This document shows positions 1 through 64,000 of a stretch of 64,000 nucleotides of DNA, piece after piece. Position 1 is the first letter of the stretch. Every line of letters starts with the position of its first letter. The notes under the pieces were generated by a model. The model saw nothing but the letters and a program-made list of their open reading frames with translations, had not been told where the DNA came from and ran no database searches. This DNA is from Macrostomum lignano (lineage: Eukaryota). The stretch spans positions 1 through 64,000 of the forward strand of contig NIVC01003156.1 in assembly GCA_002269645.1 (NCBI GenBank), in the 5' to 3' direction. The translations under genes were made by a program, and so were the position numbers.

Positions 1-3000
1 ACAAGAATGCGCTTTAACGATCAGCAGCGAGCATTCTGATCTCGCCGCTGCATCCGTCATTTGGTTCACTTGCTGCTCACAAGCCGCAGCAGCAAGCAGC
101 CGCTATCCGTGCAGGCAGTCAGTCTATTTGTGAATTTTCTGGTGGATCTGAAGAAAACCCGTCCGGCACAGGATTAAAGAGAAAGAGACGATCTGTTTTG
201 GGTGAGTATTATCTGCTGTAGAAGTATTGTACACCAGAGTACTTGTGTTACTTGGTAGAGCACAATTCAAAAGCAATGCAACAATCTCAGTGGCATTGTT
301 GGGACACAAGCTACAAACGCATTGAATAGTAAACACAGCCCAGCCTAGCTCAAGCTAGTAATTTGTTGGGCATTTATTGGGACATTGCAGCCAGGCCTAT
401 TTTTTGAACAGCATTTGTTGGGTCGCACTTATTGGGACAATACTGATTCTAATCGCGACTACTTCTGAGTTCTGACTTTTCAAAACAGACCCAGCATTAG
501 TTGAACACGTTCTATTAAAGGGTTCCTTTATAGCCTATTAATGATTACTAAAGCAAGCCTATCTTAATTGATTTCTTTTCCTCGCAGATTCTGAAGTCAG
601 CCACGCCAGCGACATGCCTAAGAGACAAGAATGCGCTTTAACGATCAGCAGCGAGCATTCTGATCTCGCCGCTGCATCCGTCATTTGGTTCACTTGCTGC
701 TCACAAGCCGCAGCAGCAGCAGCCGCTATCCGTGCAGGCAGTCAGTCTCTTTGTGAATTTTCTGGTGGATCTGAAGAAAACCCGTCCGGCACAGGATTAA
801 AGAGAAAGAGACGATCTGTTTTGGGTGAGTATTATCTGCTGTAGAAGTATTGTACACCAGAGTACTTGTGTTACTTGGTAGAGCACAATTCAAAAGCAAT
901 GCAACAATCTCAGTGGCATTGTTGGGACACAAGCTACAAACGCATGAATAGTAAACACAGCCCAGCCTAGCTCAAGGCTAGTAATTTGTTGGGCATTTAT
1001 TGGGACATTGCAGCCAGGCCTATTTTTGAACAGCATTTGTTGGGTCGCACTTATTGGGACAATACTGATTCTAATCGCGACTACTTCTGAGTTCTGACTT
1101 TTCAAAACAGACCCAGCATTAGTTGAACACGTTCTATTAAAGGGTTCCTTTATAGCCTATTAATGATTACTAAAGCAAGCCTATCTTAATTGATTTCTTT
1201 TCCTCGCAGATTCTGAAGTCAGCCACGCCAGCGACATGCCTAAGAGACAAGAATGCGCTTTAACGATCAGCAGCGAGCATTCTGATCTCGCCGCTGCATC
1301 CGTCATTTGGTTCACTTGCTGCTCACAAGCCGCAGCAGCAGCAGCCGCTATCCGTGCAGGCAGTCAGTCTCTTTGTGAATTTTCTGGTGGATCTGAAGAA
1401 AACCCGTCCGGCACAGGATTAAAGAGAAAGAGACGATCTGTTTTGGGTGAGTATTATCTGCTGTAGAAGTATTGTACACACAGAGTACTTGTGTTACTTG
1501 GTAGAGCACAATTCAAAAGCAATGCAACAATCTCAGTGGCATTGTTGGGACACAAGCTACAAACGCATTGAATAGTAAACACAGCCCAGCCTAGCTCAAG
1601 GCTAGTAATTTGTTGGGCATTTATTGGGACATTGCAGCCAGGCCTATTTTTTGAACAGCATTTGTTGGGTCGCACTTATGGGGACAATACTGATTCTAAT
1701 ACTGATTCTAATCGCGACTACTTCTGAGTTCTGACTTTTCAAAACAGACCCAGCATTAGTTGAACACGTTCTATTAAAGGGTTCCTTTATAGCCTATTAA
1801 TGATTACTAAAGCAAGCCTATCTTAATTGATTTCTTTTCCTCGCAGATTCTGAAGTCAGCCACGCCAGCGACATGCCTAAGAGACAAGAATGCGCTTTAA
1901 CGATCAGCAGCGAGCATTCTGATCTCGCCGCTGCATCCGTCATTTGGTTCACTTGCTGCTCACAAGCCGCAGCAGCAGCAGCAGCCGCTATCCGTGCAGG
2001 CAGTCAGTCTCTTTGTGAATTTTCTGGTGGATCTGAAGAAAACCCGTCCGGCACAGGATTAAAGAGAAAGAGACGATCTGTTTTGGGTGAGTATTATCTG
2101 CTGTAGAAGTATTGTACACCAGAGTACTTGTGTTACTTGGTAGAGCACAATTCAAAAGCAATGCAACAATCTCAGTGGCATTGTTGGGACACAAGCTACA
2201 AACGCATTGAATAGTAAACACAGCCCAGCCTAGCTCAAGGCTAGTAATTTGTTGGGCATTTATTGGGACATTGCAGCCAGGCCTATTTTTTGAACAGCAT
2301 TTGTTGGGTCGCACTTATTGGGACAATACTGATTCTAATCGCGACTACTTCTGAGTTCTGACTTTTCAAAACAGACCCAGCATTAGTTGAACACGTTCTA
2401 TTAAAGGGTTCCTTTATAGCCTATTAATGATTACTAAAGCAAGCCTATCTTAATTGATTTCTTTTCCTCGCAGATTCTGAAGTCAGCCACGCCAGCGACA
2501 TGCCTAAGAGACAAGAATGCGCTTTAACGATCAGCAGCGAGCATTCTGATCTCGCCGCTGCATCCGTCATTTGGTTCACTTGCTGCTCACAAGCCGCAGC
2601 AGCAGCAGCCGCTATCCGTGCAGGCAGTCAGTCTCTTTGTGAATTTTCTGGTGGATCTGAAGAAAACCCGTCCGGCACAGGATTAAAGAGAAAGAGACGA
2701 TCTGTTTTGGGTGAGTATTATCTGCTGTAGAAGTATTGTACACCAGAGTACTTGTGTTACTTGGTAGAGCACAATTCAAAAGCAATGCAACAATCTCAGT
2801 GGCATTGTTGGGACACAAGCTACAAACGCATTGAATAGTAAACACAGCCCAGCCTAGCTCAAGGCTAGTAATTTGTTGGGCATTTATTGGGACATTGCAG
2901 CCAGGCCTATTTTTTGAACAGCATTTGTTGGGTCGCACTTATTGGGACAATACTGATTCTAATCGCGACTACTTCTGAGTTCTGACTTTTCAAAACAGAC

Positions 3001-6000
3001 CCAGCATTAGTTGAACACGTTCTATTAAAGGGTTCCTTTATAGCCTATTAATGATTACTAAAGGCAAGCCTATCTTAATTGATTTCTTTTCCTCGCAGAT
3101 TCTGAAGTCAGCCACGCCAGCGACATGCCTAAGAGACAAGAATGCGCTTTAACGATCAGCAGCGAGCATTCTGATCTCGCCGCTGCATCCGTCATTTGGT
3201 TCACTTGCTGCTCACAAGCCGCAGCAGCAGCAGCAGCAGCAGCAGCAGCCGCTATCCGTGCAGGCAGTCAGTCTATTTGTGAATTTTCTGGTGGATCTGA
3301 AGAAAACCCGTCCGGCACAGGATTAAAGAGAAAGAGACGATCTGTTTTGGGTGAGTATTATCTGCTGTAGAAGTATTGTACACCAGAGTACTTGTGTTAC
3401 TTGGTAGAGCACAATTCAAAAGCAATGCAACAATCTCAGTGGCATTGTTGGGACACAAGCTACAAACGCATTGAATAGTAAACACAGCCCAGCCTAGCTC
3501 AAGGCTAGTAATTTGTTGGGCATTTATTGGGACATTGCAGCCAGGCCTATTTTTTGAACAGCATTTGTTGGGTCGCACTTATTGGGACAATACTGATTCT
3601 AATCGCGACTACTTCTGAGTTCTGACTTTTCAAAACAGACCCAGCATTAGTTGAACACGTTCTATTAAAGGGTTCCTTTATAGCCTATTAATGATTACTA
3701 AAGCAAGCCTATCTTAATTGATTTCTTTTCCTCGCAGATTCTGAAGTCAGCCACGCCAGCGACATGCCTAAGAGACAAGAATGCGCTTTAACGATCAGCA
3801 GCGAGCATTCTGATCTCGCCGCTGCATCCGTCATTTGGTTCACTTGCTGCTCACAAGCCGCAGCAGCAGCAGCCGCTATCCGTGCAGGCAGTCAGTCTCT
3901 TTGTGAATTTTCTGGTGGATCTGAAGAAAACCCGTCCGGCACAGGATTAAAGAGAAAGAGACGATCTGTTTTGGGTGAGTATTATCTGCTGTAGAAGTAT
4001 TGTACACCAGAGTACTTGTGTTACTTGGTAGAGCACAATTGAAAAGCAATGCAACAATCTCAGTGGCATTGTTGGGACACAAGCTACAAACGCATTGAAT
4101 AGTAAACACAGCCCAGCCTAGCTCAAGGCTAGTAATTTGTTGGGCATTTATTGGGACATTGCAGCCAGGCCTATTTTTTGAACAGCATTTGTTGGGTCGC
4201 ACTTATTGGGACAATACTGATTCTAATCGCGACTACTTCTGAGTTCTGACTTTTCAAAACAGACCCAGCATTAGTTGAACACGTTCTATTAAAGGGTTCC
4301 TTTATAGCCTATTAATGATTACTAAAGGCAAGCCTATCTTAATTGATTTCTTTTCCTCGCAGATTCTGAAGTCAGCCACGCCAGCGACATGCCTAAGAGA
4401 CAAGAATGCGCTTTAACGATCAGCAGCGAGCATTCTGATCTCGCCGCTGCATCCGTCATTTGGTTCACTTGCTGCTCACAAGCCGCAGCAGCAGCAGCCG
4501 CTATCCGTGCAGGCAGTCAGTCTCTTTGTGAATTTTCTGGTGGATCTGAAGAAAACCCGTCCGGCACAGGATTAAAGAGAAAGAGACGATCTGTTTTGGG
4601 TGAGTATTATCTGCTGTAGAAGTATTGTACACCAGAGTACTTGTGTTACTTGGTAGAGCACAATTCAAAAGCAATGCAACAATCTCAGTGGCATTGTTGG
4701 GACACAAGCTACAAACGCATTGAATAGTAAACACAGCCCAGCCTAGCTCAAGGCTAGTAATTTGTTGGGCATTTATTGGGACATTGCAGCCAGGCCTATT
4801 TTTTGAACAGCATTTGTTGGGTCGCACTTATTGGGACAATACTGATTCTAATCGCGACTACTTCTGAGTTCTGACTTTTCAAAACAGACCCAGCATTAGT
4901 TGAACACGTTCTATTAAAGGGTTCCTTTATAGCCTATTAATGATTACTAAAGGCAAGCCTATCTTAATTGATTTCTTTTCCTCGCAGATTCTGAAGTCAG
5001 CCACGCCAGCGACATGCCTAAGAGACAAGAATGCGCTTTAACGATCAGCAGCGAGCATTCTGATCTCGCCGCTGCATCCGTCATTTGGTTCACTTGCTGC
5101 TCACAAGCCGCAGCAGCAGCAGCCGCTATCCGTGCAGGCAGTCAGTCTCTTTGTGAATTTTCTGGTGGATCTGAAGAAAACCCGTCCGGCACAGGATTAA
5201 AGAGAAAGAGACGATCTGTTTTGGGTGAGTATTATCTGCTGTAGAAGTATTGTACACCAGAGTACTTGTGTTACTTGGTAGAGCACAATTCAAAAGCAAT
5301 GCAACAATCTCAGTGGCATTGTTGGGACACAAGCTACAAACGCATTGAATAGTAAACACAGCCCAGCCTAGCTCAAGGCTAGTAATTTGTTGGGCATTTA
5401 TTGGGACATTGCAGCCAGGCCTATTTTTTGAACAGCATTTGTTGGGTCGCACTTATTGGGACAATACTGATTCTAATCGCGACTACTTCTGAGTTCTGAC
5501 TTTTCAAAACAGACCCAGCATTAGTTGAACACGTTCTATTAAAGGGTTCCTTTATAGCCTATTAATGATTACTAAAGCAAGCCTATCTTAATTGATTTCT
5601 TTTCCTCGCAGATTCTGAAGTCAGCCACGCCAGCGACATGCCTAAGAGACAAGAATGCGCTTTAACGATCAGCAGCGAGCATTCTGATCTCGCCGCTGCA
5701 TCCGTCATTTGGTTCACTTGCTACTCACAAGCCGCAGCAGCAGCAGCCGCTATCCGTGCAGGCAGTCAGTCTCTTTGTGAATTTTCTGGTGGATCTGAAG
5801 AAAACCCGTCCGGCACAGGATTAAAGAGAAAGAGACGATCTGTTTTGGGTGAGTATTATCTGCTGTAGAAGTATTGTACACCAGAGTACTTGTGTTACTT
5901 GGTAGAGCACAATTGAAAAGCAATGCAACAATCTCAGTGGCATTGTTGGGACACAAGCTACAAACGCATTGAATAGTAAACACAGCCCAGCCTAGCTCAA

Positions 6001-6358
6001 GGCTAGTAATTTGTTGGGCATTTATTGGGACATTGCAGCCAGGCCTATTTTTTGAACAGCATTTGTTGGGTCGCACTTATTGGGACAATACTGATTCTAA
6101 TCGCGACTACTTCTGAGTTCTGACTTTTCAAAACAGACCCAGCATTAGTTGAACACGTTCTATTAAAGGGTTCCTTTATAGCCTATTAATGATTACTAAA
6201 GGCAAGCCTATCTTAATTGATTTCTTTTCCTCGCAGATTCTGAAGTCAGCCACGCCAGCGACATGCCTAAGAGACAAGAATGCGCTTTAACGATCAGCAG
6301 CGAGCATTCTGATCTCGCCGCTGCATCCGTCATTTGGTTCACTTGCTGCTCACAAGCC

Positions 6359-6397
<39 letters not shown>

Positions 6398-8255
6398 GCT
6401 ATCCGTGCAGGCAGTCAGTCTATTTGTGAATTTTCTGGTGGATCTGAAGAAAACCCGTCCGGCACAGGATTAAAGAGAAAGAGACGATCTGTTTTGGGTG
6501 AGTATTATCTGCTGTAGAAGTATTGTACACCAGAGTACTTGTGTTACTTGGTAGAGCACAATTCAAAAGCAATGCAACAATCTCAGTGGCATTGTTGGGA
6601 CACAAGCTACAAACGCATTGAATAGTAAACACAGCCCAGCCTAGCTCAAGGCCAGTAATTTGTTGGGCATTTATTGGGACATTGCAGCCAGGCCTATTTT
6701 TTGAACAGCATTTGTTGGGTCGCACTTATTGGGACAATACTGATTCTAATCGCGACTACTTCTGAGTTCTGACTTTTCAAAACAGACCCAGCATTAGTTG
6801 AACACGTTCTATTAAAGGGTTCCTTTATAGCCTATTAATGATTACTAAAGGCAAGCCTATCTTAATTGATTTCTTTTCCTCGCAGATTCTGAAGTCAGCC
6901 ACGCCAGCGACATGCCTAAGAGACAAGAATGCGCTTTAACGATCAGCAGCGAGCATTCTGATCTCGCCGCTGCATCCGTCATTTGGTTCACTTGCTGCTC
7001 ACAAGCCGCAGCAGCAGCAGCCGCTATCCGTGCAGGCAGTCAGTCTATTTGTGAATTTTCTGGTGGATCTGAAGAAAACCCGTCCGGCACAGGATTAAAG
7101 AGAAAGAGACGATCTGTTTTGGGTGAGTATTATCTGCTGTAGAAGTATTGTACACCAGAGTACTTGTGTTACTTGGTAGAGCACAATTCAAAAGCAATGC
7201 AACAATCTCAGTGGCATTGTTGGGACACAAGCTACAAACGCATTGAATAGTAAACACAGCCCAGCCTAGCTCAAGGCTAGTAATTTGTTGGGCATTTATT
7301 GGGACATTGCAGCCAGGCCTATTTTTTGAACAGCATTTGTTGGGTCGCACTTATTGGGACAATACTGATTCTAATCGCGACTACTTCTGAGTTCTGACTT
7401 TTCAAAACAGACCCAGCATTAGTTGAACACGTTCTATTAAAGGGTTCCTTTATAGCCTATTAATGATTACTAAAGCAAGCCTATCTTAATTGATTTCTTT
7501 TCCTCGCAGATTCTGAAGTCAGCCACGCCAGCGACATGCCTAAGAGACAAGAATGCGCTTTAACGATCAGCAGCGAGCATTCTGATCTCGCCGCTGCATC
7601 CGTCATTTGGTTCACTTGCTGCTCACAAGCCGCAGCAGCAGCAGCCGCTATCCGTGCAGGCAGTCAGTCTCTTTGTGAATTTTCTGGTGGATCTGAAGAA
7701 AACCCGTCCGGCACAGGATTAAAGAGAAAGAGACGATCTGTTTTGGGTGAGTATTATCTGCTGTAGAAGTATTGTACACCAGAGTACTTGTGTTACTTGG
7801 TAGAGCACAATTGAAAAGCAATGCAACAATCTCAGTGGCATTGTTGGGACACAAGCTACAAACGCATTGAATAGTAAACACAGCCCAGCCTAGCTCAAGG
7901 CTAGTAATTTGTTGGGCATTTATTGGGACATTGCAGCCAGGCCTATTTTTTGAACAGCATTTGTTGGGTCGCACTTATTGGGACAATACTGATTCTAATC
8001 GCGACTACTTCTGAGTTCTGACTTTTCAAAACAGACCCAGCATTAGTTGAACACGTTCTATTAAAGGGTTCCTTTATAGCCTATTAATGATTACTAATGC
8101 AAGCCTATCTTAATTGATTTCTTTTCCTCGCAGATTCTGAAGTCAGCAACGCCAGCGACATGCCTAAGAGACAAGAATGCGCTTTAACGATCAGCAGCGA
8201 GCATTCTGATCTCGCCGCTGCATCCGTCATTTGGTTCACTTGCTGCTCACAAGCC

Positions 8256-8297
<42 letters not shown>

Positions 8298-8321
8298 GCT
8301 ATCTGTGCAGCAGTCAGTTAA
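1..8321 (+). repeat. Tandem array of ~624-bp units (13 full starts plus a partial copy at the window edge), near-identical, each containing a (GCA)n tract
   Basis: The same ORF recurs at 614, 1236, 1873, 2500, 3125, 3764, 4389, 5014, 5638, 6263, 6912, 7536 and the same ATG context at 8160; spacing 622-649 bp. Length differences come mainly from (GCA)n and small indels. Confidence 0.98.
588..8321 (+). CDS. Putative repeated-exon gene: 237-nt phase 1-1 exon per unit encoding (D)SEVSHASDMPKRQEC...GLKRKRRSVL; terminal copy ends ...AICAAVS* at 8319-8321
   Basis: Each unit has acceptor ttgatttcttttcctcgcAG (e.g. 587/588) and donor TGG|GTGAGT (e.g. 824/825). Exon length is a multiple of 3 and only the phase-1 frame is open. 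AATAAA at 8442-8447 follows the terminal stop. No transcript evidence. Confidence 0.5.
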
Positions 8322-8525
8322 TTCATGAGTTTTTTGGCGGAGCTGGTTATTTTTTTAATTTTCTGAATCGAGAAGCCGATTAACTGCTGTGTGCTTCACT
8401 GGAATATTATTTAGAGGACGCATTTTTTGCAGTCTGTTTCTAATAAAATCCGGTGCAATGACCGCGGTAGAGCTCTAGCATTTGCTTTTTATAGTATTTG
8501 TGTATATTCTTTTTCAAGCTATGCT

Positions 8526-8772
8526 GGAATTGTTGGGACAGCCCTATCCACACTGGCTATGGTGGAATTGTTGGGACAGCCCTATCCACACTGGCTATGG
8601 TTGAATTGTTGGGACAGCCCTATCCACACTGGCTATGGTGGAATTGTTGGGACAGCCCTATCCACACTGGCTATGGTTGAATTGTTGGGACAGCCCTATC
8701 CACACTGGCTATGGTGGAATTGTTGGGACAGCCCTATCCACACTGGCTATGGTGAAATTGTTGGGACAGCCC
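8526..8772. repeat. 38-bp minisatellite (ggaattgttgggacagccctatccacactggctatggt), ~6.5 copies
   Basis: Directly visible; explains ORFs 8427, 8498 and 8635. Confidence 0.95.
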
Positions 8773-9392
8773 CATACTATAGTGTGTGCTGGCTTCTGCT
8801 ATAGTGTGGTTCATTTCCGCATCCTTTTACGTAGCATTCTGTGGGTCCGAATAGCTGACATGTACCTTTTGAGTAATTCTAGTGATTGTGTCATAATCAA
8901 TAAAGTACATTTTTATGAACAGTGGAGTTTCGCTACAGAATTGTTTTTTCCCAGTGGCACTAAATGTAGCAAATTTTGTTTATTCAGATCGTAAAATTTT
9001 TTTGATATGTGTCAATGTCGTTTGTCTTCGATAACCTTAAAGTCCCTTGCCATTTACCATCCTGTCTTCTATAATCTATGATCGCTGAAATTATCTGGTG
9101 AAATTTGACGCGCTGATATTATTGCCTTAGTGGAATTCAGCAAGACACCAGGGTTTTTTAATTCTGTTTTAGACAAGTATACATGTACAATCTGTTGTGA
9201 GTTCAATGCACCTCGAAAAATGCTTTCCAACTGTTTTCAGTAAGCCAAAAGCATGTTGTCAATAAAAATCTATTTGGTGGGTTGAAAATTGCCTGTGTGG
9301 GGACGTGTGTGTGTGTGATTTTTCGTGTGTCGGAGCAGTCCCAATATGTGCAAGTTTTTGCACACTTGGCCAATAAGTGCCTCGTGCACGTT

Positions 9393-9909
<517 letters not shown>

Positions 9910-9919
9910 AGAGATTATC

Positions 9920-10200
9920 TATACTCCGACAATAGTGTTACTGCGTCCGAACTCCGAATGTGGAAGCCACAAGCACATAGATATCAAAGCTGTCTGATGT
10001 TGCTCATTAGGATGACACTCATTAGGGCCAACCATCAGGGCGCAGAGAATCGTACACGCTTGACGATTCGAAAGTCAAGGACCCATGTACACCCTGTGTG
10101 AGCGTGTGTATGAGTGCAGTGCCCGCGTACAGTATTGCGCGCTTGTATTGTGCTCAAGAGTTCTTGTTTAGTCAACAGGCCATGACAGTAGAAAAAGACA
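9920..10200 (+). mobile_element. Diverged copy of a dispersed SINE-like repeat (body only recognised)
   Basis: gacgattcgaaagtcaagg...tgtacaccctgtgtgagcgtgtgt...gcgcgcttgtat aligns by eye with 38980-39080 (+) and 23100-23200 (-). Confidence 0.5.
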
Positions 10201-10817
10201 CATTGGTCTTCGCTCCGTTCGGACGCCAGTAAAATCACTGTCTCACTCTCCTATTGACCCCGGGTAGGAAATCATTTAGGTCTTAGTTTACCTATATGCT
10301 GTTGAAACGACCCAGGCCTAATTAATTTTGTTATTATTTTCTCTATAAAAATTCGACAACGCGCAGTGCTTGCACCATTCGTTTACGTCTGCATCCGGCG
10401 TCTGTTTGCCATCGTCGCCTCAGCTACGCATGCACCACCAGTTTAAAGCGTTGCGCTGCGACAAAAAGACCAAGTCTTGTCAGCAGATCAACGTCACGAA
10501 CAGGTTAAACGAGGTTAGACCGAGGGTTGAAGTAATTAATAGTTAATAATTATAATAGTCATGCAGATATCAGCTGCGATACATTATAGTTGTTTTCTAT
10601 CCCCGCTTTCCGCTTGACAAAATTATTATTACCTAGCTATGTTTACATTATTGTTATTAAAATTAGTTCACGCACTGAGGGATTAGTTTTTAGATGGTGG
10701 TCCATTTACCTGCCATCGTTAGCATTCAAGGTGTCGGTTTGGACTTTTGACACTCACTCATTTAAGAAATGTTGTGCTTTGTGTGAGCTAACAGGAATCT
10801 TGTTCATTAATGAACAA

Positions 10818-12112
10818 CCGATTCACCAACCGTGCCAATCAAAGAGTCGCCGATTCACCAATCTTGTCATTCTAAGAGTCGCCGATTCACCAATCTTGTC
10901 ATTCAAAGAGTCACCGATTCACCAATCTTGTCATTCTAAGAGTCACCGATTCACCAATCTTGCCAACCAAAGAGTCACAGATTCACCAATCTCGTCATTC
11001 AAAGAGTCGCCGATTCACCAATCTTGTCATTCAAAGAGTCGCCGATTCACCAATCTTGTCATTCAAAGAGTCGCCAATTCACCAATCTTGTCATTCAAAG
11101 AGTCACCGATTCACCAATCTTGTCATTCAAAGAGTCGCCGATTCACCAATCTTGTCATTCAAAGAGCCGCCGATTCACCAATCTTGTCATTCAAAGAGTC
11201 GCCGATTCACCAATCTTGTCAACCAAAGAGTCACCGATTCACCAATCTTGTCATTCAAGAGTCGCCGATTCACCAATCTTGTCATTCAAAGAGTCGCCGA
11301 TTCACCAATCTTGTCATTCAAAGAGTCACCGATTCACCAATCTTGTCATTCAAAGAGTCGCCGATTCACCAATCTTGTCATTCAAAGAGTCACTGATTCA
11401 CCAATCTTGTTATTCAAAGAGTCGCCGATTCACCAATCTTGTCATTCAAAGAGTCGCCGATTCACCAATCTTGTCAACCAAAGAGTCGCCGATTCACCTA
11501 TCTTGTCATTCAAAGAGTCGCCGATTCACCAATCTTGTCATTCAAAGTGTCGCAGATTCACCAATCTTGTCATTCAAAGAGCCGCCGATTCACCAATCTT
11601 GTCATTCAAAGAGTCGCCAATTCACCAATCTTGTCATTCAAAGAGTCGCCGATTCACCAATCTTGTCATTCAAAGAGTCACCGATTCACCAATCTTGTCA
11701 TTCAAAGAGTCACTGATTCACCAATCTTGTTATTCAAAGAGTCGTCGATTCACCAATCTTGTCATTCAAAGAGTCGCCGATTCACCAATCTTGTCAACCA
11801 AAGAGTCACCGATTCACCAATCTTGTCATTCAAAGAGTCGCCGATTCACCAATTTTGTCAACCAAAGAGTCGCCGATTCACCTATTGTGTCATTCAAAGA
11901 GTCGCCGATTCACCAATCTTGTCATTCAAAGAGTCACTGATTCACCAATCTTGTTATTCAAAGAGTCGTCGATTCACCTATCGTGTCATTCAAAGAGTCG
12001 CCGATTCACCAATCTTGTCAACCAAAGAGTCACCGATTCACCAATCTTGTCCTTTAGACTGCTTTATTAGCTCTCCCATTCAGCGAGCCTCTGATTCACC
12101 AATCCTGTCATT
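10818..12112. repeat. 32-bp minisatellite (gagtcgccgattcaccaatcttgtcattcaaa), ~40 copies
   Basis: Directly visible. The unit is not a multiple of 3, so the same peptide cycles through three frames (ORFs 10590-12128). Confidence 0.97.
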
Positions 12113-13029
12113 AATTTTAGTCTTTTAAACTTGACCAACACAATGGCACTATGTCATATGCATAGCAATAGTCCATTCTTATTAAAAAAATAGCTTATCT
12201 AGTTCGTCATTTTCTCTAATTACAAAGCCTAATTTGCTTAATTAAGTACTCTCAAGTTAGCGCTAAAAGTTTTTTCGCCTACCGCTTACTCAAACCTGTA
12301 GACCACGCAGCCACAATCCCACAACCTTGTTCACCTTAGCAATATTTTGCACCCTTTCTTTATTTACTACGTGTAATTAATGTTAATATTTTTTATTGTC
12401 CAATTACCAGCTATGAAAATAATTTAAATCGTAAACGAGAACTATTTCGCTATAAAAATTCTCACACAGTGCCCCAGTCCTGAAACAGCCAAGAAACGGA
12501 CAGCCACACTGTCTAGATGGCTTCAGATATTTAATTCGGCGTCCAAGGTTGTTTAATTGCGATAATTGTTGCCTTTTTACAATATTTTTTAAAATAGAGC
12601 GATTAGCTAAAATGCACAATAAAATGGCGCTGGAGTTTTCCCAGTTATCTATAGCTAGTGTACTCTTAAGAGTTCATCAACTGTACTATGCATACACCTT
12701 GATGAAACACATAGAGATTCGAGCTAGATTTTGACTGGAGTTTTATTATTGAATACGTCTATAATACTATCACACTAGATTAGTAGATAGTAGTGTTTTA
12801 ATGACACCCCGGCACAATAGCAGCGCTTATTATAAGGCACATTTTTAAAAAGTAAATATCATTCCATGTGGCTGGCGCCGTTTATTCTAGTGTATATGAT
12901 GTACAATCTGTAAAACGATTCTTGACTAGATTTTCTACCCCAAGCGTACATTGTTCAGCTTTTCCCACCGTGTCGTCACTTTAATTTACACCAGATGGAT
13001 AAGAATCGACTGTTAATACACGCAGACAG

Positions 13030-13138
13030 TGTACATTCATGAAGGGAAGTGGGCGATGCGTTCTAAAAATAACCGTTAACCTTTAGTTTGTTCGAGGGTG
13101 ACTGTTATTTTTAGCAAGCTTCGCCTCGTGAATGTACA
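13030..13138. mobile_element. Short imperfect palindromic (hairpin/MITE-like) element
   Basis: tgtacattcatgaag...ctaaaaataaccgttaacc is inverted against gggtgactgttatttttag...cgtgaatgtaca. Confidence 0.5.
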
Positions 13139-14101
13139 TTGATTGAATTCCGATGCTAAAAATAACTTCCGTCCTTTCTATCCTGTGTACACGCTCACCC
13201 CCTCTTACCTAAAGTTTAGTCAGCAGTAAAATTTTATTAATACGTACATCCACAACGAAGACAAGAATTTTAATGTTCCGATTATTGTAGGCCGTTTGAT
13301 ACGTCATTTGTTTGTTTTGTTGCAAGAGTACATTAGCAAGATAAACCAATTAGATTCCAAAATACGCTCGTAAATAAATCTAAGTTTTCTTTATTATTGT
13401 CCTAATTTTTCAAAGTTCCTACACGAAGTTCTTTGCCTGCCAGTTAAAATAATCACAATCGTGCTTCTTGTTGTCCCGCAAGCACAGCAGACGGTTTTAT
13501 GAAGTAGCTCTGCAACAAGCTAAATAGTATTGCTTTTTCAAACCAAAAAATCAAATGTTTTACCATTAGCTACTGTGGCTTTTAACGTATTATGATGCCA
13601 TTTTTATTTAAAATTGAATTTATGCCATTACGTTATATTTGAGAGCAAGTTGTAATATTTTTGGTTATTTTTACAGCAAGCCTTAGATTTGCTGAAGGTT
13701 TTTGGTTGCTGTCAAGTGAAATCTGGCTTGGAGTTGGAGTAGGACGGTTTTAATGAGAATTTGTTTTACTTTCGATTGTCAAATCAACTCTTTTTGACTA
13801 GATGTGTTGTGTTGTGAAAATAATTATATAAATTGTTTATGTTTTAAATGTGTTGTTTTTTGTTTTAAATCGGTTTAATTTTTTACTGATGATAGTGGGT
13901 GTCTGTTATACATACACTAACATGTCTAATTTTCACTTTTTTAGCTCGTATAATTACAAATTAACGAGTCAGTGTTTATTGTTGTTTTTCTAGTCAGAAG
14001 TCAGTGTATAAATATTTTGTTTTTCATCAACGCTTTAGTGCTAATTCTACAAATTTATCCATAAATTGCATTTTTCGTTGAAGAGACACGTGCACCTGAC
14101 G

Positions 14102-14495
14102 GGGGCGCTTCATAAGACCTAGATTTCACAACGCCTAAAGCACATGACTTCACAACGCCTAAATTTCGTATCACCTAAATTTAACAACACCTAAAACCGA
14201 AAATGCATCCTATTCCATATCGCCTAAATTTCACAACGCTTAAAAATCTGCATGCTCTTTCATATCGCCTAAACTTCATTTCGCCTAAATTTCACAACAC
14301 CTAAAACTGAATGTGAAGGAGAGAAGCAAAGATTTTAGGCGTTCTGAAACTTAGGCGACATAAAATTTAGGCGATGTGAATGAGGCTGCATTTTCGGTTT
14401 TAGGCGTTATGAAATTTAGGCGATATGAAATTTAAGGCGTTGTGAAGTGTGGTGGTTTTAGGCGTTGTGAAATTTAGTTCTTATGAAAGCGTCCA
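14102..14495. mobile_element. Foldback-type MITE with long modular TIRs and an 8-bp target-site duplication
   Basis: The ~110-bp left arm (cgcttcataagacctagatttcacaacgcctaaa...aaaaccgaaaatgca) is the reverse complement of the right arm. Arms are built of aaatttcacaacgcct-like subrepeats. acctgacg flanks both ends (14094-14101 and 14496-14503). Confidence 0.85.
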
Positions 14496-14697
14496 ACCTG
14501 ACGCATGCAAAGTTACTTTTTTGCCGTTCAATAATGCTATACAAACTATTTATGTTGAAATTGCTATCCGTTGAGTTAGAATTTATTATGCTACTTGTTG
14601 TCTCGCACTGCTTATTGTCGCATAATAATAATTATTATTAAACTATAGTGCACCGCATGATACTATTGTTGTACCTATCTGTCTTTTCATTTTGTAG

Positions 14698-17600
14698 AGC
14701 CACAATCGACAGCACACGCATCAAAGGCGGGTGTCTGCGGCCGGCAATAATCAGACAGGCATTGATGGCGTAGCTTCATGCTCATCTGGCGCTGCTGCTG
14801 CTGCTGCTGTTGCCAGCCCAGGGCAGTCCGGCACAGTGCGATTAAAAAAGCCAACCCAATGCGGTATTAAGAGTTATCGCGTGTTGCGTCACGCCTCCGA
14901 GGTTGGCGCCCTATCGTGCGCCAAATTCTGCGAATGTTCGCTAGACGGCGAGCTGCTTGAAACTGGCGACAAAGAGCAGAACGTAGCTGAGGCTGTTGAA
15001 GCCGACAAAGACGGCGGGGAGTTGACGCCTACAGTTCAGGAGGAGATCAACAAAGATGCAGACGATGACTTTGTTAACATCGAATCAATCAATCCGGTAA
15101 TTGTTCAGCAAATATCTTCCAACTCAAGTGTGCCAGAAGCCGGCGTTGAAGCCACGGAATCGCTCGATCTCGGGCAAGAGGCTGCCAGTTCGGCTGACCT
15201 GCCAGTGCATGCCGGTGACGAAAGGATGAAGAATAGCAAGCCAGCACAGCCGCCGCCGCGACCGCCGCCTCCGCAACCGCGTCGACCAGCGTCGCTTGTA
15301 GCTACTGAGGCCGCTGAAGTCGCTCCAGCTCCGTCGTCAGACGCTGCAAGTGCACCGCCGCCATCATCTTCATCATCGTCAGCATCAGCAGTTCCTCCCT
15401 GCCGTTCGCAGTTACTGTCTAAGCGGTACACAGCGCCTAACATCCAGCCATTGAGTTTAGCTCAGCAGCAGCATCAGGTCGCAGCGCAGCAGCAGCAGCA
15501 GCAGCAGTGCCAGCTCTGGGATCTTCGAGACGATACTCTGACATGCAGAAAGCTTAGTAGGCCAGTTAGCTTGACAGCAGCCAATGCCGCTATAGTGCTT
15601 GGTGGCGGTAAGATTCTGGTAACGAAGCTGTACATTTACTCACCAATGCCTAACACCGTGTGCCACCCCTCCCCTCTCCTTTTGCTTTTTTCTTTGCCTC
15701 TCTCCTTCTTCTTTCTCGCATTTTTTCTTCTAATCTTCTCTTCGACGTCGTGTGTGCCTTTTCTCTTTTTGTCTCCTGTCTGTCTGTCTGTCTGTCAATA
15801 TAGGCTAACGGTGCTACTGGCTCGCAGCAGCAGCAGCAGGCGCATCAGCACCATCTGCTGCAGCACTGTCCGTCTAGTGGGAGCTCCGGTTGTCTAGCGT
15901 CGGGTGCAACCGGCACATCCGGGCAGCAGCAGCAGCAGCAGCAACAGCAGCAACAGTCACAGCCACAGCCACAGCAGCCTCCAGCCTCAGCCTCTGGCAC
16001 ATCCGGCAGATACGTTCGTCGTCCAATGCTAGAAAACTCTGGCATCGGCAGTTCCAATTCGGCGGTAGCCGCCGCGGCCAACGCTGCCACGACGCGAGCG
16101 GAGCTGAAACGAGCCCGTAGCCAAGGTCAGACAAGCGATATTGGCCAGCGGTCTGGCCAGCCACCCCACTGTTATCAGCATCAGCCGCGGCACTATCTTA
16201 GAGTTAATTATTCGCACGCCGCGACCCACTTCGTTCGTAGTTTAGAAGAGCCAACCAGTACCGGCCAGGCAGCCTGCTTTCATGCCGCTTCCACTTCGTT
16301 TGGTAGCCAATTATTATTATTTTATTATTATTTTCAATTAGACAGTTGCTAAATTAACTTATTCTGTTAGATTATTGGCGCACCGCTCAAATCAAATATT
16401 CTCCTTTTAGTTATTTATATCTATGTTTTATGTTGTGAATTCTCCGCTATATAAACTGCTGTGTTGCTTTATAAACTGTTTTGCAACTATCTTTCACTCT
16501 AGCCTGTCTCTGGGACTTCCTGACCCGGCCGACTCAAATCTGACCCATTTAAATCCTGGACTCATTTAAATTTCTGACCCATTTGAGTCTCTGACCCATT
16601 TGAGTCTCTGACCCATTTGACTCTCTGACCCATTTGAGTTTCTGACCCATTTGAGTCTCTGACCCATTTGACTCTCTGACCCATTTGACTCCCTGACCAA
16701 TTTGAGTCTCTGACCCATTTGACTCCCTAACCCATTTGACTTTGACCCATTTCACTCCCTGACCAATTTGAGTCTCTGACCAATTTGAGTCTCTGACCCA
16801 TTTGACTCCCTGACCCATTTGACTCCTGACCCATTTGAGTCTGACCCATTTGACTCCCTGACCAATTTGAGTCTCTGACCCATTTGACTCCCTAACCCAT
16901 TTGACTTTGACCCATTTCACTCCCTGACCAATTTGAGTCTCTGACCAATTTGAGTCTCTGACCCATTTGACTCCCTGACCAATTTGACTCCCTGACCCAT
17001 TTGAGTCTGACCCATTTGACTCCTTGACCCATTTGAGTCTCTGACCCATTTGACTCCTTGACCCATTTGAGTCTCTGACCCATTTGACTCCTTGACCCAT
17101 TTGAGTCTCTGACCCGTTTGACTCCCTGACCCATTTGACTCTCTGACCCGTTTGACTCCCTGACCCATTTGACTCTCTGACCCATTTGACTCCCTGACAC
17201 ATTTGAGTCTCTGACCCATTTCACTCCTTGACCCATTTGAGTCTCTGACCCGTTTGACTCCCTGACCCATTTGACTCTCTGACCCATTTGACTCCCTGAC
17301 ACATTTGAGTCTCTGACCCATTTCACTCCTTGACCCATTTGAGTCTCTGACCCGTTTGACTCCCTGACCCATTTGACCATTTGGTCCATCATAAAGTTGC
17401 AACTCTATATTTAATCATTGTAGTCAGTCTCGCCTTACTTTATAATTTGTGTTGTATACCGCAATTTTTTGTGTTTTACCCTGTTGTTATTAAGATTATA
17501 AACTATTCAGTAACAATCATATGACATCGTTTTATATGCATGCCCTTTTGTATTTCGTCTTAACATCGGTACTAAACTTTCTGCATCACTTTTCGATTAT

Positions 17601-20600
17601 GAAAATGTTATTTAGATCATTTGATATTCATCTAAAACACCATATTCCCTATTCCCTCACAATTTGCTAGTCGTGCGTCTAATCTCAAGTCTATTCTGAT
17701 CTAATCTATCCTATCTCTTCAAGATGACGAGAAAACTCCTTCACTGCATGTTAGCATGTCAGCTGTGTGCGTATGTATGTATGTAAATTACATGTGGATG
17801 TTATAGAAACAGTGATGTGCTAGATACTCGTAGATAAACGTCTCTCCTGGTTAACAAGATTGGTTGAGTTTGAGTTTTTGTCTACAAAAACTTGTAGCGA
17901 TAGCGAATTTGGGGGGGGGGGTCAGATCAAATTAAAGATTTGAAAAAAGGTTCCAATATAAATTAGGTACAGTTTTATACTACTTACTAAGTAAGTAGCG
18001 TAAAAGTATCTGCTTAGATTTTTTGTGTGGATGAATTCAAATTTCGGTAAATATACGTTGGGTTTAAAAAAATAATTTAATGGAATAAAAGTGCAATTAT
18101 TGTCTTAGTATTAATACTGCATGCCACAGTGCCGTGTCGTTGTGTCTGTGAGTAGATTATGTGAATTATTGTCTGTGAGTATGTCTAGTGATTGATATCT
18201 AATATTCCTTATTAGATTTAATTTACCACTGTTTTTATTTTATTTTGTCAGATAAGACCGACAATTTCTCTCGCTCGTGCAGCAGCAGCACTTCGAGTCT
18301 GGAGCACTGCGCCAAGGAGTCTGTGATGCTGCTCAGCTTTGCTAGTGCTCATCTAAAGAAAACTGGTGAGTGAGAGTGGAGACTTATTTACGAATTCAGT
18401 ATATCGCTTCTCTTTAATCTACTCTCATCTGCTCTCCGATTGAGACCGTGATCTTATCCTATTCATATCTTCCAGTCATCTCAATCCCTACTAATAGATT
18501 CTATCTGTTCTATCTGTATTTACTCTGATCTACTCTAGAATCTAATCTACCATCTACTCTGCAATCTACCCTAGAATCTAATTAATCTACAATCTACTCT
18601 GCAATCTACTCTAAAATCTACTCTTACGATCTATTCTGCAATCTACTCTAGAATCTAATCTACAACTTACTTTGCAATCTACTCTGCAACCTGATCTACA
18701 ATCTACTCTTACGATCTAGTCTGCAATATATTATGCAATCTACTTTGCAATCTACTCTACAATCTACTCTAGCATCTACTCTACAACTTACTCTGCAAAC
18801 TATTCTGCAACCTGATCTACAATCTACTCTTGCGATCTACTATAAAATCTACAACGATCAACTCTTCTATCTACTTTATAATCTACTCTAATTTACTCAT
18901 TGTTATCGTCAATCGATATTTCGCTGACAACCCCCCCCCGCCCCACCGCAGACACTCAGCCAACGCCAACTCTGTGGATCGGCACCTCTCTCGGGGCGAT
19001 CTTCCCAATCCGTATCCAGCTGCCGTCAACGGAATCCGCGCGCTCCGCGCAGCCCGTCGTAGCCGCGCCATCCGGCACCGTCATCAGGATGCTGGGCGCC
19101 ATACAGGACGTGTCCATCTTGACCGCGCCACCGCCAACTGCTGAAGACACTCAGCTGATTTGCCTCTGCTCGGATAAGCAGGTTCGAGTTCTGTGCCTGC
19201 CTTCGTTAACCTGCTGCGCTAAAAAGAAACTCACTGAGACGTCGACAGTTGCTAAGGCGGCTGTTTCGCTAGTCAGAGGCTACCCTTGCCTTGTCTGTCT
19301 GCTGGCCAACGGGCATATCGTTGTTAACTCTTTGCCTGGACTGAAACCGCTAATGGATATTGATTATGCACCGTTCGTGGACTTCAGGTAAGTTTAACGT
19401 TCGAAAAACTAAATTTTCATTATTACGTCACTATTTACTGGTAAAACTCTAGCTTTATTGCTATTTTCTTATATTTCTACTTCATAAGTAGTGAAATTAA
19501 AAAAAAATTGATTGTTTAAATTTTCCTATTTTCGATGGAAAAATATAGTTTCAACCTTTTCTTTACTTTCTACTTCGATAGTAGCGAAAAACGGACATCT
19601 GCGTTTTAATTTTCATCGATACAATTAGAAACCAACAATAAATATTACGGAAATTTTTAGGCGTGTTTTAGATAGAGACAGCTATTTGATCAGGTATTTA
19701 CACATAATTTTGTGAAAGTGTGCCAATAAATTTACTTGTCATTTTGGTTTCTGGTGTGTATTCAAATTTTGCTTACAAAATTCATTTTTAGTCAGCTTCA
19801 AACAAAATTTGTGTGTCTTGCTACTTAAAGTAGGGAAAATGCACTCTTCCTACGAAAAATCAATATTTCAATAAGTAAAATTCAAAACTCATTATCGCTT
19901 TTTGTGTCAGCATTGAAACACTTATTTTTTTAATATCGATATTAATTTGGCACTCACTTTTTGTTGAGCTTTTCTCAATTTTTTTCACAGGTGTGTTGCT
20001 TCACTGTTAGTTTCGGTTTTCGTGTTATCATTGAACTTCATAAGCGTATGATTGATAAAACTGCTGCATTGGTTTTATGACATCATTTTAAGAATATTCT
20101 TTCTGATGGATATCATCCTGAGCACAGTATCTTTGAGAATCTCAACCTGATGTCTCACCTTGAGCACAGTGTCTTTGAGAATCTCAACCTGAGGTCTCAC
20201 CTTGAGCACAGTGTCTTTGAGAATCTCAACCTGAGGTCTCACCTTGAGCACAGTGTCTTTGAGAATCTCAACCTGAGGTCTCACCTTGAGCACATTTTCT
20301 TTGAGAATCTCAACCTGAGGTCTCACCTTGAGCACAGTGTCTTTGAGAATCTCAACCTGAGGTCTCACCTTGAGCACATTTTCTTTGAGAATCTCAACCT
20401 GAGGTCTCACCTTGAGCACATTTTCTTTGAGAATCTCAACCTGAGGTCTCACCTTGAGCACAGTTTCTTTGAGAATCTCAACCTGAGGTCTCACCTTGAG
20501 CACAGTTTCTTTGAGAATCTCAACCTGAGGTCTCACCATGATCAGAATTTTTTCGCTTGGCAGCTTTTTCAAAAAACACAGTGAATGATATAATGTACTA

Positions 20601-21872
20601 GCCAAAATTTAAATTCATTAGTGTTTCTGTGATGTTTTTTGGACTTTTTTCGTCTAGTAATAGATCCTGTTAGTTTAAACAAAAAAGTTTTGAACGATGC
20701 ACGTTTAGTAAATTTTATAAGCTTTTTCGAATTGAGTTTGCTTTACTTTTAGCTGACCTTTCAACAAATTTGACCAAAACGATTAGTTAACAACTTTTAA
20801 ACAAATTTTGTTATTCCAGGTTCAGTCGCACTTTCCAGTGCAGCAATCACGGTCACGCCGTTTACTTTTGTTCGCCAAGCGAAGTACAAAAAATCACCAT
20901 CTGCAGCGATATATGGTCAGTGTTGCGTCATTTCTTTAAAAAACTTCATGACTTTCGAGCATTAAAAAATCGATATTTCTACTTTCAGTAGCTAAATTAG
21001 AACGCAAACTGTTTTTTCTGTATTTTTTCAGCAACGATCTAAACGACATGCTGGCCGATTTGTACACGCCCTGCGATCTGCCGGAGCCACCCAAAAAGAG
21101 TCTGTTTGAAAAGTTTGGCCAAAATCTGTTTGGCAGCGCCAGCGCCGCACCTGTAGATCGCGAACAGATCTGTGAGTATTTATTATTCTACTGAAACTAA
21201 ATTTTTTGAAAAGAGAATTAAAAATAAATTCATCGTTTAACTTGCGTTATCAGTTGGCGAGGCCGCTGGAAAGCCAGCGTCAGGCATTTGCACTGTGAAG
21301 CAGGGCGGCCCACAGCAAAACATGGAAGCTATAAGGGCTCGCGCCGGCGGGGCCAGCTCTGAAATTGCCAACGCGCTTCAGGCAAGTTTTCTGTGTAAAA
21401 CATTTTTATTAACTTTAAACCCACCACCCCATTCCCGGCCAGAGCGTCATGTCAAACCCCAACCAACCCCCAACCACCACCCCATTCCCAGCCAGAGCGT
21501 CAAGTCAAACCCCAACCAACCCCCAACCACCACCCCATTCCCAGACAGAGCGTCAAGTCAAACCCCAACCAACCCCCAACCACCACCCCATTCCCAGCCA
21601 GAGCGTCAACCCCACCACCAAACCCACCACCCCTTCCCCAGACAGAGCACCAACCCCCCTTCTTCGACCCGCTAGCCCAATCAAAAGCAAGCAACTCGCT
21701 AACCAAACGCTGGCTACCCCTCCTACAGCAAGGCCTCGAGCGAGGCGAAAAGCTTGGCGAACTGGACGAACAAACCGAGCGAATGCGCAACTCCGCTCTG
21801 GAGTACCGCAACGTCGCCAGCCAATTGGCCCAAAAGTACAAAGATAAAGACAAGAAATTTTGGCAGTTTTAA
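14698..21872 (+). CDS. STXBP5: Tomosyn (syntaxin-binding protein 5 / Lgl family), 3' exons: 14698-15607 or -15618, 15804-16125, 18252-18365, 18952-19387, 20820-20915, 21032-21171, 21254-21381, 21729-21872
   Basis: The hand-spliced product has tomosyn hallmarks: DNFSRSCSSSTSSLE, TLWIGTSLG, PSGTVIRMLGAI, CLLANGHIVVNSLPGLKPL, RTFQCSNHGHAVYFCSPSE, LYTPCDLPEPP, VDREQIFG, and the C-terminal R-SNARE ERGEKLGELDEQTERM...KYKDKDKKFWQF*. Exon phases agree across the last six exons. The first two listed exons are low-complexity and less certain. The N-terminal WD40 exons were not found in the window. Confidence 0.92.
16520..17392. repeat. ~17-bp minisatellite (ctgacccatttgagtct / ctgacccatttgactcc) in a tomosyn intron
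   Basis: Directly visible; gives the GQxVKWVRESN ORFs. Confidence 0.95.
18500..18895. repeat. Degenerate ~12-bp repeat (aatctactctgc) in a tomosyn intron
   Basis: Directly visible. Confidence 0.85.
20123..20540. repeat. 42-bp minisatellite, ~10 copies, in a tomosyn intron
   Basis: Unit ttgagaatctcaacctgaggtctcaccttgagcacagtgtct; open as a 14-aa repeat on both strands. Confidence 0.95.
21418..21660. repeat. C/A-rich ~53-bp minisatellite (~4 copies) in the last tomosyn intron
   Basis: Repeats of aaaccccaaccaacccccaaccaccaccccattcccagacagagcgtcaagtc. Confidence 0.85.
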
Positions 21873-23024
21873 CTTTAGAATTTAGAAGCACGATCAGTGC
21901 TACACTACACATTGTGTATCAATATTGTAGGATATTGTTATTCGTGCTTAATTAAGTCTGTCTTGCCCCGGATATAATAACAACATTTTTATAACAATTG
22001 TGTTTATCTGTTGTATGGTTTCAATATTTTTATAAAAAATATTTAATGCGACCAATTTTAGGCATGCACGGGCGTCACTAGTAATGTTAGCTAATAACAG
22101 AATAACAACGAAGCATATAGCAGCATATATTTTTAGTTTTAGTTAATTGGTAACCCTTGTCGTTAAACTGTTTGGTGTCACCCAATCAATAGTTTTATTT
22201 TTTTGATTTTTTTTTATTTAAACGTATGGTCCTTCATCCGCTTCTTTCTCGTGTTAATCGTTAAATTTTTGTTAATGGCGTTGTGGTAAAATCGTTCCGG
22301 ATTTTTAGAAATCTGTGAACGTTTAATCTCAGTAATATCAGTTCACACTTTTTTTCCAGATTCATCCAATAAATACGTTAATATTAATTTCTAAAAATTA
22401 ATTCGTCCTAAATTGTAACTATTTCGCGCTTATTAGCATTGAAATATTTCACTCATAATTACATCGTGAATTTTGCATTAATAACCGTTTTGATTGCAAT
22501 TTACAAATTCTAGTTCTTGTTGTAGTTGCTGAAGATTGTTGTACACCATCTTCGCTATATTTTACTAGAAAAGCATAGTATATCTCCTAACTCCCTAAGC
22601 AGTTTGTGTACTTTCATTCCGCCATTTTTTATGCATAATTTATTTAAAGTTGTAATTCTAGCAAGCTTGTACATTGTTGTTTAATTGTTATATAGATAAC
22701 AGTTGATATTTTGTTCTGGAAAATATTTTTGTTCGTTGCACACGCTTACAAAGATTCCGTAATTTTCCTCTGATCTAAGTGATTATTTATTGTTTTTATT
22801 GCATTAGCAAGAAAGCGAGCTATTCTTGTAGTCAAACTTTCTTCGAAATTATTTTATTTCCATTATTAGAAGGTCGAAATTAATTTATACAATATACTAA
22901 AAAATCAAATTTCTCAATGCACTTTTGTGATGCAAAATTGGCTCTAAATTCAATGTCACGCCCATAAAAATGTCGCCTGACAGTCAGGCTGGGTTACTGA
23001 TTCAGTCTTTTTTATTTTTTATCA

Positions 23025-23360
23025 GACAGGGGTTGTGTGCACCCTGGCGCACTTTAAGCGACATAGGCACACAACCGGCGAGAACTGCCCATTCCGCCGA
23101 CTCCCCTGAGCAGGCATACAAGCGCGCGGATACGTACGCAGGCACACACTCACACAGGAGTGTACAGCGGCCCTAACTTTATTTATCGTTAGACATTTAC
23201 ACTTCACAGTTCCTTCGGGGTTGGACCCCAAGGACGTTACGAGCAGATCGAGCCAAGCCGAGATTCCAATTAGCCCCAAATTAATGTGAATGCACTTGGA
23301 ATCGAGCTTGGGCCGCTGGCACATCAGAGCGCCGCGCCTAGACCATTGGGCTACGGCCCC
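23025..23360 (-). mobile_element. tRNA-derived SINE-like element
   Basis: The minus strand begins GGGGCCG-TAGCCCAATGG (A-box-like) and has GCTCGATTCC (B-box-like) ~35 nt later. The body is shared with the copies at 38.8 kb and 10 kb. Confidence 0.6.
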
Positions 23361-23670
23361 CTTATCGGCACTTTATTGCTTTTAACATTCTAGTCTTATG
23401 TTCAGTGGCTGGCAGACTAAAATACTGCCAACCTCTCTCCGTCTTTTTTATTACTGAGTTCAATTCAGCTTTCTGTCCTTGCCTCGATTCTCATTGGCTG
23501 ACGCCAGTCACACCACCCTATAGCGCCGCCAACCTCACTACGCTGTCGTTCTATCCCTCCAGTTTAATTGCTCGGCCCCTCACAGCAGTTCACAGCTTCA
23601 ACCCTCTGTTCCTCTCCGCATTCTCATTGGCTATCGTTAGTCTGAAATCAATCTTCATTGATAATAGCTA

Positions 23671-24176
23671 GTGGCGCCGATTCAGACTGAGTGGTGCCAA
23701 TTCGGATTGAGTGGCGCTGATTCGGCGCCGATTCGGATTGAGTGGCGCCGATTCGGACTGAGTGACGCCGATTCGGACTGAGTGGCGCCGATTCGGATTG
23801 AGTGGCGCCGATTCGGATTGAGTGGCGCCGATTCGGATTGAGTGGCGCCGATTCGGATTGAGTGGCGCCGATTCGGATTGAGTGGCGCCGATTCGGATTG
23901 AGTGGCGCCGATTCGGACTGAGTGGCGCCGATTCGGATTGAGTGGCGCCGATTCGGACTGAGTGGCGCCAATTCGGATTGAGTGGCGCCGATTCGGATTA
24001 AGTGGCGCCGATTCGGACTGAGTGGCGCCAATTCGGATTGAGTGGCGCCGATTCGGATTGAGTGGCGCCGATTTGGATTGAGTGGCGCCGATTTGGATTG
24101 AGTGGCGCCGATTCGGACTGAGTGGCACCGATTCGGATTGAGTGGCGCCGATTCGGATTGAGTGGCACCGATTGAG
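23671..24176. repeat. 20-bp minisatellite (gagtggcgccgattcggatt), ~25 copies
   Basis: Directly visible. Confidence 0.97.
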
Positions 24177-24609
24177 TGTTAAAAACGGTTGCGCACAGAG
24201 AGATTTTGAAAGACAGCGTACTTTTTTAAGTTAGATACATGTTCGATCTATAATTAGATTTCTTAAATAAGCGGTTTACGCGCAGTCAGGAATGTTGAAA
24301 CTGATGCGCGCACAGGTGTACTATATAACTTTGTCGATGTCACTTTCCAATTTAGGTAGAATAGCTAAAGGAATAAACACCCGACCAATCTGTTTAAAAA
24401 TTAAATTTAACTATTCAAAGGCATCACCATATATCAGTTTAGTTACAGTTTGTCAACGCTAAATTTATCTAAAATAAATTCATCTATGCTGTCATCTTCT
24501 AAATTTATTAGCTCATTCCGACTACATAAAAACTCGCTCTGAAAAATATTCTCATTAATGAAGCAACCGAATTTGAAAGGTTTTGTTTTAAATAAAACTA
24601 ATCAGCTAT

Positions 24610-24932
24610 ATGGATTTCGTTAAGGTTGGAAAATCTGGCAAGTCACTGAGCCTGACAAGAAAAAGCAATATTGACGGTTACAAGGATATTTGCATCATCA
24701 AGGACATCGAGGTGTGTAACGTTGCACTATTGATTTCGTGTATTATTAAATTTGTGTCTCTGCTCAATATGCAAGTCACTGGAATATTCTGCAGAGACGA
24801 GGTGCCGCAGTCAAGCAACTGGCAGACAATGCATCCAGAATGCGAATGACTTCTGCGCAATTCAACGATCTTGCGGAGAAACTTGCTCAAAAGCACAAAG
24901 CGAAAGATAGAAAACTTTGCACCCTACTGTAA
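24610..24932 (+). CDS. Putative two-exon 79-aa tomosyn-like R-SNARE microprotein ending in a CaaX box (exons 24610-24711, 24795-24932)
   Basis: Phase-0 GT-AG intron of 83 nt. Exon 2 RRGAAVKQLADNASRMRMTSAQFNDLAEKLAQKHKAKDRKLCTLL* aligns without gaps over the SNARE core to tomosyn ERGEKLGELDEQTERMRNSALEYRNVASQLAQKYKDKDKKFWQF*. There is an in-frame stop upstream of the ATG. Confidence 0.7.
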
Positions 24933-25447
24933 ATTCTGACAATTATAATTTTGCGTGCAAACATACAAACTCAAATTCGCGTTTATAATATTCCAGTGAT
25001 GCCGCTAGTTTTGATTTTGTTTTAATCTGTTCTACTATATGCATTTATTCTTTAATATCTAACAAGCTGTCTTGAAAAAGCCTTGTCACATAACATGTAC
25101 ATCTAAGTCGATTCGGCTGTACATTATATGTTTGATATTTATTCAGATCTCTAGTAAGATTTTGACCTTTTCTGTCATTTTACGTTTGAACAATCAAACT
25201 TTTCTGTTATTAACTGGCTTTATAAACGCTATAGGTTTTCATATTAGAAAGTTTTTCACAAACGCTACTTTCTACTTGTACCAGTAGTGCAGCTTGCGTA
25301 TTACGAGAAAGAGTAAAGCTTTTGTAAGAATGTATTGTAGCTATTTAGTTACACTATTAAATCAATAATTACTGGCAGATTTACTTTAGATTGGCTCAAT
25401 ATATATAAAGCTTCAATTAAATGACTTATGTTCTTGATGAAACTATT

Positions 25448-26072
<625 letters not shown>

Positions 26073-26190
26073 ATTAAATTTGTCTAAACTTCAGTCTGAT
26101 TAAGGCTGCATTTAGTATAAGCATCTGGGACTTGGTTGAACAATTTATTTGAGCAAATGGAGACGAGTTCTTAATCCCATGCAACACTCC

Positions 26191-26487
26191 TCACTTCTCA
26201 GCGCGCACTCGCAGAGTCCTGACTCGATCTTGGATCACCTTGCGCAGTCGCTCTTCCTCTTTGACGTTGATCAGCACCAGCACGTCGTTGTCGGTGACGC
26301 CGCAAGCGTACAGCGATGCGACGTCCTGCAGAACCTCCGCCTTGAAGATCAGCTTCATTTCGGTGACTGTCTCCGGGAACGATCGGATGGCGAGGTGGAC
26401 TCGCTGTTTGAGTTGCAGCACAGAGAACCAAGGCGGGCAGTCAATCAGATAGGCTCGCCTGCCGTGCAGAATTCTAATGCGGATCAT
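26191..26487 (-). CDS. Small intronless ubiquitin-like domain protein (~98 aa), no C-terminal di-Gly
   Basis: MIRIRILHGRRAYLIDC...SVLQLKQRV...MKLIFKAEVLQD...LYACGVTDNDVLVLI follows the ubiquitin beta-grasp pattern (compare ubiquitin RLIFAGKQLED...LSDYNI), followed by a charged helical tail. Confidence 0.75.
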   Translation of the reverse strand: MIRIRILHGRRAYLIDCPPWFSVLQLKQRVHLAIRSFPETVTEMKLIFKAEVLQDVASLYACGVTDNDVLVLINVKEEERLRKVIQDRVRTLRVRAEK

Positions 26488-26682
26488 TGAGTCTTTAAGT
26501 TGATTATTTATAATGATTTTAATCAAAACAAAACATCTATGTTAAACTTTGTCCGATTCTATATCGTTTCTACATCTTTAATCTATAACTGCATGAGCAG
26601 CTGAAGCCATAGACTACGTGCTAACAATTTGGTGTTTCGGCCAAGGTTCAAAAAGGGTCTGCTACTGCACTAGCGTGAGTAG

Positions 26683-26908
26683 TCAGGTAAGGTGACTGAG
26701 GAGGTGTCAGATAAGGAGACTGAAGACGTGGTCAGGTAAGGAGACTGAAGACGTGGTCAGGTAAGGAGACTGCAGAAGTGTCAGGTAAGGAGACTGCAGA
26801 AGTGTCAGGTAAGGAGACTGAAGATGTGTCAGGTAAGGAGACTGAAGAGGTGTCAGGTAAGGAGACTGAAGAGGTGTCAGATAAGGAGACTGAAGAGGTC
26901 AGGTAAGT
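26683..26908. repeat. 24/25-bp minisatellite (tcaggtaaggagactgaagaggtg), ~9 copies
   Basis: Directly visible. Confidence 0.93.
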
Positions 26909-27632
26909 ACAGCCATTTCGGATATTTTCAACACCGAATCGATGAGTCTCGTACATGTTTATCAAGCATTTACATTCACGGTTTTTTTAAAAGAAATGAA
27001 ACTTTTGAGTGCAAAATTTTTCTCAGAAATATGAACGGAGTCTGTGACAGCTAATCCTCTGCATCGATTAAATCCTTTGCAGGTGCGTTAGACGGGAGGT
27101 TGAGCTGCTGAACTAAGTAGGGATTAGAAATCAGATTAAAGCGCACTACCTGCATAATCCCTAGGGATTCGGTAGGGCAGGTATCCATGACGTGCCGCGG
27201 AATGACGCTCTCAGTGATTAGAGTGCTAGATTATCATTATGTACTTGTAGATTATCTGTACCTTTCATAGCGTCACTTTCTCTGCATTAAAATCTAATAG
27301 CAATTAGTTTCTACGTGATAGAAAGGCTTCCTGAGAGAAATATAATAGAGAGGCTTGATGAAATCAGTCAGCTCAGTTAACATCTTGACAACATTTTTCC
27401 CACTTTATACTGTGCACTGCATTTACAAGCTAATGAGCTCAATACTTTAGTTAAACTCTTTTTTGTGCGCAAATTACGATGTACTTTAAATGCCAAGCTA
27501 TAGCAGAATTCATGTAATTGGCATCAATAGAACGTTAATTGACAACCAATTATTGACACTAAATAATGCATTCAACAATTCAGCTCATAGTCAGCTCGTT
27601 ACCTTGGTTCGAGACTAGGAGACAGAAATTAG

Positions 27633-27810
27633 ACTCAGCAACATCGAAAAGTCGCCATCACAGAGGAGGAATTAAGTGGGGGGAGCGGTGTGCGGGGTTG
27701 GACGGATTAAAGCTACCCCGATCAGTTTTCTTGCATCTTTTATTTCAGAAAAAATCAAAGAGAAATTGCTCACAGGCGCATAGAGTGGCGGCTTTTCAAT
27801 GTTGCTGAGT
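27633..27810. mobile_element. MITE, ~178 bp with 25-bp TIRs
   Basis: actcagcaacatcgaaaagtcgcca versus tggcggcttttcaatgttgctgagt; a second copy lies inverted at 51818-51968. Confidence 0.85.
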
Positions 27811-28493
27811 ATAGGTGTCTTTCCGGCTGACACCAAGCCAAACTGCACAGCACCTTAGTCACGATATCCTGTGAACTTCGCTCCATGTTCAAATTCTATT
27901 TACCTTTTCGTCATATATTGGTCAGTTTCGAATCTAGATTCGGCCAAAAACGGATTGGTACCACTGAGTTATTGCTCGAACGGATTTATCTGCACTTTCT
28001 GGGTGTTCATGCAGATCTTCAAAAACATGCAGGGTCGACAGACACCTCACCGCATGAGGTGAGCCGTTTTTAAAGAGTTGGATTGATAAAAAAATTGTAA
28101 TAAGCTAAGGTACAACTGTAGTTGCTCTTAACCATGTAGGTTGTTTAACGCCTAATGTTGTTTAATAATTGCGTTATAATCATTTAAAATTTTTATCATT
28201 GTACTTGTTAACATAAAACGTTTTGTACAACACTTTCTCTTCTATGCGTGACAGAAAATTAGGGTCACAAAATCACACAAAAATTACATTGACAATAAAA
28301 CAATATTAATATTATAAAGTGCTTGACTAATCTGTGCAAAAGTACACATGCTACTCTGTGAAAGAACAACATTAAACTACAAAATTTTCAGACATTTTTC
28401 TGGTGGTTTTTTCATTTTTTCGTGTTTGAGTGTCAGAGAGCATGGACAAGCAAAAGAGGGGGAGCAGATGCATGTAGTTGTCAAAGTTGATCA

Positions 28494-29753
28494 TCAGACA
28501 GTGGTCACGGTGAGCTCAGTGTGCGAAGGTTGATTGTGGTAGTCCTTCTGCTTGATAAGCTGCTGCTGCTGCTGATGCTGCTGCTCTGCTTTTCCTCGAC
28601 TGGTCCTGGTGGCCAGAGCAACAGCCGTCTGCTGCTGACTACGGTGTCTGTACAGGGCCGATTTAATCGACTTGCCTTTGGCCTCGCGAAGTCGTTGAAC
28701 CCGATCCTCAGCGGCCAGGCAGCAGCTGCAGCCGGGGCAGAGTCGATGACAGCGCAGGGCCACCAGCAGCTGGGACACAACAAGCAACGATCGCCGCCTG
28801 AACGAGCGCACGAACACCAGGTACACCCAGAAGTTCAGCACGTAGTTGAAATCCTTCACAGACGAAGTGAATCGAGAGTTGTGCGACAGGAAAGCGGCGT
28901 ACTTGGCGTGCTGCTTCTGGTAGGCCTCGGGCCGGCTCTCGAACACCTGGCGAACGCAGATGCTGACAGCCAGAGGGAGGACCAGAATGCAATAGGCGAT
29001 CGCCAGGGTCAGGTGGGCATAGAACCTGCTCATCTCCATCTGATTGTCGGCAGCTGTTGGCAAGATACTCGCTCTATTGCGTCGAATCACTGTCAGCTTG
29101 GCCACGATCACAACGCCCAGGAGGCAGACAATGACAGACGGCACAACGAACGAACCGAACGTCATGAAGTAGAGCATGACGCGAGACAGGCTCCGGTTGA
29201 CGCCGCTCTGTGCTTGAAGCTCGCACTTGCGCTCAAGCTGGAGACCAATTTTACTAGTGTTCTGCAGTTGAATATCGTGAATGAGAGCCATCGGCAGCAT
29301 CAGAGTCAGGCCGCACAGGTAAGTTAACCCGACAATCAGCAGAGTAGGTTTGATGTAAAAATGTGACATAAACTGTAACGGCCGGAATATGGTCAGCGTG
29401 CGGTCCAGACTGAATATGATGAGCAGATAAGACGAAGTGAAGTAGGCCACGCTGGGAATGTACTCCATCAGTTTACAGGTGACGCTGGATATAGTGTCAA
29501 TCTTGATAAGAATTGCTCCGCCAGACGCGTACCAGAGTCCCCGGCCAAGAAAGTCGTCCAGAAACGTGTTAAAAATCAGCGCAAACGTGTCCGAGACGGC
29601 TATAGCGATGCCATACACGGCGAACCGGGTCCAGCGACGGCTTCCAGCATTTTCCAGCAGGAATATGGCCATTGTTGTCACGTTGCCAAGCAGTCCGAAA
29701 AGTACAACGCCAGGCATGACGTAACCGCGAAGTATGCCAACTGCATCGTCCAT
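28494..29753 (-). CDS. Class A (rhodopsin-like) GPCR, peptide-receptor-like, intronless CDS (~419 aa; the N-terminus may extend)
   Basis: Seven hydrophobic segments; GLLGN (TM1), IAVSD (TM2), C in TM3, DRT in place of DRY, NFWVY...FR in TM7/helix 8. Confidence 0.9.
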   Translation of the reverse strand: MDDAVGILRGYVMPGVVLFGLLGNVTTMAIFLLENAGSRRWTRFAVYGIAIAVSDTFALIFNTFLDDFLGRGLWYASGGAILIKIDTISSVTCKLMEYIPSVAYFTSSYLLIIFSLDRTLTIFRPLQFMSHFYIKPTLLIVGLTYLCGLTLMLPMALIHDIQLQNTSKIGLQLERKCELQAQSGVNRSLSRVMLYFMTFGSFVVPSVIVCLLGVVIVAKLTVIRRNRASILPTAADNQMEMSRFYAHLTLAIAYCILVLPLAVSICVRQVFESRPEAYQKQHAKYAAFLSHNSRFTSSVKDFNYVLNFWVYLVFVRSFRRRSLLVVSQLLVALRCHRLCPGCSCCLAAEDRVQRLREAKGKSIKSALYRHRSQQQTAVALATRTSRGKAEQQHQQQQQLIKQKDYHNQPSHTELTVTTV

Positions 29754-30566
29754 AATGATGTAGTGATCTCTATCAAACAAACGTTCCCTGTTTGCGCAAG
29801 AAGATTTTTAGGTCAGACAGTCAGCCGCATCCGCGATATTTAGGTTTCATTCTCGGATAAGCAAAGAAATTTGGGTGGGCAGAAGCCCGTCAACCAATAG
29901 GAGAGAAACTGCTCACTCATAGCTCAGTTTGGGCCCTGCCGGAGAAGAATTCGAAATTACTGATTGCCGTCCTGTTTCCAGCCTGTGCGCCAGCAAGTGA
30001 CAAACTGGATTTCCCGCCCCCCCCCCCCCCCGACTGGGGATGCGCTCTCCAGCTCTGTCAGCGCAGCGTCAGTCACTGCAACTTGCATCCTTCTGCGCTT
30101 AGTTTATGGGAAACGCAATTTGTCAAACTCATTCCCCATCTAGGCTGGCTCTCAGCAGCTCCCCTCAACCCTTAGTTGGTCCTCAAGCCGAAAATGCTTT
30201 CTTTGCTCATACCAGAGATTGGGATTTCCTCCCATGCTAGGGCGCGTCGCTTTACAAGTTACCACGAGGCTCTCAAGCTGTGGCTGAAGACTCCCGCTTG
30301 AGTCTCTGCGGCATCCAGCGGCCGCCCGCCCAAGGAAAGGCAGAGTGGCTCAAAGAGCTTCACTGTGGCATTCTGCTGATGGCCTTCTTATCCGGGCTTC
30401 CTCATCTGCGAAAGAGGCATCAGGGAGCAGAAGTAATACCCTTAATCTCAGCTTGTCTAGGAAGCCAAAACCAAAATCCCTTTTTATAACCCCATTCTGG
30501 GCAAAAATCCCCGTGTGTCTTTCGTAGTTTTGTAGCATGTTTATCAACAAAAAATCCCCTCATGCC

Positions 30567-31056
<490 letters not shown>

Positions 31057-31423
31057 AGCAGCTGAGGCAGGCAGTGAAATCATGCCGCAGGGGAGGCAGC
31101 CGCGGGGGTAATTAAGTTAACACGGGGCCCACATCCCAGCCAGTTACCTCTCGCCCAAAGCCTTCCCGTAAATTTTCCCCCGTCCGGGCACTCAGCCCCC
31201 CCTCCCCCCTCATCCCCAGTTTCGCGTGTCTTGCCAGATTTTTCGGTCCATTTTGAGTGCAGCTTATTTAATAAAAAATTGTAGGCAGCCTGTCATGCTC
31301 TGCAGTGGCTCTGGCAGGCAAGAGTACGAAGAATAACAGGGGGCCACATTTACAACGAAACGGCCCTGATGGCTCATAAGTCTGGCAAAGAAGTTACAGC
31401 TTGTAAATCATAATATTTACCAG

Positions 31424-32550
31424 CAATGGAATTCCCTACAGATAACTGCGGCATTCCCCACAATCAGAAGTAGAATTCCCTACAATCAACACTAGAATTG
31501 CCTACAATCAACAATAGAATTGCCTACAATCAACAATAGAATTGCCTACAATCAACAATAGAATTCCCTACAATCAACACTAGAATTGCCTACAATCAAC
31601 AATAGAATTGCCTACAATCAACAATAGAATTGCCTACAATCAACACAAGAATTGCCTACAATCAACACTAGAATTGCCTACAATCAACAATAGAATTGCC
31701 TACAATCAACACTAGAATTGCCTACAATCAACAATAGAATTGCCTACAATCAACAATAGAATTCCCTACAATCAACAATAGAATTCTCTACAATCAACAC
31801 TAGAATTGCCTACAATCAACAATAGAATTGCCTACAATCAACAATAGAATTCCCCACAATCAACAATAGAATTCCCCACAATCAACAATGGAATTCCCCA
31901 CAATGAACACTAGAATTCCCCACAATCAACAATAGAATTCCCCACAATCAACAATAGAATTCCCACAATCAAAAATGGAATTCCCTACAATCAACAATGG
32001 AACTTCCTACAATCAACAATGGAATTCCCCACAATCAACAATGGAATTCCCCACAATGAACACTAGAATTCCCCACAATCAACAATAGAATTCCCTACAA
32101 TCAACAATAGAATTCCCTACAATCAACAATGGAATTCCCTACAATCAACAATAGAATTCCCTACAATCAACAATGGAATTCCCTACAATCAACAATAGAA
32201 TTCCCTACAATCAACAATGGAATTCCCTACAATCAACAATGGAACTTCCTACAATCAACAATAGAATTCCCTACAATCAACAATAGAATTCCCTACAATC
32301 AACAATGGAATTCCCTACAATCAACAATAGAATTCCCTACAATCAACAATAGAATTCCCTACAATCAACAATGGAATTCCCTACAATCAACAATGGAACT
32401 TCCTACAATCAACAATAGAATTCCCTACAATCAACAATAGAATTCCCCACAATCAACAATAGAATTCTCTACAATCAACAATAGAATTCCCCACAATTAA
32501 CAATAGAATTCTCTACAATCAACAATAGAATTCCCCACAATTAACACCAG
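31424..32550. repeat. 22-bp minisatellite (agaattccctacaatcaacaat)
   Basis: Directly visible, with variant blocks (ttgcc / ttccc / ttcccc). Confidence 0.96.
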
Positions 32551-33146
32551 AATTCGCTCAATTAGTAGAATTTTCCTAGTGATGTGAGAATTTCAAATAA
32601 ACTACTTATTAAAACTTCTCCTTATTCAGATAACTACCCTCTGTAAGAAATACTCCGGAGAACTGAATGCAATGCGAATCCTAGGAAAATAACCGAGTTT
32701 AAGGAGATCAATTTTGCATTTCTTTTTTCCGCTTCAAACAAGAAGTTACACGCCGAATACTTTTCAACGAAATTGCTTTTAGGCTTCCTGGAGGCAGTTT
32801 TCCACAGGAAATTGCATCTTTTGAGAGTCTGCGGTTTTAGATTGCGGGCCTGAGCTCGAGTTCAATTTCCTTTACTAGAAACAGGTAAAAACTGTGATTG
32901 AGAAGCAGCTGCAGAACCCATTCATTATTCTTGTATCTACAGTTTGTCCTGCATTCGGTGTCTCGGGGTGAGGTGCAAGGTTCGTGTCCTTCATTCTTGC
33001 ATTCTTTGTGTTCTAAAACTTTTCCTATTAACTTTTTCTTATTTGATTCGAATTGGTCACTCGTAAACAACCATAAGTGAGACGCCGCTGTGTGGGTTTG
33101 ATTATGCGCAATTATTTAGGATTGTTGCACAAAAACTTTACTGCAG

Positions 33147-33212
33147 GGACAGACAGACAAACAAACATGGACAGACAGGCAGACAGACAGACAGACAGAC
33201 AGACAGACAGTC

Positions 33213-33293
<81 letters not shown>

Positions 33294-33296
33294 GTC

Positions 33297-33333
<37 letters not shown>

Positions 33334-33336
33334 GTC

Positions 33337-33417
<81 letters not shown>

Positions 33418-33447
33418 TGGACAGACAGACATGGACAGACAGACATG

Positions 33448-33503
<56 letters not shown>

Positions 33504-33506
33504 GTC

Positions 33507-33543
<37 letters not shown>

Positions 33544-33546
33544 GTC

Positions 33547-33607
<61 letters not shown>

Positions 33608-33637
33608 TGGACAGACAGACATGGACAGACAGACATG

Positions 33638-33725
<88 letters not shown>

Positions 33726-33820
33726 TGGACAGACAGACATGGACAGACAGACATGGACAGACAGACATGGACAGACAGACATGGACAGACAGACATGGAC
33801 AGACAGACAGACAGACAGAC
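33147..33820. repeat. (CAGA)n microsatellite with catgga interruptions
   Basis: Directly visible. Confidence 0.98.
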
Positions 33821-34799
33821 TAGAACTCTGAGACAAATAAATTCACTGGTGAAATTATTTAATTAACACAGAGAGGGAGACAAAAGTGAGACGGATTGCA
33901 ATCAGCCGGTAGAAATCGAGTGAATGATGAAGACAGATCGACTAAAATTAAAAGCAGCCTGCAGAAACAGAATTGGTATACTCCATGGCTAATGGACTCA
34001 TGCGAAGTTAGGTAGAGAGAACCTCACATTGGGAGCTGAGCTTTCTCAGCTCAGAGATGGAGTGCAGCTTCACTTGCCACAGGAACAGCCAGAAGAGCCT
34101 CCCTGCTCTTTCGTTGGCTTGCGTCGATTAACTTTCCTTCCTTTTTCTCCCGCTTGTCTCAATCTCGGGAATCTCCCAAAGATGATGGCCGTGCAGTGAT
34201 GGAGATTAGCTATGTAAAGTCCAAGCAGACTTATAGATGCAGGGGGGTGCGAAGAAGCTGAGCGCAGAGATTTGCATTTGCTGGCTGGGCTGGGCAATGC
34301 GGGGATAAAGCGCCTTCACTTTCTAGGAATTTGGCGGCGATATTAGTGACGAATTGTCGCACACTCTGGTTGGAGACAGAAGTGCAAGGCAGACAGACGT
34401 CCCGAAAACGCACAAGTTGCAATTGTGTACTTTGTTAATTAGACATATTCTGTTTTGAAAGGCTGAGGTAATTGGCTCTGTCAGAATAACTTGGCGTTTT
34501 AAAATAGGGCTAAGATGGGATGCCTAGGGGGGGGGGGGCTCAGCTGATTTTGGCGTTACGACCCCCCGTGCGAGGCTGTATTCATTTGGGGCTTGTCCTA
34601 GAAAATTGGTCATGGGGGATTGTCGTGCCAATCACACACCCATGAAAAAGTCAATCCCCAAGGCACAGGAGTGTACATGCCTGGTGATTAGAAATTCAGG
34701 TACCTGCGCGTACAGAATTGGCGCGATTGTGTGCTCATGCATCAGCGGAATGGGCAGAACTGGCTCAGCGCTTGGTGTGAGGCGATGTTGCCGAAGACA

Positions 34800-35660
34800 C
34801 TCAGCCCAGCCCCAGCCAAACCCACCAACCCCAAAAAGTCTGTCCATCCTCACCCCCAGCCAAACCCACCACTCCAAAAAGTCCATTCATCCCCACCCCC
34901 AGCCAACCCACCACCCCCAAAAAGTCTGTCCATCCTCACCCCCAGAAAAACCCACCACCCCAAAAAGTCAAAATTCATCCACACCCCAGCCAACCCACCA
35001 CCCCCAAAAAGTCTGTCCATCCTCACCCCCAGCCAAACTCACCACCCCCAAAAAGTCTGTCCATCCTCACCCCCAGCCAAACCCACCACCCCAAAAAGTC
35101 AATTAATTCATCCACACCCCCAGCCAAACCCACCACCCCCAAAAAGTCTGTCCATCCTCACCCCCAGCCAAACCCACCACCCCAAAAAGTCAATTAATTC
35201 ATCCACACCCCAGCCAAACCCACCACCCCAAAAAGTCTGTCCATCCTCACCCCCAGCCAAACCCACCACCCCAAAAAGTCTATTAATTCATCCACACCCC
35301 AGCCAAACCCACCACCCAAAAAGTCCACTCATCCACACCCTAAAAATTCCATTCATCCACACCCCAGCCAAACCCACCACCTCAAAAAGTCCATTCATCT
35401 ACATGCACACCTCTAGCCAAAACCCACCAACCCCAAAAAGTCAATTCATCCACACCCCAGCCAAACCCACCACCCTAAAAAGTCCATTCATCCACACCCC
35501 AGCCAAACCCACCACCCCAAAAAGTCCATTCATCCCCACCCCCAGCCAACCCACCACCCCCAAAAAGTCTGTCCATCCTCACCCCCAGCCAAACCCACCT
35601 CCCCAAAAAGTCAATTCATCCTTCCACACCCCAGCCAAACCCACCTGCCCATAAAGTCAA
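34800..35660. repeat. C/A-rich minisatellite (ccccagccaaacccaccaccccaaaaagtc...)
   Basis: Directly visible; gives Pro-rich spurious ORFs. Confidence 0.92.
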
Positions 35661-36354
35661 TCCCTTTGCACCCCGAATCAAACCCACCTCTCCAAAAGTC
35701 AACCCCTCCACATCCGAGCCAAAGCCAGCACCCCATAAGTCGGCCCCACCACACCCTCAGCCAAACCCACCAACCCCAAAGAGTCAAAATATCTCCTAAC
35801 AGGCCTATGCTAAAAAAAACCAATGCTGCCAGCTCCAAGGCAGATTTCAGAGATTCATCAAATCGGTCACTGTATCAAACTCGGCTTCGATTTTTCTAAA
35901 CATGAATTAGGTGACATTGCAATGGGATTGCCTGAGGTTAAAGAATTTCCGACTAATCTTCTAACCCCGTACGCTAGTCTAAAATGAGATACAGTGTCAT
36001 TAAATCGGAGTTTGATGCGGAATAATAAAATGTACTGAGCACTTCACAATCGGCAGATCATAGCATATAAGAGGTATATCATGCAAATTAAGGCCTTCAG
36101 GCGGTTCTTCTATTCTCTCTTCCCATTGCTAGAAAATTGGAAAGAGATGCTAATTATATGAGTGCAGATGCATCGAATTCATCCGAGTTCAGGTGACCTT
36201 ACTAGAGTCTTCTATCTCGAAAATTTAATTCTTCCATTGTTTTTTTAATAATAGGTGAAATAGATAAATATTTCGGTCAATAGAAATAGAAAAAAATTGG
36301 TCATACAGTTGGTTGTACAGTTTGTCATGTAGTCAGCCATGTACTTCACCTAAG

Positions 36355-36892
36355 AGTTAGTCAGAGTGAGTCATAGAGTTAGCCACAGAGTTAGTCATAG
36401 AGTTAGTCATAGAGTTAGTCATAGAGTTAGTCATAGAGTTAGTCATACAGTTAGTCATGGAGTTAGTCATGGAGTTAGTCATAGAGTTAGTCATAGAGTT
36501 AGTCATGGAGTTAGTCATGGAGTTAGTCATAGAGTTAGTCATGGAGTTAGTCATAGAGTTAGTCATAGAGTTAGTCATACAGTTAGTCATGGAGTTAGTC
36601 ATAGAGTTAGTCATAGAGTTAGTCATAGAGTTAGTCATAGAGTTAGTCATAGAGTTAGTCATACAGTTAGTCATTGATTTATTCATTGAGTTAGTCATTG
36701 AGTTAGTCATAGAGTTAGTCATAGAGTTAGTCATAGAGTTAGTCATAGAGTTAGTCATAGAGTTAGTCATAGAGTTAGTCATACAGTTAGTCATTGAGTT
36801 ATTCATTGAGTTAGTCATTGAGTTAGTCATACAGTTAGTCATAGAGTTAGTCATAGAGTTAGTCATACAGTTAGTCATACAGTTAGTCATAG
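36355..36892. repeat. 12-bp minisatellite (agagttagtcat)
   Basis: Directly visible. Confidence 0.97.
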
Positions 36893-37362
36893 ATCGAGGT
36901 ACGAGGTCACAGAATTATTCATAGCGTACTTCATAGAATTAGTACACCCTGGTGTAATCAATGCTCCTTAATCTCTGCAACCAGGCTACCGCATATAGTA
37001 CAATAATAATTCCTAACTGTCATAAGAGCCATCTACTTTTTATATCTCCCACAATAAAATGGCGTACTTTAATGACCCTAGGTTTTCATAAGCCATTTCT
37101 TACAAAGTAATATAACTGTTTTTTGTCGACATTTTACCAGTTCCGTTTAAATTAAGAGTTGTATATCAGTATATTATTATTAATTTTGTGACCTTTCGCA
37201 CACTGCAAAGTTACGAAATAGGTATTGAGACTTTTTTAAACTCATTTCCGCATATTTAGCAATAATTTCAATACGGGTCCCTAGCCACTGCTTCTTCCAA
37301 ACAGTAGTCTGATAAGAATATTTAGAAAATCGTTTTATTAAGACTTTTTGCTTGGGGCGCAA

Positions 37363-37900
37363 GGGGCGCCAGCACCAGGGGCGCCAGCACCAGGGGCGCC
37401 AGCACCAGGGGCGCCAGCACCAGGGGCGCCAGCACCAGGGGCGCCAGCACCAGGGGCGCCAGCACCAGGGGCGCCAGCACCAGTGGCGCCAGCACCAGGG
37501 GCGCCAGCACCAGGGGCGCCAGCACCAGGGGCGCCAGCACCAGGGGCGCCAGCACCAGGGGCGCCAGCACCAGGGGCGCCAGCACCAGGGGCGCCAGCAC
37601 CAGGGGCGCCAGCACCAGGGGCGCGCCAGCACCAGGGGCGCCAGCACCAGGGGCGCCAGCACCAGGGGCGCCAGCACCAGGGGCGCCAGCACCAGGGGCG
37701 CCAGCACCAGGGGCGCCAGCAACAGGGGCGCCAGAAACAGGGGCGCCAGCAACAGGGGCGCCAGAAACAGGGGCGCCAGCAACAGGGGCGCCAGCAACAG
37801 GGGCGCCAGCACCAGGGGCGCCAGCACCAGGGGCGCCAGCACCAGGGGCGCCAGCACCAGGGGCGCCAGCACCAGGGGTGCCAGCACCAGGGGCGCCAGC
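37363..37900. repeat. 15-bp GC-rich minisatellite (ggggcgccagcacca)
   Basis: Directly visible. Confidence 0.97.
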
Positions 37901-38367
37901 CGTTGATTTCCTAGAGCCCTAGCGTCAAGGTCGGTGACTCCCCCTGCCACCCCGACGCAGTCAGTAGCCCAGGCGGTTCTGTACTTTACCAAATTTTGTA
38001 TACAAACATATTTAGCATTAGAATTCACTAGACAAAAGCATGCAAACTTTCGGAAAATAACTGCAGACAGTTCTTCCTACTAAAAAAGTAGTATGATATG
38101 AATAGCACTATAGCACAGTGCAGGTTTGCAGCTTTAAATTTAAATGTTAGCTACTTTGTCCAATTTAGAATTAAATGGCATTAACTGCACCTCATTCAAG
38201 TGCGTATGCATTGAGCTTTCCGCGTCAAAAAATTGCATTGACTCAAAGATGAAAGTTGAACGTGTCGTTTACATCTCGGTAGGAACACATCGAATCGACC
38301 GAATTTAAACAAAGAATTTTGAATTTTTATTAGGATTTTTCTGTTCAGTAAAGCTACTTCAATTATG

Positions 38368-40261
38368 CTAGTCTTCCTCTTTGATCTCCTTCAACATCTG
38401 CATGTGCAGCTGGCCCAGGCTGCCCGTTCTACCGCTGGTGGCCTGAGCCGCTGCAGCCACTGCCGCCTGAGACTGGAACACCCCTGGATTGCGCTTCATC
38501 TCCAAGCGGTCGACCATCTCTGCGGCAGCTCGGCTGGCTGACCAGTTCGGGCAGAGCGCCACAAGGCGGAGTCGGACAAAGGCGAACGCCAGGGCGAGCT
38601 GAACTCGACGCCTGAAGCTGCGAACGAATATCAGATAGACCCAGAAGTTGATGGCGTAGCTGATGTCCTGAAGTTTGGTTGATCGATTAGTTTGTAGAGA
38701 TGCTTTTTCTGGTTCAAAATAGCGATAGAAGTACCCTAGCATGCTGCATGATAGCTGCGTACATTACAACTTGCATACTTCCTTGCTGGTACTCGCTTCC
38801 TGAATTCTGGCCCGGCAGAGCAGCTGAGTGATAAACGAGTCTGACGCTCTTGCGCCACGACCCAGCTGGTTCGATTCCACATTTATTTGGGGCTTGAGCA
38901 TAAAAAATGGCCTGGGGTTGTCGTTGTTGCGATTGACATCCATGTGGGCCGACTCCCCATAGGCACAGAGTGCATATGCCTGACGATTAAAAAAGTCGGG
39001 ACAGCTCATGCTCCCTGTGTGAGTGTGTATGAGTTCGTGTCTGTGTATGGTACTGCACCCACCGCTTGTACACAGGAGTGCTCATGTGCTCTGGAGTAAG
39101 CGGAATGACCTGAATTGCCTGAGCACCAGTTAAATGACAATGTCGCTGTAATGTAGATCTATCTACCTGGTCTATTATTTCTGTCATAGCTCAAAGGAGT
39201 GATGCAAGCAGTGCTCGAAGCCCACTGGACTAGTGACAAAAATAGAACTAGTACTCAAAAATCACGTCTTTTTGGCTTTTCTAGCATGACAACATCGAGC
39301 GTATACGCACCTTGACGGAGTCCAGCAGCTTGGCGGCCTGTTCAAGGACGTGACACCGGCAGCTCGGTCGAGGCTCGCAGAGGCCGCAGCCCGTCCTCAT
39401 CACGATCACTACGCAGAGCGGACTCGACAGCAGACAGAAGGTGATGGACACCGCCAGGTTGGCATAGTAACGCGACATCGCCAAGTCTTTATCCTGTGAG
39501 CCGGGCAGCAGGTCGCGTCTCAAGCGTCTCACCTGAATAAGCTTGGCAACAATGGCCGCACTGAGTGCCGCTTGCAGTAGGCATGGAGCAACAAATATTC
39601 CGAATGCTTTAAAGTACAGGATGTACTTTGCTGCTGAGCTTGACTGTCCTCCATCGGTGCAGTTCAAAGCGATTCGACAGCTAAACGACATGACATCCTC
39701 GTAGCCGGCGGTCTCCAGTCCATAGACCGCGATCACCGGGGACATGAGAATCAGGCCGAGGACTGCCACAGAGACTGCTGCAGCCACAGACTGAGTCACA
39801 TACCGGTGAGTCATCATTCGCATCGGCTGACTCACTGTCAGCAGTCGGTCAGCTGAGAATATCACTAGCAGGTAGGACGAGGCGAACAGTGTCGAGTGTT
39901 GCATGTACTCGAGCAGTCGGCAACTCATCGGATGAGAGGCATCGAGCTTCAGCACCTCACTACCGTAAATGTGAGCCAAGCCTCTGCCAAGGAAGTCGTC
40001 GATGAAGCTGCTGAAGATAAGCACGCTGGAGTCCGATATCGCCAGAGCTACACACCAGATACCAAATCGGTTCCATCGCGACAGCCGAGCCTCCAGTGAG
40101 AAGATTGCAATTGTGAGAGCGTTCCCGAGAAGGCCCAGAATCACAATGGCAGGCGAACCAATTGCCCTGGTGGCACCGACTCCGTATCTTAGACGGTTCT
40201 CGAACTTGTCCGAACAGTTGTCCGGCCAGTGGTGCGAGAGCTCTCGGACGCCGTCAGGCAT
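38368..40261 (-). CDS. Second class A GPCR, paralog of the 28.5-kb receptor; exons 40261-39311 and 38667-38368
   Basis: Shares DDFLGRGL, SYLLxIFSxDR, MSRxYA and SVK|DxxYxxNFWVYLxFVRSFRRR with the first receptor; phase-0 GT-AG intron at 39310-38668. Confidence 0.88.
38810..39140 (+). mobile_element. tRNA-derived SINE-like element inside the GPCR intron
   Basis: B-box GGTTCGATTCC at 38868-38878 is followed by cacatttatttggggct, which is shared with the 23-kb copy; the body is shared with the 10-kb copy. Confidence 0.6.
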
Positions 40262-41387
40262 GCTGCGAGGTTGCAAGCCTTTGGAGAGTGAAAGTTGGAG
40301 ACAGTATTTCTGTAAAATACGTGCAATGGATTGTAACAAAACTTTTTTCACAGGAATACTTACAAAGATCCTGTTATCCCTTCTGTTTCAGTTAGGTTGT
40401 TCTCGTTAAACAGTATTTAAGTTGACGCAAACAAGAACGTTTTTTACTGCTGACCTAGAATTCGCCCCTTTGCCCGTTCTGACAAACTGTTTGCTTTCCT
40501 GTTGCATCGCATGGGGATGTGCCAGGGGTTTTTACCTATTATCTGGTTTGCTGGTGCCTGTACACCGAAGCAGTGCAGTGAAGGTAGCTCGGGTGGTGGC
40601 AGAGAGATACAGATAGAATGCTGCACAGAAAGGATCATTCGGTAAGGTTGTAGGATATTTTCGTCCCAGCTTAGGATGTTCTATATACCCAACGCTGAAC
40701 CGCTCGTTAAACCCTTGCAGAATGCATCTTAACTGCAAGCTGGAAGGGGGGTAAGGGATGACTGAAGGTAGACTAGGCTGGGTTATGGCCTATCGACCAG
40801 AAGCTAAAACCCGTTTGCTTCTTTGGCGATCTTACCCTACATATGCTTACCCATAAATTCTACAGCTATAGGCCATGCAGCTTTATAATAAATTGTATCA
40901 TGGTGCTTCGAATCGAGCTACACCGCGATAATCAATGGTATTGGTGTTAGCACCAGAGTACCCAACAAGTTCGTGCAACCTACGTAGAATGCTTAAAATT
41001 AAGAAGGGTAGTTTTTATCTGATAGGAAGAAATGGTCAAAAAGTAGATGAGAGCTTGAACAAGTGCGTCAAGGATAAAAGAAGAGTCAAAGGCATTTGGA
41101 GAGTCAAGAAATGAAATTCAATAGAAGAATATACTTTAAAACCAACATAAATTGGTTAAACAACGCAAAAAGATCCCGACAATAATGTCACTGACATGGT
41201 CAGAAGTGACATTTAAAAAGGTCGATGTATATATGTACGAGTATATAGACAAAATTTCGTGAATTTGGATTAATTAATTAATGATTTTCGCGGCGACTCG
41301 CAGCCATGAAGGCCATGCAACCTTGCTTTTACATCTTGCTTTCTTGCTTTTACAAAATTATTAATACTACGACAGATGGTGTGTTTC

Positions 41388-41810
41388 TATTGGAAATTAT
41401 AATTTTCCAGTTTATGTCCGATTCTATGACAAGTGCATTTGCAACACGTCCGATTTGTTATAATGAAGTTTAGTGCAAAAAACTTGATACTTCTCATCTT
41501 TTAATGTCAAAAGAGTAGAACGTGGGGCTTTCAATTTAGTTTCGGGGCAAATTTCTGTAGTTTTCTTGGTTTGATTCCGAAAAATCCGAAGTAAAATTCT
41601 TTCATACAGACTACTCATAGTAGAGCATGTTGAAAAAAAGTTATACTTATGTTATTGCGGGTTTGATAGATCTGGTGTTGCGGATGCCCTGGATTATATC
41701 GTAACAGCCAAATATATGAGATTTTTGCGATGACAACTGAAAGCAGTTTTCCGGTTTCGAGTGTTTTTATACATGCTTATTTAAGCATTTTAAAAGTTTT
41801 CGTGTAATGT
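41388..41810. repeat. Dispersed ~400-bp repeat, copy 1 (unclassified)
   Basis: Aligns by eye with 50984-51340 (e.g. aaaatccgaagtaaaattctttc, ggtgttgcggatgccctgg, tttcgagtgttttta). Confidence 0.8.
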
Positions 41811-42289
41811 GTAGCTCGTACGCTCGACTTGTATTGCTTTTCTTCTAATAAAATTTATTAGAAAATAACAGTTTTTGTCGTTACTATGTTTACAGAAACA
41901 CCTATTCGTACATGTATTCCCCAGTCCCCCTGAAGGGGGAACTTTTTTGCCTTTGTATTTTGCTTCCCATCGTCAACATCGGAGATGGGTTAATATCTCT
42001 GTGTCCCCCCCCCCCCTGACGTTGTGGGTCGATGTTGGTGAAGGCGTTGCGCCAGCTATGTTGCCAAAAGCCATCATTCATCATTTTTAATAAACTATAT
42101 GCATAGCTTCTGATTCCTCAGCTTTGTAATCTCAGCCCTGCCTCCCCCGCGTGGGCCTTGACATCTCAACAATTTTCCCCATGATTTACAGCGTTATCGA
42201 AACCCCACGAGCCTTGAAATATTAAGCAATTCTCCAATGGGGACACATGATTAAGCTCGCTTGCGCTATTTTTAACTGCTTTCAATGAC

Positions 42290-43390
42290 ACAAGCGCGCA
42301 TCTCAAATGCATGAGTCTGGCACAAGCGCGCATCTCAAATGCATGAGTCTGACACAAGCGCGCATCTCAAATGCATGAGTCTGGCACAAGCGCGCATCTC
42401 AAATGCATGAGTCTGGCACAAGCGCGCATCTCAAATGCATGAGTCTGGCACAAGCGCGCATCTCAAATGCATGAGTCTGGCACAAGCGCGCATCTCAAAT
42501 GCATGAGTCTGGCACAAGCGCGCATCTCAAATGCATGAGTCTGGCACAAGCGCGCATCTCAAATGCATGAGTCTGGCACAAGCGCGCATCTCAAATGCAT
42601 GAGTCTGGCACAAGCGCGCATCTCAAATGCATGAGTCTGGCACAAGCGCGCATCTCAAATGCATGAGTCTGGCACAAGCGCGCATCTCAAATGCATGAGT
42701 CTGGCACAAGCGCGCATCTCAAATGCATGAGTCTGGCACAAGCGCGCATCTCAAATGCATGAGTCTGGCACAAGCGCGCATCTCAAATGCATGAGTCTGG
42801 CACAAGCGCGCATCTCAAATGCATGAGTCTGGCACAAGCGCGCATCTCAAATGCATGAGTCTGGCACAAGCGCGCATCTCAAATGCATGAGTCTGGCACA
42901 AGCGCGCATCTCAAATGCATGAGTCTGGCACAAGCGCGCATCTCAAATGCATGAGTCTGGCACAAGCGCGCATCTCAAATGCATGAGTCTGGCACAAGCG
43001 CGCATCTCAAATGCATGAGTCTGGCACAAGCGCGCATCTCAAATGCATGAGTCTGGCACAAGCGCGCATCTCAAATGCATGAGTCTGGCACAAGCGCGCA
43101 TCTCAAATGCATGAGTCTGGCACAAGCGCGCATCTCAAATGCATGAGTCTGGCACAAGCGCGCATCTTAGATGCATGAGTCTGGCACAAGCGCGCATCTT
43201 AGATGCATGAGTCTGGCACAAGCGCGCATCTTAGATGCATGAGTCTGGCACAAGCGCGCATCTTAGATGCATGAGTCTGGCACAAGCGCGCATCTTAGAT
43301 GCATGAGTCTGGCACAAGCGCGCATCTTAGATGCATGAGTCTGGCACAAGCGCGCATCTTAGATGCATGAGTCTGGCACAAGCGCGCATT
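42290..43390. repeat. Highly homogeneous 32-bp minisatellite (gcacaagcgcgcatctcaaatgcatgagtctg), ~34 copies
   Basis: Directly visible; the last ~8 copies carry the catcttagatg variant. Confidence 0.98.
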
Positions 43391-44120
43391 CTAGACGCAT
43401 CAATCTGAATGCTGCAGCCAGTGCCGGACTACCAGCTGCAGCCAGCGACAGACCATCAAAACCCGGCCCCAGACTTGCATAACATGTGGTTTTATTCTTA
43501 GCTACTAAACATTTTACCATTTTAAATAAAAAAAATTTAGTATTTTAAATCTGAGCATTTCAACTTTGTGAAAAATAAATATAGAGAAAATAAAGCTTCC
43601 TGACTTTGTGTCGGATAGTCGAAAAAATTCCACCGCGCTTATGTCTTAGCTTATGTCTATGGTAAAGTTACTGTGGTTTTTGCGCGCTTTTGTCTGTGCG
43701 CGCAATTGTTTCCCCACTTGCCAAAAAATACACGTGCGCGCTAATGTCATGCTTCAGCCCTCCCCCAATAAATCTTTTATTTTTATTGATTTCTTTCTTT
43801 CATTTTTGAAATGACGCTTCTTCGTTCTTGCTTCACAAGACGCTTCTTCTATGTTTTACATGACGTCTTTTTTGCTATACATTTGTTATTCTATTATGTT
43901 TGACACGATGCTTTACTATTTTTGACATGACGATTGGCGCTTCTGATTTGTTATTTCTTTTGTTGAAGTTTCTTTACTTAAAAATGCTTTTAAAATTAAT
44001 TATTATTATTATTTCCACTTCATTTGAACTGAAATTCAATCATACCGATAATCTGCAACAAACTACACCTTTTCACGTTCATTTTGATCAAAGTCCAGCT
44101 TTTAAAAAAACTACAGCTCG

Positions 44121-44276
44121 TAGCCGAAAATTCAATTCAGACAATTCGGACTGGGGCAACGCTTACGCAAAATCAATAGAAACAAACCGAAGTTCAAAGC
44201 ATTCTGCCACCGAAGCAAGGTTTGGCCATAGACAAAATTGTCCCCAGTCTGAATTGTCTGAATTGAATGTCCGCTA
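44121..44276. mobile_element. Small MITE-like inverted repeat
   Basis: aattcaattcagacaattcggactggggcaa (44129-44159) is inverted at 44238-44268, with degenerate extension to tagccg / ccgcta. Confidence 0.7.
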
Positions 44277-44316
44277 GTCTTTTTAGAACTTTCTTTAGAA
44301 CTTTTTTTAGAATTTT

Positions 44317-46638
44317 GCCGCCGTCAGCCGCCTCCCGTAAGACCACAGGACGCGAGACCTCCGCCGCGAGAACTTTCGCAGCAGCGCTTCGCGAGCCGGC
44401 GCTGACAGCCATGGGAGCAGAGACTTTGAAAAGCCGTTCTCGCACCGCGAGCAGGACAGGGCTCTCCGCTCCCTCCCGGCCAGGAAGGCCCCAGGACCCG
44501 ATGAGATCTGCGCCGAACACCTGCAGCACCTCGGCGCTGCCGGCCGCCGGGCGGTCCTGCTGCTGATCAACGCGTCCTGGACCCAGGGGGAGGTCCCCGC
44601 GGCGTGGCGCCGTGCCGATCCTCAAGAAGGGCAAGCCGCCCGACGAGATCGGCTCATACCGGCCGATTGCCCTCACCTCCACCCTGGCCAAGCTGGCCGA
44701 GCGGCTGGCTCAAGCGCGGCTCTACTGGTGGGCCAAGTCCCGGCACCTGCTGCACACCGCCCAAGCCGGCTTCCGCAAGCGGCGCAGCACCGAGGACCAG
44801 ATTGCCCGGCTCACCCAGCTCATCAGTGACAGCCACCAGTCGGCCCCTGCCAGGTGGACGGTCGTCGTCCTGTTCAACTTCCGGCGGGCGTACGACACCG
44901 TCTGGAAGCAGGGCCTGCTGTACAAGCTGCACAACACCGGCATCCCAGCGGCCGGGAATGCTGGCTCAGCAGCTTCCTGGCCGATCGCCGTGCTGCCGTC
45001 AGGGTGGACGGCGCGCTGAGCAGCTGGCGGCTTTTCCGCGAGTGCCTGCCACAGGGGAGTGTCCTTGCCCTCTGCTCTTTGCGCTGTACATCAACGCCTA
45101 ACCACCTGCCGTCCGACTGCACGCCGTTCCTCTACGCCGACGACCTGGCCATCGCAGTGCAAGGCCTGACCGTGGAGGAGGCCGAGACGAAGGCGCAGGC
45201 TGCGATCGACGCGGTCTCTGACTGGGCAAGCGAGTGGCGGATGGAGCTGGCGCCAAACAAGTGCGCCGCTTCCCTGTTCACCATCACCGCCGGAGAGGCC
45301 AGCTGCGAGCTGCGTCTGCGGCTGTCGAACGACGCTCCGCTCTCGACGGGCAGCCAGCCGCGCTTCCTCGACGTCATCCTGGACTGGCTGCTCAGCTTCT
45401 CGGCGCACGCCGCCAACGTCGCCGGCCGCGCCCAGCGTTCTGGCGGCGCTGTCTGGCAGCAACTGGGGCGCCAAGCAGAGCGACGTGCGCCAGCTCTACA
45501 CGGCCTACGTGCGGCCGGTACTGGAGTACGCTGCCAGCGCTTGGATGCCAACGGCCTGCAAGACGGCTATCAACCACCTGGTCCGGGCCCAGCGCCTGGG
45601 CGCGCGCATCATCACCGGGTGTCCGCGGAACACCAGGTCGGAGGTGCTGGAGCGCAAGGCTGGACTGCCGCCGATGGCACGCCGGCTTCCTCCACGAGCG
45701 CGCCCTCAGGCTGCCGCCCGACAACCCGCTGCGCGCCTGGGCGGCCACCCGCGAGAGCCCGTCCACGCTGTCCCGACGACACCTCCCTGGGCTGACCTGG
45801 ACTCCGTCACATTCGGGCTGCAGCTGGCCTCCCCGACCTCGCGGGGTCACCTGCCGGAGGCCCGGAGAGCTGCGGCGGAGCAGACGCTCGCCGTACTGCC
45901 GCCCGCCGGCACCGTGGTCTGGACCGACGGAGCGGCGAAGGACGGCATACTGGACTGACTCATCTGCTCTGACTCACTGAGCGCGCTTACCGCACTCGCG
46001 TCCGGCCCCGGGTCGACGGGCGCCACCATGATCGACGCCGTCTGGGCCAGCCTCGCCGACCTCGTGGCCCGGAGAACCTCGGTCCACCTGCAGTGGGTGC
46101 CTGGCCACGCGGGAATCCCCGGCAGCGAGGCCGTGGACGAGATCGCCAAGCAAGGCTCCACGCTGGGGCAAGGCACCGCGCCCGTTCCTTTGGCTGCCGC
46201 GCAGGCCCGCTGGCACCAGACCTACAATGCGGCGGCCACCGAGGCGGCGAGCACGAGCTCGCTTGCCTGGCACCATGCCTGCATGTCGGGCCGCCTGCCG
46301 CCTCCACCGACGAGCGACCTCACGCGGCGGCAGGAGCGGCTGATTTGCCAGCTGCGCGCCGACCGCTGCCCCGCCCTGCGGGGCTTCCAGGCCACCATCG
46401 GCGCGTTGACGTGGCCCCCACCTGCCGCTTCTGCAGCGATGGAGGAGACGGCGGCCCATCTGCTGATCTCCTGCCCCGCCCTGACTCCACACCGCTGCCG
46501 CCTCTGGGGGGAGCCCGGGGCAGTTTTCGAGAACTGCGTCGCCGTCGCGGTGCTGAACTTCCTCGGGAAGGCGGGTGCTGTCTGACGCCCGGTGCCATGG
46601 GCTCTGGCCCGAGCGCGCCCGAATGGAAGAAGAAGAAA
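44317..46638 (+). mobile_element. 5'-truncated, frameshifted non-LTR retrotransposon (RT + RNase H + C-terminal Cys/His motif; I/Ingi/Nimb-like)
   Basis: KAPGPD, PILKKGK..SYRPIALTS..KLAER, QAGFR, AYDTVW, LPQGSVL, LYADD; RNase H WTDG, SDSLSAL, LQWVPGHAGIPGSEAVDEIAK; ETAAHLLISCP; short (GAA)4 tail. Multiple frameshifts and deletions, no endonuclease domain, GC-rich. Confidence 0.93.
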
Positions 46639-47586
46639 TGCGCAATGGCAGTGTATGGTATGCGTCATTTTCTTTTGGAGGGAAGTGGCGGGCCACATCA
46701 AACCAAGAAAAAGTACTATGAGCGTAGACTGCGGTTTGGACAAAAAAGCAGGACAAAAATTCGCATTGAAATCTGCCACCGCTCCCCCACCCCAAACTGC
46801 CGGAAGGTATAGCTGTGGAAATTCACTCCAGATTCCGGGGTTGCTCGAGTTGAGTGAGCATATGTGACGTGCAATGCATTATCTAAAGTTTTTACTGAAA
46901 CGGGCTCTTGGGAAAAAATTTGGATAAGCATTGTGGGTTTGATTTAAGGGGCAGCCTGCAAGGCAAACAGTCCAAGGCATTGTGGCGGAGAGTGTGCTTC
47001 GTGAGTCAGGCTTTCAGGCAGTCTGTCCCCCAGACCAGGAACCTCCTAAAAAAGCATCACTGGACGGAAGCTCCCCACACGCATTTACCTTAGAGTGGCA
47101 GCCATTCCCAGCTATTGTGTCAGTAACAAGGAGCTTGGGTAGAGAGGACCATTTTTTCTGCTTTGTCATTTTGTCAAAAAACGAGCCCAGGCAAGCAATG
47201 CTGGATGCGCAGTTTAGTTATACTCATTGCATGGTCTGTGGGTAAAGGGCGCTTAATCTGCGTGATGAGGCGGCTGGGGTTGGTGCGTGTGGGGTTGGTG
47301 GAGCCTGTTGCAGCCTGCGCGTGCACGTGCGCTATTCTACATATTTAGTCTTGTCTCCGCTTGTGAGCCTCTTAATTATTTGCTGTTTTTTTCTTTCTCC
47401 TGAGGCTCTCTAAATTCTCTTTCAGCTTTCTAACTCTCAGAGTCCAAATTTGAAGCTTGGTTTTGAAACCTTGCCAAGTTTGCTTTGTCTTACTTTCAAA
47501 TAAATTTTAACAAAGCACCATCAAACTTCCATAGCTAATTGTTCGTAATCCCGGTGCCTCCTCCAACGAGATTCGTTCTCGGGAGC

Positions 47587-50615
<3,029 letters not shown>

Positions 50616-50634
<19 letters not shown>

Positions 50635-51002
50635 CAGAAGAGGCAGAGGACATAAACGATCCTGAAACGCTAAAAAAGCTGCTTAATAAGCTTGCTGAAA
50701 AAGCAACTGCTCTAAGCTATCTTGAAGTCCGTCTGAAGGCCATAGTGCGAGGCCGCTGCGAATCGCTACTTGTCAATCCACAACTGAGCCATCATGACAA
50801 GGAAAGCGAGGGTGTTTGGAAGAAGGAGATAGGCACAATTGGTCTCTGGTTTTGTCTTTACGTGTTCTGCTGCGCAAAAAATGAAGTGCCACGATGTACA
50901 ATTCTTACTGCTTTAAATGCTCATTTTAAGAACCACAGGGGCGTATATACTGCCATACTTATTGCTGCGTGCGCGTGTGCATTACTCTATTGGAAATCAT
51001 AA
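50616..51002 (+). CDS. Probable C-terminal continuation of the orphan protein in the -1 frame, ending in a hydrophobic tail
   Basis: The frame changes at an A9 run (50609-50617). It contains AIVRGRCESLLV...GLWF, echoing AIVRGRLEAFLV...GVWF upstream. Confidence 0.6.
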
Positions 51003-51340
51003 CTTTTCAGTTTATTTAAGATTTAATGCCGAATACATCTGCAACACGTTTGATTTGTTACAACTCAGTTTGGTGGCAAAAAAGCGGGTCTTTCTGAAGT
51101 TTCACTCCAGAAAATCCGAAGTAAAATTCTTTCTTACCGACTACTGATAGTAGGGTATGTGGAAAAGGTTATAGCTACTTGTGTTATGGCCTGGTTGAAA
51201 GATATGGTGTTGCGGATGCCCTGGGGTAGGTGTGTTTCTCCCGTAAAAAGCAAAAAAAATTTGCGACGCCAACTGCATGAGAGCAGTTTTCCTGTTTCGA
51301 GTGTTTTTAACCTGCTTTTTAAGCGTTTTGAAAGGTTTCT
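50984..51340. repeat. Dispersed ~400-bp repeat, copy 2
   Basis: Homologous to 41388-41810, same orientation. Confidence 0.8.
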
Positions 51341-51817
51341 TTATGTGCCTTTTAATTTTTTTTTCTTCCCATTATTTAAAAAAAGCAAAAATTCTTTACC
51401 TTGGTTTTTGTCGTTGCCATGTTTACATATGCATCTATTCGTATTCCGATTGATAACCTATGGCTATGATTCTATTTACACATATATCGATTTTTGATAA
51501 CCTATGCTCATATGCACACAAATGCCGATTTTTTGATAACCTATGCTTATATGCACACATACATGTATGCCGATTTTTTATAAACTATGCTCACATGCAC
51601 ACATGCAAATTTTTTATGCTTATATTCACACAGATTTTTATGGGCATAATGCTTATATAATGTGCCTCGTGCGTGGTATAACTTTGCCAAATGATTTTAC
51701 TCAACTCGAACAATGCTAATTGACCGCTTCTAGGAATGCTTGCTATCTCTTTCATGATGCTGTTATGCAACATTAATTTTTCAGTTTAAAGTTTCAACTT
51801 GTTTAACTTAAACTAAT

Positions 51818-51968
51818 ACTCAGCAACATTGAAAAGTCGCCACTCTACGCGCCAGTGAGCAATTTCTCTGGGACTATTCTGAAATAAAAGATACGAGAAA
51901 ACTGATCGGGGTAGCTTTAATCCGTCCAAACCTCGCACACCGCTTCTCCCGCTCCCACTTCATTCCTC
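51818..51968 (-). mobile_element. Truncated inverted copy of the 27.6-kb MITE
   Basis: actcagcaacattgaaaagtcgccactcta...aaaactgatcggggtagctttaatccgtccaa matches the reverse complement of 27670-27810; the second TIR is missing. Confidence 0.85.
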
Positions 51969-53116
51969 AACTCAGCTATCTAATTGCCAATGCTATCATA
52001 AGAAAGTTTTTGAAATGCTCTAAACTAAAAATAAGGATGCATAAATATTTACAATCCAGCAATTTTCTAGACCAAACGAAGATCCGCAAAATGTCATATG
52101 TGCCTTTTTAAACAAACTTTTAGCAATTACATCTGAAATATTAGATTTTTTGTCTTCACACTGTGGTATCCATCCGTTGCGAATGCTTTATCTGCCATCT
52201 AATTTAAATAAATATAAAAATTTTTGCAGAAGTGACCATCACAGAGAAGGTGTCATCTGGGAATTTGCTGTTGATTGTTATTGTCTTTGTTATTTTTTAA
52301 GTTTGAAAAAATATTGTAGTAAACATTAAAACGAATCACATTTTAGGAATCCGTTATTCAGAAGCAAATGAAAACAATATTGGATTAATTTGCATGTATA
52401 TTGTATGTTTTTAATAATCCGATTAGAGAATTGGCTGAAAAGATAATAAAGAAGTATAAAAATGTGTTTCTGCTTTGATTACACCATCTTAATCTGCTGC
52501 TGAAGCGCAGTAGCAATGAATGTTCTTTTTAAATCAACATGACATTGAAGTCAATACCAATTCCAGAGTCAGAACCAATTTTCAAAGTAGAACTTTTTAG
52601 CTACTTAATTTAGAGGTCAGGACACGTTATACAGGTTCGATTTTTAAAATTAAAACTTTACTTCTTGATGTAGCTACCATGATGTTCTCGCATGATTCTG
52701 GTTCTGACATCGCGTCGTGTAAAAACAGGATGAACAGCTTGTACAATAGTTAAACAAAAAAACATTTTAACAAAGTCAAAAACTGTGATTAACGATTGAA
52801 ATGAAAAGAAGCAGTGAAAAAATTACCGGGCCCAACCGGAACTTCTATAAGATCTTTTTCGAGAGACCGCGATTTTCATCGTTCGCGCAAATCATGATGA
52901 CAAAATTAAAGTGCAAACGATTCCAGTAGACGTTCTTTTGCTCACGAGAAGCTAATGAAAATATGACAGCTATATGAGTAGACAATGAGGTAGATTACGA
53001 GTGTTTATGAGGGCCAACAGATGAGGTGACGATTTCTAAAATAGTTTTATTGGATAGTATGAGATGAACAGCATTCCAGGACATCACTGCGACTGGGTCA
53101 CTACCAGTAGGTTTCA

Positions 53117-56100
53117 TTACCCAGAGTGCAAACTGCAGCGGGCATCGGCCATGGAGCACAGGTTTCTCCACTGCTGGTGCACCTTGCCGCCGTAGTGCAA
53201 CAGCTTCGGCTGTGCGGGCAGTACCTCGTTGGCGTCAGAAGTTCGATCGACAGGTCCGATGTTGCTGGCATAGTACCAGAAATCCTGTCCAGAGATCAGA
53301 AACACGGTCGAGTCGCTGCGACGATAATACGCTGCATCCAAGGGCGTTACGAGCGGTTTCAAGTTGTTGGGAGCTTCCGGGAACATCCGGTTGAGCTTGA
53401 CGTGTCTGACGCAACAGTTGTTCTTGCGCAGGGAGCCATTGTGCTGGAGCAGGTCGTACTCAAATGCCTGCAATTGAGAGTATAACGATATCTTCATTAG
53501 TACTTCAGAGTAATAAGTTGATCATATTTCAATTTCTGCAGGTCCACTTTTGAGGTTTATATTAAGCCGATAGGGTGTGTTTAATCCCACCATGAAACCT
53601 TCAATCTTTTCTGCTCAGCACTTCGACATGGCCGCTAGAACTCCAGTCTCTACCGACCCCCTCCTCGCCTAACTGTTTGTCGGTAAATACCTAAATTGTT
53701 AAGCCTCCTAGTTCTAGTTCAACGTCACTCACCCAGTCTCCTTTGATGAAGACGGCCGTTCTCTTGGCATAGTCATAGTAGGCAGCGTCAATCGATTCCG
53801 GAATGCCGTACTGTTCCCCAGTTCTCCGACTAAAGTCTGCAGATATGCCAGCCGCTGAGCTCAGCAGTGCACCGGTGGAGCTGTTCATCACGAAGTACTC
53901 GGCGCCTGGGTGGCGGTGGATTAAATTTGCGAATTATTTAGTAATTAATAATTGTAGTTAATTACTTCGACCTCACGTGGAACACTTCTGCATGTGTCAG
54001 TGGAATTTCACTATGAAATACGAGTGAGATGCACGTGACCATGGAAACATTCGAGTAGAATGGATGTGTAAGAGGGTGAGAGGAGGTTAATTGAGAAACA
54101 ATGAGAGAATGCCTCAGGGAGACTGCGAGTCGAAAAGAGTGAGAGACAAAGAGCGAGGAAAATGTTTGAGAGAAGTAGAGAGGGGGAGTGAGATAGAGCG
54201 GGGGAATGACAGAGGGTGAGGGGGTGAGAGAGGGTGAGGGGAGTGAGAGAGGGTGAGGGGAGTGAGAGAGGGTGAGGGGAGTGAGAGGGGGTGAGAGGAG
54301 TGAGAGGGGGTGAGAGGAGTGAGAGAGGGTGAGGGGAGTGAGAGAGGGAGAGGGGAGTGAGAGGGGGTGAGAGGAGTGAGAGAGGGTGAGGGGAGTGAGA
54401 GAGGGTGAGGGAGTGAGAGGGGGTGAGGGGAGTGAGAGAGGGTGAGGGGAGTGAGAGGGGGTGAGGGGAGTGAGAGGGGGTGAGGGGAGTGAGAGGGGGT
54501 GAGGGGAGTGAGAGGGGGTGAGGGGAGTGAGAGGGGGTGAGAGGAGTGAGAGAGGGTGAGGGGAGTGAGAGAGGGTGAGGGGAGTGAGAGGGGGTGAGGG
54601 GAGTGAGAGAGGGTGAGGGGAGTGAGAGAGGGTGAGGGGAGTGAGAGGGGGTGAGGGGAGTGAGAGAGGGTGAGGGGAGTGAGAGAGGGTGAGGGGAGTG
54701 AGAGAGGGTGAGGGGAGTGAGAGAGGGTGAGGGGAGTGAGAGAGGGTGAGGGGAGTGAGAGAGGGTGAGGGGAGTGAGAGAGGGTGAGGGGAGTGAGAGG
54801 GGTAAGAGAAGGGATAGATAAGGTTAGAGAGGAGGAGATTAGATTAGGAAGGATTAGATTAGAATAGATTAGATTAGGAAGGATTAGATTAGAATAGATT
54901 AGATTAGGAAGGATTAGATTAGAATAGATTAGATTAGAATAGATATGATTAGATGAGATTAGATTAGATTAGAAGATTAGGAAGGTTAGAGAGGGGGAAG
55001 ATATAGAGTTAGATTGAGAGACTTCAAGGAGAATTCCATTCCCATTCTCTCACCAGAGAAAGCCAGGCTGATCAGCGCTCGCCCGTCAGGTGACTCCGCC
55101 TGCAAAACGGCGTCCACGCGATCCAAACGGCCGTCCAGTCCCGGCCACACGCAGCCCAGACTGTCCGGGTAGCCGCCGCGACCTTGGGTCCACACGGAAC
55201 CCCTGGAGACCACTCGAGTGTAGGATTCGAACCCGCGACCTAGCTCGTAGCGCCAATCGATGATGGCGTCGATTCTTGGAGAACAGGGGCCTGCAAGTAG
55301 AGGGTTGCGAATTCTATGAACTAAATCCTCACATTACTCGTATTGCATGTGTGAGCCACTAGACCGCTTTTTTTCTTGTTCCTCCCTGTGTCCCGATATC
55401 CCTCTACCCCTTCCACTCTCTCCTCTGCTCATCTCCTCTCTCCCCTCTCTCCATCATCTCCTATCTCTCCCTTTTCTCCATCTTCCATAGCTCCATCTCC
55501 CATCTCCTTATCTATCTATCTCCTATCTCTCCCCTTCTCCTATCTCTCCATCTCCCCTCTCCCCTCATCTTAACCCACCGTATCTCTGCCGAACCAGCCG
55601 GATCTCGTCCCTGCCAATCAGAGCTGCCGGGACACGAGATGTCGGACGCCGGAGCAGTGCCGGCCAAGCATTCACGCTGGACGGGTGCATAATTGAGCTC
55701 AAGTGGGACGAGTGCCCCAGACCCAGCAGGTGTCCGATTTCGTGCACCAGCAGTCGCAGAAGGTGCACCGCTCCTCGTTGTCGAACAGGACGATTGTCGG
55801 ACAGCTGGAATTCTTCCTCAATGTCGATGTGAATCGCCGAGGCGGCCTGCGTGTGCGCCGCGTCGCCTCCGGGGCCATCGAATCTGCGCTGGCAGTTGTG
55901 CGAGCCTGCGGCGGTAACAGCGGTGACTCATCAATCATTTCTCTTGCGCTTTTGTTTACAAGATTTATTGATAAAATCTCCCAGTTTTCTGAGCGTTTTT
56001 TAGAGGCCCTCACAGACACTTGCTCTCGTCTCATCTCCCTTTCTCTTATCTCTTCTCTCCCCATCCTTCTCCCTTATCTCTCTCTATCTCTCTTTTCCCT

Positions 56101-58729
56101 CATTCTCCTTTCTCCCCCTCTCTTCTCCCCTCTCTTCTCCCCTCTCTTCTCCCCTCTCTCTTCTCCCCCTCTCTTCTCCCCTCTCTTCTCCCCTCTCTTC
56201 TCCCCTCTCTTCTCCCCTCTCTTCTCCCCTCTCTCTTCTCCCCTCTCTCTTCTCTCCTCTCTTCTCCCCTCTCTCTTCTCCCCTCTCTTCTCCCCCTTTC
56301 TTCTCCCCTCTCTCTTCTCCTCCTCTCTTCTGCCCTCTCTCTTCTCCTCCTCTCTTCTGCCCTCTCTCTTCTCCCCTCTCTCTTCTCCCCTCTCTCTTCT
56401 CCCCTCTCTCCTCCCCTCTACTCTCCCATCTCTTTTCTGTTCTCTCTTCTCCCATCTATCCTCTCCCCCTTTCTTCTCCCCTCTCTTCTCCCCTCGCTTT
56501 TCCCCTCTCTTTTTCCTTCTATTCTCCCCTCTCTTCTCATATCTCTCCTCTCCCCATCATTTCCCCTCATTTTCCCCTAAATGTACCTTTCTCTCCATCT
56601 CTCACTCTCCCTCTTTACTTTCATCTCTCTTGTCTCCCGCATCCATAAAAAAATTTAATTCTGAACCTCAAAAACTAACTACACCAAAGCAAACGCAGAC
56701 AGCTTGCTCAGACAGAGAAAGAAGAAGTGCACAATAGTCACGCATCCTGAAAAAGTAGTCTATTTTCGAGCTAACCCGGAAGGCGCCAAAAAGTCTGTCG
56801 CGATTGAGTTAAACAGCGCTCGCTAGCGGGGAGACCTACTCGTAGTCCCTGATACAGGTGCTCAAAAGGTATGTAGCCAACTATAGAAAAACACGCGCGC
56901 AAGCCACCAGTCTTTCCGGGTGGACTCTCCTCCTCTGCCGCCTCCCGCCCGACTCCTCAGATTTTTATTGCCCCTTCGATAGCCATAGCGGAATGGTCAT
57001 CCCACCCAATCCCTCCAGGGGCTGTGTTTGTCCTGTCATTTCCTATCCGCATTTGAAATTGTAAAACAGTTTAAATTATTGTTCTTAATAGCTAACATTG
57101 GTCCTATTCAAAGTTTTCAAGGTAGCGTAGACCTATCAGATAATAATGATTTGAAATTTCTTACTTTTATTACACTAATTAGCCAACAATAATTGACTCG
57201 CCCATATTTCTCACCTTTACGACACTAATTAGCCAACAATTATTGACTCGCCCCTATTTCTCACCTGTACGACACTAATTAGCCAACAATCATTGACTCA
57301 CCCCTATTTCTCACCTGTACGACACTAATTAGCCAACAATCATTGACTCGCCCCTATTTCTCACCTGTACGACACTAATTAGCCAACAATTATTGACTCG
57401 CCCCTATTTCTCACCTGTACAACACTAATTAGCCAACAATTATTGACTCGCCCTTATTTCTCACCTTTGCGACACTAATTAGCCAACAATCATTGACTCG
57501 CTCCTATTTCTCACCTGTACGACACTAATTAGCCAACAATCATTTGACTCGCCCCTATTTCTCACCTGTACAAAACTAATTAGCCAACAAATTTATTTGC
57601 CTACTTTAACTAGACAGTAGTTTAAATTGCTTTAGTAACACAAACTGCATGTAGCTGAAAATTAAGGTTAATTACTAATCTAGTATGCAATATTATTCGC
57701 ACCTGTAAACCACCTATAAAATGCAGTGAATTTGCAACTCACCCCTGTAGAATCCGATTTCGATATCAGCTGTTCCCTCCTGCTCATTGAACACCTGACT
57801 GAACCGTAGTGGCGCCACCGAGGCCCAGAGAGAGAAGGCCCTGCGAATCAGCTTAGTCACCTGATTTCGATTGAGTCGTTCGCTCATTCGGGCTAGACGC
57901 CAGCTAAGATTTCTAGTGTCGAATCGGCGAGGCTCGGCGTCCATCTCGACTCGAATCGGTGTGCTTCGTTTTGGTCGTCGGGCAGCTCTGCTGCTGCTAT
58001 CGAACTGCGCATCCGCCACTCCGCATCGACCCTCTCGCATGGCCGCCAGAGTTGCCAAGTCCAACAAGCCGGTCATTGGCAGCTGATAGACGGTCTGAAA
58101 TTTGGAGACAGCCTCAGCTAAATCGATGGAGTCGAGAGCGGTCGAGTTGTCGATGTCGGAGCCGGAGTCGATTTCGTCGGTAGAGTTGGTGCTGTTGAGC
58201 AGAGCATGGATCTGTGCTGACGGCTCCAGAGAGTTCAGGTAGCCAAATTTCTGCAGGTAGGCCTAACAGTTTTAATGGTAGGCTTTTATTAGACTGAGAG
58301 CATGAGACTGTGTTACATATTGGGGATATGGAGGAGAGAAGTGGGAATAGAAAATATGATTGAAGAAATGACTGAATAGAGAGGGTTGAAGGGGGAGTGA
58401 AGGGAGGAGTGAAGGGAGGGTTGAAGCGGTGAGTGAAGATTAAATGGAGGGTTGAAGGGAGGAAGGAATGAAGGAAGGGTATAGGTTAAAGGGAAGTTGA
58501 AAGGAGTAGGAAATTCCAACAAATTAGCACTCACCACAGCCTCTCGTACTTCACCATCCGATAGCAAGCTTCCATTGCTGATTGCAGATTCAAAATCAAC
58601 TGTTCGATTTTGAGTCTCATTCGAGTCAACAGTGCTCAAGGCTTTGGCAGGTCGAGAGTAGCAAGGAGCGCCACAGACCAGGAGCAGCAAGTACCCAATC
58701 AGAAGCGGCAATCTGGGATAGCAGGACAT
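53117..58729 (-). CDS. Matrix metalloproteinase (M10A), ~600 aa; exons 58729-58535, 58262-57743, 55905-55579, 55290-55054, 53905-53733, 53467-53117
   Basis: Signal peptide; prodomain YLQKFGYL; cysteine switch GRCGVAD; furin site RRPKR; FDGPGG..AAH; HEIGHLLGLGH zinc motif; Met-turn SIMHP; four hemopexin DA motifs (RIDAI, RVDAV, SIDAA, PLDAA). All exon phases are compatible. Confidence 0.95.
54210..54985. repeat. Purine-rich (gagagggtgaggggagt)n followed by (GATTA)n-like repeats, MMP intron
   Basis: Directly visible. Confidence 0.95.
56090..56510. repeat. Pyrimidine-rich (tcttctcccctc)n, MMP intron
   Basis: Directly visible; gives the LFSP / EERG spurious ORFs. Confidence 0.95.
57170..57590. 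repeat. 50-bp minisatellite (gacactaattagccaacaatcattgactcgcccctatttctcacctgtac), ~8 copies
   Basis: Directly visible; head-to-tail with no spacers. Confidence 0.95.
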
Positions 58730-58791
58730 TTCTGTCAAAGAAATTCTGTTTGTTGTCGATCAAATTATAATTTCACAGCAAATCTGCCTCT

Positions 58792-58799
58792 TATTTATA
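58792..58799 (-). promoter_or_regulatory. Candidate TATA box of the MMP gene
   Basis: TATAAATA on the minus strand ~63 nt upstream of the ATG; position only. Confidence 0.4.
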
Positions 58800-59527
58800 G
58801 ACGAAAAAATGATAATTAAATTAATTGGCGCAGATGCTAAAGAGGCATAATTGCTCGGCTTGGAGAGGGATTCGATGACCCCAGGGCCGCTGTCTCAAAA
58901 ACTCGAATTGCTACTTTTTCTGTCTACATTTTTTCTAGTCCAGACTTTTGAAGACATATTTTACGAGCTACTAAAGCTGGAGACGGCGAAAATTCCGTTG
59001 GCTGAGCCAAAGGGCTCTTTGTAGCCACCTCAGTTGCAGCCTACCTACGAGCTATAAGTTCTAAGGACAAATTTCGAATGAGGCGTCCAGGCCAGCTTCT
59101 TTTCTAATTTTTAAATTGTCTGTTCAAGAAGTGCATTAAAATTTCTTTGAAGTGCAATCCGAAACTTTTTTGCGGTTGTAAAATGCATCGGTTGAAAAAA
59201 CTGAAATAAGTGCATCTGAAAGATAATCTCTAGAATAAGACAGCTTTTCTAGTTTAAAAAGGTTCAGTCAAACCTTCGCCAAGAACACTTGAGACAGGAA
59301 TTCTAAGAAATGTTGAATTGTTCATTTCTGAATTCTGCTACTTTGAAGATTTTTCAAGTCTTTTTTAATGACATCCCGGCTTGAATTCTTGGAAAAATAA
59401 TGAAATGTAACACAAAAGGTCAAGTATATTGTAAAATTGCAACTTCAAAAGATTTTCCGAATACTTCTAAAATAGATTTCTCGGCGGAAATTTCACCTTT
59501 AATAGTGGTTTGAAAGGACTATACGAG

Positions 59528-60530
59528 TAATTAAGACTCGGCACTTGAGGAGTGAATCTCAATAAGACTCGGAGTTTAAGGAGTGAATCTCAATAAGACT
59601 CGGAGTTTAAGGAGTGAATCTCAATAAGACTCGGAGTTTAAGGAGTGAATCTCAATAAGACTCGGAGTTTAAGGAGTGAATCTCAATAAGACTCGGAGTT
59701 TAAGAAGTGAATCTCAATAAGACTCGGAGTTTAAGGAGTGAATCTCAATAAGACTCGGAGTTTAAGGAGTGAATCTCAATAAGACTCGGAGTTTAAGGAG
59801 TGAATCTCAATAAGACTCGGAGTTTAAGGAGTGAATCTCAATAAGACTCGGAGTTTAAGGAGTGAATCTCAATAAGACTCGGAGTTTAAGGAGTGAATCT
59901 CAGTGAGACTCAACGTTTAGGAGCTGTGAAAATTCTCAGTAAGACTCAATGTTTAGGAGTGAATCTCAATAAGACTCAGTGTAGGCAGTTAATCTCAATA
60001 AGACTCAGTGTAGGCAGTTAATCTCAATAAGACTCAGTGTAGGCAGTTAATCTCAATAAGACTCAGTGTAGGCAGTTAATCTCAATAAGACTCAGTGTAG
60101 GCAGTTAATCTCAATAAGACTCAATGTTTAGGGTTAATCTCAATAATACTCAGTGTAAGAAGTTAATCTCATAAGACTCAGTGTTTAGGAGTCAATCTCA
60201 ATAAGACTCAATGTTTAGGGTGAATCTCAATAAGACTCAAAGTTTAGGAGTGAATCTCAACAAGACTCTGTGTAAGGAGTGAATCCCAATAAGACTCAAT
60301 GTTTAGGGTGAATCTCAATAAGACTCAATGTTTAGGGTGAATCTCAATAAGACTCAATGTTTAGGGTGAATCTCAATAAGACATAATGTTTAGGGTGAAT
60401 CTCAATAAGACTCAATGTTTAGGGTGAATCTCAATAAGACTCAATGTTTAGGGTGAATCTCAATAAGACTCTGTGTTTAGGTGTGAATATCCGTGAGACT
60501 TAGTGTTTAGGAGTGAATCTCAGTGAGACT
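59528..60530. repeat. ~31-bp minisatellite (gagtgaatctcaataagactcggagtttaag) with variant blocks
   Basis: Directly visible. Confidence 0.96.
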
Positions 60531-60574
60531 CATCACTTGAGAAATGAAGCTCAGCACTTAACTGAATCAGTCAG

Positions 60575-60835
60575 GCCCTTCTGACTTTCTAATCGTTAAG
60601 CATGTACACTGTCTGCGCTTTGGGAGTTGGTGTGAAGTCGCAGAGTCAAATTCATCATCTGACGATCGGGTATAAGAGAAGGTTAAATCAAGCGATACCA
60701 TGCGACCCGACCGCGGGGCAATTGAAAATTTCGGCGGAAGAATGTAGCAATGCTCAGTAAAAGGTCTCGAATTCAAGTCGCAACGTCATGAATCCAGCAG
60801 ACGTCGCCCCGTTACGCCTAGACGTCTAGACAATG
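60575..60835 (-). mobile_element. Possible fourth, diverged copy of the SINE-like family
   Basis: gactttctaatcgttaagcatgtac..tctgcgc (60583-60618) resembles the reverse complement of 10040-10075; the putative head contains tctaggcg and ttcgagacc. Confidence 0.35.
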
Positions 60836-61129
60836 GCGGCAAATTAACCTTCGACTAGAGTGCCCCCAGACAAGTAATTAACCTAATTAACCTGTATGCT
60901 TGGAAAAATTCATTCGTTTGAAGTTTCCCGCCGCTAATTTAGCGAGCAAAATTATCTTGTAAACAACTTTGAGTCATCAAATTTTGCTCAATTATTGCAC
61001 TAAAACGAAAATTTTATAAAGTGGTTTGAATTTCATAAATAAGAATTCACGCCCAAAACTAGCTTACACAGGTATGACCTTAGTGGGTTTGTTGTCCACT
61101 TAAGATTGTAATCGATAGCGCAAAGGATC

Positions 61130-61910
61130 AAATGGAGATGGCGCCATGATTGATTGGAATGGCACCAAGATTGAATAGAGATGGCGCTAAGATTGATTGG
61201 AGATGGCGCCAAGATTGAGTGGAGATGGCGCCAAGAATGAATAGAGACGGCGCCAAGATTGATTCCAGATGGCGCCAAGATTGATTGGAGATGGCGCCAA
61301 GATTGAATAGAGATAGCGCTAAGATTGAGTGAAGATGGCGCCAAGAATCAGTAAAGATGGCGCCAATAATCAGTGAAAATGGCGCCAAGAATCAATGAAA
61401 ATGGCGCTAAGAATCAGTGAAAATGCCGCCAAGAATCGATTATGGCACCAATATTGAGTGAAGATGGCGCCAAGAATCAGTAAAGGTGGCGCCAAGAATC
61501 AGTAAAGATGGCGCCAAAAATCAGTGAAGATGGCGCCAAGAATCAATGAAAATGGCGCTAAGAATCAGTGAAGATGCCGCCAAGAATCGATTATGGCACC
61601 AATATTGAGTGAAGATGGCGCCAAGAATCAATGAAAATGGCGCCAAGAATCAGTGAAGATGGCGCCAAAAATCAGTAAAGATGGCGCCAAGAATCGATGA
61701 AGATGGCGCCAAGATTGAATAGAGATGGCGCCAAAAATCAGCAAAGATGGCGCCAAGAATCGATGAAAATGTCGCCAAGAATCAGTGAAGATGGCGCAAA
61801 GAATCAGTGAAGATGGCGCCAAGAATCAGTGAAGATAGCGCAAAGAATCAGTGAAGATGGCGCCAAGAATCAGTGAAAATGGCGCCAAGAATCAATGAAA
61901 ATGGCGCCAA
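61130..61910. repeat. ~22-bp minisatellite with core AAGATGGCGCC / AAAATGGCGCC
   Basis: Directly visible. Confidence 0.93.
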
Positions 61911-62145
61911 CGATATGCAGTGTCGGTGCTTGAGCAAAGAATGAAGACAATTGGCACGATAACTAGGTTTTTTCTTCCAGAGCAAACAAGAGCGCTAAAT
62001 TGCAAATTACCGAAACGCACTGCCTTACATCTCAATGCTTTATTAAGCTTAGATTTAAATTTCTCTTAATCAACCGATCGAAAAAAGACACCAAAGACTG
62101 GATAGAGTCGTTGCCAAGCTCCAGCGCCAAGCCATGCATCTAAAA

Positions 62146-62500
62146 CTACTTGGTCTTCTTAGCGCGAATCTTTCTCAGGTAGAAGTCCAACTCTTTGCCC
62201 TCCAGGATGTAGCCGTCCGCTCTGCCGCACTGGCCAGGCCGGGAGGTGAGGCAGGCGTACAGGCGGCCGCTGGCGAACTGCTCTAGCAGGGCTGGCGGCA
62301 CCTCGGCCTGCGGGAGCGTTCGGTTTTGGCATTATCGATTCATTGATTTATTTTCTAAACTGATGCTGGCTTAAACAGTCCACGTTTTCTACTATGACCA
62401 GTAGTCAGTTAAGACTTTCTTTATTTCATTAACGGAAATCAGGTAGGGCCACCTGTCTATCTATCTACCAGTATCTATTCATCTGTCTATCATTTATCTG

Positions 62501-62551
<51 letters not shown>

Positions 62552-62638
62552 GTCTATCTATCTATCTATCTATGTATCTATCTATCTATCTATCTATGTA
62601 TCTATCTATCTATCTGTCTATCCATCTATCTGTCTATG

Positions 62639-62671
<33 letters not shown>

Positions 62672-62672
62672 G

Positions 62673-62713
<41 letters not shown>

Positions 62714-62743
62714 GTATCTATCTATCTATCTATCTGTCTATCC

Positions 62744-62822
<79 letters not shown>

Positions 62823-63388
62823 GATCAATGATATTCAGACGCCAACAAGAACCGCACCTTCTTCTGCCTCTCCAGGTACTTCTTCATGGTTTTCTTGCTG
62901 CGGGTGAATGAGATGGGGCCACCGGCAGCGCCAGGATCGGCGCCCTCCTTGTCGGCGCCATCGGCAGGTTTGTCGGCGGCTTTAGGGGCGGACTTCTTCT
63001 CCTTCTTGCGAGCCAATGGCAGCAGATAGTGCGACTCGAACCACTGACGGAATGGTGTAGCGTCAATCAGCACGATGGCATTTTTAACCAGAGTCTTGGT
63101 GCGCACCAGCTCATTGTTGCTAGCATTATACACTGTGTCGATAATGCGGGTTTTCCGAGCGACGCCTCTCGATGGCCAGCTGAAATTGCCGGTGTCCAAC
63201 CGGAGACCTCGCAGCTTGATACCGCCGCCGCGGACTCGAACCGTGTGCACTCGCTTCACTGTGCCAGCCAGGGCAATCTTTGTGAGGCTGGGCGGCCGGC
63301 CCAGTTCGAACTTGCGCTTCTTACGCAGCTGTTCTCGGCGACCGCCTGTCTTACGGCGCTTGTGGGTTCGGTCTCGGGTGATGCCCAT
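62146..63388 (-). CDS. RPS8: 40S ribosomal protein S8 (eS8), ~230 aa; exons 63388-62858 and 62307-62146
   Basis: [25 protein letters not shown]; [22 protein letters not shown]; [24 protein letters not shown]; [26 protein letters not shown]. Phase-0 intron; minus-strand AATAAA at 62039-62044. Confidence 0.98.
62455..62821. repeat. (TCTA)n microsatellite in the RPS8 intron
   Basis: Directly visible. Confidence 0.99.
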
Positions 63389-64000
63389 GTTTGCATGCAA
63401 TGAAAGTTTTATTATAGAAAATTAATACAACCACGAGATACTTCAGCTTTGTTTTATTATAGTCTTTGTATCAAAATAGTTAGATTGTTTGTGGTCAAAT
63501 TTGAAGAGGATTGGTAAAATTGGAGTGGCGCTTTGGAGGATTTAGTGAAAAACTTGGCACTTTTTAGCAGTTTTTTGCACTTTTAGGTAGGAAGACTTGG
63601 ATTCAGGAAATTTTAAGGTAGCCTAAGACTTTCTTCATAGTGAGTTTAGGGTGAGTGCAAAATTTGGTGTAATTTGGTTTTTAGTTGAGCAGTTTGGGAG
63701 TCCATGGTGAACAAATTTGTACACAAACAATATTCAACAATATAAGCTTTATGCCAAAGTTTATACAAAGTTTATACAAAGTATATACAAATTTGTATAC
63801 ACAGAGACAGTGTTTTCATTTTTATAGGTATAGCTAGCATAATACTAAATAAATATCAAAGAATGCATTAGAAGTTTTAAAAAAATATCATATAAAACTT
63901 TTAGAACAAAATGTTTTAAAAGCCTAATATAGTAACTTGTTAATATAAAAATCGATTTGTGCATTTATCTACACTTTTTTTATAAAAGGTTATAAATATA

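What the first reader, a model, noticed from the sequence alone, without database searches (positions are those of the whole stretch)
1..8447. The 624-bp 'satellite' is an array of exon-intron units that could splice into a long repeat protein
Seen: every full unit has a branch-like cttaat, a pyrimidine tract and AG, a 237-nt exon (+3n) and a consensus G|GTGAGT donor. Only the phase-1 frame is open and it re-joins itself (..SVL-D-SEVSH..). The last copy has a 1-nt deletion giving TAA at 8319, followed by unique sequence and AATAAA at 8442, as expected of a terminal exon. Inference: a recently amplified gene segment of at least 13 x 79 aa whose length varies with copy number. The introns are as homogeneous as the exons, so selection on the protein cannot be inferred from this window. 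The partial first copy carries a 1-nt insertion (possibly sequencing error).
Basis: partly seen in the sequence, partly recalled or inferred. Interest (0 to 1): 0.82.

Follow-up and report, generated by a model that had tools for sequence, protein, structure and literature searches.

The report
Spliced exon-intron repeat inside mobile element
The 624-bp repeat in this flatworm (Macrostomum lignano) window is a real tandem array of splice-ready exon-plus-intron cassettes that keeps one reading frame open, but it sits inside a transposon-like module copied to at least six genome sites, and there is no clear sign yet that the encoded repeat protein is made or under selection.

Summary
Window 1-8321 holds 13 donors (TTTTGG|GTGAGT), 13 acceptors, 12 full exons of 237-261 nt (all 3n), introns of 385-400 nt, one self-rejoining open frame, TAA at 8319 and AATAAA at 8442.

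The organism is Macrostomum lignano. Transcript-derived GenBank coding sequences in the Mlig_3_7 assembly use exactly the predicted junctions, so splicing has indirect RNA support. One model is unspliced.

New findings:
- The array is not a single host locus. The array, a 2.48-kb left arm and a 1.0-kb right arm form a sharply bounded module. It ends in imperfect 38-bp inverted repeats abutting (TG)n.
- This module occurs in at least 6 unrelated genomic contexts, with 8 to 20 or more exons per copy.
- It has no transposase, so it looks like a non-autonomous element.

Evidence on coding is equivocal:
- Every unit ends in a furin-type KRKRR site, and a diverged paralogous family keeps that junction block.
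- Against this, exons are no more conserved than introns, there is no third-codon-position bias, C-termini differ by frameshift, there is no upstream coding exon or clear signal peptide, there are no homologues outside the species, and AlphaFold finds no fold.

Verdict: a real, spliced exon-intron macrosatellite carried by a dispersed element. A translated "long repeat protein" is unproven.

The parts
1..201 (+). Exon of the first unit, truncated by the window edge. It carries a +1 A insertion at about 94-95 in the GCA run, which breaks the frame.
   Evidence: alignment to the exon at 588-824.
202..8133 (+). Body of the array: 13 introns (385-400 nt, GTGAGT...CTTAAT...polyY-CAG) alternating with 12 full exons. 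Each intron carries 3 exact TTGGGAC motifs.
   Evidence: Introns run 202-587, 825-1209, 1447-1846, 2087-2473, 2711-3098, 3351-3737, 3975-4362, 4600-4987, 5225-5611, 5849-6236, 6498-6885, 7123-7509 and 7747-8133.
588..824 (+). Exon, 237 nt, phase 1-1. It encodes (D)SEVSHASDMPKRQECALTISSEHSDLAAASVIWFTCCSQA7IRAGSQSLCEFSGGSEENPSGTGLKRKRRSVL.
1210..1446 (+). Exon, 237 nt.
1847..2086 (+). Exon, 240 nt (one extra Ala codon).
2474..2710 (+). Exon, 237 nt.
3099..3350 (+). Exon, 252 nt (poly-Ala 12; Ile variant SQSICEF).
3738..3974 (+). Exon, 237 nt.
4363..4599 (+). Exon, 237 nt.
4988..5224 (+). Exon, 237 nt.
5612..5848 (+). Exon, 237 nt (Cys to Tyr variant FTCYSQ).
6237..6497 (+). Exon, 261 nt (poly-Ala 15).
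6886..7122 (+). Exon, 237 nt.
7510..7746 (+). Exon, 237 nt.
8134..8321 (+). Terminal exon coding part: ...SQA(n)ICAAVS, then TAA at 8319-8321. Similarity to the repeat unit fades at about unit position 186.
   Evidence: L003 has the same short tail; L001 and L004 read on to ...IRAGSQLIDEFSGRAGYFLSF*.
8442..8447 (+). AATAAA polyadenylation signal, conserved in all copies at the same offset.
8322..9394 (+). Right arm of the dispersed module (3' UTR plus about 1 kb), 95-99% identical in L001, L002, L003, L004, L005 and L009. Homology stops sharply at about 9400.
8518..8772 (+). 38-bp minisatellite (6.7 copies) inside the right arm. Its core ATTGTTGGGAC is the same motif found in the introns and the terminal repeats.
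9353..9389 (-). Right terminal inverted repeat. Its reverse complement is GTGCACGAGGCACTTATTGGCCAAGTGTGCAAAAACT.
   Evidence: 29 of 38 matches to the left terminus, score 29 against shuffles 13.5±2.1 with a maximum of 24; exact hit at 9360-9389.
9390..9909 (.). GTTTG followed by (TG)n and then (TGTC)n. (TG)n abuts both ends of the module in every copy. Sequence beyond it is unrelated between copies.

Best explanation
The array is an expandable macrosatellite of exon-plus-intron cassettes. It forms the interior of a dispersed, transposon-like module of Macrostomum lignano.

The module's layout is:
- (TG)n and a left inverted repeat;
- a 2.48-kb left arm with no long ORF, several strong + strand donors and an ATG-free run of candidate 5' UTR exons;
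- a first partial exon entered through ...cccacgcacag|GTTCATCC;
- n cassettes of 622-650 bp;
- a terminal exon with a stop codon, then AATAAA;
- a 38-bp minisatellite, a right inverted repeat and (TG)n.

Shown:
- The module has sharp, shared ends.
- It lies in at least 6 unrelated contexts.
- It carries 8 to 20 or more exons per copy.
- Transcript-derived coding sequences use the predicted GT-AG junctions.

Inferred:
- Unequal recombination and replication slippage change cassette number and poly-Ala length.
- Because each cassette is a 3n, phase-1/phase-1 exon, any copy number stays in frame.
- Splicing therefore yields mRNAs with an open repeat ORF of n x 79-87 codons. The first AUG is MPKRQEC in the second exon.
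- Every unit ends in R-K-R-R|S, which fits both a furin/proprotein-convertase site and a nuclear localisation signal.

Whether the ORF is translated and functional is unresolved, at roughly even odds. If it is made, the product is a low-complexity, probably disordered repeat protein or polyprotein that is evolving without detectable purifying selection.
For: Anatomy.

Species and family.

Transcript-based origin of the GenBank models: (PMC5730564: StringTie/TACO plus BLAT-mapped de novo transcripts; repeats masked with TRF default settings, which cannot see a period above 500; compare).

Junction use:
- P0040 translates exactly after removal of the predicted introns.
- P0031, P0001 and P0032 do the same apart from a 12-nt poly-Ala gap, and recur at many array positions.

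The module:
- Shared 5' flank 97-98.5% identical.
- Homology limits identical in every copy.
- Unrelated outside flanks: 6 right contexts and 4 left contexts.
- Inverted termini at symmetric distance from the (TG)n ends, z of about 7.
- TTGGGAC motif 33 times on the + strand and once inverted at the right end, with none elsewhere in the window.
- No transposase-like ORF and no Pfam hit in the arms.

Copy-number and poly-Ala variation.

Upstream structure: the candidate upstream exons and the first array exon hold 0 ATG in 544 nt against about 8 expected, so the first AUG falls in the main frame.

Significance: exon-like configuration 0 of 20,000 by chance.

Diverged B-type family (P0057, A0A1I8HX90): it keeps an 80-codon unit, the same junction and the identical block GLKRKRRSVL|AS.VSNASDMPKR.
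Against: - No RNA reads were examined directly. Splicing rests on database coding sequences whose accessions are masked here, and the one named model (PAA85997.1) reads through the donor, so it is unspliced.
- Mobility is inferred from dispersed copies and imperfect TIRs only. No empty site, no unambiguous target-site duplication and no autonomous partner were found. The (TG)n ends could instead mark recombination-prone breakpoints of segmental duplications in a genome with 180-312 Mb of duplicated sequence.
- Against a functional protein: pi is 0.0078 in exons and 0.0040 in introns, and variable sites fall 6/5/4 by codon position.
- 22 of 107 exons are frame-broken in Mlig_3_7, although these may be PacBio errors, since 0 of 12 are broken in the window.
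- Frameshifts produce three different C-termini.
- One exon is interrupted by a 385-bp retroposon-like insert in L005/L009.
- No homologue was found among 1.84 billion representative proteins, and Pfam finds nothing.
- AlphaFold gives a mean pLDDT of 33.
- No ORF-preserving chain links any upstream ATG to the array.
Confidence: 0.6

Rival explanations
1. This is a functional secreted polyprotein or multi-copy peptide precursor, the strong form of the first reader's idea. Translation starts at MPKRQEC. The hydrophobic LAAASVIWFTCC... segment acts as a signal sequence. A furin-type convertase then cuts after each KRKRR, releasing many copies of a peptide of about 75 residues with 4 cysteines. 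Copy number would set the dose.
For: - There is a perfect R-X-K/R-R|S site at the end of every unit.
- It is identical in the roughly 50%-diverged B-type family, where the conserved block spans the exon-exon junction and most replacements are conservative.
- The frame is retained in B despite an apparent compensated frameshift.
- All 12 full exons in the window are intact.
- The presumptive 5' UTR is ATG-free, so the first AUG is in frame.
- UniProt labels one model (A0A1I8JH02) 'Secreted protein'.
Against: - There is no N-terminal signal peptide exon. The hydrophobic stretch starts at residue 18, recurs in every unit, and is not conserved in the B type; the cysteines are not conserved either.
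- There is no excess conservation of exons, and the dN/dS-like pattern is about neutral.
- C-termini are variable.
- There is no predicted fold, and no homology to known polyproteins.
- The B type is known only because it was called as a protein, which is an ascertainment bias.
Confidence: 0.25
2. This is a non-coding internal satellite of a transposable element. The cassette would be a relic of a captured or ancestral exon-intron fragment that was amplified. Its splice sites still work, so read-through or element-driven transcripts get spliced, but the open frame is incidental and nothing is translated.
For: - The array is dispersed and TIR-bounded, with no transposase.
- The TIR core motif is reiterated in the 'introns' and in the adjacent minisatellite, as is common for element-internal repeats.
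- Variation looks neutral.
- There are frame-broken units and a retroposon-disrupted exon.
- The sequence is an orphan.
- The minus strand has equally long stop-free runs.
Against: - All 12 full exons in the window are open.
- The exon-like configuration is very unlikely by chance.
- The stop codon and AATAAA follow in a gene-like arrangement.
- The upstream exons are ATG-free.
- The junction block and frame are conserved in the diverged B family.
Confidence: 0.35
3. This is an ordinary host gene multiplied by polyploidy or segmental duplication, and is not mobile. The copies would be homeologues or haplotigs, and the sharp ends would be duplication breakpoints at (TG)n microsatellites.
For: - The DV1 assembly is highly redundant.
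- The copies are only 2-3% diverged.
- L005 and L009 are clearly the same locus.
- Microsatellites sit at both ends.
Against: - Homology ends at the same nucleotide positions in every copy.
- Six right and four left outside flanks share nothing over 4-5 kb. Homeologues would stay collinear.
- The termini are significant inverted repeats at symmetric positions.
- One copy lies inside a myosin-II intron and another lies downstream of a cathepsin-L gene.
Confidence: 0.15
4. This is an assembly artefact or a chance resemblance, with one or two real copies inflated by the assembler, or with no real exons at all.
For: Long near-identical repeats are error-prone in assemblies, and the older assembly shows many 1-nt indels.
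Against: - Two independent assemblies show arrays.
- Units are individually distinguishable by poly-Ala length and point variants.
- Array lengths differ between loci.
- Chance configuration is 0 of 20,000.
- Transcript-derived models use the junctions.
Confidence: 0.03

Closest known systems
Exon-intron VNTR genes, e.g. the human LPA kringle-IV type 2 repeat (5.5-kb units of two exons) and the NBPF/Olduvai exon doublets (from my own knowledge)
   Same: The units are tandem and each contains complete exon(s) plus intron. Introns are as homogenised as exons. Phases are symmetric, so any copy number stays in frame. Copy number varies and sets ORF length.
   Different: The unit is much smaller (0.62 kb, one exon). 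The encoded unit is a low-complexity orphan sequence with no recognisable domain. The whole gene-like unit sits inside a dispersed TIR-bounded module, and translation is unproven.
Transposable elements with internal tandem-repeat arrays, e.g. Tetris/foldback-type elements in Drosophila, satellite-bearing Helitron/MITE derivatives in bivalves, and the SVA VNTR (from my own knowledge)
   Same: It is a non-autonomous element with defined termini whose interior is an expandable tandem array. Terminal motifs are reiterated internally, and copy number differs between insertions.
   Different: The internal repeat is a complete, splice-competent exon-intron cassette with an open frame, a terminal stop and a poly(A) signal, rather than anonymous satellite. 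The superfamily is unknown, and no TSD or transposase has been identified.
Convertase-processed polyproteins, e.g. nematode polyprotein allergens (ABA-1/NPA), multi-copy neuropeptide and antimicrobial-peptide precursors, and yeast alpha-factor (from my own knowledge)
   Same: The units are head-to-tail and identical, and each ends in a tetrabasic R-X-K/R-R site.
   Different: There is no signal peptide exon, no sequence or Pfam similarity and no evidence of processing. The polybasic motif could equally be a nuclear localisation signal or a purine-rich splicing enhancer at DNA level.
Pack-MULE, Helitron or CACTA gene-fragment capture (from my own knowledge)
   Same: A non-autonomous DNA element carries host-like exon-intron sequence that is transcribed and spliced.
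   Different: No parental host gene was found, because the family has no relative outside these arrays. The captured unit has also been tandemly amplified.

Membership tests
Exon-intron VNTR gene (LPA KIV-2 type) | Tandem units each containing a whole exon and intron with intact splice signals | tested here: met
   There are 13 of 13 donors and acceptors in the window. Across 9 loci, 107 of 107 units have the donor TGGGTGAGT and 107 of 107 have an acceptor AG.
Exon-intron VNTR gene (LPA KIV-2 type) | Exon length 3n with symmetric phase, so the frame is kept at any copy number | tested here: met
   All 12 full exons in the window are 3n, and the frame rejoins itself. In the older assembly 86 of 107 exons are 3n.
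Exon-intron VNTR gene (LPA KIV-2 type) | Units joined exon-to-exon in mature RNA | tested here: inconclusive
   Transcript-derived GenBank coding sequences contain the junction, and P0040 translates exactly after intron removal. However, no reads were inspected, accessions are masked, and PAA85997.1 is unspliced.
Exon-intron VNTR gene (LPA KIV-2 type) | Copy-number polymorphism | tested here: met
   Different copies or loci hold 8, 10, 18, at least 14 and at least 20 exons. Variation between individuals was not testable.
Exon-intron VNTR gene (LPA KIV-2 type) | Translated repeat protein | not testable with these tools
   No proteomic or Ribo-seq data are available. Indirect indicators are equivocal.
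Non-autonomous TIR DNA transposon | Terminal inverted repeats | tested here: met
   There are 29 of 38 matches, placed 23 and 25 nt from the two ends. The score is 29 against shuffles of 13.5±2.1 with a maximum of 24.
Non-autonomous TIR DNA transposon | Multiple copies with identical ends in unrelated genomic contexts | tested here: met
   The boundaries are the same in all copies. There are 6 distinct right flanks and 4 distinct left flanks.
Non-autonomous TIR DNA transposon | Target-site duplication | tested here: inconclusive
   GTTT and (TG)n flank both termini in every copy. A TSD, a target preference and element-borne sequence cannot be told apart.
Non-autonomous TIR DNA transposon | Empty site / insertion polymorphism | not testable with these tools
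   This was attempted through the myosin gene that hosts the L003 copy, but the search returned no M. lignano myosins.
Non-autonomous TIR DNA transposon | No transposase of its own, with an autonomous partner elsewhere | tested here: inconclusive
   The arms have no long ORF and no Pfam hit. A partner could not be searched for.
Convertase-processed polyprotein / peptide precursor | Repeated units separated by R-X-K/R-R sites | tested here: met
   KRKRR|S is in every unit and is identical in the B-type family.
Convertase-processed polyprotein / peptide precursor | N-terminal signal peptide | tested here: inconclusive
   No upstream coding exon can be chained to the array. The first Met is followed by a hydrophobic stretch only from residue 18. 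One UniProt model is named 'Secreted protein'. No signal-peptide predictor was available.
Convertase-processed polyprotein / peptide precursor | Sequence membership in a known polyprotein family (e.g. nematode NPA) | tested here: not met
   Pfam gives nothing above cut-off. HMMER against 1.84 billion representatives finds only this family.
Classical satellite DNA | Long non-coding, non-transcribed arrays in heterochromatin | tested here: not met
   The arrays are 5-13 kb, lie in gene-rich surroundings, and have gene-like ends and transcript models.
Spliced-leader RNA gene repeat | Contains the 35-nt M. lignano SL sequence upstream of a donor | tested here: not met
   The SL sequence from PMC8629364 has 0 matches in the window with up to 3 mismatches. 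Rfam finds nothing.

The most novel reading that the evidence does not exclude
A mobile element carries and spreads a complete, self-contained gene whose coding region is an expandable array of in-frame exon-intron cassettes. Each insertion would deliver a length-variable mRNA encoding a KRKRR-punctuated polyprotein that is translated and cut into many identical peptides. The transposon would then act as a vehicle for a dose-tunable peptide factory, or the repeat protein would serve the element itself, for example as a nuclear-targeted factor that binds the reiterated TTGGGAC motif.
Probability: 0.2. Interest if true: 0.7.

Novelty: new variant of a known kind. Interest (0 to 1): 0.45.

Why it matters
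- Biology: if the reading holds, it joins two processes usually studied apart, namely exon-cassette VNTR expansion and transposon-mediated dispersal. It offers a simple route by which a lineage-restricted, length-variable ORF can arise, multiply and be tested by selection at several loci at once.
- Annotation: it shows a concrete blind spot. Repeats with periods above 500 bp escape TRF masking and enter protein databases as dozens of frame-hopping 'uncharacterised' or mis-named proteins (UCH, Rho-GAP, BAF250_C and others).
- Assembly: in Macrostomum, a regeneration and transgenesis model, such modules may also contribute to assembly redundancy.

Tried and rejected
1. Relatives outside the species. 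A word-indexed search, a search with the diverged P0057 and a full HMMER scan of 1.84 billion representatives found only M. lignano family members. P0063 is an unrelated bacterial PKD-repeat protein.
2. Domain searches of the unit, the B-type unit and the arm ORFs gave nothing above cut-off. Bd3614_N, Ykof and ApbE scored below cut-off and were dismissed.
3. DNA of the diverged B-type array, needed for dN/dS, is not in any fetched locus and has no genomic record.
4. An exact look-up of P0003 and of the window's unspliced ORF (614-844) in public assemblies, including RNA-seq-derived ones, found nothing on record.
5. The empty-site test through the myosin gene hosting the L003 copy failed, because the search returned no M. 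lignano myosin.
6. An upstream coding exon with a signal peptide was sought. An ORF MTSLLAWVWAAILCSK... looked promising, but no ORF-preserving splice chain reaches the array in phase 1.
7. The SL-RNA gene repeat idea was rejected.
8. The 400-bp gap in L005/L009 is not a triplet expansion. It is a retroposon-like insertion.
9. The UniProt models with junctions IRAG|NSEVSH, KKT|HSEVSH and SVLA|SILISPL were considered as evidence of alternative splicing. I rejected them as unreliable, because they track frame-breaking indels in the older assembly and use weak cryptic sites. The ML2 annotation paper was not available.
10. Literature searches by gene ID, peptide strings and topic found no description of this repeat.
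11. Structure prediction gave no usable model, so no fold search was run.

Full report
**1. The observation**

The window is eukaryotic and crowded with mini- and microsatellites. TRF did not report a 624-bp period because its period limit is 500, so I dissected the array directly.

- Exact-motif scans found 13 acceptors CCTCGCAG|ATTCTGAAG, 13 donors TTTTGG|GTGAGT and 13 CTTAAT boxes, all in register.
- The 12 full exons are 237 nt (nine of them), 240, 252 and 261 nt. Every length difference is a change in a GCA run. Introns are 385-400 nt.
- One frame only is open. It encodes (D)SEVSHASDMPKRQECALTISSEHSDLAAASVIWFTCCSQ(A)7-15IRAGSQS[L/I]CEFSGGSEENPSGTGLKRKRRSVL and rejoins itself across the junction.
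- The truncated first copy has an extra A at about 94-95. The last copy lacks one G, which gives TAA at 8319. AATAAA is at 8442.

**2. Is it more than chance?**

An open 79-codon frame alone is not remarkable, because the minus strand of the 'intron' has stop-free runs of 88 and 81 codons. The full configuration is another matter. It combines a 12-of-13 pyrimidine acceptor, a GTRAGT donor, an exon of at least 200 nt that is 3n, and an open frame compatible with itself. Random 622-mers from the same genome showed this in 0 of 20,000 trials, and in 0.36% of trials with a relaxed acceptor.

**3. Organism and relatives**

- The unit peptide hits only Macrostomum lignano proteins. These are UniProt models from the older ML2 annotation and NCBI proteins of assembly Mlig_3_7.
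- A full HMMER scan of 1.84 billion representatives found nothing outside this family. Pfam found nothing.
- A diverged paralogous family exists (P0057 = A0A1I8HX90; P0028). Its 80-residue units keep the junction and an identical GLKRKRRSVL|AS.VSNASDMPKR block.
- In that family the GCA/CAG-rich centre is unalignable and weakly resembles the A-type frame 0, which suggests a compensated frameshift.

**4. Is it spliced?**

The GenBank annotation of Mlig_3_7 was built from StringTie/TACO assemblies and BLAT-mapped de novo transcripts. It was filtered against TRF-masked repeats (PMC5730564), and this array escapes that filter.

- NCBI-sourced partial coding sequences (P0031-P0042, P0001) contain SVL|DSEVSH or SVL|ASEVSN.
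- P0040 equals the genomic translation after removal of exactly the two predicted introns.
- The others differ only by a 12-15-nt gap inside the poly-Ala run, and they recur at many array positions. This is the behaviour of one transcript sequence mapped repeatedly, and not of an ab initio or protein-chaining caller.
- PAA85997.1 (BOX15_Mlig020682g1) reads through the donor (…RRSVL-GEY), so unspliced RNA is represented too.

I treat splicing as indirectly supported. No reads could be inspected.

The many UniProt models that hop between frames through cryptic junctions track 1-2-nt indels in the older assemblies. I do not count them as evidence.

**5. The wider structure**

Fetching the loci that encode these proteins (L001-L010, all Mlig_3_7) showed the same array with 8 to 20 or more exons.

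- All complete arrays begin at unit position about 68, directly after ...ttttcttttgtgcgcccacgcacag|GTTCATCC.
- All end at unit position about 186, followed by the same 3' sequence.
- The upstream 2.1 kb is 97-98.5% identical among five loci.
- Homology stops at the same nucleotide in every copy: 2.48 kb upstream of the array and about 1.0 kb downstream, which is window position about 9400.
- Beyond those points, six right flanks and four left flanks share nothing over 4-5 kb. Only L005 and L009 are the same locus.
- Both ends abut (TG)n.
- The termini are imperfect inverted repeats, GTGCATTAGGCATTTCTTGGGACAAGCGTGTATAAACT against the reverse complement GTGCACGAGGCACTTATT-GGCCAAGTGTGCAAAAACT. 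They match at 29 of 38 positions, with a score of 29 against shuffles of 13.5±2.1 and a maximum of 24, and they sit 23 and 25 nt from the respective ends.
- Their core TTGGGAC occurs three times in every intron and in each copy of the 38-bp minisatellite (window 8518-8772). It occurs once, inverted, at the right end, and nowhere else in the window.
- The arms have no long ORF and no Pfam hit.
- One copy lies in a roughly 15-kb intron of a myosin-II heavy-chain gene. Another lies downstream of a cathepsin-L gene.

The simplest reading is a non-autonomous, TIR-bounded dispersed element whose interior is this array. I could not obtain an empty site or an unambiguous target-site duplication. Mobility is therefore inferred and has not been shown.

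**6. Gene-like features of the module**

- The left arm has four GTRAGT donors on the + strand against one on the – strand. Some pair with acceptors into short candidate exons.
- Those candidate exons plus the first partial array exon contain no ATG in 544 nt, against about 8 expected. One acceptor is specific to L003.
- The first AUG of a spliced RNA would then be MPKRQEC, in the main frame.
- No ORF-preserving chain links any upstream ATG to the array, so there is no separate signal-peptide exon.
- The terminal exon, its stop and AATAAA are present in all copies. Frameshifts give three different C-termini: ICAAVS* (window and L003), IRAGSQLIDEFSGRAGYFLSF* (L001 and L004) and NCAAVSYFMSFLAELVIFLIF* (L002).

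**7. Is the protein under selection?**

Across 107 units from nine loci:
- Nucleotide diversity is 0.0078 in exons and 0.0040 in introns.
- Variable columns are 6.3% of exon columns and 5.4% of intron columns.
- Variable exon sites fall 6/5/4 on codon positions 1/2/3.
- The common variants are mostly non-synonymous: D/A, H/N and L/I.

Within the window, exons have no 1-nt indels and introns have four. With these counts that difference is not significant.

In Mlig_3_7, 22 of 107 exons are frame-broken, compared with 0 of 12 in the window. These may be PacBio errors. One exon of the L005/L009 copy is split by a 385-bp GC-rich insert with a (GAAA)n tail.

AlphaFold2 gives a mean pLDDT of 33.

On the other side, the diverged B family conserves a roughly 56-residue block that becomes contiguous only after splicing, with mostly conservative changes. 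Ascertainment bias applies here, because we see B only because it was called as a protein.

Overall the coding status is open.

**8. Mechanism**

Shown:
- The cassette anatomy.
- The dispersed module with defined inverted termini.
- Copy-number and poly-Ala variation.
- Transcript models that use the junctions.

Inferred:
- Unequal exchange or slippage changes cassette number, and the phase-1/3n design keeps any array in frame.
- Transcription may start in the left arm or come from host read-through, with splicing at the canonical sites and polyadenylation after 8447.
- If the ORF is translated from MPKRQEC, the product is a disordered repeat protein punctuated by R-K-R-R|S. It could be cut by furin-type convertases if it enters the secretory pathway, or imported into the nucleus if it does not.

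**9. Comparison and novelty**

It works like exon-intron VNTR genes such as LPA KIV-2, and like transposable elements with internal arrays. It resembles polyprotein precursors only in the repeated tetrabasic site. It fails sequence membership in any known family. No paper in the held library describes it.

I rate it a new variant of known kinds. It is moderately interesting, with an annotation lesson attached.

Noticed in passing
window 8518-8772; introns throughout 202-8133; 9338-9344 (minus strand): The 38-bp minisatellite downstream of the array, three sites in every intron and both module termini share the core (A)TTGTTGGGAC / TTGGGAC. This suggests that the 'intron' and the minisatellite grew out of the element's own terminal or subterminal motif, a possible transposase-binding site.
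   Followed up: partly
window 9395-64000: The density of tandem repeats is extraordinary. About 30 separate mini- and microsatellite arrays occur in 55 kb, including (TGTC)130, (TTAG)156, (ATAG)122, (GACA)162, (CTA)134, and 12- to 53-bp minisatellites of 10-50 copies. They often alternate with short unique stretches.
   Followed up: no
window 28494-29780 (-), 39281-40351 (-) and 38368-38742 (-): Two paralogous, apparently intron-poor rhodopsin-family GPCR ORFs (7tm_1, E 1e-17 and 3e-15) lie in tandem on the minus strand. They share a C-terminal motif NFWVYL[IV]FVRSFRRR.
   Followed up: partly
window ~44200-46800: A GC-rich island (64% GC against about 43% elsewhere) has overlapping long ORFs on both strands and an RVT_1 reverse-transcriptase hit (44854-45795). 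It is probably a degraded non-LTR retrotransposon.
   Followed up: partly
window 48490-50634 (+): A 714-aa ORF with no Pfam match contains a poly-Thr tract and is followed by a 148-aa ORF at 50556-51002. Its function is unknown.
   Followed up: no
window 57714-58076 (-), 62825-63400 (-), 18900-19391 (+): Exons of ordinary animal genes are present: a matrixin (MMP) fragment with an RCGVAD cysteine switch, a ribosomal protein S8e ORF, and an Lgl/tomosyn-like C-terminal fragment.
   Followed up: partly
L005 ~8376-8760 and L009 ~11220-11605: A 385-bp GC-rich insertion ending in (GAAA)n, which looks like a SINE or retroposon, sits inside the GCA run of one array exon. It is flanked by GCA repeats on both sides and disrupts that cassette in this copy of the module.
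   Followed up: partly
L003 5424-14794 within a gene call spanning 3205-21825: One copy of the module lies in the same orientation inside a roughly 15-kb intron of a myosin-II heavy-chain gene. The flanking exons are ...GKFIRINFDTTGFIAGANIET and [25 protein letters not shown].... Its strong splice sites could interfere with myosin splicing.
   Followed up: partly
protein databases (P0021-P0030, P0045, P0051, P0054, P0059-P0061): Dozens of UniProt entries for this repeat are frame-hopping chimeras. Some carry misleading automatic names (UCH, Rho-GAP, BAF250_C and DRIM 'domain-containing'). The cause appears to be indels in the older assembly that a gene finder rescued through cryptic junctions.
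   Followed up: partly
P0057 / P0028 (UniProt A0A1I8HX90, A0A1I8FV09); genomic locus not retrieved: A second repeat family, about 50% diverged, has 80-residue units, the same junction and the same KRKRRSVL site, plus a homologous terminal tail (...SCGAGFFIVSES against ...SGRAGYFLSF). Its middle part seems to be read in a different frame from the A type.
   Followed up: partly

Follow-up and report, generated by a model that had tools for sequence, protein, structure and literature searches.

Does Macrostomum lignano possess a small, tomosyn-derived SNARE protein with its own lipid-anchor signal, or does the short two-exon frame downstream of its tomosyn (STXBP5) gene reflect a tomosyn isoform, a non-functional relic or a soluble peptide? 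We studied this question within one window, i.e., the whole stretch of M. lignano DNA analysed (64 kb; 64,000 nt of contig NIVC01003156.1). Our main reading, to which we assign a probability of roughly 0.4, is that the locus represents a lineage-restricted, tomosyn-derived small M. lignano gene. Therein, a duplicated terminal exon and a new 5' exon would together encode half of an R-SNARE motif and a putative geranylgeranylation signal.

Gene model and surroundings

The features of the locus are compiled in Table 1. Splicing of the two exons yields a product of 79 aa with the translation MDFVKVGKSGKSLSLTRKSNIDGYKDICIIKDIERRGAAVKQLADNASRMRMTSAQFNDLAEKLAQKHKAKDRKLCTLL, followed by a stop. Exon 2 ends on TGC ACC CTA CTG TAA and the peptide accordingly on KHKAKDRKL-CTLL. 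Sequence reading and translation thus bear out the two-exon anatomy that had been proposed for this DNA in an earlier, sequence-only reading (83-nt GT-AG intron at 24712-24794, 79 aa, CTLL end). It was also correctly stated there that the track of open reading frames (ORFs) misses the spliced protein: the ORF list holds the unspliced read-through 24610-24849 only, and the SNARE frame of exon 2 is missing from it.

Table 1. Features of the locus (positions within the window).
Feature	Position	Strand	Description
Tomosyn C-terminal exons	about 15930-16301, 18251-18364, 18951-19388	+	
Tomosyn C-terminal exons, continued	about 20806-20949, 21027-21171, 21253-21381, 21729-21873	+	
Penultimate tomosyn exon	21253..21381	+	N-terminal SNARE half; ends ...ANALQ, phase 0, donor CAG/GCAAGT; phase-compatible with acceptor 24795
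Terminal exon of tomosyn (STXBP5)	21729..21873	+	Parent-type sequence, QGLERGEKLG...KKFWQF, stop; ends ...ERGEKLGELDEQTERMRNSALEYRNVASQLAQKYKDKDKKFWQF, stop
AATAAA	22368		Between tomosyn terminal exon and gene model
Satellite, 20-bp unit, 0.5 kb	23670-24173		Between tomosyn stop and exon 1
Exon 1, ATG to donor	24610..24711	+	102 nt, 34 codons; residues 1-34, MDFVKVGKSGKSLSLTRKSNIDGYKDICIIKDIE
Intron, GT-AG, phase 0	24712..24794	+	83 nt, GAG/GTGTGT ... TTCTGCAG/A
Exon 2	24795..24932	+	138 nt, i.e., 45 codons (residues 35-79, RRGAAVKQLADNASRMRMTSAQFNDLAEKLAQKHKAKDRKLCTLL) and TAA; diverged copy of the tomosyn terminal exon
Codon of zero-layer Arg36	24798..24800	+	Aligned with the invariant R of ERGEKL in tomosyn tails
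Basic juxta-anchor stretch KHKAKDRK, residues 67-74	24891..24914	+	Homologous to tomosyn KYKDKDKK
CaaX box C76-T-L-L79, X = Leu	24918..24929	+	TAA follows at 24930-24932
(TTAG)n repeat	25449-26071		3' of the gene model

The intron is close in size to those of the neighbouring tomosyn gene (about 78-80 nt). Given the splice motifs of M. lignano, i.e., GT[G/A]AG for donors and CAG for acceptors (PMC8629364), the acceptor at 24794/24795 fits, while the donor GTGTGT shows a mismatch at +4. Within 280 nt of the stop at 24932, no canonical AATAAA is found. A candidate SL trans-splice acceptor 5' of the ATG (AATCAG/CTAT) shares just the CAG with the motif YTNCAG (PMC8629364) and is thus uninformative. 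Furthermore, an in-frame 'NILQ' before the acceptor resembles the 'NALQ' of tomosyn, which we put down to the splice-site consensus; in that frame, a stop is located at 24747-24749, 15 codons 5' of the acceptor.

The locus forms an AT-rich island between repeats. An Rfam search of the whole 64-kb window reported no RNA family.

Homology to the tomosyn terminal exon

The tomosyn exons from Table 1 are 100% identical to the M. lignano tomosyn fragment P0002 (A0A1I8JK79). Exon 2 is located 2.9 kb 3' of the tomosyn stop on the same strand and shows a gap-free alignment with the tomosyn terminal exon (pairwise E 9e-9), in which 15/43 residues are identical. When the whole window is searched via tblastn, the latter exon is the sole non-self match (E 1.8e-6; next E 0.28). 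In addition, hhalign places residues 31-71 on a profile built from 11 tomosyn tails (E 2.4e-5, probability 76%), and BLOSUM scores are 81 and 74 for the two M. lignano tomosyn paralogues versus 41-50 for other R-SNAREs. The gap-free alignment, the single tblastn match and the profile E-value agree with the suggestion of the sequence-only reading that the frame is a local duplicate of the tomosyn SNARE exon. The 79-aa locus is probably a genuine duplicate of this exon, and one of old age.

Its age is reflected in the observed identities. The core shares 12/36 residues with tomosyn compared to 29/36 between the M. lignano tomosyn paralogues, such that the copy has to be old, fast-evolving or both. 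On the DNA level, exon 2 and the tomosyn exon are 52.5% identical, and blastn finds no similarity between exon 2 with its flanks and the tomosyn exon with its flanks, i.e., no segmental duplication. With DNA-level similarity lost from both exon and flanks, this is an old duplicate whose frame has nevertheless stayed open.

Alternative exons commonly arise by tandem exon duplication. One may read 24795-24932 as an alternative 3'-terminal exon of tomosyn itself, giving a full-length isoform whose SNARE motif has a divergent C-terminal half and which ends on a CaaX box, such that 24610-24711 is either spurious or a minor alternative 5' exon like that of C. elegans tom-1B. Besides strand and distance to the canonical tomosyn stop, this is favoured by the phase 0 of both junctions when the CAG/GCAAGT donor at 21382 is used, by the L and I that the hybrid ...SSEIANALQ/RRGAAV presents at layers -1 and -2, and by an exon 1 that is known from prediction alone. 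However, the exon boundary is offset by 3 codons from that of the tomosyn exon, and the hybrid thus loses 3 residues and breaks the heptad register with layers -3 to -7. Furthermore, a rare GC donor is needed (the GT donor at 21386 is in the wrong frame), the 0.5-kb satellite and the AATAAA at 22368 intervene, and no database protein was found that links the tomosyn body to 24795-24932. To our knowledge, the isoform diversity of tomosyn is found in its hypervariable region and not in the SNARE exon. It has been described in terms of 5' exons and 'alternative splicing' (PMC10112904). Taken together, we consider such an isoform unlikely.

Coding constraint on exon 2 and reality of exon 1

To assess exon 2 as coding sequence, we compared it codon-wise with the tomosyn exon. 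Identity for codon positions 1, 2 and 3 amounts to 20, 27 and 16 of 40, respectively, i.e., position 2 is better preserved than position 3 (Fisher p = 0.024). As a background model, we used a neutral simulation in which the tomosyn exon is evolved to the observed divergence given the local base composition. Here, the frame stays open in 3.75% of the cases (P = 0.0375) and at least 7/8 hydrophobic layers are kept in 5.4% (P = 0.054), while both are jointly observed in 0.28% only (P = 0.0028). An excess of position 2 over position 3 that is at least as high as the observed one results in 1.65% (p = 0.0165). Because these outcomes are rare, exon 2 seems to have evolved as coding sequence in its present frame for most of its history. 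The comparison thus supports a coding-type divergence in that frame.

With regard to exon 1, there is a single combination of an in-phase ATG-ORF with a donor upstream of 24795. To see how often such combinations arise by chance, we generated 5000 random upstream regions of matched composition. Under strict criteria, i.e., at least 34 codons from the ATG and an in-phase donor that fits at least 5/6 consensus positions, 0.36% of them contain one, which increases to 7.7% for relaxed criteria (at least 20 codons, donor at least 4/6). Since these thresholds were chosen post hoc, a fair chance figure for exon 1 lies between 0.36% and 7.7%. An exon with ATG, open frame and a good in-phase donor is hence unlikely to be fortuitous, which also argues against its dismissal in favour of an alternative tomosyn exon.

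SNARE motif content

R36 is the zero-layer arginine and aligns with the invariant R of ERG in the 11 tomosyn tails and in the local tomosyn exon. Layers +1 to +8 read V,L,A,M,S,F,A,L in the 79-aa peptide versus L,L,T,M,A,Y,A,L in tomosyn. The alignment thus confirms the earlier claim of a kept zero-layer Arg, kept layers +1 to +8 and a shared LAQK.K.KD.K.

On the N-terminal side, layers -1/-2 are I,I (from I27/I30/I33), followed by D,D,S,L,S for layers -3 to -7. A continuous 16-layer heptad motif (-7 to +8, about 53 residues) is thus absent. The N-terminal half of the SNARE motif, described earlier as poorly conserved, is in fact missing. Exon 1 is unrelated to SNAREs, given that the hhalign match is confined to residues 31-71 and that β-strands are predicted for the exon. 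The respective AF2 model, computed from the single sequence and of low reliability (pLDDT 69), places strands at 4-9, 12-18 and 25-31 and helices at 37-49 and 54-67. Since exon 1 provides no N-terminal SNARE half, the aligned layers of the 79-aa protein are restricted to about -2 to +8.

The sequence-only reading had proposed the run of a synaptobrevin HMM as a check: Pfam Synaptobrevin (PF00957) matches residues 30-78 with an E-value of 2.2e-4, while the respective 21.4 bits are below the cut-off of 26.4 bits. Searching PDB sequences with the 79-aa peptide provides no significant SNARE (VAMP8 with E 1.2). As had been claimed, the product is free of WD40, longin or PH-like domains, and Lgl_C is absent, too, according to a Pfam search; its N-terminal region comprises just 34 aa. 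Two bacterial Ig-repeat proteins matched exon 1 in phmmer with 12/31 identity per repeat. We discarded them as a weak resemblance rather than homology, because the score is summed over 3-6 repeats and thereby inflated. Further Ig-like exons were not found in the 64-kb window.

C-terminal tail and CaaX box

Cys76 is located at zero layer +40, i.e., at the position of the conserved tomosyn Trp (TGC vs TGG), and the tail is one residue longer than the end of tomosyn. The polybasic KHKAKDRK is, by alignment, inherited from the KYKDKDKK of tomosyn, such that the W to C exchange and the longer end are the new features. The tail shows the characteristics of a CaaX box, namely a Cys at -4, an aliphatic a2 (Leu), X = Leu and a proximal polybasic region. 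A CaaL box with polybasic stretch had been read from this tail before and is found as such at the sequence level (KHKAKDRK, C76-T-L-L79, stop). A Leu at X biases such boxes towards geranylgeranylation, and GGTase-I benefits from a polybasic domain close by (PMC12197051).

A profile search provided 81 short tomosyn-tail proteins, among which 63 end with KKWYQ[LF] and 7 more with close variants thereof. Both the conserved ERGEKL and the conserved KKW(Y)Q(F/L) of tomosyn are replaced within the 79-aa peptide, namely by RRGAAV and RKLCTLL. None of these about 80 tomosyn tails of other animals carries a genuine CaaX box. The sole CaaX-tailed candidate, P0079 of Opisthorchis viverrini (...KDKCTSF), results from wrong splicing in the gene model: the genome itself reads on as ...KDKWWGWP.

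A chance change from TGG to TGC can be enough to produce a Cys at -4 with an aliphatic a2. On the other hand, the placement of Cys76 at an otherwise highly conserved Trp site suggests a specific shift in tail function. In synaptobrevin-2, the transmembrane region begins at zero layer +39/+40. With a lipid on Cys76, the helix would thus be as far from the membrane as in a regular v-SNARE.

The protein could also be real and expressed but soluble, with CTLL being unused by GGTase-I. In that case, it would act as a free SNARE peptide of the tomosyn/TOM-1S type or in a non-SNARE role. Prenylation is predicted here from the CaaX rule, and a1 is a Thr; furthermore, tomosyn and TOM-1S function without anchors (PMC10112904). 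We nevertheless regard this as quite improbable, since C-a-a-L with a2 = Leu, X = Leu and a preceding basic stretch is a standard GGTase-I context (PMC12197051) and since the Cys is found at exactly the site of a Trp that is otherwise highly conserved (KKWYQ[LF] or close variants in 70/81 tails).

Database status and relatives

The locus had been introduced as a 'hidden' gene, which we have to revise. A word-indexed search returns one match, namely UniRef100_A0A1I8IDN3 (79 aa, M. lignano, also present in MetaClust), with M52T as the sole difference. Exon 1 is identical and CTLL intact. That is, the two-exon model is already public, in the form of an uncharacterised predicted protein. The entry is named "V-SNARE coiled-coil homology domain-containing protein", which, judging from naming practice, implies a match of the PROSITE V-SNARE profile.

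All M. lignano proteins found in the databases, including tomosyn, are predicted models of the A0A1I8 type. These accessions stem from the automated MAKER annotation of the first M. lignano assembly (ML2), and as such they are no proof of transcription. Homology to the tomosyn protein could have seeded the MAKER model of the 79-aa gene. We dropped the lack of Logan or transcriptome-derived entries as an argument against expression: tomosyn, too, is represented by A0A1I8-type entries alone, and the absence of such an entry for a small gene is therefore uninformative.

Apart from the M. lignano entry, which is the sole true match, an exhaustive phmmer search among 1.84 billion representatives found no orthologues, and a metagenome scan found no relatives of the 79-aa peptide. 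Cys76 is kept in the near-identical M52T entry, the sole sequence available for comparison. Since about 180 Mb of M. lignano assemblies are in blocks of at least 95% identity (PMC5730564), this M52T copy is a recent duplicate or an allele and says little about constraint. Genomes of M. cliftonense and M. hystrix exist (PMC10468722).

These observations bear on whether the locus is a non-functional relic or an artefact of gene prediction. That is, a once-constrained duplicate, e.g., from a lost copy of the tomosyn gene, might by now be untranscribed or untranslated, with ATG-exon and CTLL being fortuitous. The gene is known as a predicted model only, orthologues were found neither by phmmer nor in the metagenome scan, the Pfam score is under its cut-off, and the surroundings are AT-rich and repeat-flanked (satellite and (TTAG)n repeat from Table 1). 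Moreover, ML2-type models are fragmentary and error-prone, e.g., P0002 omits part of the tomosyn SNARE exon, and a similar artefact created the pseudo-CaaX KDKCTSF of the Opisthorchis tomosyn fragment. A relic is nevertheless doubtful to us: while DNA similarity is gone, the frame is open and free of indels, the heptads are kept and codon position 2 exceeds position 3. Beyond that, exon 1 is in phase with a good donor (p about 0.004-0.08), and the second M. lignano copy retains all 79 codons with one substitution, where the latter is a weak argument given that the copies are very recent.

Proposed function and comparison with known systems

Returning to our main reading, i.e., a small tomosyn-derived gene, we consider the following scenario. 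An old duplication of the last tomosyn exon would have been followed by the gain of an own 5' exon with start codon. The product would consist of three parts, namely 30-odd unrelated N-terminal residues, an R-SNARE helix covering layers about -2 to +8, and a basic linker with CTLL. The analysis above shows how the sequence is built, that it is homologous to the tomosyn exon and that its divergence is of the coding type, while we infer that it is transcribed, spliced and prenylated, what it binds and in which direction it acts. Plausibly, Cys76 is geranylgeranylated by GGTase-I, such that the lipid together with the basic stretch would tether the helix to the membrane. The half-motif might then bind the membrane-proximal half of syntaxin/SNAP-25 acceptor complexes. 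As it has neither a transmembrane domain nor the N-terminal layers, it would reside on the membrane and inhibit exocytic SNARE assembly or act as a placeholder in it, rather than being a fusogen. The full claim is that a duplicated tomosyn exon gave M. lignano a natural half R-SNARE microprotein with a geranylgeranyl anchor, and that this microprotein occupies the membrane-proximal half of Q-SNARE acceptor complexes; we regard it as possible but tentative.

The sequence-only reading had concluded that a tomosyn duplicate was turned into a membrane-tethered SNARE decoy or fusogen. Of this, we can confirm the tomosyn duplicate, its SNARE half and its CaaX motif, while 'hidden' and 'fusogen' find no support; for the latter, the precedents discussed below point to inhibition or placeholder activity. 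By analogy, the proposed action would resemble that of the tomosyn SNARE motif, of engineered geranylgeranylated SNAREs or of the fragment syb(49-96). We know of no natural counterpart of syb(49-96)-type fragments.

Compared to tomosyn/STXBP5 (the A0A1I8JK79 fragment from the locus and the paralogue A0A1I8I8I2), the 79-aa protein shares the C-terminal R-SNARE half with zero-layer Arg, layers +1 to +8 and LAQK.K.KD.K, the lack of a transmembrane domain and presumably the syntaxin/SNAP-25 target. In contrast to tomosyn, it is without WD40 propellers and SNARE layers -7 to -3 and shows RRGAAV instead of ERGEKL as well as RKLCTLL (CaaX) instead of KKW(Y/W)Q(F/L).

That no such architecture had been described, as was assumed earlier, is overstated. 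In C. elegans, TOM-1B/TOM-1S provide a precedent for WD40-less, SNARE-only tomosyn, where the R-SNARE region likewise follows a short unique 5' exon (PMC10112904). TOM-1S was shown to act in vivo and to counteract the long isoform (PMC10112904). It differs from the M. lignano protein in that it uses the normal SNARE exons of tom-1 itself, while we observe a separate, diverged duplicate outside the annotated tomosyn unit that encodes a half motif with CaaX end.

An R-SNARE helix with a CaaL box that replaces the transmembrane domain is also found in Snc1-CIIL and Sso2-CIIL (PMC2192637). When geranylgeranylated, Snc1/Sso2 associate with membranes, become part of SNARE complexes and exert a dominant block on fusion after docking (PMC2192637). 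These are, however, artificial yeast constructs with full-length SNARE motifs, while prenylation and inhibition are predictions for the M. lignano protein.

The layer content is shared with syb(49-96)/Vc-type C-terminal synaptobrevin fragments (of the stabilised 'deltaN' acceptor complex), which cover layers about -2 to +8 at the membrane-proximal half of syntaxin/SNAP-25 (PMC5986196). Here, syb(49-96) makes the syntaxin/SNAP-25 acceptor complex more stable, until zippering of the full-length R-SNARE displaces it (PMC5986196). Unlike the 79-aa protein, such fragments are synthetic, soluble and derived from synaptobrevin.

Finally, Ykt6 (longin and CCaaX) and amisyn/STXBP6 (PH) are likewise R-SNAREs without transmembrane domain, and Ykt6 is prenylated (PMC12001115). 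The M. lignano protein is without the longin domain of Ykt6 and has a single Cys with X = Leu in contrast to double prenylation of the CCAIM type; nor does it have the PH-like domain of amisyn. Pfam, phmmer and PDB searches reveal no specific sequence similarity to Ykt6 or amisyn.

Implications

If the gene is not expressed, the locus would be an ordinary relic and would illustrate that automated gene models can appear functional. What is new is, so far in silico, a candidate variant of tomosyn-type regulatory R-SNAREs. If the protein is expressed and prenylated, it would provide the first natural example of a tomosyn-derived regulatory R-SNARE with a lipid anchor and, if our reading holds, the first one of a SNARE fragment that is confined to the membrane-proximal layers. 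It would thus be an endogenous counterpart of the geranylgeranylated SNARE (ggSNARE) and deltaN-fragment tools used in laboratories and would represent a new mode of clamping or priming in exocytosis. That is, the principle of a C-terminal fragment on the acceptor complex, so far seen in vitro only, would be used by cells for the control of fusion. Since M. lignano offers transgenesis and RNAi, the idea is testable. The locus would furthermore be a clean case of new-gene birth, in which one terminal exon was duplicated, a 5' exon recruited and the anchor created by a single W to C exchange.

Tomosyn gene model

The public M. lignano tomosyn fragment (P0002, UniRef A0A1I8JK79) lacks the tomosyn exon at 20806-20949 (table below). 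With regard to the last intron, the gene appears to use a GC donor, while P0002 is spliced from another site (ACT|GTGAAG, at about 21294) and thereby omits the N-terminal half of the SNARE motif. Both the paralogue P0003 and other species conserve this half. At this intron, the public model is probably incorrect.

Features of the window (forward-strand coordinates)
Feature	Position	Strand	Details
Long minisatellite arrays	9300-12130, 16550-17400, 20075-20605		within or adjoining tomosyn introns
Tomosyn exon	20806-20949		matches ...IRTFQCSNHGQAVYFCSPSELQKITLSSE of P0003 and other species
Last tomosyn intron	21382-21728		donor CAG|GCAAGT
53-bp repeat	21421-21609		3.6 copies; within last tomosyn intron
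20-bp satellite AGTGGCGCCGATTCGGATTG	23670-24173		about 25 copies
(TTAG)n microsatellite	25449-26071		about 156 copies
Ubiquitin-like ORF	26191-26526	-	E 1e-4
Rhodopsin-family GPCR ORF, intronless	28494-29780	-	7tm_1, E 1e-17
Rhodopsin-family GPCR ORF, intronless	39281-40351	-	7tm_1, E 3e-15
Reverse-transcriptase fragment	44854-45795	+	inside GC-rich block

Repeats and neighbouring genes

Spurious ORFs, 170-330 aa long, arise from the minisatellite arrays, with the repeats CLSV, SPIHQSCHSKS, GQRVKWVRESNGS and VRPQVEILKE. The small two-exon gene is flanked on both sides, i.e., by the 20-bp satellite and the (TTAG)n microsatellite. It is convergent with the ubiquitin-like ORF.

CaaX-like tail in Opisthorchis viverrini

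The annotated 78-aa tomosyn fragment X801_00387 (6001-6881 of a stretch of KV891503.1) obtains its CaaX-like end, KDKCTSF, from a long splice. This end is likely a gene-model artefact, since the genomic reading at 6004-6237 of that stretch runs without interruption through ...KYEKKDKWWGWP.

First exon of the small gene

Two long bacterial proteins contain Ig/I-set-like repeats whose E-F strand region is similar to the exon-1 peptide DFVKVGKSGKSLSLTRKSNIDGYKDICIIKD (24610-24705), with 12/31 identities per repeat and the common pattern LS.T...DGY...CI..D. Strands are also predicted by AF2 in this part of the exon-1 peptide, and no second Ig-like exon is found elsewhere within the window. The likeness is probably a chance match inflated by the repeats; an origin of exon 1 from an Ig exon could nevertheless be hinted at.
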